Shown: piece after piece, positions 1-54,067 of the stretch | How positions within the stretch are numbered: position 1 is the stretch's first letter | Layout: every line of letters begins with the position of its first letter | Virus record (IMG/VR): IMGVR_UViG_3300037506_000287 | Coordinates: 1-54,067 of that record | Strand: one strand, 5' to 3' | Source: a virus | Lineage: Duplodnaviria > Caudoviricetes | Length of the DNA: 54,067 bases | The notes under the pieces: generated by a model | Seen by the model: the letters and a program-made list of their open reading frames with translations, nothing else | Told to the model about the DNA's origin: nothing | Database searches by the model: none | Made by a program: the position numbers and the translations under genes

Positions 1-77
1 AGTTGTTCGCGCGCGAAATCCATTCGGGGTGGGATGCGTGGGGAAACGAAATAAACGGTGGCATTGACCTTCGATGA
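1..77 (+). CDS. C-terminal fragment of MT-A70-family adenine methyltransferase (truncated by window start)
   Basis: Frame from nt 3 reads (E)LFAREIHSGWDAWGNEINGGIDLR*; ELFAR...GWDxWGNE is the typical MT-A70 C-terminus. Not in the ORF track. Confidence 0.75.
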   Translation, partial: LFAREIHSGWDAWGNEINGGIDLR

Positions 78-136
78 AGAAAAGAAAAAAACAGTCTGTA
101 CGTTATAGATTCGACAAACGCCGGGGGTGCGCGCCA

Positions 137-160
137 GCGGGTGACGCATACGTTAGGCCG
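137..160 (+). repeat. attC-like right half-site, copy 1
   Basis: GCGGGTGACGCATACGTTAGGCCG with GTTRRRY core at 152-158; similar copies at 2315 and 3367. Confidence 0.5.
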
Positions 161-176
161 CTGATAAGGAATCTGT

Positions 177-545
177 ATGCCAGACCTCACCGAGCGTCGA
201 GCGAAATTTGTGTACGATGCGGCGCGGCTCGCCGCCCAAGCCGCGAACGCGCCGATAGTACCTGTTCCATGGGATGAGCGAGAAGAACCATTCAAGATGC
301 AATTTCTACGGGTAATAGAGCGACAATGTGGCGATCAACGGTCGCACTCGCCCGAAGAACTACACGGCTCATGGATGCAGGCATATTTCGAGATGGGCTG
401 GCAGTACGGCCCTGAATACAGCCGCGAGAAAAAGACACATCCCGACCTTGTGCCATACGCCGATCTCGGACAATTGGAGCGCGACAAGGATGCTGTGTTC
501 GTGGCGCTGTGTGAAATCGCCCGTCAGTGGATTTACGCGGACTAA
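177..545 (+). CDS. RyR-repeat domain phage protein
   Basis: PEELHGSWM...GWQYG...KKTHPDLVPYADL...KD matches the RyR-repeat pattern; AAGGA RBS upstream. Confidence 0.7.
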   Translation: MPDLTERRAKFVYDAARLAAQAANAPIVPVPWDEREEPFKMQFLRVIERQCGDQRSHSPEELHGSWMQAYFEMGWQYGPEYSREKKTHPDLVPYADLGQLERDKDAVFVALCEIARQWIYAD

Positions 546-552
546 CAACGGT

Positions 553-804
553 ATGAAAAGATTTTCATACTTAGAACGCCATAAATTATTTGCTGGAAAA
601 ACTATCATTTCCCACAACACAAGTTGGGGTGGTGCGTTTGCAGATCACAAGCATTGGATGGCCGAACGCGATGGAGAAGTTTGGGATTACGGCTCGTTGC
701 AATTTCTTATCGACGATGCCATCAAGGATGGATTCGATTTCGTAGTGTTGCGGGTGCATCGCAATGGTGACGCAACCCAACTGCGACTGAGCAAAGATGA
801 TTGA
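553..804 (+). CDS. hypothetical protein
   Basis: ATG 553 just after previous stop; end overlaps start of next gene. Confidence 0.6.
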
Positions 805-1846
805 TATACAAGACAAAAGCATCCCCTTCAAGTTCGTTGATCTCTTCGCGGGTATAGGTGGCTTCCGTATCGCTTTGGAGAAATTGGGCGGGAAATGCGT
901 TTTCACCTCAGAATGGGATAAGCACTGCCAAAGAACATACAAAGACTGGTTTGGCGAGATTCCGCACGGCGATGTTCGCAAGGTGAAGCCATCGGAAATT
1001 CCCGACCACGACATACTCGCGGCCGGCTTCCCCTGCCAGCCATTTTCCATCGCTGGTGTATCAAAGAAAAAGAGTTTGGGGCGCGCACACGGTTTCAAGG
1101 ATGCGACCCAGGGCACACTCTTTTTCAATTTGGCAACCATTATCAAAGTCAAGAGACCACCTGTGCTTTTCCTTGAGAACGTCAAGAACCTCCAATCACA
1201 CGACAAAGGCCGCACCTGGAAAGTAATCCATGAAACTTTGGAGTCGCTGGGCTATTGGGTCTTTCATAAGGTAATTGACGCGGCGGGCTGGGTTCCTCAG
1301 CACCGGGAGCGCATTTACATCGTCTGCTTTGACAAGAAAACTTTTCCAGCCAGGCCTCCTTTTGAGTTCCCAGCCCCTCCCGAAAAGGAACAGCCAAAGT
1401 TGGCGGATATGCTTGAGCCATCGCCCGAATCCAAATACACGCTGACAAATCATCTCTGGAACTACCTCCAGGAGTACGCAGAGCGTCACCGCGCGAAGGG
1501 AAACGGCTTTGGCTTTGGCCTTGCGAATCCGAAAGGCGTTACACGGACACTAAGCGCAAGATACTATAAGGATGGTTCCGAAATTCTAATTCCTCAGAAT
1601 GGGCGAAATCCAAGAAGGCTTACACCGCGTGAGTGTGCTCGGCTCATGGGTTTTGGCGACCATCTGCCAATAGTCGTTTCGGACACACAGGCTTATAGAC
1701 AATTCGGCAACGCCGTAGTTCCAAAGGTTGTCGAAGCCGTCGGCGGTCAAATAACAAAAGTGTTGCGGAATGGCGAGCGGGCTAACGGGGAAATGAACAG
1801 AGACGCGTTAACCCGTTCGTCAGATGGAAGGAGTCGTAAGCTATGA
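797..1846 (+). CDS. dcm: C5-cytosine DNA methyltransferase, Dcm/EcoRII-like
   Basis: FAGIGG (motif I), GFPCQPFS (IV), ENV (VI), QHRERIY (VIII), [15 protein letters not shown] and [14 protein letters not shown] resemble Dcm. Confidence 0.92.
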
Positions 1847-2292
1847 CCGTTTATGCCGAAGCCGTGAATTTCTGGCAGACAAGTCGCTCATCGTCCGACA
1901 CATGGATTAGCAAAGCCCAGCGGCAAATTGAAGAACTCGGCGGCAAGGTGCTGGGCGAAGGCTTTGGAAGCGACGCGGAGGGCCGCGCCGCTTTCATGCT
2001 TGGATTTTCCATCGGCGGGGATGCGTTCAAAATCATATGGCCCGTCCTGACAAGCAAGACGAAGAACTCATCTGCCGCGAAAATCCAGGCCGCGACGATG
2101 ATGTATCACTACGTCAAAAGCGTCTGTTTGTACGCGGTTGTGGTCGGGGCGCGGGCCGCCTTCTTCTCTCACCTGATCCTGCCAGACGGTCGCGTAGCCT
2201 CGCAAGTTGCTGGTGATGAGATTGCCGAAGTCGTGCCGCAGGTGTTTTTATTGCCAGAGCCGGTGAGGTCGGATGACGCCGGCAAAGGGTGA
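1843..2292 (+). CDS. hypothetical protein
   Basis: 149-aa ORF with ATGA overlap to dcm. Confidence 0.7.
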
Positions 2293-2314
2293 TGTCCCTA
2301 TGGAGTTGGGCGGC

Positions 2315-2337
2315 GCGGCGAACGCAAACCGTTAGGT
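2315..2337 (+). repeat. attC-like right half-site, copy 2
   Basis: GCGGCGAACGCAAACCGTTAGGT, intergenic. Confidence 0.5.
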
Positions 2338-2408
2338 GATTTCATGCCAACGACCATCGAAGTGCACTCGCTTATACTGAAAATGTGGCAGGTCGTCGAG
2401 AGGGAACC

Positions 2409-3374
2409 GTGAGATTGGTTGATGGAGTTGGTGTGACCCGCGCTGATGCGCGGCGCGGGCCGTTGAGAGACGAATGTGTGCAATGCGTGGTCACATCGCC
2501 GCCTTACTACGGTTTGCGCGATTACGGGGTAGCCGGGCAGATTGGTCTTGAACAAACGCCCACCGATTACGTGGCGGAGGTGGTGACGGCGTTCCGCGAA
2601 GTGCGACGCGTGCTGAGACCTGACGGTGTGGTGTGGCTCGTTCTTGGAGATAGCTATGCCGTCAGTGGCAAGGGCGGGAAAGAGATAGGTCTGAAGCCCA
2701 AAGACTTGATAGGAATCCCCTGGATGATCGCATTCGCACTTCGAGATGATGGTTGGTATCTGCGCTCGGATGTTATTTGGAGCAAGCCAAATCCGATGCC
2801 GGAAAGCGTGACCGACCGTCCTACGCGGGCGCACGAATACGTGTTTTTGTTGAGCAGGAGCGGGCGTTACTTTTACGATGCGGGGTCAATCAAAACGCCT
2901 CCGAAGATGGAGTTTCAGTGGGCGCGCTGGACTCCCGGACAAAACCCGCACACGCTCAACCGGCCGCGCCGTTCTGACAAACAGCGCGGTCATTCGCGTC
3001 GCCATTCCGGTTTCAATGATCGATGGGATAAGATGAGCAAACTCGAACAGAGCGCGATGGGAGCGAATGCGCGGTCGGTTTGGGAGATGGCTCCTAGCCA
3101 GTACCGGGGCGCGCACTTCGCTACTTATCCGCCTGAGCTGGTCAGGCGATGTATCCTGGCTGGAAGTCGTCCGGGAGATTTGGTATTCGATCCTTTCACC
3201 GGGAGCGGCACGACCGGACTGGTCGCCGCTGCTCTGAATCGCCGGTTTGTAGGCGGGGAACTCAACCCGAAATACATCACACAATCCGTCAAGCGGTTGA
3301 GTCCAATTGCTTTTCAAGTGTGGTTGACTGGTTTGGGAAGAAAAATGAAGGAGAACGCCGCCCCGCGCGGCTGA
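2409..3374 (+). CDS. beta-class N4-cytosine/N6-adenine DNA methyltransferase
   Basis: TSPPY catalytic motif N-terminal; HFATYP and DPFTGSGTT SAM-binding motif C-terminal; GTG 2409 after GAGGGA (ORF open from 2385). Confidence 0.9.
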   Translation: MRLVDGVGVTRADARRGPLRDECVQCVVTSPPYYGLRDYGVAGQIGLEQTPTDYVAEVVTAFREVRRVLRPDGVVWLVLGDSYAVSGKGGKEIGLKPKDLIGIPWMIAFALRDDGWYLRSDVIWSKPNPMPESVTDRPTRAHEYVFLLSRSGRYFYDAGSIKTPPKMEFQWARWTPGQNPHTLNRPRRSDKQRGHSRRHSGFNDRWDKMSKLEQSAMGANARSVWEMAPSQYRGAHFATYPPELVRRCILAGSRPGDLVFDPFTGSGTTGLVAAALNRRFVGGELNPKYITQSVKRLSPIAFQVWLTGLGRKMKENAAPRG

Positions 3375-3391
3375 CGCAAACCGTTAGGCCG
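3367..3391 (+). repeat. attC-like right half-site, copy 3
   Basis: GCGGCTGACGCAAACCGTTAGGCCG overlapping the MTase stop. Confidence 0.5.
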
Positions 3392-3430
3392 GTCGCGCTA
3401 TCGGATCGGGCGACGAATTTGGAGGTCACT

Positions 3431-3670
3431 ATGAAAGTCGGGTATCCACAAGAGGACAACCGGCCAACCTTCGATGTGTCGAACGAAGGTGTGGATCAGC
3501 ACGTAATCGGCAACAAGTTCTGTACCGAGGGCTGGTGCGGCTCTACCTACCCGATCCCCTGCCAATGCGGCGGCTTGATCCACGCCGATTTTGGCGATGA
3601 AGATAGAGAGGGAAATTACTGGCTTATTCTCAGATGTGATCGGTGTGGGGAACGGTATGACGATTATTAG
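3431..3670 (+). CDS. small Cys-rich (Zn-ribbon-like) hypothetical protein
   Basis: GGAGG RBS, ATG 3431; CxC and CxxC motifs. Confidence 0.65.
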   Translation: MKVGYPQEDNRPTFDVSNEGVDQHVIGNKFCTEGWCGSTYPIPCQCGGLIHADFGDEDREGNYWLILRCDRCGERYDDY

Positions 3671-3689
3671 TCAGCGAGCCGGGGGGAGC

Positions 3690-4500
3690 GCCGCTCGTCC
3701 GTCCCGTCCCCCCGCACCGAGCGGCGCGGCGAACGGCGATCAGGCCAGAGTAGGGTGGGGGGCTTTCCAGTAAGCCTTTCTCGCAACAACAGCGGCGGCA
3801 TCGCCCCCAAACCTCCCTCAATAGAGCAGAAGACTGAGGTAGGGACATCCGAAAAGGGGGGAGAGAACCTATAGAACGCGATGTAAATTCTGTTCTAGTG
3901 CGCGCGTATGGCCTCCCGCACCAAAACAAAAACACACCAAATCAAAACGTCCCTACCCCACCAAATATAACGCAAAGAAAAGAGAACCCCCCGCCCGCCC
4001 GCCCCCGCCCGCCCCCGCCCTTCCGCCCCGCCCCCGACTGTTCACCCCTGACTGTCCGCCCGCCCGCCCATCACCTGTGCCACAACGCTATGCCCACCGC
4101 CCTCGACTGTCCGCCCCCGCCCGCTCCGCCCCCGCCCGCGCCTAGTATCTACTCCCGATAACTAGGACTTGTCGTTGGTGGGGTAGAGTGGTGGGCGGAC
4201 AGTCGGGGGCGTGCATGACTGAAGGCAGTGGGGTAGCGTGATGGGCGCGCACGACTTCAGGCCGTGGGGTAGGGGGGTTACCTTTTGAGTGACCTGTAGT
4301 GGAGTGTGGAGTGTGGGGATGAGTGTGACGTGGAGTGTGGCGTGGCGTGTGGCGTGTGGCGTGTGGCGTGTACGCGCATGACCTCTCGCTCCCCCAACCT
4401 CATATCCTTACGGCCGCCCGTCCTCTGTGGTTGGCATCCTCGAATAGTTGGCAAACGCCAACCAATACTAACCGAGGCTATCGCTCAGTGGCGGTTGCAC
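3690..4500. other. long non-coding low-complexity region; candidate genome terminus, origin or packaging region
   Basis: C-rich (CCCG)n tracts 3987-4140, G/T-rich (GTGGC)n tracts ~4296-4370, nested inverted repeat centred ~4154; overlapping ORFs are low-complexity artefacts. Confidence 0.55.
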
Positions 4501-4530
4501 GTGCTAATGTAGATGCACAATCAATCAACG

Positions 4531-4559
4531 CCCGCCGCCCGAACAAATAAGGGCGGCGG
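4531..4559 (+). promoter_or_regulatory. conserved early-gene hairpin, copy 1
   Basis: CCCGCCGCCC-GAACAAATAA-GGGCGGCGG, 7 nt before ATG 4567. Confidence 0.8.
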
Positions 4560-4566
4560 TCAAAAC

Positions 4567-4845
4567 ATGACTTTTTGCGAATTTCTGAAGGCTGCTTACG
4601 ACATGCGCGCGCCGGTCAAAGACTGGCGGGGTAGAGGGGGGGTACCCTACACTCATCAAAACCACTTTTTCATTGAATGTGGGCCAAGTGATGTGTGGGA
4701 GGCGTCCCCCGAGGGGAATGTCTGGTATCAAAACACACTGTGGGTGCTTAAAAATGTACCCCTTGGGGCGGGGTACACGTTTTACTCTGCTTTGGGTGAC
4801 TACACCCTGCCAGCGAAAGAGGGCTCCCCAACGTACGAACGGTAA
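4567..4845 (+). CDS. early hypothetical protein
   Basis: ATG immediately after hairpin copy 1. Confidence 0.6.
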   Translation: MTFCEFLKAAYDMRAPVKDWRGRGGVPYTHQNHFFIECGPSDVWEASPEGNVWYQNTLWVLKNVPLGAGYTFYSALGDYTLPAKEGSPTYER

Positions 4846-4868
4846 CGCCACTCAAAAGCGATAACGCG

Positions 4869-4898
4869 CCCGCCGCCCGAACAGATAAGGGCGGCGGG
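4869..4898 (+). promoter_or_regulatory. conserved early-gene hairpin, copy 2
   Basis: CCCGCCGCCC-GAACAGATAA-GGGCGGCGGG, 5 nt before csx15 ATG. Confidence 0.8.
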
Positions 4899-4903
4899 AA
4901 GAT

Positions 4904-5287
4904 ATGATTATCATCAACTTCTCTCACCCCCTCACCGATGAGCAGTTGGCGCGCGTGCAGGCGCTCACCGGCCATCCGGTGGAGCGCCTCATCAACATGC
5001 CGGTACAGTTTGATCACCAGCAGCCCTTCGAGCCTCAGCTGGCCGCCCTGCTGGGCGGCCTCGACCTCCCGCCCGACGAGTGGCAGACGGCCCCAATTAT
5101 CATCAATCCGCCATCCCTCAACTCCATCACCGCCCTAGTGCTGGCCGAACTGCACGGGCGCATGGGCTACTTCCCGCCCATTGTCCGGCTCCGTCCAGTT
5201 GCCGGCTCCATGCCACCGCGATATGAAGTGGCGGAAGTCTTCAACTTGCAGCGCACCCGCGACGCCGCGCGAATCAAGCGCCAGTAA
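4904..5287 (+). CDS. csx15: CRISPR-associated protein Csx15 homologue
   Basis: NFSHPLT, QFD...PF..Q, EWQT.P, LAELHGRMGYFP, EVAEV.NLQ..R..AR match Chloroflexota Csx15 over the whole length. Confidence 0.88.
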   Translation: MIIINFSHPLTDEQLARVQALTGHPVERLINMPVQFDHQQPFEPQLAALLGGLDLPPDEWQTAPIIINPPSLNSITALVLAELHGRMGYFPPIVRLRPVAGSMPPRYEVAEVFNLQRTRDAARIKRQ

Positions 5288-5289
5288 TC

Positions 5290-5335
5290 GTCGCACCGCC
5301 GCCCGTATCCGTTTGGGCGGCGGGGAGATTGAAAC
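5290..5335 (+). repeat. hairpin copy 3 (loop inverted) inside a solitary CRISPR-repeat-like unit
   Basis: GTCGCA-CCGCCGCCC-GTATCCGTTT-GGGCGGCGG-GGAGATTGAAAC. Confidence 0.5.
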
Positions 5336-5385
5336 CCCGTCCCGGGAGATTATGCCTGGGACACATTCTGGAAAGGAGAAATAAA

Positions 5386-5799
5386 ATGGGAGCCGACTTG
5401 TTTTTGGCCTCGGTATGTAACGAGGCCAGAGAAAAGTACTTGGCCTCTTATAAAGAGGCGTTGCGGTTGCGTGACAACGCAGCCACAACAGTCGAGTTCG
5501 ACATCTATCAAAAAGATGTCGAACGGTACTCCGGGTTAATGAACCCGGAGAATGGATACTTCAGGGACAGCTACAACGATAGCTGTCTCTTGTGGCGATG
5601 GGGTATGTCCTGGTGGGACAACCCGTTTGTTGAGGACGGAACAATAAGCCCTGAAAGGGCTGAGGAATTCCTGTTGGTCTTGAACCACATTATCACTCCC
5701 CCGGACTGGGGGGAGTACTTCGACGACAAAAAGAGGCGGCTTATCCGCCTCCTGGAAACAGCCATCTCCAAGGGCGAGAGCATAATCGCCGACGTCTAG
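5386..5799 (+). CDS. early hypothetical protein
   Basis: AGGAG RBS; MGADL... start, GYFRDSYN motif. Confidence 0.75.
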   Translation: MGADLFLASVCNEAREKYLASYKEALRLRDNAATTVEFDIYQKDVERYSGLMNPENGYFRDSYNDSCLLWRWGMSWWDNPFVEDGTISPERAEEFLLVLNHIITPPDWGEYFDDKKRRLIRLLETAISKGESIIADV

Positions 5800-5805
5800 A
5801 TAGTG

Positions 5806-5831
5806 CCCGCCGCCCGAACAAGGGCGGCGGG
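5806..5831 (+). promoter_or_regulatory. conserved early-gene hairpin, copy 4 (short loop)
   Basis: CCCGCCGCCC-GAACAA-GGGCGGCGGG, 9 nt before ATG 5841. Confidence 0.8.
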
Positions 5832-5840
5832 GAGAAGAAC

Positions 5841-6113
5841 ATGGGAAAACCGAAAATCGTTCTGGCGGCAGAGGTCGCTAGGGCAGCTGGTTATGAATAC
5901 ATGGCCTGCATAATTAAGTCGGTGAATCACATCGACTATTGGCAAGTTGTGCCAATAGGCGACATACTGCGGGCCGGTAGATGGCCCGCAGCCGGAAAGC
6001 TGTTTAGTTACAAACATGGGGGGACTAGTATCACGGTGGGGGTCACTACATCCATGCTACCAATGCAAACTATCAGCCGCAGGGAGGCCCTGCGGCTTGT
6101 GGATAACGACTGA
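5841..6113 (+). CDS. early hypothetical protein
   Basis: ATG after hairpin and GGAG. Confidence 0.65.
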   Translation: MGKPKIVLAAEVARAAGYEYMACIIKSVNHIDYWQVVPIGDILRAGRWPAAGKLFSYKHGGTSITVGVTTSMLPMQTISRREALRLVDND

Positions 6114-6125
6114 AAGGTACGACTT

Positions 6126-6344
6126 ATGATGGCTGCATTACAGGCCCTGATCGCCCGGATAGAGGGGCAGGGAGTCCCGCTCCCGGAGGATGAGCGGGAC
6201 TGGCTGGAATCGATAAAAACGCCGGATGATCTAGTGAACTATACACCGGATCATACCGGTAGATGGCAAGCCCTAGCTTGGGACGCGGCAAAGGCCCTGG
6301 GCTTGTCGAATTGGGACGCCGGCTCCGTTGCCGGTGATCACTGA
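6126..6344 (+). CDS. early hypothetical protein
   Basis: 72-aa acidic ORF in series. Confidence 0.6.
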   Translation: MMAALQALIARIEGQGVPLPEDERDWLESIKTPDDLVNYTPDHTGRWQALAWDAAKALGLSNWDAGSVAGDH

Positions 6345-6355
6345 CAAGCGCTAGG

Positions 6356-6628
6356 ATGTTAAGAATCCAAGAATACACCGTCAAGGGGGTGTTACAGGAA
6401 GGAAATTGCCAATATTGTCGTTGGTATCTAACCAACGGCGAAACGGCATTCGAACACGTCGGCTACATATACTGTAGCCGACAGTGCGCCAGAGACGACT
6501 GGAAAATCAGGGTTAAGGCCGAGGTGCAAGCGGCCAACCAGAGATGGGCCGCCGCCCGAACAAATAAGGGCGGCGGGGGAAAAGAATATGATCGAACTGA
6601 AGTTAATCAAAGAAGACAAAGGGGATAG
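6356..6628 (+). CDS. early hypothetical protein with CxxC...CxxxC Zn-finger-like motif
   Basis: CQYC and YCSRQC; the C-terminus reads through hairpin copy 5. Confidence 0.55.
   Translation: MLRIQEYTVKGVLQEGNCQYCRWYLTNGETAFEHVGYIYCSRQCARDDWKIRVKAEVQAANQRWAAARTNKGGGGKEYDRTEVNQRRQRG
6549..6576 (+). promoter_or_regulatory. conserved early-gene hairpin, copy 5
   Basis: CCGCCGCCC-GAACAAATAA-GGGCGGCGG, 11 nt before ATG 6588. Confidence 0.8.
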
Positions 6629-6800
6629 AAAGTTTGTCTTCAGGGGCGTGGAGTTCTGGGTTAACAACAGGAACCTGATTGGTTGGTGCAGTGACTGGAA
6701 CATTGTCGATGTCCTAGTCAAAGAGGGGCTAGCCAAAATCATATTCTACCCAAACTGTTACAACCACACTGACTACCTTTTGCTTGACCCTGACCGCTGA
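6588..6800 (+). CDS. early hypothetical protein
   Basis: ATG after hairpin. Confidence 0.6.
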   Translation: MIELKLIKEDKGDRKFVFRGVEFWVNNRNLIGWCSDWNIVDVLVKEGLAKIIFYPNCYNHTDYLLLDPDR

Positions 6801-6871
6801 CTGTCCGCGCTAGAGTGATGAGCGCATTACCAATTAGTACCAACACCCGAACTAAGGGCGACGAGGCCTGT

Positions 6872-7024
6872 ATGAGTAATTACTGGTTGATCAGCTATCT
6901 GTATAACTCAACTACGCAGGCGCAGTTTGTCATCCGCGCCCGCGACAAGTACGAGGCATTATGGGCGGCCCGTTGGTTGGTGCGGGCCACTATTATCGAT
7001 TGCTTGCCCTATCCTGGCGAGTAA
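6872..7024 (+). CDS. early hypothetical protein
   Basis: ATG 6872 after degenerate hairpin CCCGAACTAAGGGCGACG and GAGG. Confidence 0.5.
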   Translation: MSNYWLISYLYNSTTQAQFVIRARDKYEALWAARWLVRATIIDCLPYPGE

Positions 7025-7039
7025 AAAAGGAGACTCTCG

Positions 7040-7750
7040 ATGAACCGATACCCTGGAACGTATGCTGAGGCCGAGGCTTACCTCGGCCAGAAATTAGGGC
7101 GGCCCATTGCGAACAATACCCGGATTGTTAGAGGTGATGGGCATATCGCCCTGACCCTGCACGAGAACACGATAGTGGAGTATACCCCCTCAGGGGTATC
7201 GCTTTATTCGTCGGGGTGGCGCACCCCGACGACAAAAGACCGCATCAACCGCGTGATTGAACAGAGGGGATATACAGTATTTTCTGTTGCCGGGGTGTGG
7301 TATGTAGCCCCTAACCGCCGGGAGGCGGCCGTACCATTCGCGGAGGGCTTGACCCTCCGGGCCGACGGCACTTTGACTGGTGCCGCCGAGGCCGAGGATG
7401 CTAAGAGGTCGCTGACTCTCCGAAAGTCAATAAAGGCGTACGCGAAAGCTTACGCCGCGGAGTTTGGGGCGGGCCGGATAGACCGGCCCGGCCCGGGAGA
7501 TTGTGTGTACTGCCGCCTAGAGGCAAGCGGTACGGAGGCAATCCCCAATGACCATTTAGAAATTCACTTGGCTGATGGTTATTATGTACCCTCACTGTTG
7601 GTGACTGCCGCCCGAACGTGCCCGGACAAACTGTCCAGTTACGCGTCAGGGTTTATCGAAGAGTGGGCCGCAACTGAAGATATCGGAGGGACGGCCCAGA
7701 GGCAGATTGAATCCTGCATCAAGGCTTACCTGATACGGCGGCTAGGATGA
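7040..7750 (+). CDS. conserved phage hypothetical protein
   Basis: AGGAG RBS; GWRTPTTKDRIN motif seen in phage early proteins; CxxC. Confidence 0.75.
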   Translation: MNRYPGTYAEAEAYLGQKLGRPIANNTRIVRGDGHIALTLHENTIVEYTPSGVSLYSSGWRTPTTKDRINRVIEQRGYTVFSVAGVWYVAPNRREAAVPFAEGLTLRADGTLTGAAEAEDAKRSLTLRKSIKAYAKAYAAEFGAGRIDRPGPGDCVYCRLEASGTEAIPNDHLEIHLADGYYVPSLLVTAARTCPDKLSSYASGFIEEWAATEDIGGTAQRQIESCIKAYLIRRLG

Positions 7751-7774
7751 TTGGATTGGATTGGATTGGATTGG
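7750..7774 (+). repeat. (ATTGG)5 microsatellite
   Basis: ATTGGATTGGATTGGATTGGATTGG. Confidence 0.9.
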
Positions 7775-7795
7775 GCGAGTAAGGCTTACTCGCCC
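7773..7795. promoter_or_regulatory. palindromic site GAGTAAG-N-CTTACTC (extended to 23 bp)
   Basis: GGGCGAGTAAG-G-CTTACTCGCCC, intergenic. Confidence 0.7.
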
Positions 7796-7841
7796 GCTCA
7801 CGTCTGCCCACGCAGTTCTCTAGAAAGCGAGAGGTGAAAGT

Positions 7842-8608
7842 ATGAACGGGTTTAAGTTCCTATCGAATGGGTGCACTTATTTTCAGGGAGTAGAGACTCA
7901 ATATCTGCTCCCCCGTCCCGGCGAGAAGTGGGGGCCTTGGCTGGAGCACCCTCAGCCCGCCTTGCCAGATGGGAAGGATTGCGGGGAGGGACGTTATCAT
8001 GTCATGAAAAAACTTGACGCATCTTACGCGCCCCAGTCTTGGTGGCCGTGGTTTGCGCAGGCAGAAAATGTAGTGGGGGAGAGTCGTCAGAAATTCTCGG
8101 CTACGCGTATCCGGTTACGCCGGATACGCCGCGACACGTTCTGGTACTTGATCCGGCGCGGATACCTCCGCGGGGCCAACCTGTACGGGGCCGACCTGCG
8201 CGATGCCGACCTGAGCGGGGCAAACCTGCACGGGGCAAACCTGAACGAGGCAAACCTGTACGGGGCCAACCTGCGCGAGGCCGACCTGAGCGGGGCCTCC
8301 CTGCACGGGGCAAACCTGCGCGGATACCTCCGCGGGGCCGACCTGCGCGAGGCCGACCTGAGCGGGGCAAACCTGCGCAGGGCCGACCTGAGCGAGGCCG
8401 ACCTGAGCGGGGCCGACCTGAGTGGAGCAAACCTGCACGGGGCAAACCTGCACGGGGCAAACCTGCACGGGGCAAACCTGCGCAGGGCCGACCTGAGCGA
8501 GGCCGACCTGAGCGGGGCAAACCTGCACGGGGCCGACCTGACCTGTACGGGGCCGACCTGCGCGAGGCCGACCTGAGCGGGGCCGACATGTGGAATGTAA
8601 GGCGATGA
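7842..8608 (+). CDS. pentapeptide-repeat protein with a frameshift near the 3' end
   Basis: Long run of A(D/N)Lxx repeats; ACCTG duplication at ~8536-8545 moves the final repeats into the frame ending at 8608. Confidence 0.85.
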
Positions 8609-9006
8609 AACCGGAACGTTGGTATAGGTGGCGCAATGCTCAGATTCGAGGAAAGGCGCGTAAAGCGCTCGAACATCCCGGCCTGCTACGCACTCGACTG
8701 CGGGACGCATTGCGTCGTTTGCAGGTGATTGTAATCGAGTATGAGTCGAGGGTAACCGATGCAAGGGGGTTGGATTGGTACTATGACGCGCTAATCGAGT
8801 CGCGCGGGCAACGTGCCTATATCGATCTGCATGTGACTGAGATAGCTGGTGCGAAGAAGACCAACCTCATGCGTGATCAGTGGAAGCGTAAGGCCCTGGC
8901 TGCCTCCCCGGTGCCCGTCATCGGACTGGAGAGGCGTAAGACGGAGGAAATGATGGCCGATATAACCAGGGAACTCATCCGCATCCGACTGAGCCCTAAA
9001 AAGTAA
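8605..9006 (+). CDS. hypothetical protein, possible restriction-endonuclease-like (DUF559-like) fold
   Basis: ATGA overlap; YDALI...YIDLH...RDQWK...PVIGL pattern. Confidence 0.55.
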   Translation: MKPERWYRWRNAQIRGKARKALEHPGLLRTRLRDALRRLQVIVIEYESRVTDARGLDWYYDALIESRGQRAYIDLHVTEIAGAKKTNLMRDQWKRKALAASPVPVIGLERRKTEEMMADITRELIRIRLSPKK

Positions 9007-9063
9007 GACGCGGAATAGCGCCCACCGCTGAACTGATAAGGGCGACTAAAAGGACAAATCTGT

Positions 9064-9405
9064 ATGGTCTACCTGCTCCACCTCACCCAAGTCATGCCGC
9101 GCGGTATAGCCCGCAACGGCAAGCCGTTACAAGCCGGCCATTACGTCGGTTACACCCAACTTAATCTTGAGCTAAGGCTGACACACCACCGCAACGGTAC
9201 GGGCGCACGCATGTTGCAGGTGTGCCGGGAACGGGGCGGAGATTGGGTCGTGGCGAGGGTGTGGCCGGATGGGGATAGAGTGTGGGAGCGTCGAATCAAA
9301 CGACAGAAAAACGCCGCTCGCCTATGCCCGATATGTGCGGGCGAGGCTGCCCTTCGCAGACTGAAAGGAACTGGCGGGATGCCAAAGTCGCCACCGCTTA
9401 TCTGA
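9064..9405 (+). CDS. GIY-YIG superfamily nuclease
   Basis: VYLLH...HYVGYT...RL..HR.G.GAR...ERRIK...CPIC. Confidence 0.75.
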   Translation: MVYLLHLTQVMPRGIARNGKPLQAGHYVGYTQLNLELRLTHHRNGTGARMLQVCRERGGDWVVARVWPDGDRVWERRIKRQKNAARLCPICAGEAALRRLKGTGGMPKSPPLI

Positions 9406-9434
9406 GAGTCCTAAATGAAACCAGGAGAAAGGCA

Positions 9435-9695
9435 ATGATAATCGGTATTGGCACACCCCGGACTGTTGTGGATGAGTATCTCCGACTAATAGGGGAAGAG
9501 TGGAAACCTGACGGTCTGTGGAAATGCCTGTGCGGACTGGTGCAAAGCGGAGAGTTATTGCAGATTGTGTATGAGGGCGACTTGATTCACCACTACGAAT
9601 GTTCGCAGTACGGATGCGCCGGCAGGGTTACAGCGGAGGAAGACTCAGCCCCCCACCCTGCCCCGGTATCGGCGGTATCCCTCCCGGAGGGGTAG
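9435..9695 (+). CDS. hypothetical Cys-containing protein
   Basis: AGGAG RBS, ATG 9435. Confidence 0.5.
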   Translation: MIIGIGTPRTVVDEYLRLIGEEWKPDGLWKCLCGLVQSGELLQIVYEGDLIHHYECSQYGCAGRVTAEEDSAPHPAPVSAVSLPEG

Positions 9696-9843
9696 GTGCA
9701 ACCGACTGCCTTTCGGTGGGCATCAGTTCCATCAGGTCAATGCCGTGCTCCTCGGCAATCCTGACTATCTGTGCCATCAGGTTTCGTAACATCGAGACGG
9801 TAGCTTCGCGGTCGTCACCCTTGGACGGTTGATTGGGTAGCAT
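9628..9843 (-). CDS. lone antisense small protein with helical N-terminus and Pro/Gly tail
   Basis: GGAG RBS, ATG 9843, own promoter and leader hairpin. Confidence 0.65.
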   Translation of the reverse strand: MLPNQPSKGDDREATVSMLRNLMAQIVRIAEEHGIDLMELMPTERQSVAPTPPGGIPPIPGQGGGLSLPPL

Positions 9844-9855
9844 GGCATTCTCCAA

Positions 9856-9901
9856 CATGCAGACGAGTGGTGAAAGGAAGAAAACCCCACTCGTCTGCAT
9901 G
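9856..9901 (-). promoter_or_regulatory. 15-bp perfect-stem hairpin in the 5' leader of the antisense gene
   Basis: CATGCAGACGAGTGG...CCACTCGTCTGCATG with a 16-nt loop. Confidence 0.7.
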
Positions 9902-9909
9902 ATGGGAAC

Positions 9910-9938
9910 ATTGTAAGGAAGACCGAAGGAAATCGCAA
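9910..9938 (-). promoter_or_regulatory. sigma70-type promoter
   Basis: TTGCGA-N17-TACAAT on the minus strand. Confidence 0.65.
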
Positions 9939-9950
9939 ACGAGGGAACCA

Positions 9951-10283
9951 ATGCACACTCTAACCACAATCTACAAACTAAAATCGCTGTACTACAGATG
10001 TGGCGATAATCTGTACAGCCATCTCGGGGAGAAAGAGTGCGCCAATTGCGGGTCACCTCTGCTCACCCCTCCCGACCTATGGCCCCCGGTTGTGCGACTG
10101 GCGATGGGATGGGATCGGTCGAGCTACATTGCTGACGTAGATCACCTAACCGATGTTGACCGGTGGGGGCTAATCCTCGCATTCGAGAAAGGTTTACTCG
10201 AACGAGCTATGGTGACAATTGAGGGTACGTTTCTCGTTGTGTACGCCCGTCGTCAGTGGTTTGACCTGGGTTACTATCGATGA
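9951..10283 (+). CDS. Zn-ribbon hypothetical protein
   Basis: GAGGG RBS; RCG...CANC. Confidence 0.6.
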   Translation: MHTLTTIYKLKSLYYRCGDNLYSHLGEKECANCGSPLLTPPDLWPPVVRLAMGWDRSSYIADVDHLTDVDRWGLILAFEKGLLERAMVTIEGTFLVVYARRQWFDLGYYR

Positions 10284-10723
10284 ACCCTAACCAAGACTAT
10301 CCATCACATGCCGACGGGCCGGATAAAATAACGCCACCAATGAACCGCCGCCAGTTCCTAAAACTCTCCACTCTCCTGACCGGTTTGTCGTTGATCCCTA
10401 TACTGCCGAGGATATCACCGGCCTTGGAACTCCGCGGGGAATGGGAAATCATCAGCCTGATGTACACTCCGACATTCCAGGAGGCGTGGCTGACCGTTAT
10501 CGTGGATGGAGACGTGAAGATCAGATGGAATGGAAGGCAGGGCACGGCGGTTAGTATGGCTGGGCCGTTGGAGGTGGCGCAGTCGTTTGAGATACGCGCC
10601 GCCGAGGGAGAATTGCAAGTCAGCTCTCGACAGGTAGAAGGCAGATTTATCCGGCTGCGAGTAGACCGCTTTATCATCCCTACCTGTCAAGCCTTCCTGC
10701 CCATCGTCAGTAGAGACGATTGA
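10280..10723 (+). CDS. putative Tat-exported protein (start may be 10340)
   Basis: NRRQFLK twin-arginine motif plus hydrophobic stretch; C-terminal FLPIVSR. Confidence 0.65.
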   Translation: MNPNQDYPSHADGPDKITPPMNRRQFLKLSTLLTGLSLIPILPRISPALELRGEWEIISLMYTPTFQEAWLTVIVDGDVKIRWNGRQGTAVSMAGPLEVAQSFEIRAAEGELQVSSRQVEGRFIRLRVDRFIIPTCQAFLPIVSRDD

Positions 10724-10724
10724 T

Positions 10725-10997
10725 ATGGATAATCTCCGCGCCGAGATTGCGGCGCGGTATCGAGGTCGGTGCGTAGTGTGTCTTCGGCCTGCGAGCGATG
10801 TGCATGAGATAGTCCCTCGCTCGCAAGGCGGGAAAGTCGATTTGGAGAACAGTGTGACGTTGTGCCGGGAATGTCACACGGAAGTTCATGAGACCGGCAC
10901 AAGACTCTCATATGATTTGTTGCGCGAGCGGGCTGCGAAAGTGCTCGCAGGTATCAATGAAGAAAGTCACTCTCAACTCCAACCGTATAACGATTGA
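10725..10997 (+). CDS. HNH endonuclease
   Basis: CVVC...VHEIVPRSQGG...N...LCRECH..VH. Confidence 0.85.
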   Translation: MDNLRAEIAARYRGRCVVCLRPASDVHEIVPRSQGGKVDLENSVTLCRECHTEVHETGTRLSYDLLRERAAKVLAGINEESHSQLQPYND

Positions 10998-12549
10998 GTT
11001 CTTATACTCAGCGCCTCTGGTCGCTGCGGTCAAGACCCTGCCTGACCGTCGGTGGAGCCCAACTACAAAGGCGTGGTCAACGCCGGTCTCTGCCTATCAC
11101 GCCCGGCGAATTGTGGAAGTGCTCGGCCCCCTCGGATTTGTCATCCCCAAGGAAATCCTAGACCTGACGACCGGGCCGACCGTCCCTCAGGTAGATCGCG
11201 CGGCTATCGAGAAAGCCTTTCCCGACCTGCACTCCTATCAGGTCGATAACGTAGTGAAGTGCCTCGAATGCCGGGGCCGCTACCTCAACGCCGATGACAT
11301 GGGGCTTGGCAAAACTTTCACCACCATCGCGTCGCTGGCGATGCTGGGCTGGCCGACTACCATCGTCGTGTGTCTATCGTCCGTGCTGTACAACTGGCAG
11401 GACGAGATCGAACTGTGGGGCGGTAAGAAGGCGGCAGTATTGCCGGCGCAAGGAGTCAGCCCCATCTCCATCTGCTCTTTCGATTATGCCCGGGCGAACG
11501 GCGAACGGCTGGCCGGCCAATTCGAGTGTGTAGTTGTGGACGAGTGTCAGAACATCAAGAACCCCAAGGCCGGACGTACTCAAGGGGTGCAGGCGTTGGC
11601 CCGCAAAGCCAAATACTTTCTGCCTCTCAGTGGCACCCCCATGCTCAACCGACCCATAGAACTGTGGCCGACACTCAATCTCATCGATCCGTCTGGTTAC
11701 AACAGCATATTCCAATTTGGTCTACGCTATGCAGACGGGAAGCAGAAGTCGGTAGGTCGAGGCAAGCTGGTGTGGGACTTCAACGGGGCGAGCAATCAGG
11801 CCGAATTGAAGCAACGTTTGGAACCGATCATGGCCCGCCACACCAAGGCCGACTCCGGCGTTCAATTGCCCGAGGTCATTCGCACCAAGTTGCGCGTTGA
11901 GTACCCCGCCGAGATTAAACACCAAATGAATGAGGCGAGCCGGAACATCGTCGCCTATCTACGCGAGACCGGGGGACGGTGGAAGGGTGCGGAGAAAGCC
12001 GAGACCCTTGTTTTGATAAATCAGTTGCGGCGTCTGGCCGGCAAAGGCAAGGTCTCTCACGCTATCGAGCAAGCCGTCAACCTGCTGGAACAAGACCAAG
12101 CGGTTGTGATGTATTGCCAGCATCGGGACATCGTACAGACTTGTGCCGATGCGCTGAACGAGTATCGAGTGGGCGTCATCACCGGCGACGTGCCGGCCGT
12201 GGAACGAAAGCGACTGACCGACGAGTTTCAATCCGGTTCGCTGGACGTGATGATTATCACGGACGCCGGTGGAGTGGGGATCAACCTGTATCGGGCCAGC
12301 CATATCATCACGGTCGAACGGGACTGGGTACCGGCCAATGAAGAACAGGCCGAGAGTCGTCTGCATCGCCTCGGCCAGAAGAACACCGTCAATAATTGGA
12401 TACTGGTCGGCGGCGGGTTCGATACCAGCCTCGACCGACTGATCGACTCGAAGCGGGCAATTTTCAGGAACCTGCTTGGGCAGGATGAAGTCCCGACCCT
12501 GCTGAAAGACCTGATTGAATTGGAGTTCGGCGTGGAATTGATTGAATGA
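10957..12549 (+). CDS. SNF2-family helicase with HARP-like N-terminus
   Basis: DDMGLGKT, DECQ, LSGTPMLNRP, QAESRLHRLGQ; N-terminal VKTLPDRRWSP..KAW. Confidence 0.9.
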   Translation: MKKVTLNSNRITIEFLYSAPLVAAVKTLPDRRWSPTTKAWSTPVSAYHARRIVEVLGPLGFVIPKEILDLTTGPTVPQVDRAAIEKAFPDLHSYQVDNVVKCLECRGRYLNADDMGLGKTFTTIASLAMLGWPTTIVVCLSSVLYNWQDEIELWGGKKAAVLPAQGVSPISICSFDYARANGERLAGQFECVVVDECQNIKNPKAGRTQGVQALARKAKYFLPLSGTPMLNRPIELWPTLNLIDPSGYNSIFQFGLRYADGKQKSVGRGKLVWDFNGASNQAELKQRLEPIMARHTKADSGVQLPEVIRTKLRVEYPAEIKHQMNEASRNIVAYLRETGGRWKGAEKAETLVLINQLRRLAGKGKVSHAIEQAVNLLEQDQAVVMYCQHRDIVQTCADALNEYRVGVITGDVPAVERKRLTDEFQSGSLDVMIITDAGGVGINLYRASHIITVERDWVPANEEQAESRLHRLGQKNTVNNWILVGGGFDTSLDRLIDSKRAIFRNLLGQDEVPTLLKDLIELEFGVELIE

Positions 12550-12561
12550 AAGGAGATTGCG

Positions 12562-12813
12562 TTGGCAAAGATCATCGCCCGATTACGGGAGACACGCACC
12601 GACCGTACAGACTATCGCAAGTATCAGCCGATTTTTGAGTTCGAGAAAGTCTTTCTCGAACTGGAGGTAAAGGAGGTTAAACCAAAGATCGTCGAATGGA
12701 ATGGGCAGGAGGTTGAGGGTATCGTCTTAACCCTCAAAGGCTTGGAGGCGTTGTTGGAATTAACCGCCGCCGCTGTAGATCGGGTGCAAGAAAAGCACCT
12801 GAATTCACTCTGA
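12562..12813 (+). CDS. hypothetical protein
   Basis: AGGAG RBS, TTG start. Confidence 0.65.
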   Translation: MAKIIARLRETRTDRTDYRKYQPIFEFEKVFLELEVKEVKPKIVEWNGQEVEGIVLTLKGLEALLELTAAAVDRVQEKHLNSL

Positions 12814-12828
12814 AAGGATCAATCTGAA

Positions 12829-13626
12829 ATGAAATCGAGAATCAGCAAGACACATTATTTGAGGGGGACGGCCACCCTCAAGAAAACTTCATTTGGAACG
12901 TGGGCAGTGCGTATCGCCTACGAGGAGAATGGCCGCTCGGTGACGAAAACGCTGGAGTTGGGTCGCAAGGACGTACCCGAAAATATGATGGAAGGGGAGT
13001 TCTACGTATCACTCAAATCCGACGGCACCCGACTGTACGACCTCCGTCCCACGGATGGAGTCTACATTGGGATGTTCTCCGGGTTCCAACGCAAGAAAGA
13101 CCCCAAGGGCGGGATGTTGCCGCCCGAACCAAGGCTCGACCCGGGGGGAGAGCGCGCTTCTAAAGACGGCAACGGCACTTGGTTTGCCGAGCCTAGAAAG
13201 ACGGCGACCGCGCTCTTCCGCATCACGCGCGGCCAGTTCAAAGGGCTGGAGGTCTCGGCCTTCGTGCCCTACATCTTCGTCCTCGACGAAGAGACCGGGA
13301 TGTGCCTGATTGAGGGGCGCAAAGGCGAGGTCGATCAGGTCAACGAATTTATCCAGTTCACCTACGGCAGCGATGAAATCTACATCCCGTTCTCTGCCAA
13401 CGTCCTGCCTGATCTGGAACCCATGCTGCAAGACGTCGAGCAGGAAATCCAGTTGGAGGTGGTGAATGGAATAGTGAGAAAGTTCATACCGATGGCCGAC
13501 GACGACCGGCCCAAGGTGAAGGCCAAAGTCAAGGCGAAGGTCAAGAAAGATAAATTGGAGGCCGACGACTTCAAGGCCAAGCCGGTCAAAGCCACCGTCG
13601 TGTCGCGCACCCCCGCCCGGCGATGA
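12829..13626 (+). CDS. putative ssDNA-binding/replication protein
   Basis: Beta-rich, located between helicase and primase, Lys-rich tail; function inferred from position only. Confidence 0.45.
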   Translation: MKSRISKTHYLRGTATLKKTSFGTWAVRIAYEENGRSVTKTLELGRKDVPENMMEGEFYVSLKSDGTRLYDLRPTDGVYIGMFSGFQRKKDPKGGMLPPEPRLDPGGERASKDGNGTWFAEPRKTATALFRITRGQFKGLEVSAFVPYIFVLDEETGMCLIEGRKGEVDQVNEFIQFTYGSDEIYIPFSANVLPDLEPMLQDVEQEIQLEVVNGIVRKFIPMADDDRPKVKAKVKAKVKKDKLEADDFKAKPVKATVVSRTPARR

Positions 13627-14525
13627 GCACCTACGAGGACTTCATCCGGTATGCCGATAGCCGCTCGCGTGCGAGCGGCTATCTGATGGTGAAGTGCCCC
13701 TACCATGACGACAGCACAGCTTCTCTCGCCGTCCGCACTAACGGCGGCTGGCGATGCTACGGCTGCGGACTGCGCGGGACGTGGGAACCTCTGCTGAAAG
13801 ACCTGAGGGATGGGGCCAGTTCAGCGAAGATAGTGGAGAAGAAAGAGAGTGTTGTCTCTGCTTCTCGGCCCATCATCCCCGAAGGGCAGGAAGCCCGACT
13901 GGCGTTCATGCGTCAGGCCCACCGAACTCTGATCGACCGCACCTATGCGCGTCGGTACCTCGACGAACGGGGGGTCAATGGCGCTATCGAGACGAGCTAC
14001 CTCGGCTGGCATCAGGGCTGGATCGTCATCCCTATCGGAGATGTGGTGTATATGGAGAACAGCAACACGGCCCGCATCCGTCACGTCGACGGACTGGTGA
14101 TGCGGGCCACGCCTCTGGTCGAGGGGGCAACCGGGATGCGCTTCCACATCATCGCCGGGCAGAAGCCAATCCTTCTCACTAACGACCGTAACCATTCGGA
14201 GGACTATCTCTTCGTCGTCTTCGGCCTCTTCGACTATCTGTCACTAGACGCGTTGGGTTACCCGGTCGCCACTCCCACGTGCGGCAAACTATCTCTGCTG
14301 GTGGATGACCTGCCCAAACACAAACGGGTCATCCTCATCCCTGACGAGGGGGAGGAGACGGAGGCTTTTGAATACCGAAGGCGGATCGGGCCGTCCGCCG
14401 ACGTGTTATTGCTCAAATACCCCTGCAAATGCAAAGACCCTAATGATTTACTGAGATCGAACGGGGGAGTGTGGTCATTGACGTACCAGTTGAACCGATA
14501 CCTAGACAAAGGGAAGGTGAAGTGA
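13623..14525 (+). CDS. DNA primase (CHC2 Zn finger + TOPRIM-like)
   Basis: CPYHDD..AS...CYGC; YLDERG; IPDEGE; KDPND. Confidence 0.8.
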   Translation: MSTYEDFIRYADSRSRASGYLMVKCPYHDDSTASLAVRTNGGWRCYGCGLRGTWEPLLKDLRDGASSAKIVEKKESVVSASRPIIPEGQEARLAFMRQAHRTLIDRTYARRYLDERGVNGAIETSYLGWHQGWIVIPIGDVVYMENSNTARIRHVDGLVMRATPLVEGATGMRFHIIAGQKPILLTNDRNHSEDYLFVVFGLFDYLSLDALGYPVATPTCGKLSLLVDDLPKHKRVILIPDEGEETEAFEYRRRIGPSADVLLLKYPCKCKDPNDLLRSNGGVWSLTYQLNRYLDKGKVK

Positions 14526-16204
14526 CCCCCGATACCCTCTCCTACGTCATCGGCCCGCCGCCGTTTGAGGCGTACGCAGACGAGCCGTACGCTTTGGACT
14601 ACGAAATCTACAACCAGGGGCCGCGCTTGCACCGGCCTGACGGCGATTTCGCGTTGCTCTCCATCGCTGCGCGTGGGCAAGTGTATGTCAGTCTCGACAA
14701 GCAGGACGCGCGCACGGCGGCCGAGCGGATGCGAGCGGGACGGGCAGTGATGCACAATGCTTTGTACGACTTGCGCTACCACCGCCAGTTCGGGTTTCCA
14801 CAACCCGACGATATTGCCGATACCCTGCTGCTAGAGCGGGTCAAGTTCAATGGGCTATACAACGCTTTCGGGTTAGATGACCTGGCCCGGCGGCATCTCG
14901 GCCTGAGAATGAATAAGAGCGTCCGAGATCGGTTCGTCAAAGGTGACGCGATAGATGATGAGATGATTCGCTATGCCGCCTTTGACGCTGTAGTGACATT
15001 GGAGGTGTTTCAAAGGCAACTCGGTCTCAATGAAGGCAGTGATGACGACCGTCAAGACTTCCGACTCTTCGAGAAGATTGAGAAGCCGATGATTTCGGCG
15101 ATCCTCGACATGCCGCCTATCCGTTTGGAGAGTCGGCGGTGGTTGGAACTGGCCAAACGAGAGAAGGCCAAGGCGTTACGATTGGAACGGGAGTTGGGTT
15201 TCAATCCCCGGTCTCCAGTGCAAGTGAGAGACGTGTTGATGGCACGTCACGGCCTGACGCTGGAAAGCACTGCCGAGAAAGTGATCGAGAAATTTCGAAA
15301 CGATTACCCCGAGATCGAGGCCATCCTCGACTGTCGAGGCGCAAGCAGAAACGCGTCCACCTACGGTGAAAACTGGATTGAGGAGTTCCTCGAGGACGGC
15401 TATGTGTATGCGGGGTGGTCGGTGATCGGGGCCAGCACCAGTCGCATGAGCAGCAGCGAGCCGAACTTGCAGAACATCCCCGTCCGCAAGACCCCGGAGT
15501 ACCGGGAGTGTTTCATCGCCAGTCCCAATCACAACATGGTGTCAGTGGATGTCAGCCAGCAGGAACCGCGCGTCCTGGCATATCTGTCGGGGGACAAGGG
15601 ACTGCTCGCCAATTTCCAGACCGGGAAGAACTGTCACCTGTTGGTGGCCGAGGATGTGTATGGCCGTCCTGTTCAAAAAGATGAGGACGAATACAAATTC
15701 GCCAAGAGCGTGAACCTCGGCATCGGCTACGGGCTGACCCCGGAGGGGCTGGTACAACGAAGTTCGGCTACCCTCGCGCAGGCGGAGTATGTCATCCATC
15801 GTTACTTCGAGCGGTATCCCGGCGTGCCGCTGTACATCAACCGGTATCGGCGTTTTGCGAAGGAACACGGTTTCACGCGGAGTCCCACCGGGCGGCGCAT
15901 CTATATCAACCCCTACATCCGCAAGAGTGAGAACAACGCCATCAACAATCCCATCCAATGCGGCGCGGCGGAGGCGACCAAGCTCGCCGTCGGTTACTTC
16001 CATCGAGAATGTCAGGCCCGAGGCTGGCCCTACCGTATCGTTGCTTTGGTGCACGACGAGGTAGTGGCGGATGTGCCGAATCGATTGACCAAACCATACG
16101 TCGCCCTAATCCAGGAATGCTTGCGGCTGGCAGCGAATGAAATCATCCCCGACATCCCGTTCGGGTCTGACTACCACATCGGGTCGAGTTGGTCGGAGGT
16201 TTAG
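14522..16204 (+). CDS. polA: family A DNA polymerase with 3'-5' exonuclease
   Basis: DYE, HNALYD, YAAFDA exonuclease motifs; SSSEPNLQNIP, DVSQQEPR, KSVNLGIGYG, VHDE. Confidence 0.95.
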   Translation: MTPDTLSYVIGPPPFEAYADEPYALDYEIYNQGPRLHRPDGDFALLSIAARGQVYVSLDKQDARTAAERMRAGRAVMHNALYDLRYHRQFGFPQPDDIADTLLLERVKFNGLYNAFGLDDLARRHLGLRMNKSVRDRFVKGDAIDDEMIRYAAFDAVVTLEVFQRQLGLNEGSDDDRQDFRLFEKIEKPMISAILDMPPIRLESRRWLELAKREKAKALRLERELGFNPRSPVQVRDVLMARHGLTLESTAEKVIEKFRNDYPEIEAILDCRGASRNASTYGENWIEEFLEDGYVYAGWSVIGASTSRMSSSEPNLQNIPVRKTPEYRECFIASPNHNMVSVDVSQQEPRVLAYLSGDKGLLANFQTGKNCHLLVAEDVYGRPVQKDEDEYKFAKSVNLGIGYGLTPEGLVQRSSATLAQAEYVIHRYFERYPGVPLYINRYRRFAKEHGFTRSPTGRRIYINPYIRKSENNAINNPIQCGAAEATKLAVGYFHRECQARGWPYRIVALVHDEVVADVPNRLTKPYVALIQECLRLAANEIIPDIPFGSDYHIGSSWSEV

Positions 16205-16723
16205 ATGCAATGCCCTGCGTGTAATGCGCCGTCCATCCCGACTCTTGGGCCGGTCTCGTCGAAGCTCCTCATCATCGGAGAGTATTGCGGGGAGCATGAG
16301 ATGAAGCACGGCGAGCCTTTCGCCGGGCCAGCCGGCTATGTGCTGGAGGAAGAGTTGAAGCGTCTCGGCTGGAAGTTCAGCGACTTCCGCATCACGAACC
16401 TGTGGCCGCACCCCAAGCCCGACCTCAAAGGAAAGGGAGCCGCCGCCCTCGCGGCGCTGGATTCCAGTCGCCGGTTTCATGCTCGGCGGTTGTCAGCCGA
16501 AATCACGGGCAAGCGGGGCGTCCTGCTGTTGGGATCGGATGTGGTCTCTTACTACCTTAACGCTCCGGTAGGAGATGTGAGCGGTCTGGTGCTGACGGAT
16601 GTCTTTGCCAGGAAGATCGTAGTGCCAACGTACAACCCCGCCGCACTGCTACAAGAGGACAGTGTAGCGGGAGAATTCAGGCATGCCTTGGAGGTGTTCC
16701 ATGCAACAATGGCTAAGAAGTAG
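16205..16723 (+). CDS. uracil-DNA glycosylase family 4-like protein
   Basis: IIGE..G..E...GEPFAGPAG, ITN, LLLG, PTYNPAALL. Confidence 0.85.
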   Translation: MQCPACNAPSIPTLGPVSSKLLIIGEYCGEHEMKHGEPFAGPAGYVLEEELKRLGWKFSDFRITNLWPHPKPDLKGKGAAALAALDSSRRFHARRLSAEITGKRGVLLLGSDVVSYYLNAPVGDVSGLVLTDVFARKIVVPTYNPAALLQEDSVAGEFRHALEVFHATMAKK

Positions 16724-17009
16724 ATTGAGACAGTGGTTGGGGATCGACCAGGAACTGTCCGACATCCGCCAATGGATGATCGGACAAACCGTGACTGCCG
16801 CCGATGTCAGCACCACCGGGCGACAATCCGTAGTGGTAATCGCTACCCGTTTACACGGCGGGCGGGTAGAGATTGTGCCGGTGCAGTGGGACACCATCAG
16901 GCAGTACGAAGAGTTTGTGAGGCAAGTTCGCTTGGTCATCGGGGTCGGACAAGACTACTTGGACGCGCCCGGCATGACCTTCTTCCAAGGAGAATCCAAA
17001 CATGATTAA
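16701..17009 (+). CDS. hypothetical protein
   Basis: GGAGGT RBS, ATG 16701. Confidence 0.6.
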   Translation: MQQWLRSRLRQWLGIDQELSDIRQWMIGQTVTAADVSTTGRQSVVVIATRLHGGRVEIVPVQWDTIRQYEEFVRQVRLVIGVGQDYLDAPGMTFFQGESKHD

Positions 17010-17706
17010 GAATGGCGGCACGGACATCAGTCTCATGCTCGACAAGAAAGATGTGAAGGAGGTCAATGAGTTTATTGGTCTGGTACATGCCCTGTTGACC
17101 GAGGAGGGCAAGCCCGATGAGGTGTGGGGGATGCTGCGCGATGAGTTCCGGGGTCAACAGAAGAAAGGGAAAATCCTGGCGGGCAGTCTGTACACTCTCT
17201 GGCAGTGGTGGGAGAGGGAGTTTGCCAAAGAAAAGTTGGAAGGTGACCCGTACGACTCCTATCTCAACGCCGTCCATCTGAACCTGGGCGTAGCCCCGGG
17301 GACTGCCGACAAGTACGTAAAGATGTGGGCCTCGCTGTTCAACAACCCCAAAGTGCCGGATTGGGCCTCCCCTCAACTGATGCGGATGCCGGTTGAGACT
17401 TTGCTGCTCTTGCCATCCGCCGTCAATGACGGTCTGAGCGATGACCAATGGAGGCGAGTGACGGAGGCCTCCACCAAGAGCACCGTCCGCCAAATCGTCA
17501 TCGAGGTGCGCGGCGCTCCAACCAGTGGCAAGCAAGCCATCCACCTGCGCCTCAAAGCCGACGGCAGTCTGGTCGCTTATCAAGGCGAGAGCAAACCGGT
17601 CACCCTCGGCTTTCTGATGATTACCACGAAGGACTTGAAGAACGACATCCGCCGGGACGCCATCGAACGTATCCTGCGCACGGCGGGCATTCTGCGCGAG
17701 GGTTAG
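17002..17706 (+). CDS. hypothetical helical protein, possibly DNA-binding
   Basis: AGGAG RBS; LGVAPGTADKYVKMW is HTH-like. Confidence 0.65.
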   Translation: MIKNGGTDISLMLDKKDVKEVNEFIGLVHALLTEEGKPDEVWGMLRDEFRGQQKKGKILAGSLYTLWQWWEREFAKEKLEGDPYDSYLNAVHLNLGVAPGTADKYVKMWASLFNNPKVPDWASPQLMRMPVETLLLLPSAVNDGLSDDQWRRVTEASTKSTVRQIVIEVRGAPTSGKQAIHLRLKADGSLVAYQGESKPVTLGFLMITTKDLKNDIRRDAIERILRTAGILREG

Positions 17707-18807
17707 ATGACGACCTTCACCGGGAACGACTCCACTGTGACCCGAATGCTGACGGGACTGACGACACTCGACCTGGCAGTGGCCGGTCGGCCTGTGATTG
17801 GAGGAGTGAGGACACTCAAGCCGGGACTGCCTTTGGGATGCTACCACGAGATATACGGCAAGCCCGACACCGGCAAGAACACCCTCGCCGATTATCTGGT
17901 CGGGATGGCTCCGGGCAGGGAAGTAGTAATTGCGTGCGTCGCGGAGATATTGGACAGGGATTACGCCCGCTCCGCTATCGAACAGAGCGGGCGCACCGAC
18001 AAGGTTATCCACATCGTTGAACTGAAGGATGAGAAGGGCGTGCGCCGTGCCCATGAAGATGTGATGAAGGCGATGGTGCGGAAACTGCGCGAGCCAGGAG
18101 TAGGCGCGGCTATATTCGATAACGTCAACAGCGTGCAGCCCAGAGCCGAGGCGGATGGGGACTACGGCGAAGCCTTCGTCGGTAAGCGGGCAAAGCTCAT
18201 GGCCCAATTCGGGCGGGACTTGGTGGGCGTGTTCCTCAATATCGACGAACCCAAAGTCGTTTTCTTCCTCAACCATGTCACCCCCGTCATCGGTTCGATG
18301 GTGCCAGGCATGGTGACAACTCCCGGCGGTGATGTGTATCGGTCGCTGGCGAAGGTGCGACTGATGACGTGGCGCAAGAGCCGTGAGACCAAACACCTCG
18401 ACGGGGCGGGGTTTGTCGCCGAGGGGAAGGTGGAAAAGAACACCTACGGCGGCAAAGGTCGGGAATTTCAATTCGTGGTACTCGACAACATCGGCCTGAG
18501 CCGCGACCTGACCGCCGTCGAGGATTGCCTAGCCCTTGGATTGGCCGAGAAGAACAGCCAAGGCTACCTAATGATTGACGGAGAGAAGCTACCTCGTCAC
18601 ACCCAACTGGTGTTGCACGCCCAACTGGACAACAAGCCTGGACTGTTCCAGCCCTTCCATGCCGCCCTCGCCCGGTACGTCAAGGCGGAGTGTGAGGCGG
18701 CGCTAAAGGAAGTGCCAACCGAGAACGAGGCGGAGACGAACGCCACCGACCTCGAACCGGTACTCATCCCTCGGCCTGCCAAGAAAAAGAAAGGCAGGCA
18801 GAAATGA
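17707..18807 (+). CDS. recA: RecA/UvsX-like recombinase
   Basis: TGLTTLD, EIYGKPDTGK, FDNV, FLNH, TPGG, KN motifs in RecA order. Confidence 0.85.
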   Translation: MTTFTGNDSTVTRMLTGLTTLDLAVAGRPVIGGVRTLKPGLPLGCYHEIYGKPDTGKNTLADYLVGMAPGREVVIACVAEILDRDYARSAIEQSGRTDKVIHIVELKDEKGVRRAHEDVMKAMVRKLREPGVGAAIFDNVNSVQPRAEADGDYGEAFVGKRAKLMAQFGRDLVGVFLNIDEPKVVFFLNHVTPVIGSMVPGMVTTPGGDVYRSLAKVRLMTWRKSRETKHLDGAGFVAEGKVEKNTYGGKGREFQFVVLDNIGLSRDLTAVEDCLALGLAEKNSQGYLMIDGEKLPRHTQLVLHAQLDNKPGLFQPFHAALARYVKAECEAALKEVPTENEAETNATDLEPVLIPRPAKKKKGRQK

Positions 18808-18867
18808 AGCGCCGGATTGTCTGTCTCTCGGTCATCCTATGCAAGTGGGAAACCCAGGAGGTGAAGA

Positions 18868-19581
18868 GTGAGTAAGACTTTCTCGATCTCGCCCTCCGGT
18901 CTGACCGCTTTCTTTTCCTGCCCCGCCCGCTACCGGTATCAGCAGGAATGGAAACCCCTCCGCTTGTCGGCGGAGTTGCAGGATGGGATTGACACGCACG
19001 CGGCGTTGGCGGGCGAGAAAAATCCAGCCACGCTGAACGAACGGTCGGCTTTCTTCTACCGGAACCTGAAGGCAATGGCCGAGCCGTACACCGTCCTACA
19101 GACGGAACAGCGCCAGGTAGTGGAGTTCCATGGCGTGCGGTTGGTGCGAGTGATTGACGTGAAAGCCCGATTGGGTCGGGAAGGGATTATCGTGGATTAC
19201 AAGACCGCCAAAAGCAACTGGACAAGAGGGCCGGACGGGGGGTACCCCAAAGGACAGGGCTTTCAAGCCGCCGCTTATCTCATCCCGCCCACCGACAAAC
19301 GCGACCTGAAACCCTACCGAACCTGGCCGACTCTGATAGCCTTCCTCGTCGCTTCTCAAGGGGGCCGGCACCTCACCGTATCGTACCGGCGCATCCCGGC
19401 GGACAGCAAGAACCTGGCTGAGGCGATTGACACGGTGAAAGGCGCGACCGTCTTCCCGAAGAACCGGGGCTTCAATTGCGGCTACTGCCCATTCGATGCT
19501 CTCTGCTACAACGTGAAGGGGTGGGAAGATAAATATCAGCGGCGCGTCAAGGACGAACCGGTCGAGGAGACGGCTGAATGA
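18868..19581 (+). CDS. PD-(D/E)XK (RecB/Cas4-like) exonuclease
   Basis: SPS....CP.RY, ID...VDYKT, Q...Y, C..CPF...C. Confidence 0.85.
   Translation: MSKTFSISPSGLTAFFSCPARYRYQQEWKPLRLSAELQDGIDTHAALAGEKNPATLNERSAFFYRNLKAMAEPYTVLQTEQRQVVEFHGVRLVRVIDVKARLGREGIIVDYKTAKSNWTRGPDGGYPKGQGFQAAAYLIPPTDKRDLKPYRTWPTLIAFLVASQGGRHLTVSYRRIPADSKNLAEAIDTVKGATVFPKNRGFNCGYCPFDALCYNVKGWEDKYQRRVKDEPVEETAE
18870..18884. promoter_or_regulatory. palindromic site, 1 mismatch
   Basis: GAGTAAG-A-CTTTCTC overlapping the GTG start. Confidence 0.5.
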
Positions 19582-20120
19582 GCGACATCATCTTCGACCC
19601 GGCCCCCTTCGTACATGCCGGGCTATCCCTCCCCATCCAAGTGTATCCCTTCAGCACCCACGTTCAGACTGCGGAGGTGATTATTGCCATCGATCCGGGC
19701 ACGGAACATTTCGGGGTCGCCTATCAACGTGACTGCTCTGGCTATGCGGTGCAGTGCGACTTCCCCCACGCTCCCGACCGGATCGAGAATCGACTGGTGG
19801 AGATCGCCGGACTGCTGTACGGCATGTCCGACCAGATATTTCACCATGTTGGGCAAGGCCGCGCGTTCATTGAGGCGGCCGCCTACAGCCGAGGTCGAGG
19901 CGAGGCCGGGCTGGGGATGATGCGCGGTATGTGCTTTGCCATCCTCTACCAAGGCTTTCGAGCCAAGCGTGTGACGCTGGCCCACATCCAAACCGTACGC
20001 AAGGCAGTGTTGGGAGATGGCAAGAAGAAAGCCCATGCCCGATGGCCTCATCTCAAGCCGGACGCCGCCGCTGCCTTGTCTATCCTCATCTACGGGAGAG
20101 ATTACTATGGACGATTATGA
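19578..20120 (+). CDS. ruvC: RuvC-like Holliday junction resolvase
   Basis: IAIDPG...FG, FIE, VRKAVLGDG, D..AA. Confidence 0.75.
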   Translation: MSDIIFDPAPFVHAGLSLPIQVYPFSTHVQTAEVIIAIDPGTEHFGVAYQRDCSGYAVQCDFPHAPDRIENRLVEIAGLLYGMSDQIFHHVGQGRAFIEAAAYSRGRGEAGLGMMRGMCFAILYQGFRAKRVTLAHIQTVRKAVLGDGKKKAHARWPHLKPDAAAALSILIYGRDYYGRL

Positions 20121-20430
20121 CCGCCTCATCCTGGAATGGCTGGAGATGATCGACCCCCAGTCGTGGTGCGATGGAGAGTTCATCCAGGGGCAGTGTCTGA
20201 TCTGCGGCCATGAAGTCGTAGAACCGCATCACCCCGCGATACCCGACTACGCCAACTGTCCCGACCGGTTGGATAGCGTGGAGCTTCAGGTCGCAGCCCG
20301 AGGTTGGTCAGGGCTGTATGTGACCCTGCTACAACGACACCCGGAGATGGCAACTGCCCGGGTCACGTTCCTGGCAGAGGTGGCAAAGGAATTGCGCCAC
20401 AGGGACAGGATTAAATTGTGGGAACCATGA
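20107..20430 (+). CDS. hypothetical protein
   Basis: GGAG RBS, ATG 20107; CLIC motif. Confidence 0.55.
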   Translation: MDDYDRLILEWLEMIDPQSWCDGEFIQGQCLICGHEVVEPHHPAIPDYANCPDRLDSVELQVAARGWSGLYVTLLQRHPEMATARVTFLAEVAKELRHRDRIKLWEP

Positions 20431-20633
20431 CTGACTTCAAATACACGGTGGTTGAGCGCACACCCGAACAGGTCGTGGTGCGCCTGACTGCCGGACATCA
20501 CGAGGACTGGCACGAGATTGGGAAGCTGACGTTCTCGCTTCAGGAGTGGCGCGAGTTCGAGATAACCGTCTGCCATCCCAATGCGCAGATCACCGAACGC
20601 CTGAAACTCAAATCGTGGGTTGCGACCGACTGA
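20427..20633 (+). CDS. hypothetical protein
   Basis: ATGA overlap; ends at the terminator. Confidence 0.55.
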   Translation: MTDFKYTVVERTPEQVVVRLTAGHHEDWHEIGKLTFSLQEWREFEITVCHPNAQITERLKLKSWVATD

Positions 20634-20672
20634 ATAGAAAAGCCCCGGTGGGCGAGCCGGGGCTTTTCTATT
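20633..20672. terminator. bidirectional rho-independent terminator
   Basis: AATAGAAAAGCCCCGG-loop-CCGGGGCTTTTCTATT between convergent modules. Confidence 0.9.
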
Positions 20673-20707
20673 GGGGCACTACGGGGATCGGGGGAGACTT
20701 ACCCCAA

Positions 20708-21025
20708 TTATTGCGCTTTGCGTTTCTTTGTCAACAGGTGAGTCGCCTGATTCGTCCCTAAAGATACGAACCAGATGTCCAGCGCCCGAACACCGCCGGC
20801 CACGTCGCAGGTCATCGCAGTCGCTACCCCGCCGCACGAAGCTGAAAACACGACCAGCACGACCAAGCCGGTCAGGAGCGCCATCAGCCCGGCTTTCTGA
20901 GACGGCTGGAGCGCCCCGAACCAGTCGGACAGACCGGGCACTCGCTCCAATCCGATAGCGAGGAGGACACCGGCCAGTCCCGCTACCCGTTCCGGGGTCA
21001 TTTCTTTCAACAGAAGTTCCAACAT
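20708..21025 (-). CDS. holin-like membrane protein
   Basis: AGGAG RBS; 2-3 hydrophobic helices, basic C-terminus; last gene of the late operon. Confidence 0.65.
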   Translation of the reverse strand: MLELLLKEMTPERVAGLAGVLLAIGLERVPGLSDWFGALQPSQKAGLMALLTGLVVLVVFSASCGGVATAMTCDVAGGVRALDIWFVSLGTNQATHLLTKKRKAQ

Positions 21026-21050
21026 GACATTCTCCTTACGATGATGCGGG

Positions 21051-21359
21051 TTAACCCGCGATTTCCTTTTGCAACGCTTCCTCGAAGTTGAGGACATGCT
21101 CCACATAGACCACTGACATCCGACCCGCCGCAAATAGTTTCTCGATCTGAGTCAGCAGCCACAACTTATTCTCGCGGGTGAGGTCGTACGGATACTTGAG
21201 AGGGTCAGCCTCCTTCAAATTGAAGGTGCGATTGTGGAGTTCGTCCAGTTTCAAGCGAGTGCTCAATGCCACCACTACCCGCCCATCCTCACGGTTCACC
21301 TGTTGGATAGTCGCAATCAGATAGGCCACTACCAAGCGGTCGATCAACGAGAGTTCCAT
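21051..21359 (-). CDS. hypothetical protein in the lysis region
   Basis: RBS and ORF in series. Confidence 0.6.
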   Translation of the reverse strand: MELSLIDRLVVAYLIATIQQVNREDGRVVVALSTRLKLDELHNRTFNLKEADPLKYPYDLTRENKLWLLTQIEKLFAAGRMSVVYVEHVLNFEEALQKEIAG

Positions 21360-21391
21360 ATCTTCCTTCCTTTCACCCTTAGTATCCGACT

Positions 21392-22552
21392 TCAGCCGCC
21401 GCCCGTCAACTCCCGAAGGATGGTCGCAATCTCAGTCGGACTCAGATTGAACGGCCCATCATAGGGGTCTTTGCGGCGGTCGGCCAGATAACCCATGCCA
21501 CCTTTGACTGCCAACCGCTGCCACCAATCGCTACCGTAAGCCAGCCTTTTGCGCGCTCGGTTGAGCGCATTGATAACATCCTGATTAGTTCGCACCGAGG
21601 ACGGCGGGATAGTCTCAGGCAGAGCATTGGGGATGTCTCGTTGCGACCTCATGTACAGCATCCACGACTCCAGCAGATAATTATAGTTTTGCTCCGACCA
21701 CCGTTCGTCGGGATCGCAAGTGAAAGGAGTAACCCCGAGCACGTACCAGTCTTTCCGCACCTCCAGGTCGTACCAGAAAAGATTGCGGAGCGTGACTGAG
21801 ATATGGGCCGGGTCGTAAGTCCCACCGCCGTACCACTCGGACACAATGAGAGGCACGACCTGTCCGATTCGCTTCAAGAGGGCGTACAAATAGCGGTAGC
21901 GCAGATTGCCATCTCCGGCCCCGAAAACGAAAGGTGCTCCCGGAATAGGACGTGCGTCGGGGTCAACCCCCAGCACTCCGGCCCAGGGCGGGGTCAGACT
22001 TTCGTGGGGCAAGATGCCCTCATGCACCGTCAGGACATGCCCGCCTCGCTTCATATCCACGAATACACCTGTGTCCACGAACGCCTGCATCTCACCCCAC
22101 TCAGGCGTCCCGTAGTTGAATGCCGGGCCAGCCACTCGAAATCCCCGCCGTTCCGCTTCCCGACACACCTGCTGCCAGAACAACCCCAACTCCCGATACC
22201 CCGCCACGCCGGGCGGGTCACTCTCGTTCAACACCTCTTTGTAATCAGCGGCGTTCCATTCTACGTCTACGGGAACCTCGGAGCGCACGAAGTCCAACAG
22301 GATACGAGCTTCATGCTCATAGTTCGACTTGCCGAAAATGTACGACGGGTCATCCCAAGCCGTCTTGATTCTGGTAACGGTGATTGTCTTTGGATTGATG
22401 CGTTTGGCTGTGAGAGCCAAACTCTCGACGTGAACGTTCTTGTGGATCGGCCACGCCCAGCCTTCATGTTTAGCTCTGAGTAAGGCTTTCTCGCCTGCTT
22501 CGCCGTTGCGAAGGACATGCGGCCCGAATTTGCTCCCGGTCGTGACGATCAT
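21392..22552 (-). CDS. TIM-barrel glycoside hydrolase-like protein (candidate lysin)
   Basis: ATGA overlap at 22549-22552; EVLNE, LTVHE, LIVSEW spaced like clan GH-A catalytic motifs. Confidence 0.55.
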   Translation of the reverse strand: MIVTTGSKFGPHVLRNGEAGEKALLRAKHEGWAWPIHKNVHVESLALTAKRINPKTITVTRIKTAWDDPSYIFGKSNYEHEARILLDFVRSEVPVDVEWNAADYKEVLNESDPPGVAGYRELGLFWQQVCREAERRGFRVAGPAFNYGTPEWGEMQAFVDTGVFVDMKRGGHVLTVHEGILPHESLTPPWAGVLGVDPDARPIPGAPFVFGAGDGNLRYRYLYALLKRIGQVVPLIVSEWYGGGTYDPAHISVTLRNLFWYDLEVRKDWYVLGVTPFTCDPDERWSEQNYNYLLESWMLYMRSQRDIPNALPETIPPSSVRTNQDVINALNRARKRLAYGSDWWQRLAVKGGMGYLADRRKDPYDGPFNLSPTEIATILRELTGGG

Positions 22553-23640
22553 GCAGCCCTCACCATCGAAATATCGGGCGTCCAGTTGGGGACCGCGTTC
22601 ACATTCAAATTCCCCCCGCTGTTTTGATACGCCATAAGCTCCACGTAGTCGCCTGCCAACATCGAGTAGTGGCATGACACACTGAGCGGATGATTGACTC
22701 CGTTTATGGCAGTCATCCGCACCGCCGCGATAAATGTCGATCCGTTCAGCCTGATTCCGACTGCGCGAACGCCGGTGGAATTGCTGTCAAACTCGATATT
22801 GCCGTTGATCTGATAGACGCCTGATCGTTGAGCGGTCATGCGGCTGGTGTTTGTAGTCGTCGAGTGAATGCCGTCAGTGTCGAATCGCTCGCTATCAAGC
22901 GGGACAGCCAACCAGTTACCCGTCGAGTTGTGCGTGAAGGCGACACTGTTGTACGCCCGTGCACCAAGCGCCGTGCTTATACGAATCGATCCATTTATAT
23001 CGACGTTCCCCTCGATGTCGACTTCCGCACCGAAAGAATTCGCTGTCGCTTGAACTGACGCAGCGGTGAGGCCGTTGTAGATGCTGGTAATAAGACTGAC
23101 GGCATTTTGACCGGAACTTGCCTGCGAAATCAAACGAGTTCTAGTATCGCGGCTAGTGCGGGAGGCTCCTATATCGATGCTCGATGTAGTACCGTTGTCA
23201 AAAGAACTGATTACGCCAACCTCTGTAGCCCCGTCGAGAAACTTGATGGAACGGACGCTTGATGGTGCGGTTGTGACCGATATGGAGATGCCGTTCGCGT
23301 CTAACGTCACCACTCCGCCACCTGCGAGGGCTACCCCATCGGTCGCTCGCAGACCGAACTGTAAAATATCGTTGTTGATCCCGACGACATGCCATTGCGA
23401 TCCGCCATACACCATCGCAGGGTAGGCGATTCGGACACCGGAGAACCCCAAGCCCGGCTCACGCCCGTTCCCCGCCCGGAACTCGCCTGCCGTAATCAAG
23501 CCGAGTTGCGGCGTAATATCCGACAGACCCGACACCACAATCACCTGCGTGGTACCCGCAATCGCTTGCCGGGAAGCGATCCCCTGCACCCGCATGTTGA
23601 TGTCATTTAGAACGTCCAAAAGCTGCTGTAGATCAGCCAT
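22549..23640 (-). CDS. tail fibre/spike with C1q/TNF-like C-terminal domain
   Basis: Beta-rich; FDTDGIH...GVYQING...GDYVELMAYQNSG. Confidence 0.75.
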   Translation of the reverse strand: MADLQQLLDVLNDINMRVQGIASRQAIAGTTQVIVVSGLSDITPQLGLITAGEFRAGNGREPGLGFSGVRIAYPAMVYGGSQWHVVGINNDILQFGLRATDGVALAGGGVVTLDANGISISVTTAPSSVRSIKFLDGATEVGVISSFDNGTTSSIDIGASRTSRDTRTRLISQASSGQNAVSLITSIYNGLTAASVQATANSFGAEVDIEGNVDINGSIRISTALGARAYNSVAFTHNSTGNWLAVPLDSERFDTDGIHSTTTNTSRMTAQRSGVYQINGNIEFDSNSTGVRAVGIRLNGSTFIAAVRMTAINGVNHPLSVSCHYSMLAGDYVELMAYQNSGGNLNVNAVPNWTPDISMVRAA

Positions 23641-24334
23641 TCAATCCCTCCAACGCAGTAACGTTGAGAAACAAAGAATGGATTAGATTACTCAGCTGAT
23701 TCAAGTCTGTCACTGGCAATGATTGTTGTGGATGATCGTGCGGGCCAAATGCGCCCCCGCCACCTCCGACCGGGCCGAGTCTGAACACCATCCGCATGAA
23801 TTCTTCCAGCTTATCCTCTCGATAACAGATGTCGTCATCGAAAATATACTGAAGGTAACCATACTCCGCGAATATCTGATTTTGCTCCTCGTCTTTGCGG
23901 ATACGCAGGAACGCCTCGTGGGTCGGGCCGGCTGGATTGAGTACCAACCCCAACCGAGGAAACAAGAAGTCGGCTACCAACCCGCCCAATTCCACCCGCC
24001 CACCCTCCAACGACGATTGCATCGAGAAGTCTGACCCTTCCACGAAACGCAGGACGGTGGTCAGATACTTGTGAACGATGCGCTCAGGGAGCGTGCCGGT
24101 AATCCCCTGCGTAGCCCTGGCCTCCAGAGGGTCTTCGCCCACCAAAGTTCGTTGCGGCCCGCGCCGGTGCGTAACGAAGTACCACCGATCCGGCCTCAGC
24201 AGTTCCGTCCGCAACAAATCGCGGCGGTGCAACCGCAAGGGCCTGTCGGTGGGTTGGGGGACGCGGATGCGAAATTGCTTGCTCTTCCAAGTCAGTTTGA
24301 TCCGCGTGAAAGTGGGCTTACGACGAGGCGGCAT
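23633..24334 (-). CDS. DUF559/Vsr-like nuclease-fold protein in the tail module
   Basis: TLPERIV...Q...GG.VADF......LNPAGPTH...KD......GY. Confidence 0.55.
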   Translation of the reverse strand: MPPRRKPTFTRIKLTWKSKQFRIRVPQPTDRPLRLHRRDLLRTELLRPDRWYFVTHRRGPQRTLVGEDPLEARATQGITGTLPERIVHKYLTTVLRFVEGSDFSMQSSLEGGRVELGGLVADFLFPRLGLVLNPAGPTHEAFLRIRKDEEQNQIFAEYGYLQYIFDDDICYREDKLEEFMRMVFRLGPVGGGGGAFGPHDHPQQSLPVTDLNQLSNLIHSLFLNVTALEGLNG

Positions 24335-26151
24335 TACGCAGCCTCCACCAAGTTCACCTGGACGACATGCTCTATGTCGGGGGCGTTGTCCTCTCCCTCA
24401 CCGTCTGAGTGCATCTCAACTGCGCGGATAGTGAAAGCAGATATATACACCCGCCACACATCGCCCCAGATGTCGGTGTAGGTCAACGGGGCCTTGCTAT
24501 CTCGATCCGCCCTCAAGTTCGTCACAATGTCGTAGGCTGTGCGCTCGTCCTCCATCCCGGCATGTTCCATGTGCGACGCCGCCGGGATGTTGAAGCTCCA
24601 ACCATAGCGCACATCAGGCCGCATAATGAAGCGCAGCGTGAACCCCTCCAACACCGGGGTTTGCTGAAAGCTGTTGGTCACGAAATCAAACCGCAACCGA
24701 ATGAACCGAAACTCGACCGACGGATTGCCTCCCGGATTGGTAAGTTCCGTCACTCCACTCACTGCGACTGTGCTCCACAACACCCAAGGGCCCCCATCCA
24801 AAGAATAGTAGACCGGGATGTTGACGTTGGCGCTCACCGCCGAGGTCTCGACTATCAGAGACGTGACTGACTTGATGACGCGCCTAAAACCCATATCGAG
24901 GCGGCTGGTGAGCAGGGAATGAGTACCGGTGGTAGGGAAGTTGGAGTACGGGAACTCGCTCAGATTTTGCTGTTGGATGTAGTAGGTCGCATCCGCCGTT
25001 GTGTCGTGGTGATACCACAGATAATTGTTGACAGCATCGTAGGCCATCGCGGAGATACTGCCCGTCGTTCCACTCATCAAATTCGCCAGCTTGAACCAAC
25101 CCACCCCGTCATAACACAGCAGGTCTTCAGCATACGAGAACTGATTGTCACGAGCAGTGCAATAGAGAAAGCGGCCCACCGACACGAAATTGTCGAAGTT
25201 GCCGTAGGTGATGTAGGGGAAGACATCAGAGACGCGCGGCGGGGTAATGTCGGCCAGCCGTACACCGTTCCACTGAAAAATACGATCACGGATGGGAAAG
25301 ACCAACTGGCCGTTATGAACCGCCCACGACCGAAAGTTGTTGCCGCTCACCTGGTCGGAGAAATCAAGCACCTTGCGCGCAATGCGCTGCTCGTCAATCG
25401 TCCACATCCCATCGTGACGGAAGACGTAGAGCTTGCCGTTGAAAGAGATGGCTCCGACGGTCGTGAAATTGCCGAAACCGACGTAGATGGCGTCGGGATC
25501 AGAAGTAGTGCCTTCCAGATCAGAAAGGTCTTCCTGATTGGAAAAGTGTACCCGATTGGTGTTCGCCTTGCCCGCGTACACCAACCCGTTGTGAATCACC
25601 AGCCATGAATAGTCGTTGGCATTGGCGTCTAAACCGGCGTCCTGATGCACCAAGCCGGTCGTCACACGACGCAATCGGTTGGCCCCGGTACGAGAGACGA
25701 AAAGGTAAGAGCCGGTTGCCAGGACAGCCTGTACCGCGCCGTAGCCGCCGCTGTCCGACCACGCCCCTGAGTTGTAACGACGTAACCCGCCTGCCCCAAA
25801 CCCCCACCAGTCACCATTGAAAGCAGTAAAGCCCTCTTTGCGATTGTTGTTGGTGTCACTCGACGTGCTGTTGGTGTACAACATCGCCACACCGCTGTGG
25901 CGGGTATCCACGCGGCCGTCCGTTCGCAGATAACCCATCGCATCATCGAACCACGAGAAGCCGAAACCATGCCGCCAGTCCGTTTGGAGGAGCGGCTGGT
26001 ACAGACCCAACTCAGAATGAAGAATTGAGCCGCCCGGCGTCGCCCGGCGAGGCGAGAAGTCCACCACGTCCGACTGCCGATATGATTCCAGATCGACCCG
26101 ATAGGGCCGACCATTGAGAAGGATGTGACCACGTGCCGGGGTCGCAGGCAT
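24334..26151 (-). CDS. tail nozzle/stabilisation beta-propeller protein
   Basis: 605 aa of repeated beta-blade segments; TSRLDMGF..VIK; follows the adaptor. Confidence 0.7.
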   Translation of the reverse strand: MPATPARGHILLNGRPYRVDLESYRQSDVVDFSPRRATPGGSILHSELGLYQPLLQTDWRHGFGFSWFDDAMGYLRTDGRVDTRHSGVAMLYTNSTSSDTNNNRKEGFTAFNGDWWGFGAGGLRRYNSGAWSDSGGYGAVQAVLATGSYLFVSRTGANRLRRVTTGLVHQDAGLDANANDYSWLVIHNGLVYAGKANTNRVHFSNQEDLSDLEGTTSDPDAIYVGFGNFTTVGAISFNGKLYVFRHDGMWTIDEQRIARKVLDFSDQVSGNNFRSWAVHNGQLVFPIRDRIFQWNGVRLADITPPRVSDVFPYITYGNFDNFVSVGRFLYCTARDNQFSYAEDLLCYDGVGWFKLANLMSGTTGSISAMAYDAVNNYLWYHHDTTADATYYIQQQNLSEFPYSNFPTTGTHSLLTSRLDMGFRRVIKSVTSLIVETSAVSANVNIPVYYSLDGGPWVLWSTVAVSGVTELTNPGGNPSVEFRFIRLRFDFVTNSFQQTPVLEGFTLRFIMRPDVRYGWSFNIPAASHMEHAGMEDERTAYDIVTNLRADRDSKAPLTYTDIWGDVWRVYISAFTIRAVEMHSDGEGEDNAPDIEHVVQVNLVEAA

Positions 26152-26597
26152 TACGCCCTCGATGCCCGCATCTTCTTCATACGGGCGATGAAGTCCACTA
26201 CTTGTGTCCGGCTATTGAAAGTCGGCCGCGCCACTTGCAGCGGTGCAATTCCACTGAACGGGACGGCTGTATGCGGCACGACCGGAGGCACGCCGAGCAC
26301 GGGCGGAGGCGCTGGGGTCGGGGGAGTCTTTGGTTTGCGACCTGGGCCGGGATCGCTAATCATCCCCAGCTTGAAACCCTGCCGATACCCCTGTTCGATG
26401 CCAGGCGGTGGCATCCCCGATAACCACCTGGGCGGGGGTTGATCGATTGGGAGCGGCGGCGTCTCGTGAATGGGGGCAGGCGTTCCCCCGGGCGGCAGGC
26501 CAACCCTCGGCGGGGGCACTCTATCGCCGTCTCTTCCACTCCCCTCCCAGGGATTGATCCCAATCCCGGGAGTTATCGAGTAAGTCTTACTCACCAT
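26151..26597 (-). CDS. Pro-rich hypothetical late protein
   Basis: TGATG coupling at 26597 and TAATG coupling at 26151. Confidence 0.6.
   Translation of the reverse strand: MVSKTYSITPGIGINPWEGSGRDGDRVPPPRVGLPPGGTPAPIHETPPLPIDQPPPRWLSGMPPPGIEQGYRQGFKLGMISDPGPGRKPKTPPTPAPPPVLGVPPVVPHTAVPFSGIAPLQVARPTFNSRTQVVDFIARMKKMRASRA
26578..26592. promoter_or_regulatory. palindromic site GAGTAAG-T-CTTACTC
   Basis: Perfect copy just inside the start of 26597(-). Confidence 0.6.
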
Positions 26598-27748
26598 CAG
26601 CGTGACCTCCACCCGAGCGGGTCTTGTTCATCACCCAACACGGTATCACCTTCTTGCCACAGGGTCTGATCCGGCTTGCGGAACGCCCGCATATTCCGGT
26701 ACTCTATCGCTTTAGTGTTGTGCCAGTCTGCCAAGGACGCATAGCGCGACCGATCTACCCGATTGTCGTTGATTTTCATCGCATACAACTTCGCCAGCGT
26801 CGCGTGCAGCAGGTACTCCTTCGGCACTACCGTCGTCAGTGCTGCATCTGCCGTGCCAGTCGCAAGGACGGGTAGCATCGGGGTCGGACGGGCTGTGTAC
26901 TCTACTCGCAGCCTCAACCCTTCACATTCATAATAACGTCTCGACAGATACAACTGGTCGGGAAATTCTTTGGCATCGAATCGCGCCACGAAAATTCTCA
27001 TCCAATCATGCAACTGATAACTCGGCACCCACACCGCGACCTTCTGTCCGACAACCGGCGTGGCCGGGAATGCTGAACACTCGATGCGGCCCGTCCCGTC
27101 CGTCAGAGTCGTAACCGCCCGAGCATACCCCTCAGCCGCCCCGCCTGTGTTGGAGTAAATGGAGACGTAGCGACTGCCCGCAGGCAACCCGGCGAACTGG
27201 CCGATGAATGACGATACCAGGAAATCGGAGGCCGACGTGACACTCGTAATCTCGCCACGCAGCACCATGCGCGGATTCTCCATCCATATCTTCGCAATCA
27301 ACCAGGGGGCCGTCGTCATTCGTGAGAATGAATAACTCAGTTGATTCTCCTGCAACACGATATTCTCGTCGGTCACGTAGTCGAAGAAAGCGGGAAAGGC
27401 GTCCTCCAACGCCTGATTCAAAGCCTCGTGCACCTCAAGCACGTTCCAGCGTGACAGAATTTGAAAAGAATTGCCCGCCCCGGTTTGTCCGGTGATGGGG
27501 GTTTCCAGTGTCAGCCGGTCGGTAGCCGCCGCAAAATCGGTGATGAGCGACTGTCCCCCCAGCGTCACGTTGTACAACCATTGATTGTTCCAGAAGTCGT
27601 CAGCCTGAGTCAGTTCCGTGCAATCCGCACTTGTTGAGGTCGAGGCAGACATGAACGGATCAGCCGCGAATCGTTGAAAGAACGGCATCTGAAGAGCTTG
27701 GCAGATGGCCCGTCGCAAGGCTGGTCGGGTATTGGTCGGTTCAGCCAT
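26597..27748 (-). CDS. head-tail adaptor-like protein
   Basis: Helical N/C termini (ALNQAL...; YLLHATLAKLY) with beta insertions; position. Confidence 0.6.
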   Translation of the reverse strand: MAEPTNTRPALRRAICQALQMPFFQRFAADPFMSASTSTSADCTELTQADDFWNNQWLYNVTLGGQSLITDFAAATDRLTLETPITGQTGAGNSFQILSRWNVLEVHEALNQALEDAFPAFFDYVTDENIVLQENQLSYSFSRMTTAPWLIAKIWMENPRMVLRGEITSVTSASDFLVSSFIGQFAGLPAGSRYVSIYSNTGGAAEGYARAVTTLTDGTGRIECSAFPATPVVGQKVAVWVPSYQLHDWMRIFVARFDAKEFPDQLYLSRRYYECEGLRLRVEYTARPTPMLPVLATGTADAALTTVVPKEYLLHATLAKLYAMKINDNRVDRSRYASLADWHNTKAIEYRNMRAFRKPDQTLWQEGDTVLGDEQDPLGWRSR

Positions 27749-27766
27749 AATCGCATCCCATTATAT

Positions 27767-28684
27767 TTACTCGTACCACCACCACCAACCTCGGCGCTGC
27801 TCCCCAGCGCTGCTGGACAAATCAGGCACTTCCAATTCCGCCCACGCCACTTGCGCCCGGCGGTCACTGTTGACCAGGTTTACATTACTGTGGACGTGAC
27901 CGAAGAAAATGTCGGCCAGTTCCGCCTCCTCCGGTTCGACTTCATGAGGCGCGTACAGACTGAACGGCAACGGGAAATCTTCGATGACCTCGGGAGGCGA
28001 GAACGTCCATACCAGCAGTTCGACAGGCTGTTCTTCTTCAACCTCAAAGCCGAAGAAATCGGTAACGCTAACCGCCGGTTCATCATCCGCAATGAACTGG
28101 TAGGTGAAACCTTCGACCAGCAACTCGTCGAATTCGATCTCTGCTGTTTCAAAGAAAAGTATCGGCGCAACGAATTCGTCCGCACCCGACCACAACACGG
28201 TGTAATCGAATTCGACGTCATCATCCACAACCGCATCAAATGCAGACTGGAGGATGTCTGCGACCGGCTCTTCGAGAGCGGATTGGAAATCGGTGTAGAA
28301 GCTGAGGTCAATATCACCGGTGTCATCAAAGAACTCTACTGTCGCAACTGCCAGCAAGTCGGGGTCTTCAACGGCAGACTGAACAAACCCGAATTCTCGA
28401 TCTTCCTCATCAAACGAATCTGGCAGACTGACGGCGGGCAGTTCCTCGACCACCGCCGCCGCTTCGGTAATGGTGTAGACGAAACCGTAATCCTGACCAT
28501 CATCCCCATCTTCTAAATTGACCGGATCAGGGAGAAGAACTTGCGGCTGATCGACGATGACCGTCGTGCCGAACAAGGATTCCAGAAACGGAAGAGGCGC
28601 AGCATTCCCGCCGCGCCCGACTGTTTCTACTCGTTTGTCCCCGGAAATAGGGAACGATGACAGCGGACTAGAACCGATGGACAT
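27767..28684 (-). CDS. highly acidic quasi-repetitive structural protein
   Basis: D/E/F-rich segments; C-terminal RRGWWWWYE. Confidence 0.7.
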   Translation of the reverse strand: MSIGSSPLSSFPISGDKRVETVGRGGNAAPLPFLESLFGTTVIVDQPQVLLPDPVNLEDGDDGQDYGFVYTITEAAAVVEELPAVSLPDSFDEEDREFGFVQSAVEDPDLLAVATVEFFDDTGDIDLSFYTDFQSALEEPVADILQSAFDAVVDDDVEFDYTVLWSGADEFVAPILFFETAEIEFDELLVEGFTYQFIADDEPAVSVTDFFGFEVEEEQPVELLVWTFSPPEVIEDFPLPFSLYAPHEVEPEEAELADIFFGHVHSNVNLVNSDRRAQVAWAELEVPDLSSSAGEQRRGWWWWYE

Positions 28685-28716
28685 CCGCTACTCGTGCACC
28701 TGGATAGTGTCGCGCC

Positions 28717-29628
28717 TCACCATCCAATGATAACAACCAGACCCGGGCCTCCATCACCGCCGCGACCGCCGGTTGTGCCGCCTCCGCCTCCGCCTCCGCC
28801 CGAGCCGTACCCACCGTTCCCACCCTGACCTCCAATGCTTGCATTAGAGGACGACCCACCCAACCCTGCAAACGAAAAGCAAGGAATCTCGTAGCCGAAC
28901 CCGCCACTGCCATTGTTGCTGCCCGCTGCCGGCGCGATGGGCCTGACCTCAGAAATAAGAGAATTAGAAATGGCTGTGATCCCGCCACCTGCAAAGTCAG
29001 CGGACTGAGTACCGGCACCGCCCGCACCTCCCTGAGTGAGGACACTGGTAGTAGCAATAGTTGTATTGCCGCCGGCCGCTCCGCTCTGCGCTCCACCTGC
29101 AATGCCTATCTGACCCGCAATCAGCGTGTAGATGCCGAGACCTGCCAGCGGCATATTGGCAATGGTAGCAATCGTCCCTGCTGTGCCTGCGGTTCCAGCC
29201 GCCGTACCCGATCCAGAACCGCCACCGACGGCCCCCGCATTACCGGACACCACCACAACATTCGTCGCAGTCGTGTTAGGAGCGACTGCGACGTAGGACA
29301 GGACACCCGAACCCGCCGTGCCGGAACTAACGCCCGAACCGCCAGCCCCGACCTGGATGTACAACGTCTTCGGCAAAAGGATAGCCGGTAAAATTACTCG
29401 GCTCATGCCGGAACTGCCCCCGCCTCCCCCACCACCTCTAGCACTACCCGCCGCTGCCGAAAACCCTCCACCCCCTCCACCCCCTCCACCAATACACAGG
29501 ATGTACAACATGGACACCCCACGCGGGCGTATCCATGTCAGCCATTGAGTATTGGTCACTGTCGAAGGACGATTGAAAACCTGCACATCGCCCTTCACAT
29601 CGGATGGTAGCCCGAAGACATCCAGCAT
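28717..29628 (-). CDS. glycine-rich fibre-like protein
   Basis: CIGGGGGGGGG, VGAGG, GGGGG repeats; TAATG coupling. Confidence 0.8.
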   Translation of the reverse strand: MLDVFGLPSDVKGDVQVFNRPSTVTNTQWLTWIRPRGVSMLYILCIGGGGGGGGGFSAAAGSARGGGGGGGSSGMSRVILPAILLPKTLYIQVGAGGSGVSSGTAGSGVLSYVAVAPNTTATNVVVVSGNAGAVGGGSGSGTAAGTAGTAGTIATIANMPLAGLGIYTLIAGQIGIAGGAQSGAAGGNTTIATTSVLTQGGAGGAGTQSADFAGGGITAISNSLISEVRPIAPAAGSNNGSGGFGYEIPCFSFAGLGGSSSNASIGGQGGNGGYGSGGGGGGGGTTGGRGGDGGPGLVVIIGW

Positions 29629-30062
29629 TAGTAATTCCCGCCAATCACAATCGCAACCCAACCCGCCGCAACCGCCGTGCCGAGACCGAAGTACAGCCGG
29701 AAACCCGGCGGCAACGCAAAGCCTAATGGGTAATCAATATCAACCGTCGCCGCCGTCGCGATGGCAGTCGTGGCCGGCAAGGAAACTTCCCCATAGAACG
29801 TATTGTTGGTCGCCGTCGTGTTGGCCGAGCCGTTGTTGATAAAGATGCGGGCAACCGAAGCGACATTCGTGCCGCCCGCCTTGAAACGGATTCGCTGCAC
29901 GAACGATCCCCAGATCGCATCGGCCGTGAAAATAAGAGAGTTGTTCGCCCCTGCACCCGTGTAATCATTCGCCGCCGCAGTCACTAACTGGTTCATGCCA
30001 GTGAGGCCGTTGTTGGCGAGTTCTCCTTGGGCAGTCCAAATCGGGTCGGAGTTTGCGGGCAT
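29628..30062 (-). CDS. small beta-rich structural protein
   Basis: Ends GGNY; in late operon. Confidence 0.7.
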   Translation of the reverse strand: MPANSDPIWTAQGELANNGLTGMNQLVTAAANDYTGAGANNSLIFTADAIWGSFVQRIRFKAGGTNVASVARIFINNGSANTTATNNTFYGEVSLPATTAIATAATVDIDYPLGFALPPGFRLYFGLGTAVAAGWVAIVIGGNY

Positions 30063-30070
30063 CTGTCACC

Positions 30071-30430
30071 TCACGGCATCCCGTAGCCCTGCCTCAGGGC
30101 TACCGCAATACCTTTTCCTTGAACTTGATAAGCGGGCCAGGCGTTGAACACTCGCTTGGTTCCCGCCGAGAAATTGACCAGCGCATTGGAATTGCTGCTG
30201 GCGATCACTTTGTTGCGTACCAACGTACTCGATCCGCTCAGATACCCCTCGCCTACCTCCCACTCGCCGGTAGGGATGGAGTTCGCATCTACCGCTTCAA
30301 TCACGTAATGCACCAGCGGGCCGACTCCGATCCCAACATTGAACGTGCGATACCCCGTCACGGCCCCGGCGAGCGAGAACGCTCCCGTACCGGTCGTCGT
30401 GGACGTTTCCATCACTCGATCTGCACGCAT
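30071..30430 (-). CDS. structural protein resembling fibre N-terminal anchor modules
   Basis: ADRVMETSTTTGTG...WEVGEG...SSNSNALVNFSAGTK. Confidence 0.7.
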   Translation of the reverse strand: MRADRVMETSTTTGTGAFSLAGAVTGYRTFNVGIGVGPLVHYVIEAVDANSIPTGEWEVGEGYLSGSSTLVRNKVIASSNSNALVNFSAGTKRVFNAWPAYQVQGKGIAVALRQGYGMP

Positions 30431-30891
30431 CAGGTATACACCAAGTTGATTACCAACTCATTCGCCGCGACCGCTGTGCTATCGCTATCCGCCGCCCCGG
30501 TCACGAGGGTAATGCCGATCCCGGTATCGAAATCCCAGCCCGGATCAAGATTCCAAGCAAAGCCGGCCCCGGCTGTGTTGCCCGGGATAGCGAACCGGGC
30601 CACAACACCGCTGCCCGCTGTCGGCGTACCGGCAGTGTTGTGGAACTTCAGATACCGCACGGCGGCGTTGAGGTTGGTTGCAAGGATAGCCCACAACACA
30701 CCCGCACTGGCCTTGACATTGGTCGCATTGGTCGAGGCCGCCGAAAGTAGAGAGAAACGAGTGCCGACATCCGCCGCTTGCCCATCACGGCCGACCGACC
30801 GTTTGACCCGCGCATAATGCACACTGCTGATGTCGTCACTGGCAAAAGTATTGCCGCCGCTGGCCGAGTTGGTTTGATAGTTGTCAGCCAT
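30430..30891 (-). CDS. small structural protein
   Basis: ASTNATNVKASAG...FDTGI; coupled. Confidence 0.7.
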   Translation of the reverse strand: MADNYQTNSASGGNTFASDDISSVHYARVKRSVGRDGQAADVGTRFSLLSAASTNATNVKASAGVLWAILATNLNAAVRYLKFHNTAGTPTAGSGVVARFAIPGNTAGAGFAWNLDPGWDFDTGIGITLVTGAADSDSTAVAANELVINLVYT

Positions 30892-31503
30892 TTACCCCAC
30901 TCCTAACAGAAGCAAATTCTGACGACTCAATACAACTGTGCCACCCCCAAAATCATCCAGGCGAACCGTCTGCGCCTGACACCCGAGACCGATGTTGCCC
31001 GCACTACTGTAAGTCGAATCGGTGCGTGTTGCCTGTGACGACCATACGCCGCTTACGCGGCGATACAACGTGATGGAAGAGCCTATAACTCCAAACCCGT
31101 AGCCGTCACCGGCATTGTACGCGACGCTAACCGTTGATCCCAACAGCGTGTTGGTTCCGTCGTCTATCCGGTAGATTCGGGCGGTAGCACTGCTCGCGTC
31201 CCACACGACCTCGTAGCAATCCATACCCGAAGTTCCGGGTGATTGGATGCGAATATCCAAATAAATTATTTCGGTGCCGGACGGTAAAGTAGAGATCGTG
31301 AAGTAGGCTTCACAATCCGGGCCGAACGTCGTCGCCGCCCAATAAGCATCAGCGAAACTCGATCCAGATGACGACGACCTGACCTGATTGCTGAAAACAG
31401 CGGGGGCTATATCCCCGCTGTATGTAGGGGATGCCCAATTACCGGAGCTTAGATTTTCATCCGCTCGATTGAAGTCGTCGATGACTCCCGTTGTGGGAAA
31501 CAT
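30892..31503 (-). CDS. concanavalin/lectin-like beta-sandwich structural protein
   Basis: DDFNRAD...TDSTYSSAGNIG...DDFGGG; C-terminal LLLLGVG. Confidence 0.65.
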   Translation of the reverse strand: MFPTTGVIDDFNRADENLSSGNWASPTYSGDIAPAVFSNQVRSSSSGSSFADAYWAATTFGPDCEAYFTISTLPSGTEIIYLDIRIQSPGTSGMDCYEVVWDASSATARIYRIDDGTNTLLGSTVSVAYNAGDGYGFGVIGSSITLYRRVSGVWSSQATRTDSTYSSAGNIGLGCQAQTVRLDDFGGGTVVLSRQNLLLLGVG

Positions 31504-32006
31504 CAGATTACCTCGGTATCCACCCCGCCAACATCGCGACAAGATTGAATGGCCCCATCCAACACGATAGCGTCGAGGCTACTATCATAACGGGGCCTTC
31601 GCCTTCTCGTCGCCATGAAACGCATCACATCTCCAAGAGTATAAGACCCGAGATCGGCTGGAAACCGATCACCAAACTCGGACGGAGAATAACCGCAGTC
31701 GATTATCAAATCTCTCACAGCCTGCTTCTGGACAGATGACAAATCGGATAAGGAATCGTCCATCCCGTCCTTGGGCAACCGGATGTACCCAGGGATGGAG
31801 TTGAGCATCGTCAATGTCGATGGATTGGCTCTGACTTTGACAAGCGCCCGATCCCCTAGAATTTCCGTCTCGGCCCACGCCCCTCCCTCAGATGCAATCA
31901 GGGCCGTATGGTCATCCATAGCGCAGTAGCGAGTCGGCCTCAACTGCCCGAGAAGACGTTTGTAGGGAACGACAAACCACGCAACGGGCATTGCTGTTTT
32001 ACTCAA
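31503..32006 (-). CDS. hypothetical late protein
   Basis: ORF coupled to next gene. Confidence 0.65.
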   Translation of the reverse strand: MSKTAMPVAWFVVPYKRLLGQLRPTRYCAMDDHTALIASEGGAWAETEILGDRALVKVRANPSTLTMLNSIPGYIRLPKDGMDDSLSDLSSVQKQAVRDLIIDCGYSPSEFGDRFPADLGSYTLGDVMRFMATRRRRPRYDSSLDAIVLDGAIQSCRDVGGVDTEVI

Positions 32007-32054
32007 CCATCCGCAGAGCGGGCTGTGCCGAGGAGAGCACAGCCCGCTCTGGGC

Positions 32055-32489
32055 TTACCACTCCTCAAAGAGGACGTGGATAGAAATGCTGTGCGTGCCG
32101 ACGGCTGGCCGAATACTGATCTGCCCCGCATTCCGCAGGACAATTTCACTGCCGGGCCGGGCAACCCACCGGTTGAGTGCTCCGTTCTGATTGACCCCGA
32201 GGCGCAGCATCACGTTGCCGATAGTCGGTTGGGTAGACCAGGTGCTGTTGACCGTTGAACCTGCCGCCACCGAGTCGGGATCGAGCGGTTCGGCTGTGAG
32301 AGCACCACCACCGGTCGTGCCGCCGGTCGAGCGAGCTACCCGCACCTCCCCAGCCGCACTGGTCGTGCCCATGCCGGTCAGATGCACCTCGTAGATCGCC
32401 ACGCGCCGATTGGCCGGGGCGATGAAAGTCATCAAATCGTCGGAGGTCGCCATTGCGACGTTCGAGCGACTGACTGAGTAACGAGACAT
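32055..32489 (-). CDS. small beta-rich structural protein
   Basis: AGGAG RBS; ends FEEW. Confidence 0.7.
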   Translation of the reverse strand: MSRYSVSRSNVAMATSDDLMTFIAPANRRVAIYEVHLTGMGTTSAAGEVRVARSTGGTTGGGALTAEPLDPDSVAAGSTVNSTWSTQPTIGNVMLRLGVNQNGALNRWVARPGSEIVLRNAGQISIRPAVGTHSISIHVLFEEW

Positions 32490-32499
32490 AGGAGTTCTC

Positions 32500-32904
32500 C
32501 TAAACCTGGTTGGCCGTGAACCGCATTCTCAATGCGGAGTAGTTGGTGATGGCACTGGCTTCCAAAGGCGTCAGTGTAAAACTCACCGTCGTCCAACCGT
32601 TCGCGATGTCCGCCAAAACTTCCTGGCGGATAAGAGTTGTAGTCTGATACAGCCCGACCGTCAAATCAATCCGCCGGGCATCGGTATCGTCTTTCTGATA
32701 TCGCGCTCTCACGGTATGCCCGGTATCTACCCCGGGATCAACCACTGCCGAGAGACTCACTTCTAAGGTGTCCGTTGAAGGAGCCAAACCGCTTGACACC
32801 CGATCAGCCTCATCCGGCGACACCTCATCGATTTGTTCGTAGGCAGGCAAGGGCGACCAACCTGCGGTCGCCACGTCCGCACTCGGGCGCGCAAACTGCG
32901 GCAT
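32500..32904 (-). CDS. small beta-rich structural protein
   Basis: ATG 32904; AITNYSALR motif. Confidence 0.65.
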   Translation of the reverse strand: MPQFARPSADVATAGWSPLPAYEQIDEVSPDEADRVSSGLAPSTDTLEVSLSAVVDPGVDTGHTVRARYQKDDTDARRIDLTVGLYQTTTLIRQEVLADIANGWTTVSFTLTPLEASAITNYSALRMRFTANQV

Positions 32905-32905
32905 C

Positions 32906-33130
32906 TCACACCTGTAAAGTGTACCAGCCCTTGCCTTCATCGAAGTTGAGCGCACACCGATCACGCTTCAACCGCACACACCAACCGTAGAAGCGACTGT
33001 AGCTCACTTTGTTCACTCTGTATTGCAGAGCGAAACCGAAGTTGGGATACAACCGCAGATAATTATTACCTGCCCGGTCACTGATCGCTCGCAGGCGACT
33101 CGTCCACCATTTACGCAACACCACGAACAT
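32906..33130 (-). CDS. hypothetical protein (start uncertain)
   Basis: Fills the gap between structural genes. Confidence 0.35.
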   Translation of the reverse strand: MFVVLRKWWTSRLRAISDRAGNNYLRLYPNFGFALQYRVNKVSYSRFYGWCVRLKRDRCALNFDEGKGWYTLQV

Positions 33131-33491
33131 CGCGCACCGCCAAGTACAACACCCGGTCAGCACTTTGATTGACTGTCACACTACTGGTGCCAGAACGTAT
33201 CCGCAGGTAGATCAGGCCAACCCAGTCATTCACATCCAAAGGCACATACCGATCCGCATCAACCGTATGGTTCATCTCCGCTCCCGCCGAAGTGTACACA
33301 TTCAGCCAGGTCGAACCATCCCGCGAACCTTGATACGTGATGGTCGCTGTCGTCCACGCGGCGGGCATATAAATACCCACCAGCGCCCGACCCAACAAAG
33401 CGACCGTGCCCGAAAGGGATTGCCCGCTCGGGATTGTGGTGTCGTAGAGGAAAAGGTTGTTCGCCTCAGTCTGAACTCTCTGACCCGGCAT
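33111..33491 (-). CDS. small structural protein
   Basis: IPSGQSLS...MPAAWT.A.ITYQGS.DG...RIRSGT. Confidence 0.7.
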   Translation of the reverse strand: MPGQRVQTEANNLFLYDTTIPSGQSLSGTVALLGRALVGIYMPAAWTTATITYQGSRDGSTWLNVYTSAGAEMNHTVDADRYVPLDVNDWVGLIYLRIRSGTSSVTVNQSADRVLYLAVRDVRGVA

Positions 33492-33494
33492 GGA

Positions 33495-34259
33495 TTACTC
33501 TCCTGCCGGCAACGCCCCGGACGGCGTGCCGTACTTCTGGTCGATGTCTCGATACCGCCGAGCCAGATCGTCGCTGGGCAAGTTCTCCGTGAGAGCCTGC
33601 GCCCGCTCAGAGGTCTCCGCCTGCGCCCGCAACCATGCCCGCACCTGATCGGCCACAACCTTCGGGACGACCGTCGGTATATTGGGTGGCAGTATCCAGC
33701 GCCGGTGCTTGATGGTCACCATCAACGGCTCCATCCTCAAAGCGACAGTATCACCCGAGCGCACCATACGCGGAATCCCGCCAACCGTGATCGTCTCAGT
33801 CGGCATAGAAGCCAGTTCCGCCTCAAACTTCTTTTGGGCCTTCAGCCTCTCCGTCGTCACCGCTGCCTGATACATCGCCATACCCCGATTCTGCGCAACC
33901 GCGAGCTTGTCGCCGGTCGGTCGATTCTTCTCCCCAACCCGTAACGTCTGTTCGAGAAAGCCTTTCTCATCCGCTTCAAAACGGGCGACGCTTTCATCAT
34001 ACGCAGCGAACTTGGCTCTCAGATCAGCCAGTTCCTTTGCGAAGAAGTCCTGCTGGGAAAGCAGGGCACTCTGGCCCTGGATCAACTGCTGCAACGCCAA
34101 CCCGATGTCGAGAGCTTTGCTGTCGCTCATCGTCGCAAACTCCGGGGAGAGAAGCGCCCTGACGACGGGTTGCTCTCCGCTCCCATCAGGATTGATGGGA
34201 GCGGAGAGAATTTCTTTCTCGCGATTGAGGTCGCGTTGCGGCCTGCGCTTGCGCGGCAT
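33495..34259 (-). CDS. hypothetical late protein (coiled-coil)
   Basis: 254 aa, coupled. Confidence 0.7.
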   Translation of the reverse strand: MPRKRRPQRDLNREKEILSAPINPDGSGEQPVVRALLSPEFATMSDSKALDIGLALQQLIQGQSALLSQQDFFAKELADLRAKFAAYDESVARFEADEKGFLEQTLRVGEKNRPTGDKLAVAQNRGMAMYQAAVTTERLKAQKKFEAELASMPTETITVGGIPRMVRSGDTVALRMEPLMVTIKHRRWILPPNIPTVVPKVVADQVRAWLRAQAETSERAQALTENLPSDDLARRYRDIDQKYGTPSGALPAGE

Positions 34260-34690
34260 TAGCCCTGACCTCGTTCACTATTCTGCCGGTAGTGCAGCCA
34301 GAAACGGGCGGTGCCCGCCGACAGACCCGTGCCGCCGATGGTGCAGATGATCGTATTGCCGGCAGTGTAGTCGTGTGACCGCCACACCGTCGTGAATCCG
34401 ATGGCAGTCACCGTCGCATCGGTGGTCGCCAGATGTCGCGCAGTCGCACCACTCACACCGACCGACAACACGGGTGAGGAGCCAGCAAAGGCCACCAACA
34501 CCTCGACCGTCAGACCCAGCACCAACACGTCCGGGGGTACCGTCCACAACGACACCGGCGAGGCATCGTTGTAGGCAAGCGTGCCGACCGTTTTGACCGA
34601 CTTGATCGACAGGATTTCCTCCCGGCGCTCGCGGGCGGCGTCGAAAGCGATGGGCAACGGCAGTACGACCGGAGATAGAGTAATCGCCAT
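34259..34690 (-). CDS. capsid decoration-like protein
   Basis: V.VAF.G....LSVG; paralog-like to the upstream gene. Confidence 0.6.
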   Translation of the reverse strand: MAITLSPVVLPLPIAFDAARERREEILSIKSVKTVGTLAYNDASPVSLWTVPPDVLVLGLTVEVLVAFAGSSPVLSVGVSGATARHLATTDATVTAIGFTTVWRSHDYTAGNTIICTIGGTGLSAGTARFWLHYRQNSERGQG

Positions 34691-34702
34691 GTCACACCTC
34701 CG

Positions 34703-35155
34703 TCAGCTTGGAACGCCGAGACTATTCAGGTCGAGGTATTCCATGTACGCGACCAGCTTGCCCGCCAACGGGTTCGCTCCGCCAACAGTGATGTTGATGT
34801 TGGTGTCTGCCGAGTAGAACTTGCCGCCATTGTACGCTTCCGCCGTGCCTGCATAGGTGGCCACCAGCACGGAGTTGGTATCTGCCGAGGTCGGCGCGAT
34901 CTTGGCCGTCGCCAGAAAACCATCCACATCGGTAGCATCGCCAATGTCCAACGTCACCGACGCCGTGAAGGCAGTGACGACGTAGGCATAGACGGCGCGC
35001 ACGAACGTCCCGGCTTTGACCGCGAACAAGCTGTAGGCGGTCTGCGCGATAGTGACGACATCGTTGGTGGAGGCGAAGCCGGCCGTCACCCTCTGCCAAC
35101 GGAAGGCATTGTTGGCGAGGACTTCCCCCTCAAAGGGAACAGTTTTTGCAGCCAT
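34703..35155 (-). CDS. capsid decoration-like protein
   Basis: VVTAF....TLDIGD..D.DGFL; directly after MCP. Confidence 0.65.
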   Translation of the reverse strand: MAAKTVPFEGEVLANNAFRWQRVTAGFASTNDVVTIAQTAYSLFAVKAGTFVRAVYAYVVTAFTASVTLDIGDATDVDGFLATAKIAPTSADTNSVLVATYAGTAEAYNGGKFYSADTNINITVGGANPLAGKLVAYMEYLDLNSLGVPS

Positions 35156-35169
35156 GATGATTTCCTCGC

Positions 35170-36192
35170 TTAGTCATCACTGAACTGGTTGGTGTGCTCT
35201 AGAGAGAGCAACCAAGCATTGTTCAGGACTTGAGTATCAAACGCGGTCTTCCAACCACACGACCCGCGCTGATTGAGAGGATCATCCGCACCCGCCGAAC
35301 CGAGCGGCTTCACAATCAGATCGACCGGGGAAACCGCCTGACCCTTACCAGTGGCCGGCATGTTCGCGCCATTGGCCGGGCCAAGACCCATCGTGCGCGG
35401 GTCAACCCCGGCGATGCCTGAGCAACCGTAGGCCTCGCGCCCGATGAAGAGGGCCGAGTAGACATCGGTTGTGCCACCCACACCTGCATCCGTGAATTCC
35501 CGAGCATTGCTCGTGACGTACACGTTACAGCGCAGGATGCGACCGATGTAGCCGCTCCGCATCGGATTGCTCGCATCCCCCGGCCCGGCTTGCTGGAACA
35601 TCGCCACGAAGGTCGGGTCGGTCATCAAAGATGCAATGCTGTGGGGGTGCAAGATGAGCACGAAGCTGTCACCCTCAACGGGAAGGGCATTGTTGCCCTC
35701 CAACGTCGCGACACCTTTCACGATGTCGGCATAGGTGATGTCATGCTGTGGAGAGTCAAGATTGGCCCGCGCCGTCTGACCGGCGCTGTAGTCAATCGTG
35801 GCCCCATTGGTGAGCGCATTGCGGATGATGGTGTCTACCGACACCCCCGCTTGCTCTCCAAGGATACCGCTGATCTCCGACAGATACGGATCGAAGATCG
35901 TCAGTTCCAACTCATCAGAATGACCGATCCACGAACCGTACCAAGAAGGAGTCGCCACAATCGCCGTGATCGTGGGTGCGGCCTGCTCACCCGGGGTCGT
36001 GCCCTCAGTGAGCGTGGTGGAGATGGTCGGCAACGATCCATAGCGCCGCCACTCGTTCGAGCCGTACTTGTTGAGACGCGCTCTGGTGCAGTGGTTTCCA
36101 TGCACCAGCCGAGGCACGGCCCGCATAAGCAGGCGCTTCTCGTACTGTTGCTTGACACCACTGGCGAGCGTTGTTTGAGTCGCATTGGCCAT
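35170..36192 (-). CDS. major capsid protein, N4-gp56 family
   Basis: LTEGTTP, YG.WI..SD, HP....L..D, DPLNQRGSCGWK. Confidence 0.9.
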   Translation of the reverse strand: MANATQTTLASGVKQQYEKRLLMRAVPRLVHGNHCTRARLNKYGSNEWRRYGSLPTISTTLTEGTTPGEQAAPTITAIVATPSWYGSWIGHSDELELTIFDPYLSEISGILGEQAGVSVDTIIRNALTNGATIDYSAGQTARANLDSPQHDITYADIVKGVATLEGNNALPVEGDSFVLILHPHSIASLMTDPTFVAMFQQAGPGDASNPMRSGYIGRILRCNVYVTSNAREFTDAGVGGTTDVYSALFIGREAYGCSGIAGVDPRTMGLGPANGANMPATGKGQAVSPVDLIVKPLGSAGADDPLNQRGSCGWKTAFDTQVLNNAWLLSLEHTNQFSDD

Positions 36193-36207
36193 TGGGAAAT
36201 TCTCCGA

Positions 36208-36897
36208 TTATTCGTAAACCGGGATCACCTCAGGAGAAAGCTGCCCCGACTGGATCAACTCATACACCCGCTCCTCGCTACCGTACTGCTTCACGAGAGA
36301 CGGCCAATCGGGTTTCGGTGCGCCACCTTTGGTGACGGTCGCAACGGCTGGGGCTTTCTTTTCCGGTGTCCCGGGAACGGAAGTCGGTGGTTGTCCGCTT
36401 GTCTTGAGCCGCTGTTCGATGAACGCCATCCCACTCATATACACTTCCTCGGCATTCCCCGTTTGAATCCTGTCGCGAGGCACGCCCAAGTTCTCGAAAT
36501 ACTGAACCCACTGGCGGGCAAGTTGCTCGTCGTGAAGCCGAGCCTGTAGCGCAGCATTCTGCTGGCGAAGTTCGTTTACCTGCTGGGCCGTGATCTTGGT
36601 TTCGTAGAGCTTGCGGCCCTCATCGTCGAGGGTCGCCATCTCCAACTCACGGATGCGCGCCTGATAATCCGCTTCACGCCGTTCGGACTCTGCTCGCAGA
36701 TCATTCAGCTCGCGGTCTTTCACAGACCGCAACGCCGCCATATCCGTCTCGAACTTGTCCAGGCGTTGCTGCAACTCAGCGACTTTTTGATCGACTACGG
36801 GGGGTTCCGGCGTAGACGGTACGGCCACCACATCAGGGCTGGTCGGCTCCTGCACGGCTCCGGGGTCTACAGACGGAAGGACATCATCGGACATCAC
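36208..36897 (-). CDS. capsid scaffolding protein
   Basis: Acidic/Pro N-terminus plus coiled coil, upstream of MCP; AGGAGG RBS. Confidence 0.75.
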   Translation of the reverse strand: MMSDDVLPSVDPGAVQEPTSPDVVAVPSTPEPPVVDQKVAELQQRLDKFETDMAALRSVKDRELNDLRAESERREADYQARIRELEMATLDDEGRKLYETKITAQQVNELRQQNAALQARLHDEQLARQWVQYFENLGVPRDRIQTGNAEEVYMSGMAFIEQRLKTSGQPPTSVPGTPEKKAPAVATVTKGGAPKPDWPSLVKQYGSEERVYELIQSGQLSPEVIPVYE

Positions 36898-36917
36898 AAA
36901 CCTCCTAGATTAGCCAT

Positions 36918-36945
36918 AGTGTAAACGTGATACACACGTTGTCAA
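36918..36945 (-). promoter_or_regulatory. sigma70-type promoter for scaffold/capsid genes with palindromic spacer
   Basis: TTGACA-N16-TACACT; AACGTG-N5-CACGTT overlaps the spacer. Confidence 0.65.
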
Positions 36946-36962
36946 ACAAGGTTAGACAAACC

Positions 36963-39900
36963 CTACGCAGCCGACTGACCGTGAAGGCGGGTCACATCAA
37001 TCATCGCCTCGACCTGAGCCTTCATCTCGGGATGCCGCACGGCGATTCCCTTCAGATGCTCAACCGCAGGTTCCGATAATGGCTGGCCTGATTGCACCTC
37101 GGCAATCACAACCGGCGAGACGGTTTTGAGGAATTTGTCCGTCCAAATAGGCTTGCCACTAATCCCACCCCGGGCAAACCTCTGCGGGTTGAGCAGGTCA
37201 GACGGATTAAGCGACGACCGGTTCCCCAACGGAAGGAAATGTTGAGCCAGAGCCTCATGCAGGTCACGAATTGGATCACTGCCCGACCCGCCGCCGCTAT
37301 AACCGCCCACACCGAGAAAGGCTTTCTCCGCATCGGCTACTCCTTTCAAAGCATCACTGCGCCGCTTCTTCATCTGGTCTTTGAAGTCGTCATACTCCGC
37401 CAATTGCGGGTGCATATTCCAAAACGCCAAGCCCGCCTCGTATCCCTGTAGCACAGTGATATTCACAAACTGGTCAAACAGTTTAGCTATTCCCGGCCAG
37501 CGAGCCTCAGCCTGAGCATCCAACCAGTCATAAAACCTGGACGAGAAAAGCAGGGAACCGCTGGAGCCGCCGGCATAACCACCCCCACCGCCGACGAGGA
37601 CTTGACCTCCCGAAACCATCGCTTTCCCCAATGCCTCAATCAGAGGCCGGAACTGTTCGGGCAAATGAGTACGCCAATCATTTGCCCAATCACCATCCCG
37701 TTGGACGGCATCTATGTATTTGTAAAGCGACTCCCAATCCAAAGGCTGACCAGTCTGCTTTTCCATCTCGTTCATCGCTCGACCAAGAGCCTCTGCCGCT
37801 GTCCTCACTTCTCCCGACAAACGGGTGCGCCACTCATTCTCCCAATCCCCATCCTGACGGATCATCTCGAAGTAGGTCAGCGCCGACTTGAACTCGTCAG
37901 CACTGACCGGCCCAGGCACGTAAGACGCGCCTCTCGGGCTGCCTGAGCTTGAATACCAGCCACCACCTCCCCCACCTCCTCCACCGCCACCACTGCGCAC
38001 GGCGCGAGACGTGACCGACCCGCCGCCGCTCGCACCGTCCTTCGTGTAATACTGCGCCCACTCAGGATAGAGCACGCCCCAATCATCCCGGAAATCGTAA
38101 TACGCATCAATGCGCTTATCTTGCCGCCGCATCGCACGTCGCTCCGAAGACGATGCCGCACCGTAAGCACCAATTACTTGCCAGATGTCCTCCCCGAGAC
38201 GCTTGGCCGCTTCAATTCGGAAACGGTCGTTGAGTTCCGCCACCGCGACGTAGACCTCTAACTCAGCCCGCGACGGTTCGGTGAGATTGAGATTGGCGGC
38301 GGCTTGCTTCAAGCGATCTACAAAGGCATAGAGTTTTTCTTCATCTCGCCACGCTCCCCCCGTGTCGTAGAACACGGAGAAATCATCTTCCTTCCCACCC
38401 AAACGCACGTACTCCTCATACAACCTGCTACGCGCCTTTCCCGGCGGAAGCCAGGACAACACCGTGTAGGCGTCATCCACCGCCTTGCCATGCTCATCCT
38501 GCGGTTCCAATCGATCCTCGAGCGTAGTCACGCCATGAGCCTTCGCGGCCGCAATCAGGTCTTCTCTCCGGTATTGTCCGGCAGGATATTTAGAAAGCAC
38601 CCAATCCGCGAGTTCTTCGGCACTCGGTTCGGGCTTGGCGACGAACTCATGCTCGAAGAGCCGTCTGGCCGCTCCGCTCTTTCCCCGAATACCATCCCAA
38701 TACACATCCCAACGAAGTTCTTTCCACGCTCTATCAAGCGCATCATACGTCGTATCACGCGACATCTCCCATTGGTCGTAGGCATCCGGCGTAGTAGCTG
38801 TCTTCAATCGCTCCATTGCCGTTTGCATCGAACTCAACTCGCTCGCCACAAACTCCGGGCTATCCCCACTCCTTCGGATACGATCCGTCTCCGATTGGAT
38901 AAAGACGGCCTGTAGCTTCTCCGCCTGATAAGGCAAAGCAGCCCGCCACTCCTCCACCTTCACCTGCCAGTCGTCGTAGGTCTCACCACCACTCTTATCC
39001 CACTTCGGTTTAGTCTCGCGCAACATCTGGAACCATTCGTCCTCGTAGTACCGTTCGACCATCCCCTGCGGTTTCTCGCCCGCGACCCAACTCCGTTGCG
39101 CAACGGCATACATCGGCTCATTCTCGATTTTATGGCGCTCCGGCCAATACCAATCCCACACGGCATCTCTGGCCTTGGTATCCGCTCCGACCGGTAAAGA
39201 CGCCAGCCGTTCATTGAGTTGAGCGCCCAAGACCGCAAGGGCGTCGTAGTATGCCCGCGTTACCTGATGGTCATTGATCTTCTGAGCAATGATGTCGCGC
39301 CGCTGCTCCTTATCCGGGTTCAAGTCATCCGGGGTCTTGACGTAGCGCACATCACCATACAACACCAGCATGTACCCGTCCGGCGTCCGATACTTACCGT
39401 TGATCCACGACTGATACCGCTCCTCAGCGTCCGCCGACAAATCAAATATCCGCGCTTTGGTCTCATTGTTGATCGACTCGCGCAATAGATTGATCTCATC
39501 CCGTAACTGAATGAACGTCGCATCCGCGTCGGTATGCTCGCGGGTGAAGAAACCGGTGAAATAACCTGCCAGCTTTTTATAGTATTCGCTGTCGTCCACC
39601 TGATCGCGCGTCGTCAGCCACAACTCCTGAGACTCGCGGCCCTTCAACGCTTCCTCGACTCGGAAGGCGAGGGCTTGTTTCTGGACTTCAGTCAGATTGC
39701 CGGTCTGCATCTGTTGGAGAGCATTCCGAAGCATCTGACGCTCGATCAGAAAGTCTTTCCAGCCCACCTCGGGCGAGATAAAAGTGTTCCAGAATTCCTT
39801 GGCGTTGGGGAAGGCAGCACGCGTCACCCACTCCAACATCCGCCGCTCGTAATAGGGCGGGATGAGATCGAGTTGCGGAATGATGGCCCAAGCCGGGATG

Positions 39901-42900
39901 CGTTCAGTATCCTGTATCCCGGTCACTACCATCGTCGTCGTCACCCAGGGCGACAACGAAAAGCCGAAGTAACTCCCCACCTCGCGCAAATAGTCATACA
40001 CCTGCTGAAGAGGAGTTAGCTCCTGACCACCTTCATCATAACGGGCCGATACGCGCGGCAAGGCATAGCGGAAAGACATCGGGGCCAACGGGTTGATCCA
40101 AATGGTTGTGCCCGGGATGGGGATGTAACCTTCGAGCGACGGGAGCGGTTTCCCGTCCGTCGTGGTAGCCCCTCCCTGATACGCCATGCGCTGTGAATGT
40201 CGCACGTACTTGGCATAGAAGGCCGGCAGCCAGGGATGCGAGGTCATGTACTCCACCCAAAACGGCAACGAACGGGAAGGGAACATCCAAAAGGGGAATA
40301 AACCCTTCATCAAATTATCGAAGCGATTGTAGTCACCATAGTCGAGCATCGACTCGTTGACCTGAGACAAAGCTCCTCGAACGGTTTCGCCACCGACCTC
40401 ACCGCCGTACACCGCCGCATTGGTGATATCGTACTTGGCTTTCACCGCATCATCCATCCACGTCCTCAGCATCGCCAGATCGGCAGCGTCCGATACCCGA
40501 TGCACTCCTTCGCCGGTCGCAGCTTGATTGCGGAGCCATTCAGACCATCCACTCAAGAATTCATCCGCTCGACTTCGTTCCGCCACTACGTCCTGAGACC
40601 GCAGCAGCCAAGTGCGGGTATCGTCGGGCAACTCCCAATACGGGATCGGCACTGGGTAGCGGGTTTTGAATTCCTTGAGTTGCCTGAAAATAGCGTCCGG
40701 CATCAGGCGGCTCAACGCCTTCGCCGAGGTGGAACGGAAGGCGTTGGCCTCCTGCCACAACACCCTCAGGGATGAGAGCAGGTCTTGTACCCGCTCCTCT
40801 CCGAAATCAGCTTTGGCCTGCCGCGCAATGCTTTCCAAATACGACAGGAACCCATGATAAGAGTCGGCGTTCTTACCCCACACCTCCAACAGAGAACGAT
40901 CCCCGAGGCGCGGCACACGCACGAAGGCCCGCCACGCCTCGTCCAACTCATCTGCCAACTGCATCTCGCGCATCCCCATCAGCACGGCCTCCACATCGTC
41001 CGCGTTATAGACCGCTCGCCACGCCTCACGCGCCGGGCCGTCATCCAACCCCAGGCGCTTTAGGATATAGGGATTGGGCGGCACAACCTCCCGGTACAGA
41101 GCATCCTCATCTCCGTACACTAACCGGGCCGAAATGATTTCATCCAACCGTTCGAGAAAGGCTTTCTCGGTCGGGACATCAACAACACCCTTCAACGCCG
41201 CTTCCAGCGTGGATACCAGAGCCGACAGATCGTTGAGATACACCTTCGGGTCGATCAGATACCAATGAGGATAGCGATCAACCAGATCACTCCACCAGTC
41301 ATCAATAGTAGTGCCGGGCAGGTCGTGTAACTCCGAGAGGAAATTCATAATCTCGAAACGCCGGGCTTGCTGTGCCAGCGGATCAGTCCGCACCAGCCGC
41401 GCCGCCTGTTGCATCGGTGTGCGAAGCTCCTGCCGTTTCAACTCGGCTGCCGCATCCGGGGGAACGGTCGCCCTCACGTTAGGCTTCGGGTCCACCACAT
41501 CCGCGACTTTGACTTCCGGCTGGAACGGCACCTTGTACACCGCGTCCGTCCAGGGAACCTTGACCGCATCACGCAGAGTCATCCCCTCCGGCATCCCTTC
41601 CAACAAAGTCGCCTGCACATAGGCGACGGTCTTGGCATTGAACCGTCTCTCGACCGTCCCATTTGGGAAGACCAGTGTAACGCCGCGCAGGGTGCCGTCC
41701 TTATTGAAGACGAAACCAAATCCGAGGCGCTTGGCGACTGCCTCGATGGTGAGCGGGTCTGGCTGCTCACCTCGCACCACTCGCGCCTGAATATCCTCGA
41801 CCAACCTGACGGCGGCACGCCGCCCACGCGTGGCGATGCGTTCGTATATCTCCCACAGGTACCCTCGCATGGGTTGTTCAACGATGGCGTTTGGGCCGGG
41901 GAATGAATTGACCCAAATAGAATGAAACGCCGCCTGAAGATTGTCGAACGCCCGCATCTGACCCACAACAAGCTTTTGGGTCTCAACGGTCGCCGCACCT
42001 TCCGCAACTGCTCGCGCCGTCACTTCATCCAACCCAGCCATCGCCGCCGCTTGCATTCGCCCCGCCTCGTGAAAGTCGGGCGAATGAAACTTCGGCAGTT
42101 GCTCCTCGACATCCAACTTCACTCGCCGCCTGCCCTCATCCGTCATCAAATCGAGTGGGTCGTATATGAAGTTCTTTTCGCCAACCGGTGAGAAGGCTTC
42201 ATAAGGAAGTCGCCGCCCAGTCACAGCCTCCCACAACCGTACAGTATCGCGATTGCGATCCAACAGCCGAGCCATCTCTTTGTACAACTCGGGCGACTTA
42301 CTGGCGAACGCCTCCGGGTTGTCGGATAGAAATTGAAACGCCGCTCGAAACGCAGTCGCGTCCGCAAACAACTTCTTGAATCCATCGTCCTGCACTGCCG
42401 GGTAAAGCGATGCCTCCAACGCAGATTGCATACTCGCCCGCAAATCGCGAACCTTCACTTTCCCGATGAGCGATGGGTTGAAGCTCCATACGGGCCGACC
42501 ATCGGGCGAGAAGTCCAGCCTGAATGCAGTGGGGAGATTATCCACCTGCTGCACATCCACCACCCGCGCCGCCCCCTCCGCGAAATCGCTCACCACCGAG
42601 ACTTTGCTTTGGAACCGTTTGGGACTGAGACTGGACACCACGTCCTCGAATGGACGCACGACCGGCACCGGCGCGGTCGCTAACGCTTCCGCAATCGGCT
42701 TCGCGGCTTCCTCAGAACGCTGGGTCTTTTCCAGCACCAATTCATCCAGCAAGCGGCCCACGTCTTTGAAGAAAGTGTCAATCTGCTCCGGCGTCAGCCT
42801 ACCCCCGGCAGCGGCCCGCACTCGCTCCAGACCCATCACCACCTGCCGCACCAACAACTCGCGGGCATCCATCGGCAGATCGAGCAAACGATTGTCGAGA

Positions 42901-45503
42901 TCAGGCGGCACCAAAGCCGACCACTCCAACTTGCGCCCCTCCGTCGCCGTGCCCACAATCTCCGCGAGCATTTGCTTGAAACGCTCCGGGTCGTGGCCCG
43001 CTTCCATCCACAACGACTTCGCAACCGGCTTGAGATGATCAGGTAGACCGCCGAAGATGCGCGCCGCTTCCCGCGTCTCCAACGCAACAAAATTGCTGGT
43101 GACTTTGTTGTGATACAACCTCAAACGTAGCGTGAACTCGGTCGCCGCATTGAAGTCGCGCCAACCGTTGATCCACGACCCCCACAAATCCTTCAACACC
43201 TGCCAGCCGTCAGCCGGGATTTTCGTCGGATCGTTGCCGTAACGCCTCATCAGCGCCGAAATCTCCTCGCCTTTCCGCAGGATGGGATTCAACGATTGCA
43301 GGCCGCGCGCCACCTTCTCCATCTCCACCTGAGCCGCTTCGTCGGCTTTGCCGCGCAGCCGTCGCCACTCATACGCATGGAACGAGAAAGGCGAGGTCGG
43401 CTTCCAACCGCCGATCAATCGTTGGGCGACCCCCTCCTCCGGTGCGAGACCAGAACGGGCAAAAACATCGGTTAAATCGGTTGGGACGATAAACTCAGAA
43501 CGAACCGCCCGCTCAAAGGCGGTGTCAAAGATAGAGCCGAGGTCATCGAAAAGCCGTCCACCCGACAGGAGATAGCGGCCCATCGAGTCGAAGAAGTTGT
43601 TGATCGACCAAGCCGGACGAGCCGGCAACACCAATGACGACCACCACCGCTGAAAGGTGTCCGCGACCTTGCCGATGTTATCGAGCATTCGGACGAAATT
43701 GCCGTGCTTCCTGGAACTCGCGAACGCGGTTTGCCAAGCCTCATCCACGTCTGTGCCGCTCTTAATCAGACGACGCACGTGCGCCTTTACATCCCCCGGC
43801 GCGAAGGCTCGCGCCATCAAACCGACAGTGGAATCGTAGTAATGGGACAGACCCGGTACCATCTGGCGGCGCAGGTACTCATCTTTCACCGCGCTGGCGA
43901 ACTCGCGGGCGATGTTGCTCGGGTTTTGGGTATACTGTTCGGCCAAATCGGTTGCAACGCGCATCGCCGTCGCGTCATCCAACCCGTTGCCAATCTGTCG
44001 CTTCAACTCGGCTTGGAACACCTCTTCGCGCACCCGCGTAACCGTGCGCTCAATTGTCGCGCCCCAGTCCTGAGCAGGAATGATGCGATTCGCCTGCCGG
44101 AAAAAATCCAACTCGCGCTTACCGATTGACGCCGGCAGTCGAGCCCCATCCCCACTAAGGATTGCCGCCGCGACCACATCCATCTGCGCGACTAAACTGC
44201 CCTGCCCACCCTGCACGGTACTGGCCGCCCGCGCCACCCGCGAGGAGGCATCCATCACGCCTCGGCCTACCATCTCAGCAGCACTCTCCACCGCCTGTTT
44301 GGACAACCAACGAACACCCCCACCTACTATAGGCAACCGGCTCGCCACTTTGACGACACCCTTGCCCGCCAACCTCGCCCCCGCGAACACCGGCTTGACC
44401 ACCCACTCCACCGGCACCACGTTGTACAAGTCGAGTAACAACTCGCCGGGCAACTCCTGTACCGGATCAACGAAATAGTCTTTGATCCGTTCTTTCTCCT
44501 GATAATCCAAACCTGTGTAGACCTGAAATGATGGATCGGTCGCAGAGACTTTCTCCAACTCCGCATCCACCAAAGCCTCCATGTAGGCCTCTCGTCTGGC
44601 GGGATCGTTGACAAAACTGTAGGCCCAAGTCGGGTCAACTGCCGCCGATTGCGACTCATCATCCATAGCCGCCCGCAACGCTCTCCGAGCCATCGGCATA
44701 TCACCCAACCGAAGAGCCGTCATAGCATTTTCGCGCAAGGTTTTGGTTCTCTCGGCTGAGGCGTCCAACTCCGCCCGACCCTCACTGATCTGCCTCTGCT
44801 GATCGGGACTGTAGAGCCAATGAAGACTGGCAGGGACGTACTCGGCCACGACTTTCGCTCCCTGCTTCTGAAGAACATCTAAGAAGGGTTTACTGTCCAC
44901 CACGTACGGGGTCGGCCTGATCAACGCCTCCCACGATGATCGCAGTCGTCGCTCATCCTCACGAGTGTCTGCACGCTGTCGGTTGATATTCTCCAACGTC
45001 TGATCGACCTGAGATCGAGGGAGGATGGTCTCCCGTTTCTTCGCTTCCTCCAATGCCCGCTGCTGAGTATCGAGACCGGCATTCGTGATACTGTTCCACA
45101 CCAACCGTCCAGCATCGCCAATCACAGGCGACACACGCGCTACGCGGTTCCACGTCTCATTACGTCTCGCCAATTGACCGAGGAAACCTTTGACCACATC
45201 CGCCCCGGCTTGCAGCCAATGGATGATGCCCGACGCACCTTGATACGTCTCGACGTTGACGACCGTCGGCGAGAGGCCCTTCCCTTTCTTCGTCCGGTCT
45301 ATGACCGTGTACGACGTGGGAGCCGCTACCGGGGTCTGAGGCGGTGTACCACTCGGGGCGGGCGGAGCCGCTGGACGCGGCTGTGCCGTAGGCGCGACGG
45401 GCGGACGGCGTACGGTCGCAGCCCTAACCTCGGGATTGAAAGACCGAGCCGCCGCCCGCCGCGTATACTCTTTACGGAACTTCTTGTCGCGCCAGAAAGC
45501 CAC
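36963..45503 (-). CDS. giant (2846 aa) putative internal virion/ejection protein
   Basis: Mostly helical; DYGDYNRFD...FPFWMF segment typical of large phage internal proteins; Gly linkers. Confidence 0.75.
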   Translation of the reverse strand: MAFWRDKKFRKEYTRRAAARSFNPEVRAATVRRPPVAPTAQPRPAAPPAPSGTPPQTPVAAPTSYTVIDRTKKGKGLSPTVVNVETYQGASGIIHWLQAGADVVKGFLGQLARRNETWNRVARVSPVIGDAGRLVWNSITNAGLDTQQRALEEAKKRETILPRSQVDQTLENINRQRADTREDERRLRSSWEALIRPTPYVVDSKPFLDVLQKQGAKVVAEYVPASLHWLYSPDQQRQISEGRAELDASAERTKTLRENAMTALRLGDMPMARRALRAAMDDESQSAAVDPTWAYSFVNDPARREAYMEALVDAELEKVSATDPSFQVYTGLDYQEKERIKDYFVDPVQELPGELLLDLYNVVPVEWVVKPVFAGARLAGKGVVKVASRLPIVGGGVRWLSKQAVESAAEMVGRGVMDASSRVARAASTVQGGQGSLVAQMDVVAAAILSGDGARLPASIGKRELDFFRQANRIIPAQDWGATIERTVTRVREEVFQAELKRQIGNGLDDATAMRVATDLAEQYTQNPSNIAREFASAVKDEYLRRQMVPGLSHYYDSTVGLMARAFAPGDVKAHVRRLIKSGTDVDEAWQTAFASSRKHGNFVRMLDNIGKVADTFQRWWSSLVLPARPAWSINNFFDSMGRYLLSGGRLFDDLGSIFDTAFERAVRSEFIVPTDLTDVFARSGLAPEEGVAQRLIGGWKPTSPFSFHAYEWRRLRGKADEAAQVEMEKVARGLQSLNPILRKGEEISALMRRYGNDPTKIPADGWQVLKDLWGSWINGWRDFNAATEFTLRLRLYHNKVTSNFVALETREAARIFGGLPDHLKPVAKSLWMEAGHDPERFKQMLAEIVGTATEGRKLEWSALVPPDLDNRLLDLPMDARELLVRQVVMGLERVRAAAGGRLTPEQIDTFFKDVGRLLDELVLEKTQRSEEAAKPIAEALATAPVPVVRPFEDVVSSLSPKRFQSKVSVVSDFAEGAARVVDVQQVDNLPTAFRLDFSPDGRPVWSFNPSLIGKVKVRDLRASMQSALEASLYPAVQDDGFKKLFADATAFRAAFQFLSDNPEAFASKSPELYKEMARLLDRNRDTVRLWEAVTGRRLPYEAFSPVGEKNFIYDPLDLMTDEGRRRVKLDVEEQLPKFHSPDFHEAGRMQAAAMAGLDEVTARAVAEGAATVETQKLVVGQMRAFDNLQAAFHSIWVNSFPGPNAIVEQPMRGYLWEIYERIATRGRRAAVRLVEDIQARVVRGEQPDPLTIEAVAKRLGFGFVFNKDGTLRGVTLVFPNGTVERRFNAKTVAYVQATLLEGMPEGMTLRDAVKVPWTDAVYKVPFQPEVKVADVVDPKPNVRATVPPDAAAELKRQELRTPMQQAARLVRTDPLAQQARRFEIMNFLSELHDLPGTTIDDWWSDLVDRYPHWYLIDPKVYLNDLSALVSTLEAALKGVVDVPTEKAFLERLDEIISARLVYGDEDALYREVVPPNPYILKRLGLDDGPAREAWRAVYNADDVEAVLMGMREMQLADELDEAWRAFVRVPRLGDRSLLEVWGKNADSYHGFLSYLESIARQAKADFGEERVQDLLSSLRVLWQEANAFRSTSAKALSRLMPDAIFRQLKEFKTRYPVPIPYWELPDDTRTWLLRSQDVVAERSRADEFLSGWSEWLRNQAATGEGVHRVSDAADLAMLRTWMDDAVKAKYDITNAAVYGGEVGGETVRGALSQVNESMLDYGDYNRFDNLMKGLFPFWMFPSRSLPFWVEYMTSHPWLPAFYAKYVRHSQRMAYQGGATTTDGKPLPSLEGYIPIPGTTIWINPLAPMSFRYALPRVSARYDEGGQELTPLQQVYDYLREVGSYFGFSLSPWVTTTMVVTGIQDTERIPAWAIIPQLDLIPPYYERRMLEWVTRAAFPNAKEFWNTFISPEVGWKDFLIERQMLRNALQQMQTGNLTEVQKQALAFRVEEALKGRESQELWLTTRDQVDDSEYYKKLAGYFTGFFTREHTDADATFIQLRDEINLLRESINNETKARIFDLSADAEERYQSWINGKYRTPDGYMLVLYGDVRYVKTPDDLNPDKEQRRDIIAQKINDHQVTRAYYDALAVLGAQLNERLASLPVGADTKARDAVWDWYWPERHKIENEPMYAVAQRSWVAGEKPQGMVERYYEDEWFQMLRETKPKWDKSGGETYDDWQVKVEEWRAALPYQAEKLQAVFIQSETDRIRRSGDSPEFVASELSSMQTAMERLKTATTPDAYDQWEMSRDTTYDALDRAWKELRWDVYWDGIRGKSGAARRLFEHEFVAKPEPSAEELADWVLSKYPAGQYRREDLIAAAKAHGVTTLEDRLEPQDEHGKAVDDAYTVLSWLPPGKARSRLYEEYVRLGGKEDDFSVFYDTGGAWRDEEKLYAFVDRLKQAAANLNLTEPSRAELEVYVAVAELNDRFRIEAAKRLGEDIWQVIGAYGAASSSERRAMRRQDKRIDAYYDFRDDWGVLYPEWAQYYTKDGASGGGSVTSRAVRSGGGGGGGGGGGWYSSSGSPRGASYVPGPVSADEFKSALTYFEMIRQDGDWENEWRTRLSGEVRTAAEALGRAMNEMEKQTGQPLDWESLYKYIDAVQRDGDWANDWRTHLPEQFRPLIEALGKAMVSGGQVLVGGGGGYAGGSSGSLLFSSRFYDWLDAQAEARWPGIAKLFDQFVNITVLQGYEAGLAFWNMHPQLAEYDDFKDQMKKRRSDALKGVADAEKAFLGVGGYSGGGSGSDPIRDLHEALAQHFLPLGNRSSLNPSDLLNPQRFARGGISGKPIWTDKFLKTVSPVVIAEVQSGQPLSEPAVEHLKGIAVRHPEMKAQVEAMIDVTRLHGQSAA

Positions 45504-45506
45504 AGG

Positions 45507-45824
45507 TCACTTTGGAGGCTGCCGCTTCAACCTGGTTTTCGAGTAAGTCTTACTCGATTTCAATTCATGTATCCAAGCAGGCTTCTCCGGGTCGTGATCG
45601 CCGTTCGCAACTACAACCTCATCCATCCCGTTCACGAGTTTTGAAGGTTGGGCGAGACGCACATCTTCAGCGATCCCGACCTGCTCCCAGCTTTCCATCA
45701 CCGCCACAAGCCGACCGGCCACTTCCACCACCGTCACCAACCTAGCACCGCTACTGGCGTGCTGATTGATGACAGCCTGCATCTGATGGAGATTGCCGAG
45801 CGCCACCACTTGATACGAATACAT
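45507..45824 (-). CDS. DUF4177-like small protein
   Basis: YSYQVV...INQHASSGARLVTV. Confidence 0.55.
   Translation of the reverse strand: MYSYQVVALGNLHQMQAVINQHASSGARLVTVVEVAGRLVAVMESWEQVGIAEDVRLAQPSKLVNGMDEVVVANGDHDPEKPAWIHELKSSKTYSKTRLKRQPPK
45539..45557. promoter_or_regulatory. palindromic site TCGAGTAAG-T-CTTACTCGA
   Basis: Perfect copy ~40 nt upstream of the giant gene. Confidence 0.65.
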
Positions 45825-45840
45825 GCTTGAGTTCCTCTCA

Positions 45841-47013
45841 CTATCCAAACAATTTCTTGTTTGGTGCTCCGAAATCGTACCCACCGTCAATCCTTGCCAC
45901 GCCCCGCAGAGGGCCAGCCGAGAAGAACGGTTGGGTCAACATGCGCGCTGCCGAACCAAACGCCGCCAGATTTTGCCCCTTTGTTTCCGCGAGTAACGGA
46001 TCAAGCGCCGCCTGCTGCTGGACGAATTGCTGCCGCGACTGACGCGGCGCACCCCCGAACTGCTGGAGGATACCTGCCGTCTGCTTGAGAAAGGAGAAGC
46101 CGGGGCCAAAATCCTTCTCCGCTTTACCACTGACCTCACGCACTTTCTCCAAAGTGTCGAGCACATTCCTGGCCCGCACCCCGCTCTCGTACTGCTCGCG
46201 TATTTGCGAGGTGAGTTCAGGCGGGGGCGGAGTCTGTGTACTGGAAACCTCATATCCACCAAAAGCATCAGGGAATAAACGGGCCAGATTCTTAGCTGTG
46301 TAGACGCCATCCTCGGGCGACATGAACGGGATGAGCGAGTTTACCAGCGCAGCATACTCCGTCTCGGGGGTGAACTCTGACGGCATCATACCCCGCCACC
46401 ACGACGGAGCACCCGCTACCTGATACTTGTCTGCCCACGAGACGGTTGCCTCACCACCCCCGCCGCCATCTCCGCCTCCCCCACCGGGGAACGGGAAAGT
46501 GAAATCATCACCGCCGCCTCCACCGCCTCCACCTCGACGGCTGTACCCGCCCCCACCGTATCCGCCACCCTCTCCATCGACCTGTGGCGTCCCAACCCCT
46601 CCTCTACGCTCTTCCCGATTGTTTCTCAAATCGAAAATCGAACCAGGGATCAGCGGACGACCAGGCGGATTGCCTGTGCCGCCTCGATTCTCACGCGCCT
46701 CGATCACCTGGTACGGCGAACGCGGATCGCTCCACGACGGGAGCGGAGAGGAAGGCGGCGCGAGCGTCCCACCTGACGGAGGCGGTCGTCGTGAGAGGCT
46801 CAAGTACAAAGCCCGCAAAGTTGGGAGCTCTTTCTTCTTCACCACCGGAGGCGGTGGCGTGGATTGCACTGGCGGTAACGGAGACCGAGGCGCAGGCGTC
46901 GGCGTGGGTCGAGGCGGAGGTGTTGACGACCTGTCCGATGGTGAAACTTTCTTCTTCTTCACTACCGGAGGCTCAGGCGTAGATCGAGGCGGCGGGGGCG
47001 TAGGAGCAGGCAT
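45841..47013 (-). CDS. Pro/Gly-rich putative ejection/pilot protein
   Basis: Disordered Pro-rich N-terminus, Gly linker, helical C-terminus. Confidence 0.65.
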   Translation of the reverse strand: MPAPTPPPPRSTPEPPVVKKKKVSPSDRSSTPPPRPTPTPAPRSPLPPVQSTPPPPVVKKKELPTLRALYLSLSRRPPPSGGTLAPPSSPLPSWSDPRSPYQVIEARENRGGTGNPPGRPLIPGSIFDLRNNREERRGGVGTPQVDGEGGGYGGGGYSRRGGGGGGGGDDFTFPFPGGGGGDGGGGGEATVSWADKYQVAGAPSWWRGMMPSEFTPETEYAALVNSLIPFMSPEDGVYTAKNLARLFPDAFGGYEVSSTQTPPPPELTSQIREQYESGVRARNVLDTLEKVREVSGKAEKDFGPGFSFLKQTAGILQQFGGAPRQSRQQFVQQQAALDPLLAETKGQNLAAFGSAARMLTQPFFSAGPLRGVARIDGGYDFGAPNKKLFG

Positions 47014-47014
47014 A

Positions 47015-47227
47015 TCAACCCTCCATTCCTTTCAGTTCCATCTCACGGATGTACCCCTCTACAGCCCGTCGGCCATAGGTCGCCGCCATCCGTTCGAAGT
47101 CCTCGGGAGTCAAACGCCGATACAAGTTCACGTCCGGGTCAGCCGACCGCCCCAACATCTTGCGGAGAGTCGCCGCCCCTCTCTGCGCTGCCTTGCGAAC
47201 TGCCGGGATATACGGATTCACATTCAT
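47015..47227 (-). CDS. hypothetical protein
   Basis: 70 aa with RBS, coupled to next gene. Confidence 0.65.
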   Translation of the reverse strand: MNVNPYIPAVRKAAQRGAATLRKMLGRSADPDVNLYRRLTPEDFERMAATYGRRAVEGYIREMELKGMEG

Positions 47228-47229
47228 GT

Positions 47230-47420
47230 CTCAACCTCATACAACCTTATACAATCTATCTACACTGTACAAGGTTTCCACTACTCCCATCAACCTTCTA
47301 CAAGACCTTATACACCTGTACAAGTCTTGCACAATGCTCACTCCCTGCCAGAAAGGTCTTTCTCGAACAGCACCGCAACAATCTACAGACCTTACACAAC
47401 GTTGTACACCTGCACAACCC
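47230..47420 (+). repeat. strand-biased array of TACA/CACA motifs
   Basis: Three related ~40-nt blocks, e.g. TCTACAAGACCTTATACACCTGTACAAG and TCTACAGACCTTACACAACGTTGTACAC. Confidence 0.65.
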
Positions 47421-47453
47421 CGCCGACTCTCCGAGAATTCCAGTATTTCTTGA

Positions 47454-47476
47454 AATCGAGTAAGGCTTACTCGATT
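47454..47476. promoter_or_regulatory. palindromic site AATCGAGTAAG-G-CTTACTCGATT
   Basis: 23-bp inverted repeat in a probable non-coding gap. Confidence 0.7.
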
Positions 47477-47673
47477 GCCTCTTGACAGAGAGGTGTACAC
47501 TTGGGTGGAGGGAGGGGGAAAGAGCCAAGAGGCTGGAAGCCTCGCGGCGCGGCCGAGCGTAGGGAGGTCGCCAAACAGGGAGAACATTCCCCACGTCTCA
47601 AAGTACAACGGGAAAAACGAAGAGAAGAAAACCTCCCTCCTGTTCACAACGACTATCGGGAAAGGATCACCTG

Positions 47674-49521
47674 TCATCCCACGCCTCCGGTAGTCATCTG
47701 CGGAAACCCCGCCATCTCACTCATCAGCGTAGAGGCTTGACTGGCGAACGGTTCCCCGCCACCCTCCGCCGGATTGAGAGTTCCGTTCGGAGACGCAGTA
47801 CCGGTGAGTTGCTCAGGAGCGTTCGGCTCCTTCGGGCGGCCCGGCATCCCCGGTAATCCCTGCTGCTGAATGGCTTGCAGGGTGAGCAAGGCTTTCTCGT
47901 CTCCCTCATCCGCCATTTCTTGCAGGGTTGATACGAGCAGATAGGTCTGCATGATGGGATGGGAAAGCGCCATCTCTTGAAGCCGTTTCTCCTTCTCATC
48001 ATCCGGCTGTTCCACTTCAAGATACCGCTCCATGATTGTCTCATCAGAGAGGAGGCCCTTCACCTGCGTCGCCATCGCATGCTTCCGTACCTGCTCGTTC
48101 GGGAATTGTGGCTTGATCTCGGCCCGCACGCGGTACCCCTCAACCTCGCCCCCAACGATCTGCTCCGTAAAGTCTTTACCTCGCATTCGGCCATACACTC
48201 GTACGACCGTGTTGTGGGCGAAGTTCTTGACCAATCGTAGCACCTTCATCGACCACATCGTAAAGAAGAGTTGAAGATGGATGACGGGTTGGGTGAGCCG
48301 GATGCGGTTCTGGTCGCCAAGCAATGAGATGGCATAACCACTCACTTGACTGGCACCAGTGCCAAACATCACGTCCGAGAAGCCCGACTGCTGAATGCGA
48401 GAGCGCAGGTGTTGAATGTGGAGTTCGGTGTCGGGCGGATTGCCCGGCCAGGCCGCGAACCCCGCCGACTCGCCGGTGTTGAGTTCGACGTGCTGACCCA
48501 CGCCGGGATCGACGATCACCGTCCGACCGGGCGCGGAGGTGGTGACGAACGGCAGCGAAGAGTACGCCGTGATCTGCCGATCACGCCGATTGACCGACCG
48601 TTCCATAGCGTCCACCGAGGTTTCCAGTGGGCGCAGGATGGAATGGCCCCAGCCGGAACTGTCGGAATGATCGACCGGCTTGAAAAAGCCGATGGTGAAA
48701 GGCAGGTCTTCATACCCGTCCATGATCCGTAAGGGGAAGATGAACTGCCCGCCGTAGATGACGGCGTTCCGCACCACCTCAGCCTTCCCACCATTCGGGG
48801 TCTCAACAACCGCCAATTCCCAATAGTTGATGAACTCATCTGTCGTGGAGAGTTTGTCGGTGGGAGTCAGGTGTTGGTAGCGTTCGATCTTGACCCCGTA
48901 GGCGGTCTCAACGTCATAGACCGTCATCTTTTCCACATGATAGATGCGGCCCCAGCGACGCGGGCCGGAGGCGAAGGGAAATATCTTCTTGGGGTCGATG
49001 ACCTTCACCTCAATCGGGACTTCCGACAACATCCGGCGCGAGATGACGTTCCCTTCCTCATCCGGCAACTGAATCTGTCCCTCCACCCGCATCTCCACCA
49101 ACGGGTTCCAGGGGGAATAGATCACGCCGCAGCCGTCGCGGACGAAATGGAGGACGGCTTCATACACCACGTCCGACTCCTCGCGTTCGTTGGCGATAGT
49201 CAACAGCCCTGCCAGAAACTTCTCGATCTTGCTGGTGGTTTTGGAGGGCGAGGACGACCAGCCATAAGCATGCCAGTTCAGGCTATTCGCCAGCAGCACA
49301 CCGACCGCCAGATCGACTGTATTGGTGTAGGTCGGATCGTTGAAGCGGTACTCATTTTCCTTGGGGGTAGTTTTGTTGTGAACGAAGTCATACAACTCCC
49401 GCCAACGGTCGATCTGTTGATGCCATCGCTTGCACAGAGTTTGGGCTTGAGAATAAAAGACCAGGATGTTCGCCAGGTCATTGTAGCTTTCGGTCTCGTT
49501 TGGGATGAAAGATGTATCCAT
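47674..49521 (-). CDS. portal protein
   Basis: 615 aa directly after TerL; GWGHS, SGYAI motifs; Pro/Gln-rich tail. Confidence 0.85.
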   Translation of the reverse strand: MDTSFIPNETESYNDLANILVFYSQAQTLCKRWHQQIDRWRELYDFVHNKTTPKENEYRFNDPTYTNTVDLAVGVLLANSLNWHAYGWSSSPSKTTSKIEKFLAGLLTIANEREESDVVYEAVLHFVRDGCGVIYSPWNPLVEMRVEGQIQLPDEEGNVISRRMLSEVPIEVKVIDPKKIFPFASGPRRWGRIYHVEKMTVYDVETAYGVKIERYQHLTPTDKLSTTDEFINYWELAVVETPNGGKAEVVRNAVIYGGQFIFPLRIMDGYEDLPFTIGFFKPVDHSDSSGWGHSILRPLETSVDAMERSVNRRDRQITAYSSLPFVTTSAPGRTVIVDPGVGQHVELNTGESAGFAAWPGNPPDTELHIQHLRSRIQQSGFSDVMFGTGASQVSGYAISLLGDQNRIRLTQPVIHLQLFFTMWSMKVLRLVKNFAHNTVVRVYGRMRGKDFTEQIVGGEVEGYRVRAEIKPQFPNEQVRKHAMATQVKGLLSDETIMERYLEVEQPDDEKEKRLQEMALSHPIMQTYLLVSTLQEMADEGDEKALLTLQAIQQQGLPGMPGRPKEPNAPEQLTGTASPNGTLNPAEGGGEPFASQASTLMSEMAGFPQMTTGGVG

Positions 49522-51578
49522 CAGCTTCTCAATTCAAAAGGCAAGGCCAATTGGGTTCGATCTACTCTACCCAGTCGGGTGGAGTCGGTAAAGGGCGAAA
49601 CGATCACGATGGGCGCGGGTGATCCTACGCCGCCCATCTCAATGCTGTACAGGGCCGAAATCGAGGCGGCTACGGTGAAGTCGATGTACTTCTTCCAACG
49701 GCGCGTCCTGAGCGCCCGACCACTGATATTGGTCTTGTCTTTCGCGATACGATACCCCCGGCTGGTCTCGACCGCAACCGTGTTGCGGATGTGGGTTGCC
49801 GCTTCCTCGTCGGGATAGGTGTGGTATTGGCCGCGCCGCAACAGGTTAAAGAAATTCTGGCTGGCGCGGATCATCACATCCGTGTTCTGGACGACCTCCT
49901 CGACGCGCAGTCCAGCATTCTGAAGAGTCTTCATTGACCGGGAGAACTGGTACGGGTCGGCGGCGACCCCGGTAATCTTGAAGCGTGTTTTGAGACGCAA
50001 TATCCATGCTTCCGCTGTCATTTCCAGATCAATCGGGTCGTCGGGTTGAGGTGTCCAGATGTGGTGAAACATCTGAATCACATCGCCCTTGGCCGGGTCG
50101 TAGGTAGTGCCGACCACTGCCAGACAGTCGTTTTTGATGCCCACATCCACTCCAAGCCAGATAGGGAACAGTCGGTAGGGATGATCTTCCCACACCTCGG
50201 CGGAGCGGTCGTAGTGCTTCTCGGCGGCCGTCCACAAGTCGGGCGGTATAAAGCTCTCCCGGTTCGAGACCCAATGATTGCCCCACAACCGGAGCATGTC
50301 GCTGGGGCGTAAATCGTCCTGCTCGGCAATGAAGGCGTCCGACTGCCAAGGCATTCGCGGAACATGATCCCAATACGTGAATTGGCGACCTCGTTTCCAG
50401 CACGGCAAGGGTTCCCCATCCAGTTCCAGTCCGAGGGGCGTGCCTTTGCCATCTTTGTGTTCTTCCGGCCCGACCCCTCGCGTATAGAGCTCCCATAACA
50501 GGTCGCTCTCGTTCTCGAACCCGGCGTAGGTGACGATGACGCGGAGCGAATGACGCACCGTCGGGATGGGGGTCATCTCCGAATAGGTACGGCGACTGCC
50601 CTCGCTGTTGTGCGTGGCATAGCCCTCGGCGATGAAGGTCTTTTTGTCGGTCTGAAGGGTCACCATCGGCTGATCGGTAAGATCAACGACTTCAACCACT
50701 GAAACCCACTCCAACGCATCCATCCGTCCGAGATTATCGAGACCCTTTTCCACTCGCGCAGGGAGCGTGCCGAGTCCCCCCATATCCAATACCCGCATCA
50801 ACTTATCCCCTTTACGAAGGTTATCGGTTTCCGCCCACACCACTCTGTTCTGACCGCTGGACGGGCGGATGAGCCATTTATGATTCGGGGTGCAGGTGAA
50901 CTCTTTTCCGTTGGACAGTCTCACCAGTTGCGCCGGGAGTGTGCGAAGACCCGTTCGAGTGACTCGCCCTATCCGGTAAGAGCGATGATAACTCATTTGT
51001 CCTTCGTCAAAAGAAATAACGGGATCGCCGGGTTGCAAAGTCTCCGCCGGAACCCAGGTCAGGTCGCCGCGCAACACTTTCGTTCCGGGAGCGATACACA
51101 TGTAGGCCCACAATTCGTCCCATACGGTCAGTGAGTGGCGCGAGCCGGCGGCGGATTTGTACTCCTTGGCGATGGCTTGGATGAATGTCCCGTTCTTCAG
51201 TTCGACGCGATCCGTCGGGTAAGACAAACCCGTCTGATGCTGCATGTGATAACGCACATCACGCAGCACCCGCGCCTCGGCCTGTTCCTGGTCATTGGCG
51301 ATGACGAAGCACTCGGAGCCAGGTTCGATCTCGTGAGCAAACCACGTAGCGATAGCAGCGGCGAGAGCGGTCTTGCCCGACTTTTTCGGAGCGGACAGAA
51401 GAACAGTCGTGTAGGGCAGCCGGCCGGTTTCGTTGGGGGTGAGGCAGTGGTCGAGGATGACTTTCTGATGGGGTTCAAGTTTCAATAGACCCGCCCCGGC
51501 CCATTCGCCTTTGACGGCATCCCAGGACTCCTTGACCCAAAATCCTTCTTCATCTAACCATTGAACGAATGAGCGCAT
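49521..51578 (-). CDS. terL: terminase large subunit with mini-intein
   Basis: PKKSGKT Walker A, VWDELW Walker B, ITYAG, LGVDVGIKND, ADPYQ, IDFTVA. Confidence 0.92.
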   Translation of the reverse strand: MRSFVQWLDEEGFWVKESWDAVKGEWAGAGLLKLEPHQKVILDHCLTPNETGRLPYTTVLLSAPKKSGKTALAAAIATWFAHEIEPGSECFVIANDQEQAEARVLRDVRYHMQHQTGLSYPTDRVELKNGTFIQAIAKEYKSAAGSRHSLTVWDELWAYMCIAPGTKVLRGDLTWVPAETLQPGDPVISFDEGQMSYHRSYRIGRVTRTGLRTLPAQLVRLSNGKEFTCTPNHKWLIRPSSGQNRVVWAETDNLRKGDKLMRVLDMGGLGTLPARVEKGLDNLGRMDALEWVSVVEVVDLTDQPMVTLQTDKKTFIAEGYATHNSEGSRRTYSEMTPIPTVRHSLRVIVTYAGFENESDLLWELYTRGVGPEEHKDGKGTPLGLELDGEPLPCWKRGRQFTYWDHVPRMPWQSDAFIAEQDDLRPSDMLRLWGNHWVSNRESFIPPDLWTAAEKHYDRSAEVWEDHPYRLFPIWLGVDVGIKNDCLAVVGTTYDPAKGDVIQMFHHIWTPQPDDPIDLEMTAEAWILRLKTRFKITGVAADPYQFSRSMKTLQNAGLRVEEVVQNTDVMIRASQNFFNLLRRGQYHTYPDEEAATHIRNTVAVETSRGYRIAKDKTNISGRALRTRRWKKYIDFTVAASISALYSIEMGGVGSPAPIVIVSPFTDSTRLGRVDRTQLALPFELRS
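50607..51098 (-). mobile_element. mini-intein (164 aa) in TerL
   Basis: Starts CIAPGTKVL, block B TPNHKW, ends FIAEGYATHN/S. Confidence 0.9.
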
Positions 51579-51707
51579 AGTGGCGAATTACGACAACGAC
51601 TAACTGATGGCAAGTGGCGGTCATTCGTTCGGCATAACCGCTGGCGATGACTGAGCATCGACGACAAACGCCGTTAGCGTTGAGCGGGCCGTTACACCCG
51701 GGGCACG

Positions 51708-52088
51708 TCATCCCGTGCTACCTACTTTCTTATCTCTTGCGGCTACATCCCCGCCAAGAGTGATGTCCTTTCCGGCGGCCAAAACGATAGTGCTAATCTC
51801 GTCCAGGTCGGACGGGTTGTAACGTCCACCCTGCTTCAAGACCCACACAATGTTAGCGACCGCCTGCAACGCGCTCGCCGCTTGACTGCGAGTCTTGTCC
51901 AACAGGTCGCTCAGTCGGTCGTTTTCGCCCTGAAAGAGGTCGCGCATCAAGGCGATTTCGCGGGCGAAGTCTTCGCGTAGCTTCGTCATCCGCACCTCAC
52001 AGGAATACTCCCGCCACGTTATGAGTCCGGTACCTGCGCCAGTGAGCAACACAAGGATGAGCACTGTCTCGGCCACGCTTAGAGTCAT
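51708..52088 (-). CDS. membrane-anchored coiled-coil protein
   Basis: N-terminal transmembrane helix. Confidence 0.6.
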   Translation of the reverse strand: MTLSVAETVLILVLLTGAGTGLITWREYSCEVRMTKLREDFAREIALMRDLFQGENDRLSDLLDKTRSQAASALQAVANIVWVLKQGGRYNPSDLDEISTIVLAAGKDITLGGDVAARDKKVGSTG

Positions 52089-52114
52089 ATATAGGGTTCC
52101 ATTCGACGTGTGGG

Positions 52115-52408
52115 TTACGACTTAGGAGTGCCTTTGCGTTTTAACAGCGCAAAGGCTTTGGCGGCTGTAGATGGTGAGCCGAGAGATGTGGCGGCGGCGA
52201 GAACCTTTTTTGATTGGGGAGTGAGTTCGACACCAGACCCAACAAGCTTTTTCACTCGCTCTTCCATTACTGATTTGAGGGCTGGGGATGCTGCCGAACC
52301 AGTCGGGTTTTCCTCGCGAGGTTTGGGTTTGCCTAATGGTTTGGGGATACCGCCTTCGGGCCGAGACTTGATAGCGGAAGGCATGGACTTGCCGGTGGCA
52401 TTGGGCAT
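52115..52408 (-). CDS. basic hypothetical protein
   Basis: TAATG coupling. Confidence 0.55.
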   Translation of the reverse strand: MPNATGKSMPSAIKSRPEGGIPKPLGKPKPREENPTGSAASPALKSVMEERVKKLVGSGVELTPQSKKVLAAATSLGSPSTAAKAFALLKRKGTPKS

Positions 52409-52635
52409 TAGCTGTCCCCTAACTCACGCTTGATACGTGCGATGATGGCTTTCGCTTTGGCGGCGGTTGCGTTGTCACGCGATCCGTTGGCGAGCAAGAG
52501 CAATTTCCTGACAACTCCGGCGCGATCCTTGCGGGCGGCCGCGACAAGTCGGTCGCCATCCGGCCAACCCAACCTTCTGAGCGAGCCGGAGGTAGCATCG
52601 TCGAAGGCTTGGCTCGACCAATTCTTTTTCTTCAT
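52408..52635 (-). CDS. basic hypothetical protein
   Basis: ATGA coupling. Confidence 0.55.
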   Translation of the reverse strand: MKKKNWSSQAFDDATSGSLRRLGWPDGDRLVAAARKDRAGVVRKLLLLANGSRDNATAAKAKAIIARIKRELGDS

Positions 52636-52991
52636 ATGCGCCTACCGTTTGTCTGACGCGGCACCAAAATACCTTGCTGTGCCTTGATCTGTTGAGCTTG
52701 CGCCTGAATGCTGCTGCCTATCTTCATAAGAAAGTCCGAAGCGATTAGCAATTGAGCCGGTAGGCATCCTGCATTCTCGACAGTGTAATACACCGACTCG
52801 GATTCAAAGGTTGCCGTGAGCGTCGGCTTGGTTCCCTGCATAGAGACGCTATCTCCGGTTTTGCCCCGAGAAAGTTCGAGGGCGAGCAGAATAATCTGTT
52901 CGCCGGAGATGTGATTAGACCATGATACGTCGAACGCGATGCTGGCCTCGTCATTGAAAGTCACCCTGACAAAGGGCTTGGGTTCGGGCAT
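52632..52991 (-). CDS. hypothetical protein, first gene of the leftward operon
   Basis: AAGGA RBS. Confidence 0.65.
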   Translation of the reverse strand: MPEPKPFVRVTFNDEASIAFDVSWSNHISGEQIILLALELSRGKTGDSVSMQGTKPTLTATFESESVYYTVENAGCLPAQLLIASDFLMKIGSSIQAQAQQIKAQQGILVPRQTNGRRI

Positions 52992-53105
52992 GATGTTTTT
53001 TCCTTTCTAACGAAAGTATAGGCAAGTCGGATGGGGGACGCAACCCCAACCAACCCTAACCGCCACCGCCTGAGTTTTAGCGTATGCTGTCGCCAAGGTG
53101 AAAGT

Positions 53106-53513
53106 ATGATAACTGATGAAGACCTGATGAATCTGCCGGCTGGTTTGGCGATGAATCTGATGATCGCCCAGGCTTTCCCGGCGTTGGGTTGGAAGGTTCA
53201 GACCGTCAAAGGGGTGGTCGGCATTGAGGACGAGATGCCCATCAGGCTTTTCGAGCCGTCCAGCAGCCTCGTCCATGCTTGGGAGGTGGTCGAGCACATC
53301 ATCCAGCACGGGTTCAATCTGAATTTCGAGTGGCCCCCCGAGACGGATTCAGATTCTCCGCGGTATTGTTGTGGTTTCGGAGAGTACCGAGCGGCCGGCG
53401 AGACCGCACCCATAGCGATTTGTCGAGCGGCTCTGATTCTGGCCCGCCATCTCCATTTAGTGACCGATGACCAAATACAGAGTTATCTTCGATCCGCATC
53501 CCATCCCGATTGA
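53106..53513 (+). CDS. phage ABA-sandwich-domain-like protein
   Basis: PSSSLVHAWEVVE...ETAPIAICRAAL. Confidence 0.65.
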   Translation: MITDEDLMNLPAGLAMNLMIAQAFPALGWKVQTVKGVVGIEDEMPIRLFEPSSSLVHAWEVVEHIIQHGFNLNFEWPPETDSDSPRYCCGFGEYRAAGETAPIAICRAALILARHLHLVTDDQIQSYLRSASHPD

Positions 53514-53790
53514 GGGGATCGTCCTCAGTGAGGCGGAAATTGTGAGGGCCATCCGAATGATGACGCTTCGGGATGGTACGCTCCTGTCGGACGGGCGTAA
53601 ACGATTTTGGGCCGGGATGAAAGACGGTCAGCCTCTCATCATCCGAACGATGCACAAGAAACTGGTCGAGTCTGAGTCGATCTACTGTTGCACTACTTGT
53701 GGGGAGACCGATCCGGCCTTGTTCAACAAAAGTCCGACCACTTGCTGTCGCGAGTGCCAGAGTATAAGAAACAAAGGAAGGCGGAGATAA
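53467..53790 (+). CDS. hypothetical protein with C-terminal Cys cluster
   Basis: CTTCG...CREC. Confidence 0.55.
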   Translation: MTKYRVIFDPHPIPIEGIVLSEAEIVRAIRMMTLRDGTLLSDGRKRFWAGMKDGQPLIIRTMHKKLVESESIYCCTTCGETDPALFNKSPTTCCRECQSIRNKGRRR

Positions 53791-53930
53791 TGTTTGACGA
53801 TGACCAGACAGGAAGTGGCGGGCCTGCCGCCGCCGGTTGTGTGCTGTTGGCCTGGTTTCTTGTGATCGCAGTGTTGGTCATCGCCTGGGCAATCATCGGG
53901 ATTGCAGGAATCCCGGGAGGAGGTTTCTAA
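53790..53930 (+). CDS. small membrane protein
   Basis: TAATG coupling; single hydrophobic helix. Confidence 0.55.
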   Translation: MFDDDQTGSGGPAAAGCVLLAWFLVIAVLVIAWAIIGIAGIPGGGF

Positions 53931-54067
53931 TGGATATCGGTATGCTGTGGAAGGATGATGATGGCCGGCGCTCTTTGCAGGAAAAAGTGGCGCGCGCGGT
54001 TGACTACTATCAACAGAAATATGGCGAGCAGCCGACCGTGTGCGTGATCCATCCGCACATGTTGCCC
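53930..54067 (+). CDS. conserved hypothetical protein (truncated by window end)
   Basis: MDIGMLW.D....L..KV.RA..YY..KYG..P..C..HP, which I recall from Anaerolineae proteins. Confidence 0.6.
   Translation, partial: MDIGMLWKDDDGRRSLQEKVARAVDYYQQKYGEQPTVCVIHPHMLP

What the first reader, a model, noticed from the sequence alone, without database searches (positions are those of the whole stretch)
4531..9046. Early genes are delimited by a conserved GC-stem/A-rich-loop hairpin, forming a cassette-like array
Seen: CCGCCGCCC-GAACA(A/G)ATAA-GGGCGGCGG at 4531, 4869 and 6549, a short-loop copy at 5806, an inverted-loop copy at 5296, and degenerate copies near 6846 and 9018. The four forward copies end 5-11 nt before an ATG, so the 3' arm occupies the Shine-Dalgarno position. 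Loop sequence is conserved, which implies sequence-specific recognition, and there are no U-tracts. Known analogues are N4 hairpin promoters, T7 RNase III sites and T4-type PeSL elements that shuffle early genes. Inference: a shared expression/processing signal that also provides homology for swapping host-takeover genes; csx15 sits exactly between two copies, so its neighbours are anti-defence candidates.
Basis: partly seen in the sequence, partly recalled or inferred. Interest (0 to 1): 0.82.

Follow-up and report, generated by a model that had tools for sequence, protein, structure and literature searches.

The report
Repeated hairpin flanking phage early genes
An uncultured freshwater phage carries the same very stable GC hairpin just upstream of several small, probably early genes, and related DNA from the same lakes shows this hairpin joined to different genes, so it probably marks exchangeable gene cassettes, much like regulatory repeats already known in T4-type phages.

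Summary
Five exact copies of CCGCCGCCC-loop-GGGCGGCGG lie at 4532, 4870, 5296, 5807 and 6549 (0 expected). Two point-mutated relics lie at 6849 and 9030. All are in non-coding gaps before + strand starts, except that the 6549 copy lies inside the 3' end of ORF F. The four forward copies end 5-11 nt before an ATG. Stems are predicted at -22 to -27 kcal/mol and have no U-tract. csx15 between two copies is confirmed.

Contigs from two freshwater metagenomes show the hairpin joined to other gene contexts, which supports the cassette idea.

Tested and not met:
- sigma-70 promoter
- canonical terminator
- RNase III-length stem
- N4 geometry or N4 polymerase
- Y1 transposase or integrase
- copies in 401 sampled Chloroflexota genomes

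No close relative could be fetched, so covariation is untested.

My best reading (confidence 0.4) is a portable hairpin-RBS module at the 5' edge of each cistron. It would act in the mRNA, and its identical copies would serve as crossover points. That makes it a promoter-less variant of T4 PeSL or mycobacteriophage ESAS repeats.

Separately, the whole 4.5-8.3 kb region is packed with perfect hairpins (23 against 0.6 expected). This is unexplained.

The parts
4532..4559 (+). Hairpin copy 1: 9-bp GC stem, loop GAACAAATAA. Lies 7 nt before the ATG of gene A (4567) and follows about 600 nt of non-coding repeat-rich DNA.
   Evidence: (-21.6 kcal/mol, z -3.9)
4869..4898 (+). Hairpin copy 2: 10-bp stem, loop GAACAGATAA. 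Lies 23 nt after the stop of gene A and 5 nt before the ATG of csx15 (4904).
   Evidence: (-25.8 kcal/mol, z -5.1)
5296..5323 (-). Hairpin copy 3: same stem, loop in reverse orientation with 3 changes. Lies 8 nt after the csx15 stop and 62 nt before gene C (5386), which has its own AAGGAGA ribosome-binding site.
   Evidence: -26.0 kcal/mol; 48.2 bits on the - strand against 24.0 on the +; the model was trained on this orientation
5806..5831 (+). Hairpin copy 4: 10-bp stem, short loop GAACAA. Lies 6 nt after the stop of gene C and 9 nt before the ATG of gene D (5841).
   Evidence: -26.7 kcal/mol, z -6.2
6549..6576 (+). Hairpin copy 5: 9-bp stem, loop GAACAAATAA. Lies 11 nt before the ATG of gene G (6588) and inside the 3' end of ORF F, which reads through it.
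   Evidence: (-22.0 kcal/mol, z -3.7)
6840..6866 (+). Decayed copy: 5' arm with 3 substitutions, loop lacking 3 nt, 3' arm with 2 substitutions. It no longer folds. Lies 5 nt before the ATG of gene H (6872).
   Evidence: (z +0.25)
9021..9046 (+). Decayed copy (GAACTGATAAGGGCGAC with a mutated 5' arm), 17 nt before the ATG of the GIY-YIG-like gene (9064).
   Evidence: (z -1.27)
4567..4845 (+). Gene A, 92 aa, no family found.
4904..5287 (+). csx15 (ring-nuclease family). GC3 is 0.80 against 0.53-0.70 in the neighbouring genes A and C-G.
5386..5799 (+). Gene C, 137 aa. Member of a mostly viral family of unknown function. Contains five perfect hairpins.
5841..6113 (+). Gene D, 90 aa. In variant contigs its body follows hairpin-1 context, and its 3' remnant follows a copy of hairpin 2.
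6126..6344 (+). Gene E, 72 aa. In variant contigs its stop is followed by 25 other letters and then a hairpin copy.
6356..6628 (+). ORF F, 90 aa, with a zinc-ribbon-like CxxC...CxxxC motif. Its last 26 codons run through hairpin 5 and overlap gene G.
6588..6800 (+). Gene G, 70 aa, no family found.

Best explanation
The element is a roughly 30-nt start-associated stem-loop module (hairpin, short spacer with a weak G-rich ribosome-binding site, then ATG). It sits at the 5' edge of individual small genes in a putative early operon that I take to be polycistronic and read by the host RNA polymerase. I think it acts in the mRNA. The very stable stem has no U-tract, so it does not release the polymerase. 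Instead it insulates neighbouring cistrons: it blocks 3'-to-5' exonucleases for the upstream message and, after cleavage in the AU-richer stretch before it, caps the 5' end of the downstream message. It also holds the start region in a fixed context, which in some copies ribosomes finishing the upstream gene would open. Each gene plus its hairpin is therefore a self-contained expression unit. Because the copies are direct repeats identical over 28-30 bp, they also serve as crossover points, so genes are deleted, inserted or re-ordered as cassettes. Shown: existence, statistics, position, orientation, predicted stability, lack of promoter and terminator signatures, and hairpin-bounded alternative junctions in natural populations. 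Inferred: that the region is early, that one transcript spans it, the RNA-level role, and homologous recombination as the exchange mechanism.
For: - Five exact copies against 0 expected, plus two relics, all seven in the non-coding gaps of + strand genes or, for 6549, inside the 3' end of ORF F.
- Six of seven are in the sense orientation. Four of the five intact copies end 5-11 nt before an ATG. Copy 1 has no gene within about 400 nt upstream, so the element belongs to the downstream gene.
- Predicted RNA stability is -21.6 to -26.7 kcal/mol, z -2.5 to -6.2.
- None of the 9 terminator-like sites and none of the 8 promoter-like sites found in 3500-10500 overlaps a hairpin copy; the nearest, a promoter-like site at 5358-5387, lies 35 nt beyond copy 3.
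- The phage has a textbook A-tract/GC-stem/T-tract hairpin where its two gene blocks converge (20633-20672). So U-less hairpins here are unlikely to be its ordinary terminators.
- No T7-type RNA polymerase was detected in the window, which is consistent with host transcription.
-, contigs of two freshwater DNA runs laid on 3500-10500. Of the 15 joints listed (5 more not shown), 12 lie in the pentapeptide-repeat gene. The other 3 each have one side at a hairpin: 4546 (in the loop of copy 1) to 6383; 4567 to 5850 with 13 other letters (depth 12, side 57); 4898 (last base of copy 2) to 6066 with 27 other letters (depth 12.8, side 30).
-, table 5c, adds 6344 (last base of the gene E stop) followed by 25 other letters and then 4526, six nt before copy 1. 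This is seen in both runs (depths 4.72 and 8.75).
- The reference arrangement is also present in run X1 (contig 4342-4954, 0 differences).
- GC3 differs sharply between adjacent units: csx15 0.80, A 0.59, D 0.57, F 0.53. This points to separate origins.
- ORF F runs through copy 5, as expected if a junction replaced its original end.
- The phage encodes a RecA-like protein and an SNF2 helicase.
Against: - There are no transcript data: no RNA run is listed as holding the region.
- There is no covariation. All stems are identical and no close relative could be fetched. Selection on structure is therefore unproven and recent copying could explain the identity.
- Stems here and in the other hairpins of the region are strictly Watson-Crick with no G-U pairs and no sense-strand bias. 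That pattern fits a DNA-level or a young feature as well as an RNA one.
- Two copies have decayed without loss of the downstream ORF, so the hairpin is dispensable at least there.
- The breakpoint of the best-supported joint (4567) lies at the start codon, 7 nt beyond the stem. It is not the simple product of hairpin-by-hairpin crossover in the reference.
- The variant contigs could come from the missing 15% or so of this same genome (paralogous cassettes) rather than from other strains. Joints found at an 80% likeness threshold with sides of 21-57 nt are weak individually.
- A stem this stable that ends 5-11 nt before the ATG should hinder ribosome binding.
Confidence: 0.4

Rival explanations
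1. Transcriptional attenuators, that is, the stem-loop half of a PeSL-type cassette. The GC hairpins would partly stop host RNA polymerase between early genes and so set a descending gradient of expression, and they would recombine as PeSLs do.
For: In T4-type phages a G/C-tract stem-loop from a PeSL reduced lacZ expression like a strong terminator, and PeSLs sit before ORFans with an SD and start codon at their 3' edge (PMC2839356, section 13, read). Here the stems are very stable and lie between cistrons. Another viral contig has a U-less 10-bp GC hairpin right after its csx15 (L378).
Against: The tail is A-rich rather than U-rich, and no copy passes the terminator scan. Copy 1 precedes the first gene with nothing upstream to terminate. 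The genome uses a canonical T-tract hairpin elsewhere (20633-20672). Efficient stops before every gene would silence the genes downstream, because none of the four forward copies has a promoter-like site next to it; the only one near a copy lies 35 nt beyond the inverted copy 3 and overlaps the gene C start.
Confidence: 0.2
2. A protein-recognised RNA hairpin. A phage-encoded (or host) RNA-binding protein would bind the conserved A-rich loop on the GC stem to control translation or to modify the polymerase, in the manner of a translational operator or a nut/boxB site.
For: The 5' part of the loop (GAAC) is kept in all four forward copies and both relics, and orientation is kept in 6 of 7. The inverted copy has diverged most in its loop. 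The short-loop copy (a GC stem closing a 6-nt purine-rich loop) resembles in style the boxB hairpins of lambdoid phages; this is recalled, not tested. Gene K (8590-9006) begins with an arginine-rich stretch (translation).
Against: Loop lengths of 10 and 6 nt are hard to reconcile with one binding mode. No boxA-like partner motif is visible. Gene K and the other early proteins hit no RNA-binding family. Loop identity within a single genome can be recent copying.
Confidence: 0.15
3. A DNA-level structure. The hairpins would extrude as cruciforms or fold in single-stranded DNA, and would act as recombination or replication hot spots or as unconventional promoters. The conserved copy would be only the most frequent member of a hairpin-dense region.
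For: Window 4501-8300 holds 23 perfect hairpins against 0.56 +/- 0.70 in shuffles. The remaining 45.8 kb holds 20 against 5.75 +/- 2.3. Mean folding z is -2.34 there against -0.1 to -0.5 elsewhere. Stems are sharply bounded and purely Watson-Crick. No comparable hairpin (10 stem positions or more) with a single G-U or A-C interruption is present in this region, and there is no sense-strand wobble bias. The flipped loop at 5296 is the kind of change that recombination between hairpin arms produces.
Against: Neither a virion-type nor a T7-type RNA polymerase was detected. The geometry (9-10 bp stem, 6-10 nt loop) differs from N4 promoters. Orientation and a fixed distance to the ATG point to a role read from one strand together with translation signals. 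Perfect stems can equally be young RNA elements.
Confidence: 0.12
4. A neutral or selfish repeat. The sequence would have been copied along with gene 5' ends by illegitimate recombination or gene conversion, or spread by a mobile-element enzyme, and would have no function of its own.
For: Copies are identical, with no compensatory change. Two copies are decaying by point mutation. One copy sits inside an ORF.
Against: There is no Y1 (REP-associated) transposase and no tyrosine recombinase in the window (both controls rang). The motif is absent from the other viral contigs and from 401 sampled Chloroflexota genomes. Position and orientation relative to starts are too regular for random insertion.
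Confidence: 0.08
5. An RNA anti-CRISPR. The 28-nt hairpins would mimic the host's CRISPR repeat and soak up Cas proteins, working alongside the Csx15 ring nuclease.
For: The length (28 nt) and palindromic core resemble those of a repeat. There are several copies in the first-expressed region next to a counter-CRISPR candidate.
Against: The motif, allowing up to 2 mismatches, is in 0 of 401 sampled Chloroflexota genomes. A 9-10 bp stem spanning the whole unit, with no single-stranded handle, is unlike typical repeats (established knowledge). The host is unknown, so the test is incomplete.
Confidence: 0.03

Closest known systems
PeSL (promoter-early stem-loop) cassettes of T4-type phages (Arbiol et al. 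2010, PMC2839356: abstract and section 13 read. Comeau et al. 2014, PMC4122927: search listing and start of abstract only)
   Same: Short repeated intergenic modules with a G/C-tract stem-loop and an SD plus start codon at the 3' edge. They sit before small genes of unknown function in a variable early region, and gene gain, loss and replacement have breakpoints at the repeats.
   Different: No sigma-70 -35/-10 elements or AT-rich upstream element accompany the hairpin here. Here the repeat is the hairpin alone, identical over 28-30 nt with a conserved loop. The phage lineage and probable host are unrelated. Mini-circles were not tested.
Start-associated sequences and extended SAS (ESAS) of Cluster K mycobacteriophages (Pope et al. 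2011, PMC3203893: passages read)
   Same: Repeats a few bp upstream of the start codons of a subset of non-structural genes, nearly all in one orientation. ESAS adds inverted repeats separated by a 4-13 bp spacer. Function is unknown and a role in translation is suspected.
   Different: ESAS arms are 17 bp and imperfect and accompany a separate 13-bp asymmetric motif. Here the arms are 9-10 bp and perfect and there is no separate motif. The sequences are unrelated. ESAS sites are kept with their gene families across phages, which could not be examined here.
RNase III processing hairpins between T7 early genes (established knowledge, recalled)
   Same: Hairpins without U-tracts between cistrons of a polycistronic early mRNA, leaving protective stems on the processed messages.
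   Different: T7 sites are long irregular duplexes of about two helical turns. These stems are 9-10 bp and do not extend in a context of 53-68 nt.
Bacterial REP/BIME elements (established knowledge, recalled)
   Same: GC-rich palindromes of about 30 nt in intergenic gaps of operons that stabilise upstream mRNA and promote rearrangements.
   Different: REPs are host-chromosome repeats with many copies and a dedicated Y1 transposase. Neither was found.
N4 early hairpin promoters (established knowledge, recalled)
   Same: Conserved hairpins at the first-expressed end of a phage genome.
   Different: N4 hairpins have 5-7 bp stems with 3-nt loops and need a giant virion RNA polymerase. Neither feature is met. 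The second palindrome family of this phage has the N4-like geometry instead.

Membership tests
PeSL cassette (T4-type phages) | Sigma-70-like -35/-10 early promoter with an AT-rich upstream region inside the repeat | tested here: not met
   8 promoter-like sites in 3500-10500, none at or overlapping the four forward copies. The only nearby one (5358-5387) overlaps the start codon of gene C.
PeSL cassette (T4-type phages) | Stable G/C-tract stem-loop with an SD and start codon at the 3' edge, placed before small ORFs of unknown function | tested here: met
PeSL cassette (T4-type phages) | Insertions, deletions and replacements between close relatives with breakpoints at the repeats | tested here: inconclusive
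   the 3 listed joints outside the pentapeptide repeat, plus one in table 5c, all touch a hairpin copy. The evidence is short contigs only, laid at 80% likeness, and they may come from the unsampled part of the same genome.
PeSL cassette (T4-type phages) | The stem-loop terminates or attenuates transcription, and mini-circles form | not testable with these tools
   Needs reporter assays and outward-facing PCR.
Intrinsic (Rho-independent) terminator | GC stem followed directly by a U-tract | tested here: not met
   (no copy called). The tails are TCAAAAC, AAGAT, GAGAAGAAC and GGGAAAAGAAT.
RNase III processing site (T7 type) | Duplex of about 20 bp or more, usually with an internal loop | tested here: not met
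   9-10 bp, with no extension into the flanks.
N4-type hairpin promoter | 5-7 bp stem with a 3-nt loop | tested here: not met
   9-10 bp stems, loops of 6 or 10 nt.
N4-type hairpin promoter | Giant virion RNA polymerase with a T7-like domain encoded by the phage | tested here: inconclusive
   The 2846-aa ORF has no family and no solved relative. PF00940 was not found in the window, but the control rang nowhere, and the contig is about 85% complete.
SAS/ESAS (Cluster K mycobacteriophages) | 13-bp asymmetric motif 3-8 bp before starts, with or without 17-bp imperfect inverted repeats | tested here: not met
   The sequence and arm length differ (against the passages of PMC3203893 read). Only the layout is alike.
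REP/BIME with RAYT | Many copies in the host chromosome and a Y1 transposase | tested here: not met
   0 of 401 sampled Chloroflexota genomes; no Y1_Tnp in the window (control rang in 10 of 14 genomes). The host is not identified, so the first part is incomplete.
Integron attC cassette array | Tyrosine recombinase IntI, and attC sites of 57-141 bp that are imperfect and carry extrahelical bases at the 3' end of each cassette | tested here: not met
   no Phage_integrase family member (control rang in 14 of 14). The hairpins are 26-30 nt, perfect, and lie at the 5' side of genes.
RNA anti-CRISPR (solitary repeat mimic) | Sequence similarity to the host's CRISPR repeat | tested here: inconclusive
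   no match in 401 sampled Chloroflexota genomes. The host is unknown.
Csx15 (the gene between copies 2 and 3) | Full-length match to the curated family model above its cut-off | tested here: met
   NF040560, 167.2 bits against a cut-off of 35, residues 2-126 of 127.

The most novel reading that the evidence does not exclude
The conserved hairpin is only the mobile, most visible part of a larger design. The first-expressed block of counter-defence genes (4.5-8.3 kb) would be selected to be saturated with perfect hairpins, inside coding sequence as well. This would be a structural armour that shields early transcripts or the entering DNA from RNA-guided (type III CRISPR) or nuclease-based defences. 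The shared 5' hairpin module would let anti-defence genes such as the viral Csx15 ring nuclease be swapped between co-circulating phages as ready-to-express cassettes.
Probability: 0.12. Interest if true: 0.8.

Novelty: new variant of a known kind. Interest (0 to 1): 0.5.

Why it matters
Whether short conserved sequences at gene borders drive modular exchange in phages is an old question. Clear cases are few, and the best known are the PeSLs of T4-type phages. This element is a minimal version, a 30-nt hairpin with no promoter, in an unrelated uncultured phage, and natural variants already show it in different gene contexts. It therefore offers a simple system for testing whether an expression signal doubles as a recombination site. 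It also flanks a viral csx15, a gene family only recently proposed as an anti-CRISPR ring nuclease, so tracking the hairpin in metagenomes could point to other portable counter-defence genes. The extreme hairpin density of the whole region is not accounted for by anything I could find and deserves its own study.

Tried and rejected
- Motif searches in 2.9 million viral contigs. The full loop motif, the loop plus 4 bp of stem, and the full stem with any GAACA loop all gave 0 hits. Almost all were single copies with unrelated loops and none had a GAACA loop.
None of the fetched loci holds the full loop. These two collections were therefore not effectively searched for the element.
- Relatives by protein in viral contigs. 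SNF2 gave 4 loci at 25-27% identity. PolA and gene I gave none. Csx15 gave one locus at 44% identity with an unrelated hairpin. Comparative genomics and covariation were therefore not possible.
- The covariance model from the five copies found only those five at E below 0.6.
- Cultured phages: blastn of the hairpin gave only chance-level partial hits at E = 4. The capsid protein's nearest cultured relatives are Bacillus and Streptomyces phages at about 31% identity.
- No RNA holder is listed for the region, and I draw no conclusion on expression from that.
- Parts of the region without cover in run X2 were not used as evidence.
- The sense-strand wobble test (G-U against A-C) was uninformative: 3 against 4, and no interrupted stems.
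- One variant of the 6458-6482 hairpin keeps its predicted energy, but mostly because its core pairs are unchanged, so it is not counted as covariation.
- Gene A had no usable Atlas hit. Gene C belongs to a mostly viral family of unknown function. Its nearest named clusters (a DNA-mimic family by features at 0.90, Barstar by structure at TM 0.52) are at chance level and are not claimed.
- Supplementary files of the Csx15 and PeSL papers were not opened. The list of viral Csx15 sequences in the former may include this contig.

Full report
WHAT THE WINDOW IS
The window is a whole IMG/VR virus record, 54,067 bp, linear, estimated about 85% complete.
- On the + strand from 1 to about 20.6 kb it carries a C5 and an N6/N4 DNA methylase, a block of small ORFs, and then SNF2 helicase, a primase-like protein, family A DNA polymerase and a RecA-like protein.
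- On the - strand it carries terminase, portal, a 2846-aa ORF without any family, and the major head protein.
- The two blocks converge at a textbook A-tract/GC-stem/T-tract hairpin at 20633-20672.
- No cultured phage is close. The capsid is about 31% identical to those of Bacillus and Streptomyces phages, and the 5-kb region matches cultured phages only through its pentapeptide repeats.
- The nearest named homologues of its csx15 are from Chloroflexota, and csx15 occurs in 72 of 401 sampled genomes of that phylum. A Chloroflexota host is therefore a reasonable inference, but no more than that.
- Calling the small-ORF block 'early' is also an inference, from its position and strand.

- CCGCCGCCC-N(3-14)-GGGCGGCGG matches exactly five times, at 4532, 4870, 5296, 5807 and 6549, against none in 100 shuffles.
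- Three loops are GAACA(A/G)ATAA and one is GAACAA. The 5296 loop matches the consensus only when reverse-complemented, with three changes.
- Two further copies, at 6849 and 9030, are real as sequence: GAAC-N(0-4)-TAAGGGCG occurs five times on the + strand against 0.01 expected. Both arms carry point substitutions, and the copies no longer fold.
- A covariance model built from the five copies finds no others in the window.
- Predicted RNA stabilities are -21.6 to -26.7 kcal/mol. In 200 shuffles none folds as well for the four forward copies, and 5 do for copy 3.

ANATOMY
- Every copy lies upstream of a + strand start. The four forward copies end 7, 5, 9 and 11 nt before the ATGs of genes A, csx15, D and G. 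The relics precede H and the GIY-YIG-like gene.
- The inverted copy is 62 nt from gene C, which has its own strong AAGGAGA site.
- Copy 1 follows about 600 nt of repeat-rich non-coding DNA and has no gene before it. The element therefore belongs to the gene downstream, not to the one upstream.
- Copy 5 lies inside ORF F, whose last 26 codons read through the hairpin and overlap gene G. That is what a junction which replaced F's original end would look like.
- In copies 4 and 5 a GGAG or GGGGGA run follows the stem. In copies 1 and 2 the only purine-rich candidate is the 3' arm itself.
- Adjacent units differ in composition: GC3 is 0.80 for csx15 against 0.59 for A and 0.53-0.57 for D and F.

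WHAT IT IS NOT
- Not a canonical terminator. None of the 9 terminator-like sites found in 3500-10500 is a hairpin copy, and the tails are A-rich.
- Not a sigma-70 promoter. None of the 8 promoter-like sites overlaps a hairpin copy, and none lies next to the four forward copies.
- Not an RNase III site. The stems are half the usual length and do not extend.
- Not an N4-type promoter. The geometry is wrong, and neither a T7-type polymerase (though its control was silent) nor any recognisable domain in the giant ORF was found.
- No Y1 transposase and no tyrosine recombinase is present (with working controls). This argues against REP-like or integron-like mobility.
- The motif is in none of 401 sampled Chloroflexota genomes, allowing up to two mismatches. 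That gives no support to a host repeat or a CRISPR-repeat mimic, but the host is unknown.

EVIDENCE FROM NATURAL POPULATIONS
Two freshwater-metagenome DNA runs hold the region (word shares 0.90 and 0.72). I laid their contigs on 3500-10500 at 80% likeness or better.
- The reference order is present in X1 (contig 4342-4954, no differences).
- Of the 15 joints listed (5 more were not shown), 12 fall in the pentapeptide-repeat gene and are repeat noise.
- The other three all touch a hairpin copy:
  (a) 4567 to 5850 with 13 other letters between (depth 12, shorter side 57 nt). Here the hairpin-1 context is followed directly by gene D. The inserted letters supply an in-frame ATG, so genes A, csx15 and C are missing at that place.
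  (b) 4898, the last base of copy 2, to 6066 with 27 other letters (depth 12.8, side 30). Here a hairpin is followed by only the last 20 or so codons of gene D.
  (c) 4546, in the loop of copy 1, to 6383 in gene F (depth 4.72, side 21).
- Table 5c adds 6344, the last base of gene E's stop, followed by 25 other letters and then 4526, six nt before copy 1. This is seen in both runs. Taken with (c), it reads as a hairpin inserted between E and F, where the reference has none.
- The inserted letters are absent from the reference, and the longest stretch shared by two forward copies in the reference is 28 nt. I reasoned, from recall that these contigs come from a 31-mer assembly (no call states this), that chimeric assembly is then unlikely.
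- Caveats. The pieces are short and the likeness threshold is low. The best joint breaks at the start codon rather than inside the stem. The contigs could also derive from the unsampled 15% or so of this same genome. Either way, the same hairpin with its immediate flank is found attached to different genes.

MECHANISM
I commit, at 0.4, to an RNA-level start-associated module.
- A U-less, very stable stem between cistrons would act as an exonuclease barrier, and after processing as a 5' cap. It would fix the context of a weak ribosome-binding site.
- In copies 3-5 the hairpin could be opened by ribosomes finishing the upstream ORF, since the stops lie 6-8 nt before the stem or beyond it.
- The 28-30 bp identical direct repeats would then be by-product crossover sites for the phage's own recombination proteins (RecA-like).
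- The RNA role is inferred, not shown.
- The main rivals are a PeSL-like attenuator (0.2), a protein-bound regulatory hairpin (0.15), a DNA-level structure (0.12), a functionless repeat (0.08) and an RNA anti-CRISPR (0.03).

AN UNEXPECTED REGIONAL FEATURE
- The conserved hairpins are embedded in an extraordinary density of other perfect hairpins. There are 23 with stems of 8 bp or more in 4501-8300, against 0.56 +/- 0.70 in 100 shuffles. The remaining 45.8 kb holds 20 against 5.75 +/- 2.3.
- Eighteen of the 23 are unrelated in sequence to the family. Seventeen of those lie inside ORFs (one is a copy of the second palindrome family, at 7773-7795). Gene C alone has five, yet it belongs to a well-modelled, mostly viral protein family.
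- Mean folding z-score is -2.34 over 31 windows in this region, against -0.1 to -0.5 elsewhere.
- The stems are strictly Watson-Crick with no wobble bias, so RNA and DNA readings cannot be separated.
- I found no explanation for this feature. It raises the weight of structure-based readings generally.

COMPARISON WITH KNOWN SYSTEMS
- The closest is the PeSL of T4-type phages (PMC2839356, abstract and section 13 read). It is a G/C stem-loop plus SD and start before ORFans in hyperplastic regions, and it mediates gene shuffling. PeSLs are defined by a sigma-70 promoter, which is absent here, so this is not a member.
- The layout also resembles the ESAS inverted repeats before the starts of non-structural genes in Cluster K mycobacteriophages (PMC3203893, passages read). 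Their function is likewise unknown, and the sequences are unrelated.

csx15 AND ITS NEIGHBOURS
- Csx15 was recently characterised as a ring nuclease. A preprint reports more than 20 metagenomic viral homologues and proposes the name AcrIII-3 (bioRxiv 10.64898/2026.10.26.761840; passages and section 15 read). A second preprint was seen only in the search listing. The phage csx15 is therefore a new instance, not a new idea.
- Its neighbours remain uncharacterised.

VERDICT
The repeat is real and is more than chance. The cassette reading is partly supported by population data, but the proposed recognition and processing functions are untested. It is best filed as a new, promoter-less variant of known phage intergenic regulatory repeats, and is of moderate interest. 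The hairpin-saturated region around it is the stranger observation.

Noticed in passing
window 4501-8300: Extreme density of perfect hairpins: 23 with stems of 8 bp or more against 0.56 expected, and mean folding z -2.34 against about -0.4 elsewhere. Seventeen lie inside the small ORFs (five in gene C). Stems are strictly Watson-Crick and sharply bounded. Unexplained.
   Followed up: partly
window 3767, 7776, 10184, 11208, 12642, 18869, 22477, 26577, 33953, 37313, 41153, 45540, 47457, 47883: A second, genome-wide palindrome family, CGAG(A/T)AAG-N-CTT(A/T)CTCG (7-bp stem, 3-nt loop), with 14 copies against 0.04 expected. About half are intergenic, at gene borders on both gene blocks, and the rest lie inside ORFs. 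It may be the phage's transcription or regulator-binding signal. Its geometry, unlike that of the GC hairpin, resembles N4-type hairpins.
   Followed up: partly
window 3940-4530: About 600 nt of apparently non-coding DNA upstream of hairpin 1. It has an A-rich stretch, C-rich repeats (3988-4142), a G-rich stretch that is partly their inverted complement (4170-4300), and GT-rich 7-14-nt tandem repeats (4299-4371). Summed metagenome depth is about 10 times higher at 4202-4435. It could be an origin, a packaging site or a control region. The ORF at 3898-4161 is probably not real.
   Followed up: no
window 4904-5287: A phage-borne csx15 with GC3 of 0.80, far above its neighbours. The nearest homologue is 87% identical and lies on short JGI contigs. 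Summed depth in both metagenomes is 4-8 times that of the flanks, meaning other organisms in the same water carry csx15 at 80% identity or more. This suggests recent capture from the host.
   Followed up: partly
L378:3400-3960: The only other viral contig found with csx15 (44% identity) carries it as a self-contained unit. It has a good -35/-10-like promoter (my reading of the printed sequence, no scan run), a strong ribosome-binding site, and a 10-bp GC hairpin without a T-tract right after the stop.
   Followed up: no
window 7749-7774: A perfect five-fold GATTG/GGATT tandem repeat immediately before a copy of the second palindrome family, in the gap before the pentapeptide-repeat gene.
   Followed up: no
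window 36963-45503 (-): A 2846-aa ORF between the portal and the major head protein, with no Pfam family, one faint PHROG hit of unknown function and no solved relative. It contains glycine runs near its C-terminus. Probably an internal virion or ejection protein. Not shown to be a polymerase.
   Followed up: partly
window 49521-51578 (-): The large terminase subunit has a sub-threshold match to the intein splicing domain at residues 184-324 (23.3 bits against a cut-off of 35.8). It may carry an intein.
   Followed up: no
window 8590-9006: Gene K begins, after an internal ATG, with an arginine- and tryptophan-rich stretch reminiscent of RNA-binding arginine-rich motifs. No family found.
   Followed up: no
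window 797-3374 and 7842-8576: Two DNA methylases (C5, and N6/N4) and a 244-aa pentapeptide-repeat protein flank the hairpin block. Together with csx15 they make the left 9 kb look like a counter-defence region.
   Followed up: no
window 20633-20672: A 16-bp perfect hairpin with an A-tract on one side and a T-tract on the other, where the + and - strand gene blocks converge. It looks like a bidirectional intrinsic terminator.
   Followed up: no

Follow-up and report, generated by a model that had tools for sequence, protein, structure and literature searches.

A stand-alone Csx15 protein is encoded in the genome of an uncultured freshwater tailed phage, and the proposal that it acts there as an anti-type III CRISPR protein is a credible hypothesis that is supported by the analysis presented below. 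The stretch of DNA analysed (the window) is an entire IMG/VR virus record of 54,067 bases, which is linear and about 85% complete according to CheckV. On the combined evidence we regard it as probable that a host-derived, catalytically complete Csx15 was captured by this phage, and that it both sequesters and cleaves cyclic tetra-adenylate (cA4) in head-to-tail filaments early in infection.

The original prediction, made from the letters of the DNA, described a full-length protein of 127 residues with signature motifs of Csx15. Its reading frame was found exactly so, on the plus strand and with an ATG start (Table 1), and the three motifs are present in its translation (N5-T11, E59-T62 and L80-P91), where they occupy columns that are invariant, or almost so, in an alignment of 25 Csx15 sequences. 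The family assignment is upheld by the NCBIfam equivalog model NF040560 (CAS_Csx15), which gives a strong match (167.2 bits, E = 1.7e-49; the cut-off is 35) that runs the whole length of the model, with residues 2-126 of the protein on profile positions 1-125 of 125. The PADLOC Csx15 model also matches (1.4e-37), while Pfam (at E up to 1) and PHROGs searches with the protein recovered no family. A phmmer search of PDB sequences likewise connects the protein to solved Csx15 structures, namely 9teu, which is named csx15 (E = 3.5e-19), 9ylu (6e-18), in which the match falls on the Csx15 domain of a Schlafen fusion, and 9tet (1.7e-6). We infer that 9teu and 9tet represent CliCsx15 or PfCsx15.

Klimavicius et al. 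(bioRxiv, October 2026, 10.64898/2026.10.26.761840) report that the H8A and R125A mutations of HaCsx15 abolish cleavage and not binding, that R118A abolishes binding, and that activity requires a composite site between stacked dimers in a filament; they give R119, R123 and R126 as the CsCsx15 equivalents of HaCsx15 residues. The window protein possesses both halves of such a site: the catalytic histidine of the "head" face (H8 in both HaCsx15 and CsCsx15), which aligns with a histidine of 9teu, and the C-terminal arginines R119, R123 and R126 (CsCsx15 numbering) of the "tail" face. These four residues and H84 are invariant in all 25 aligned Csx15 sequences, and are also kept in 8/8 of the other distinct viral copies. 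Their presence cannot separate a nuclease from a sponge, because conserved interface residues have also been described for PfCsx15, which is reported to sponge cA4 with very limited or no cleavage; slow cleavage of cA4 is reported for CliCsx15 (Chi et al., 10.64898/2026.01.21.700848).

The AF2 model of the protein (pLDDT 91.1) predicts a Rossmann-like fold, with a central sheet of five strands (2-5, 28-31, 65-68, 93-98 and 107-113) flanked by the intervening helices, as in Csx15. In structure it comes closest to SAVED domains (Cap5 7rwk, Z 7.6; 9r8s, Z 7.3; 8ysq, Z 7.2), followed by CARF proteins with Z of 5-6; a Foldseek search of the PDB, using a library to April 2026 in which no Csx15 entry appeared, gave nothing at E <= 0.001. 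These Z values, though middling, fit the published relationship, in which SAVED is said to derive from a duplicated Csx15 and to use the same head-to-tail composite active site (10.64898/2026.10.26.761840). The second-best neighbour, 9r8s, is the viral SAVED ring nuclease AcrIII-2, superposed with an rmsd of 3.2 over 110 residues at 6% sequence identity. AcrIII-2 and CalpL SAVED contain two Csx15-like or CARF-like halves per chain, whereas the window protein is a single 127-residue domain that must dimerise; the match to SAVED chains spans one half (residues 118-235 of 9r8s).

The genome around csx15 is that of a phage, with hallmark genes on either side. The plus-strand block encodes two DNA methyltransferases, a helicase, a primase, a family A DNA polymerase, a UvsX-like recombinase and an exonuclease, and the minus-strand block encodes the major head protein, the large terminase, a virion protein and an open reading frame for 2,846 residues. 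Neither tRNA genes nor a tyrosine integrase were found in the window. The csx15 gene is placed in the leftward block of small genes, ahead of the replication genes, and this position and strand suggest that it is expressed early; among the sequencing runs listed as containing the stretch, there is no recorded RNA run. Its description as the second gene of an array is fair by position, as the genes preceded by a hairpin (see below) begin at 4564 and csx15 follows next. The claim that the window has no other cas locus also holds within the searches made: a Cas10/Cmr2 HMM and tblastn with Anaerolineae Cas10, Csm3, Csm4, Csm5, CARF effector and Cas1 found nothing, and a repeat scan found no CRISPR-like array.

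Table 1. The csx15 gene and the intergenic copies of the hairpin in the window
Feature	Position	Strand	Remarks
Hairpin, first copy	4534..4557	+	Ahead of the 93-aa gene at 4564-4845, the first of the array; repeat family D3
Hairpin upstream of csx15	4872..4895	+	10-bp stem, then a GGGAAG motif and the ATG at 4904; ends 9 nt before the start
csx15	4904..5287	+	ATG start; 127 aa; stand-alone Csx15 with H8, H84, R119, R123 and R126
Hairpin downstream of csx15	5298..5321	+	11 nt past the csx15 stop; inverted copy
Hairpin	5809..5828	+	Ahead of the gene at 5841-6113
Hairpin	6551..6574	+	Ahead of the gene at 6588-6800

Several other features of the left genome end deserve mention. The two DNA methyltransferase genes that open the plus-strand block (797-3374) match phrog_116 with 299 bits and phrog_67 with 217 bits. 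Just ahead of the hairpin-preceded genes, at about 3670-4560, lies a gene-poor, GC-rich stretch of roughly 900 bp; it contains C-rich direct repeats (family D4) as well as both arms of an inverted repeat (I2, 4029-4060 and 4180-4211). Word depth spikes at 4204-4404 in both of the sequencing runs used here (X1 and X2), suggesting that this piece is repeated or common to other genomes. The immediate downstream neighbour of csx15 probably starts at the ATG at 5386, which has AAGGAG 7 nt upstream, rather than at the TTG at 5329. Further along, at 7842-8576, is a gene for a pentapeptide-repeat protein of 244 residues (Pfam, 171 bits), which is a possible DNA mimic. This gene is up to 83% identical to Anaerolineae genomes at the nucleotide level, has a GC content at third codon positions (GC3) of 0.77, and is a second, apparently host-derived gene of the early region. 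Together with csx15, the methyltransferase and pentapeptide-repeat genes give the left genome end the look of a counter-defence region.

To what group of cellular copies the phage gene belongs is indicated by its relatives, of which 3,192 were recovered at E <= 0.001. The closest homologues (87%, 79% and 74% identical) are all metagenomic, and those that are named come from Chloroflexi/Anaerolineae. A genome scan found a Csx15 relative in 535 species genomes, the best 80 of which (about 58-70% identical) are almost all Anaerolineae (Chloroflexota), the rest being a few Armatimonadota and one Calditrichota. A quick maximum-likelihood tree (IQ-TREE, 152 rows, with 13 of 156 loci left out for a match under 115 residues or an internal stop) places the window copy in a group of six with the 74-87% identical variants P0002, P0003, P0004, P0005 and P0008 (support 97%). 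This group is sister (support 80) to P0009 and the host type III-A locus L091, and all are nested in Anaerolineales. The phage gene thus sits inside host copies, which is consistent with the capture from a host that had been proposed. As an aside, L091, which of the host type III-A loci is nearest to the phage copy, has a tandem pair of csx15 genes at 9612-10378, whose products share 37% and 75% identity with the window protein.

The composition of the gene and nucleotide-level comparisons were also considered. The GC3 of csx15 is 0.81, within the range of host csx15 genes (0.72-0.86), as against 0.53-0.68 for its small neighbours; in the early region, a host-like composition marks two genes, csx15 and that of the pentapeptide-repeat protein. 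When the first 20 kb (1-20000) were compared with 401 Anaerolineae-class genomes at the DNA level, the listed matches fell on csx15, the pentapeptide-repeat gene and one methyltransferase segment, the first two giving nearly all of them; this search scored two candidates per genome, too few for it to serve as a test for spacers, and its tally of 302 out of 401 includes the unpublished genomes G352 and G395. A separate blastn-short comparison of the window with 169 loci (1.69 Mb) revealed no spacer-like match outside csx15, the pentapeptide-repeat gene and the related phage described below. Taken together, the nesting in the tree, the GC3 values and the nucleotide matches point to capture from an Anaerolineae host, and on these sequence comparisons the phage itself probably infects Anaerolineae (Chloroflexota).

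The original prediction also suggested looking for type III systems in the host, and the likely hosts do have type III-A loci that bear csx15. In Anaerolinea thermolimosa the operon reads Cas10/Csm1 (601 bits), Csm3, Csm4, Csm5, a CARF/DxTHG protein, an unknown protein, Csx15 and Cas1, with Cas6 further on, and a Cas10-like match was present in all five host genomes examined (5/5), in open reading frames that end 5-8 kb upstream of csx15. By tblastn, a type III gene occurs in the flank of csx15 in 36 of the 46 genome loci that measure 12 kb or more (32 with cas10), in 10/21 long metagenome loci and in 0/9 viral loci; these counts are lower bounds, since every query was drawn from five Anaerolineae loci. 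The window copy differs from the cellular ones in the same way, being phage-encoded with no cas gene nearby, as is expected of a viral copy. In other respects it resembles the cellular proteins HaCsx15, CsCsx15, CliCsx15 and PfCsx15, with which it has in common the family (by a full-length HMM match), the size, the catalytic histidine, the C-terminal arginine triad and the predicted Rossmann-like fold. As for cellular Csx15 in general, 25% of the genomes that have it have no type III locus.

These observations allow a mechanism to be proposed. A tailed phage, probably one with Anaerolineae as hosts, would have taken up a host csx15 gene and, by analogy with characterised Csx15 proteins, the gene product is expected to form a dimer. 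On sensing phage RNA, the type III-A Cas10 of the host would make cA4, which the Csx15 dimers might hold between them as they stack head to tail into filaments, such that the signal is sequestered. Cleavage of cA4 to linear products could then take place at a composite site, to which one dimer contributes H8 and the next R126 together with R119 and R123. The CARF effector of the host would consequently remain inactive, and the phage would evade type III signalling immunity. Of relevance to this scheme, Chi et al. (10.64898/2026.01.21.700848) report that over-expressed Csx15 neutralised a cA4-activated effector in vivo.

An alternative that we consider unlikely is that csx15 is a recent passenger without a role in the phage, acquired from a host by illegitimate or hairpin-mediated recombination and not yet lost. 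The host-like GC3, so unlike that of the small neighbours, would also fit a recent and still neutral acquisition. Moreover, the sole complete relative of the window phage (97% complete, with a capsid protein 57% identical and a syntenic structural module) does not have Csx15, and the gene is therefore accessory and dispensable in the lineage. The immediate downstream neighbour gives no sign of retention across sister phages either: none of its seven homologues lies on a contig whose length matches those of the closest (74-87% identical) Csx15 variants, and none thus points to these variants residing in such phages. Scans of IMG/VR for further relatives of the window phage gave none with the polymerase and a 37%-identical fragment only with the terminase. 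Against a passenger stands the intact reading frame, which keeps every invariant residue of the family despite a divergence of at least 13% from its nearest relative, and the start of the gene, where the hairpin and the ribosome-binding junction match those of the neighbouring genes.

This hairpin, with a perfect GC stem of 9-10 bp, has six copies in the window against 0.01 expected, all on the plus strand and all within 4534-6574. Five are intergenic (Table 1), and one lies within the csx15 coding sequence, where it may be due to chance. The copy upstream of csx15 folds as RNA with -30.1 kcal/mol (z -5.0), and the hairpin also precedes three unrelated genes near csx15. In four of the five intergenic cases a purine-rich motif, of the GGGAAG/GGGGAG type or similar, comes after it, with an ATG 6-12 nt further on (4564, 4904, 5841 and 6588). 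The conservation at these junctions covers just about 35 nt, and no shared promoter was found upstream of the hairpins. The position of the hairpin resembles that of the T4-type PeSL motifs as these are described (PMC2839356, PMC4122927); a probe of IMG/VR with the hairpin found no other contig.

The distribution of Csx15 in other viruses speaks further against a neutral passenger. Nine other IMG/VR loci encode Csx15 proteins with 44-61% identity to the window protein; they range in GC content from 46 to 66%, are scattered in the tree and have no other gene in common with the window, save for a pentapeptide-like open reading frame in one of them (L004). In this otherwise unrelated locus the pentapeptide-like frame is directly upstream of csx15. 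In some of the nine, genes for phage tail or replication proteins lie no more than about 7 kb away. The lack of other common genes, the varied GC content and the scatter in the tree fit repeated independent capture. At least eight of these copies are distinct, on contigs with no other gene in common with the window, and keep all the key residues; such conservation in these and in the intact phage gene argues for repeated selection. A tblastn search of 50,697 GenBank phage records found no Csx15.

A second alternative accepts a function for the phage protein and changes its target: Csx15 might act on other or additional cyclic-nucleotide signals, such as the trinucleotides of CBASS, or serve as a sensor or regulator of the phage's own programme. 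Klimavicius et al. report that in vitro CsCsx15 and HaCsx15 cleave cA3 to cA6 as well as 3'3'3'-cAAG and 2'3'3'-cAAA, which are signals of CBASS, and they raise a broad-spectrum use by viruses (10.64898/2026.10.26.761840); the SAVED domains that are the nearest structural neighbours of the window protein are those of CBASS. The same preprint describes a strong link of cellular Csx15 to Cas10 and a weak one to CBASS, and the host copies nearest to the phage gene reside in type III-A operons, which makes this second alternative quite improbable relative to an action on the type III signal.

It could further be proposed that the early region is a hairpin-bounded cassette array that swaps in host-derived counter-defence genes, and that the inverted hairpin behind csx15, with its CRISPR-repeat-like head and tail, is a solitary-repeat RNA anti-CRISPR that partners Csx15 against the host type III-A system. 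Compared by eye, the loop of the hairpin downstream of csx15 is close to the reverse complement of those in the remaining copies, which marks it as an inverted copy. When the unit at 5290-5335 was compared by eye with the 36-37-nt repeats beside host type III-A/csx15 loci, the ends and the general shape alone were found in common, although arrays with the same 8-nt tail occur at four host loci (L073, L110, L120 and L123); the Rfam CRISPR-DR families gave no match to the unit. We consider this scenario to be very unlikely. In the contigs of X1 and X2, alternative joins and loose ends are located at the hairpins, as if there were strain variants differing at the cassette borders. The neighbouring segment 5301-5388 takes in the hairpin together with the ribosome-binding site that serves the gene at 5386. 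It gave a weak match to the Rfam "freshwater-2" cis-regulatory motif that stays below threshold (24.1 bits, where the gathering score is 49.9; E 0.71) and is probably due to chance.

Finally, that an assembler fused the csx15 segment to phage DNA, or that it is host contamination, is hardly credible: the composition of csx15 is unlike that of the flanking small genes and host csx15-like contigs of 90-95% likeness occur in the same runs, but the host-like part is the 384-nt reading frame alone with no host flank (csm genes, cas1) alongside, the phage's own hairpin repeat brackets the gene, and contigs of X1 traverse both junctions with zero mismatches. These contigs, from a public run that may be the sample of origin, cover 4342-4954 and 5152-6197 at a word depth of 10-16, like the remaining phage; among the contig pieces listed for X2, which comes from a different study, there was no junction-bridging piece. 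The csx15 segment is a genuine part of the phage genome, and the chimera with host DNA that the original prediction had allowed for is not borne out.

Having set these alternatives aside to the degrees stated, we return to the capture of a complete Csx15 directed against type III signalling. The idea that viral Csx15 is an anti-CRISPR has already been published: Klimavicius et al. (10.64898/2026.10.26.761840) put forward the name AcrIII-3 as a proposal for viral Csx15, and no use of this name was found in the literature outside their preprint. They report one viral homologue in ClusteredNR and more than 20 in env_nr and IMG/VR, describe the copies as rare and mostly prophage-borne, and treat their activity as hypothetical. 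The window gene is a Csx15 homologue in a virus genome, namely an IMG/VR virus record with hallmark genes on both sides of it, and like the vCsx15/AcrIII-3 copies of the preprint it is viral, metagenomic and a proposed viral ring nuclease. It differs from most of them in belonging to a free phage record that has a replication module of its own and in which no tyrosine integrase was found. With AcrIII-1 (DUF1874) it has the same proposed role, that is, virus-encoded destruction of cA4 against type III signalling. The two families are unrelated, since the window protein is not DUF1874, having no Pfam match of any kind, and they also differ in their reported speed, AcrIII-1 being a fast enzyme and Csx15 a slow one that depends on filaments.

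Two papers have doubted that Csx15 is of use to viruses. As reported, a survey of 28,114 cultured phage genomes (Hoikkala et al. 2024) found AcrIII-1 in 36, Csx20 in 5, Csx16 in 2 and no Csx15. Chi et al. (10.64898/2026.01.21.700848) state that Csx15 is not seen in phages and may be no useful anti-CRISPR, and they argue that type III systems yield so much signal that sponging may be futile. For Klimavicius et al., who found rare and mostly prophage copies, the doubt over its value to viruses lies in the slow turnover of Csx15. Against this background the window offers a clean test case, as it combines a canonical Csx15 with all key residues, a free tailed-phage genome and a plausible host group that has csx15 in type III-A operons. 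If the phage protein does protect against type III immunity, a third family of viral ring nucleases would be confirmed, and it would follow that a slow, filament-forming enzyme or sponge can serve as an anti-CRISPR.
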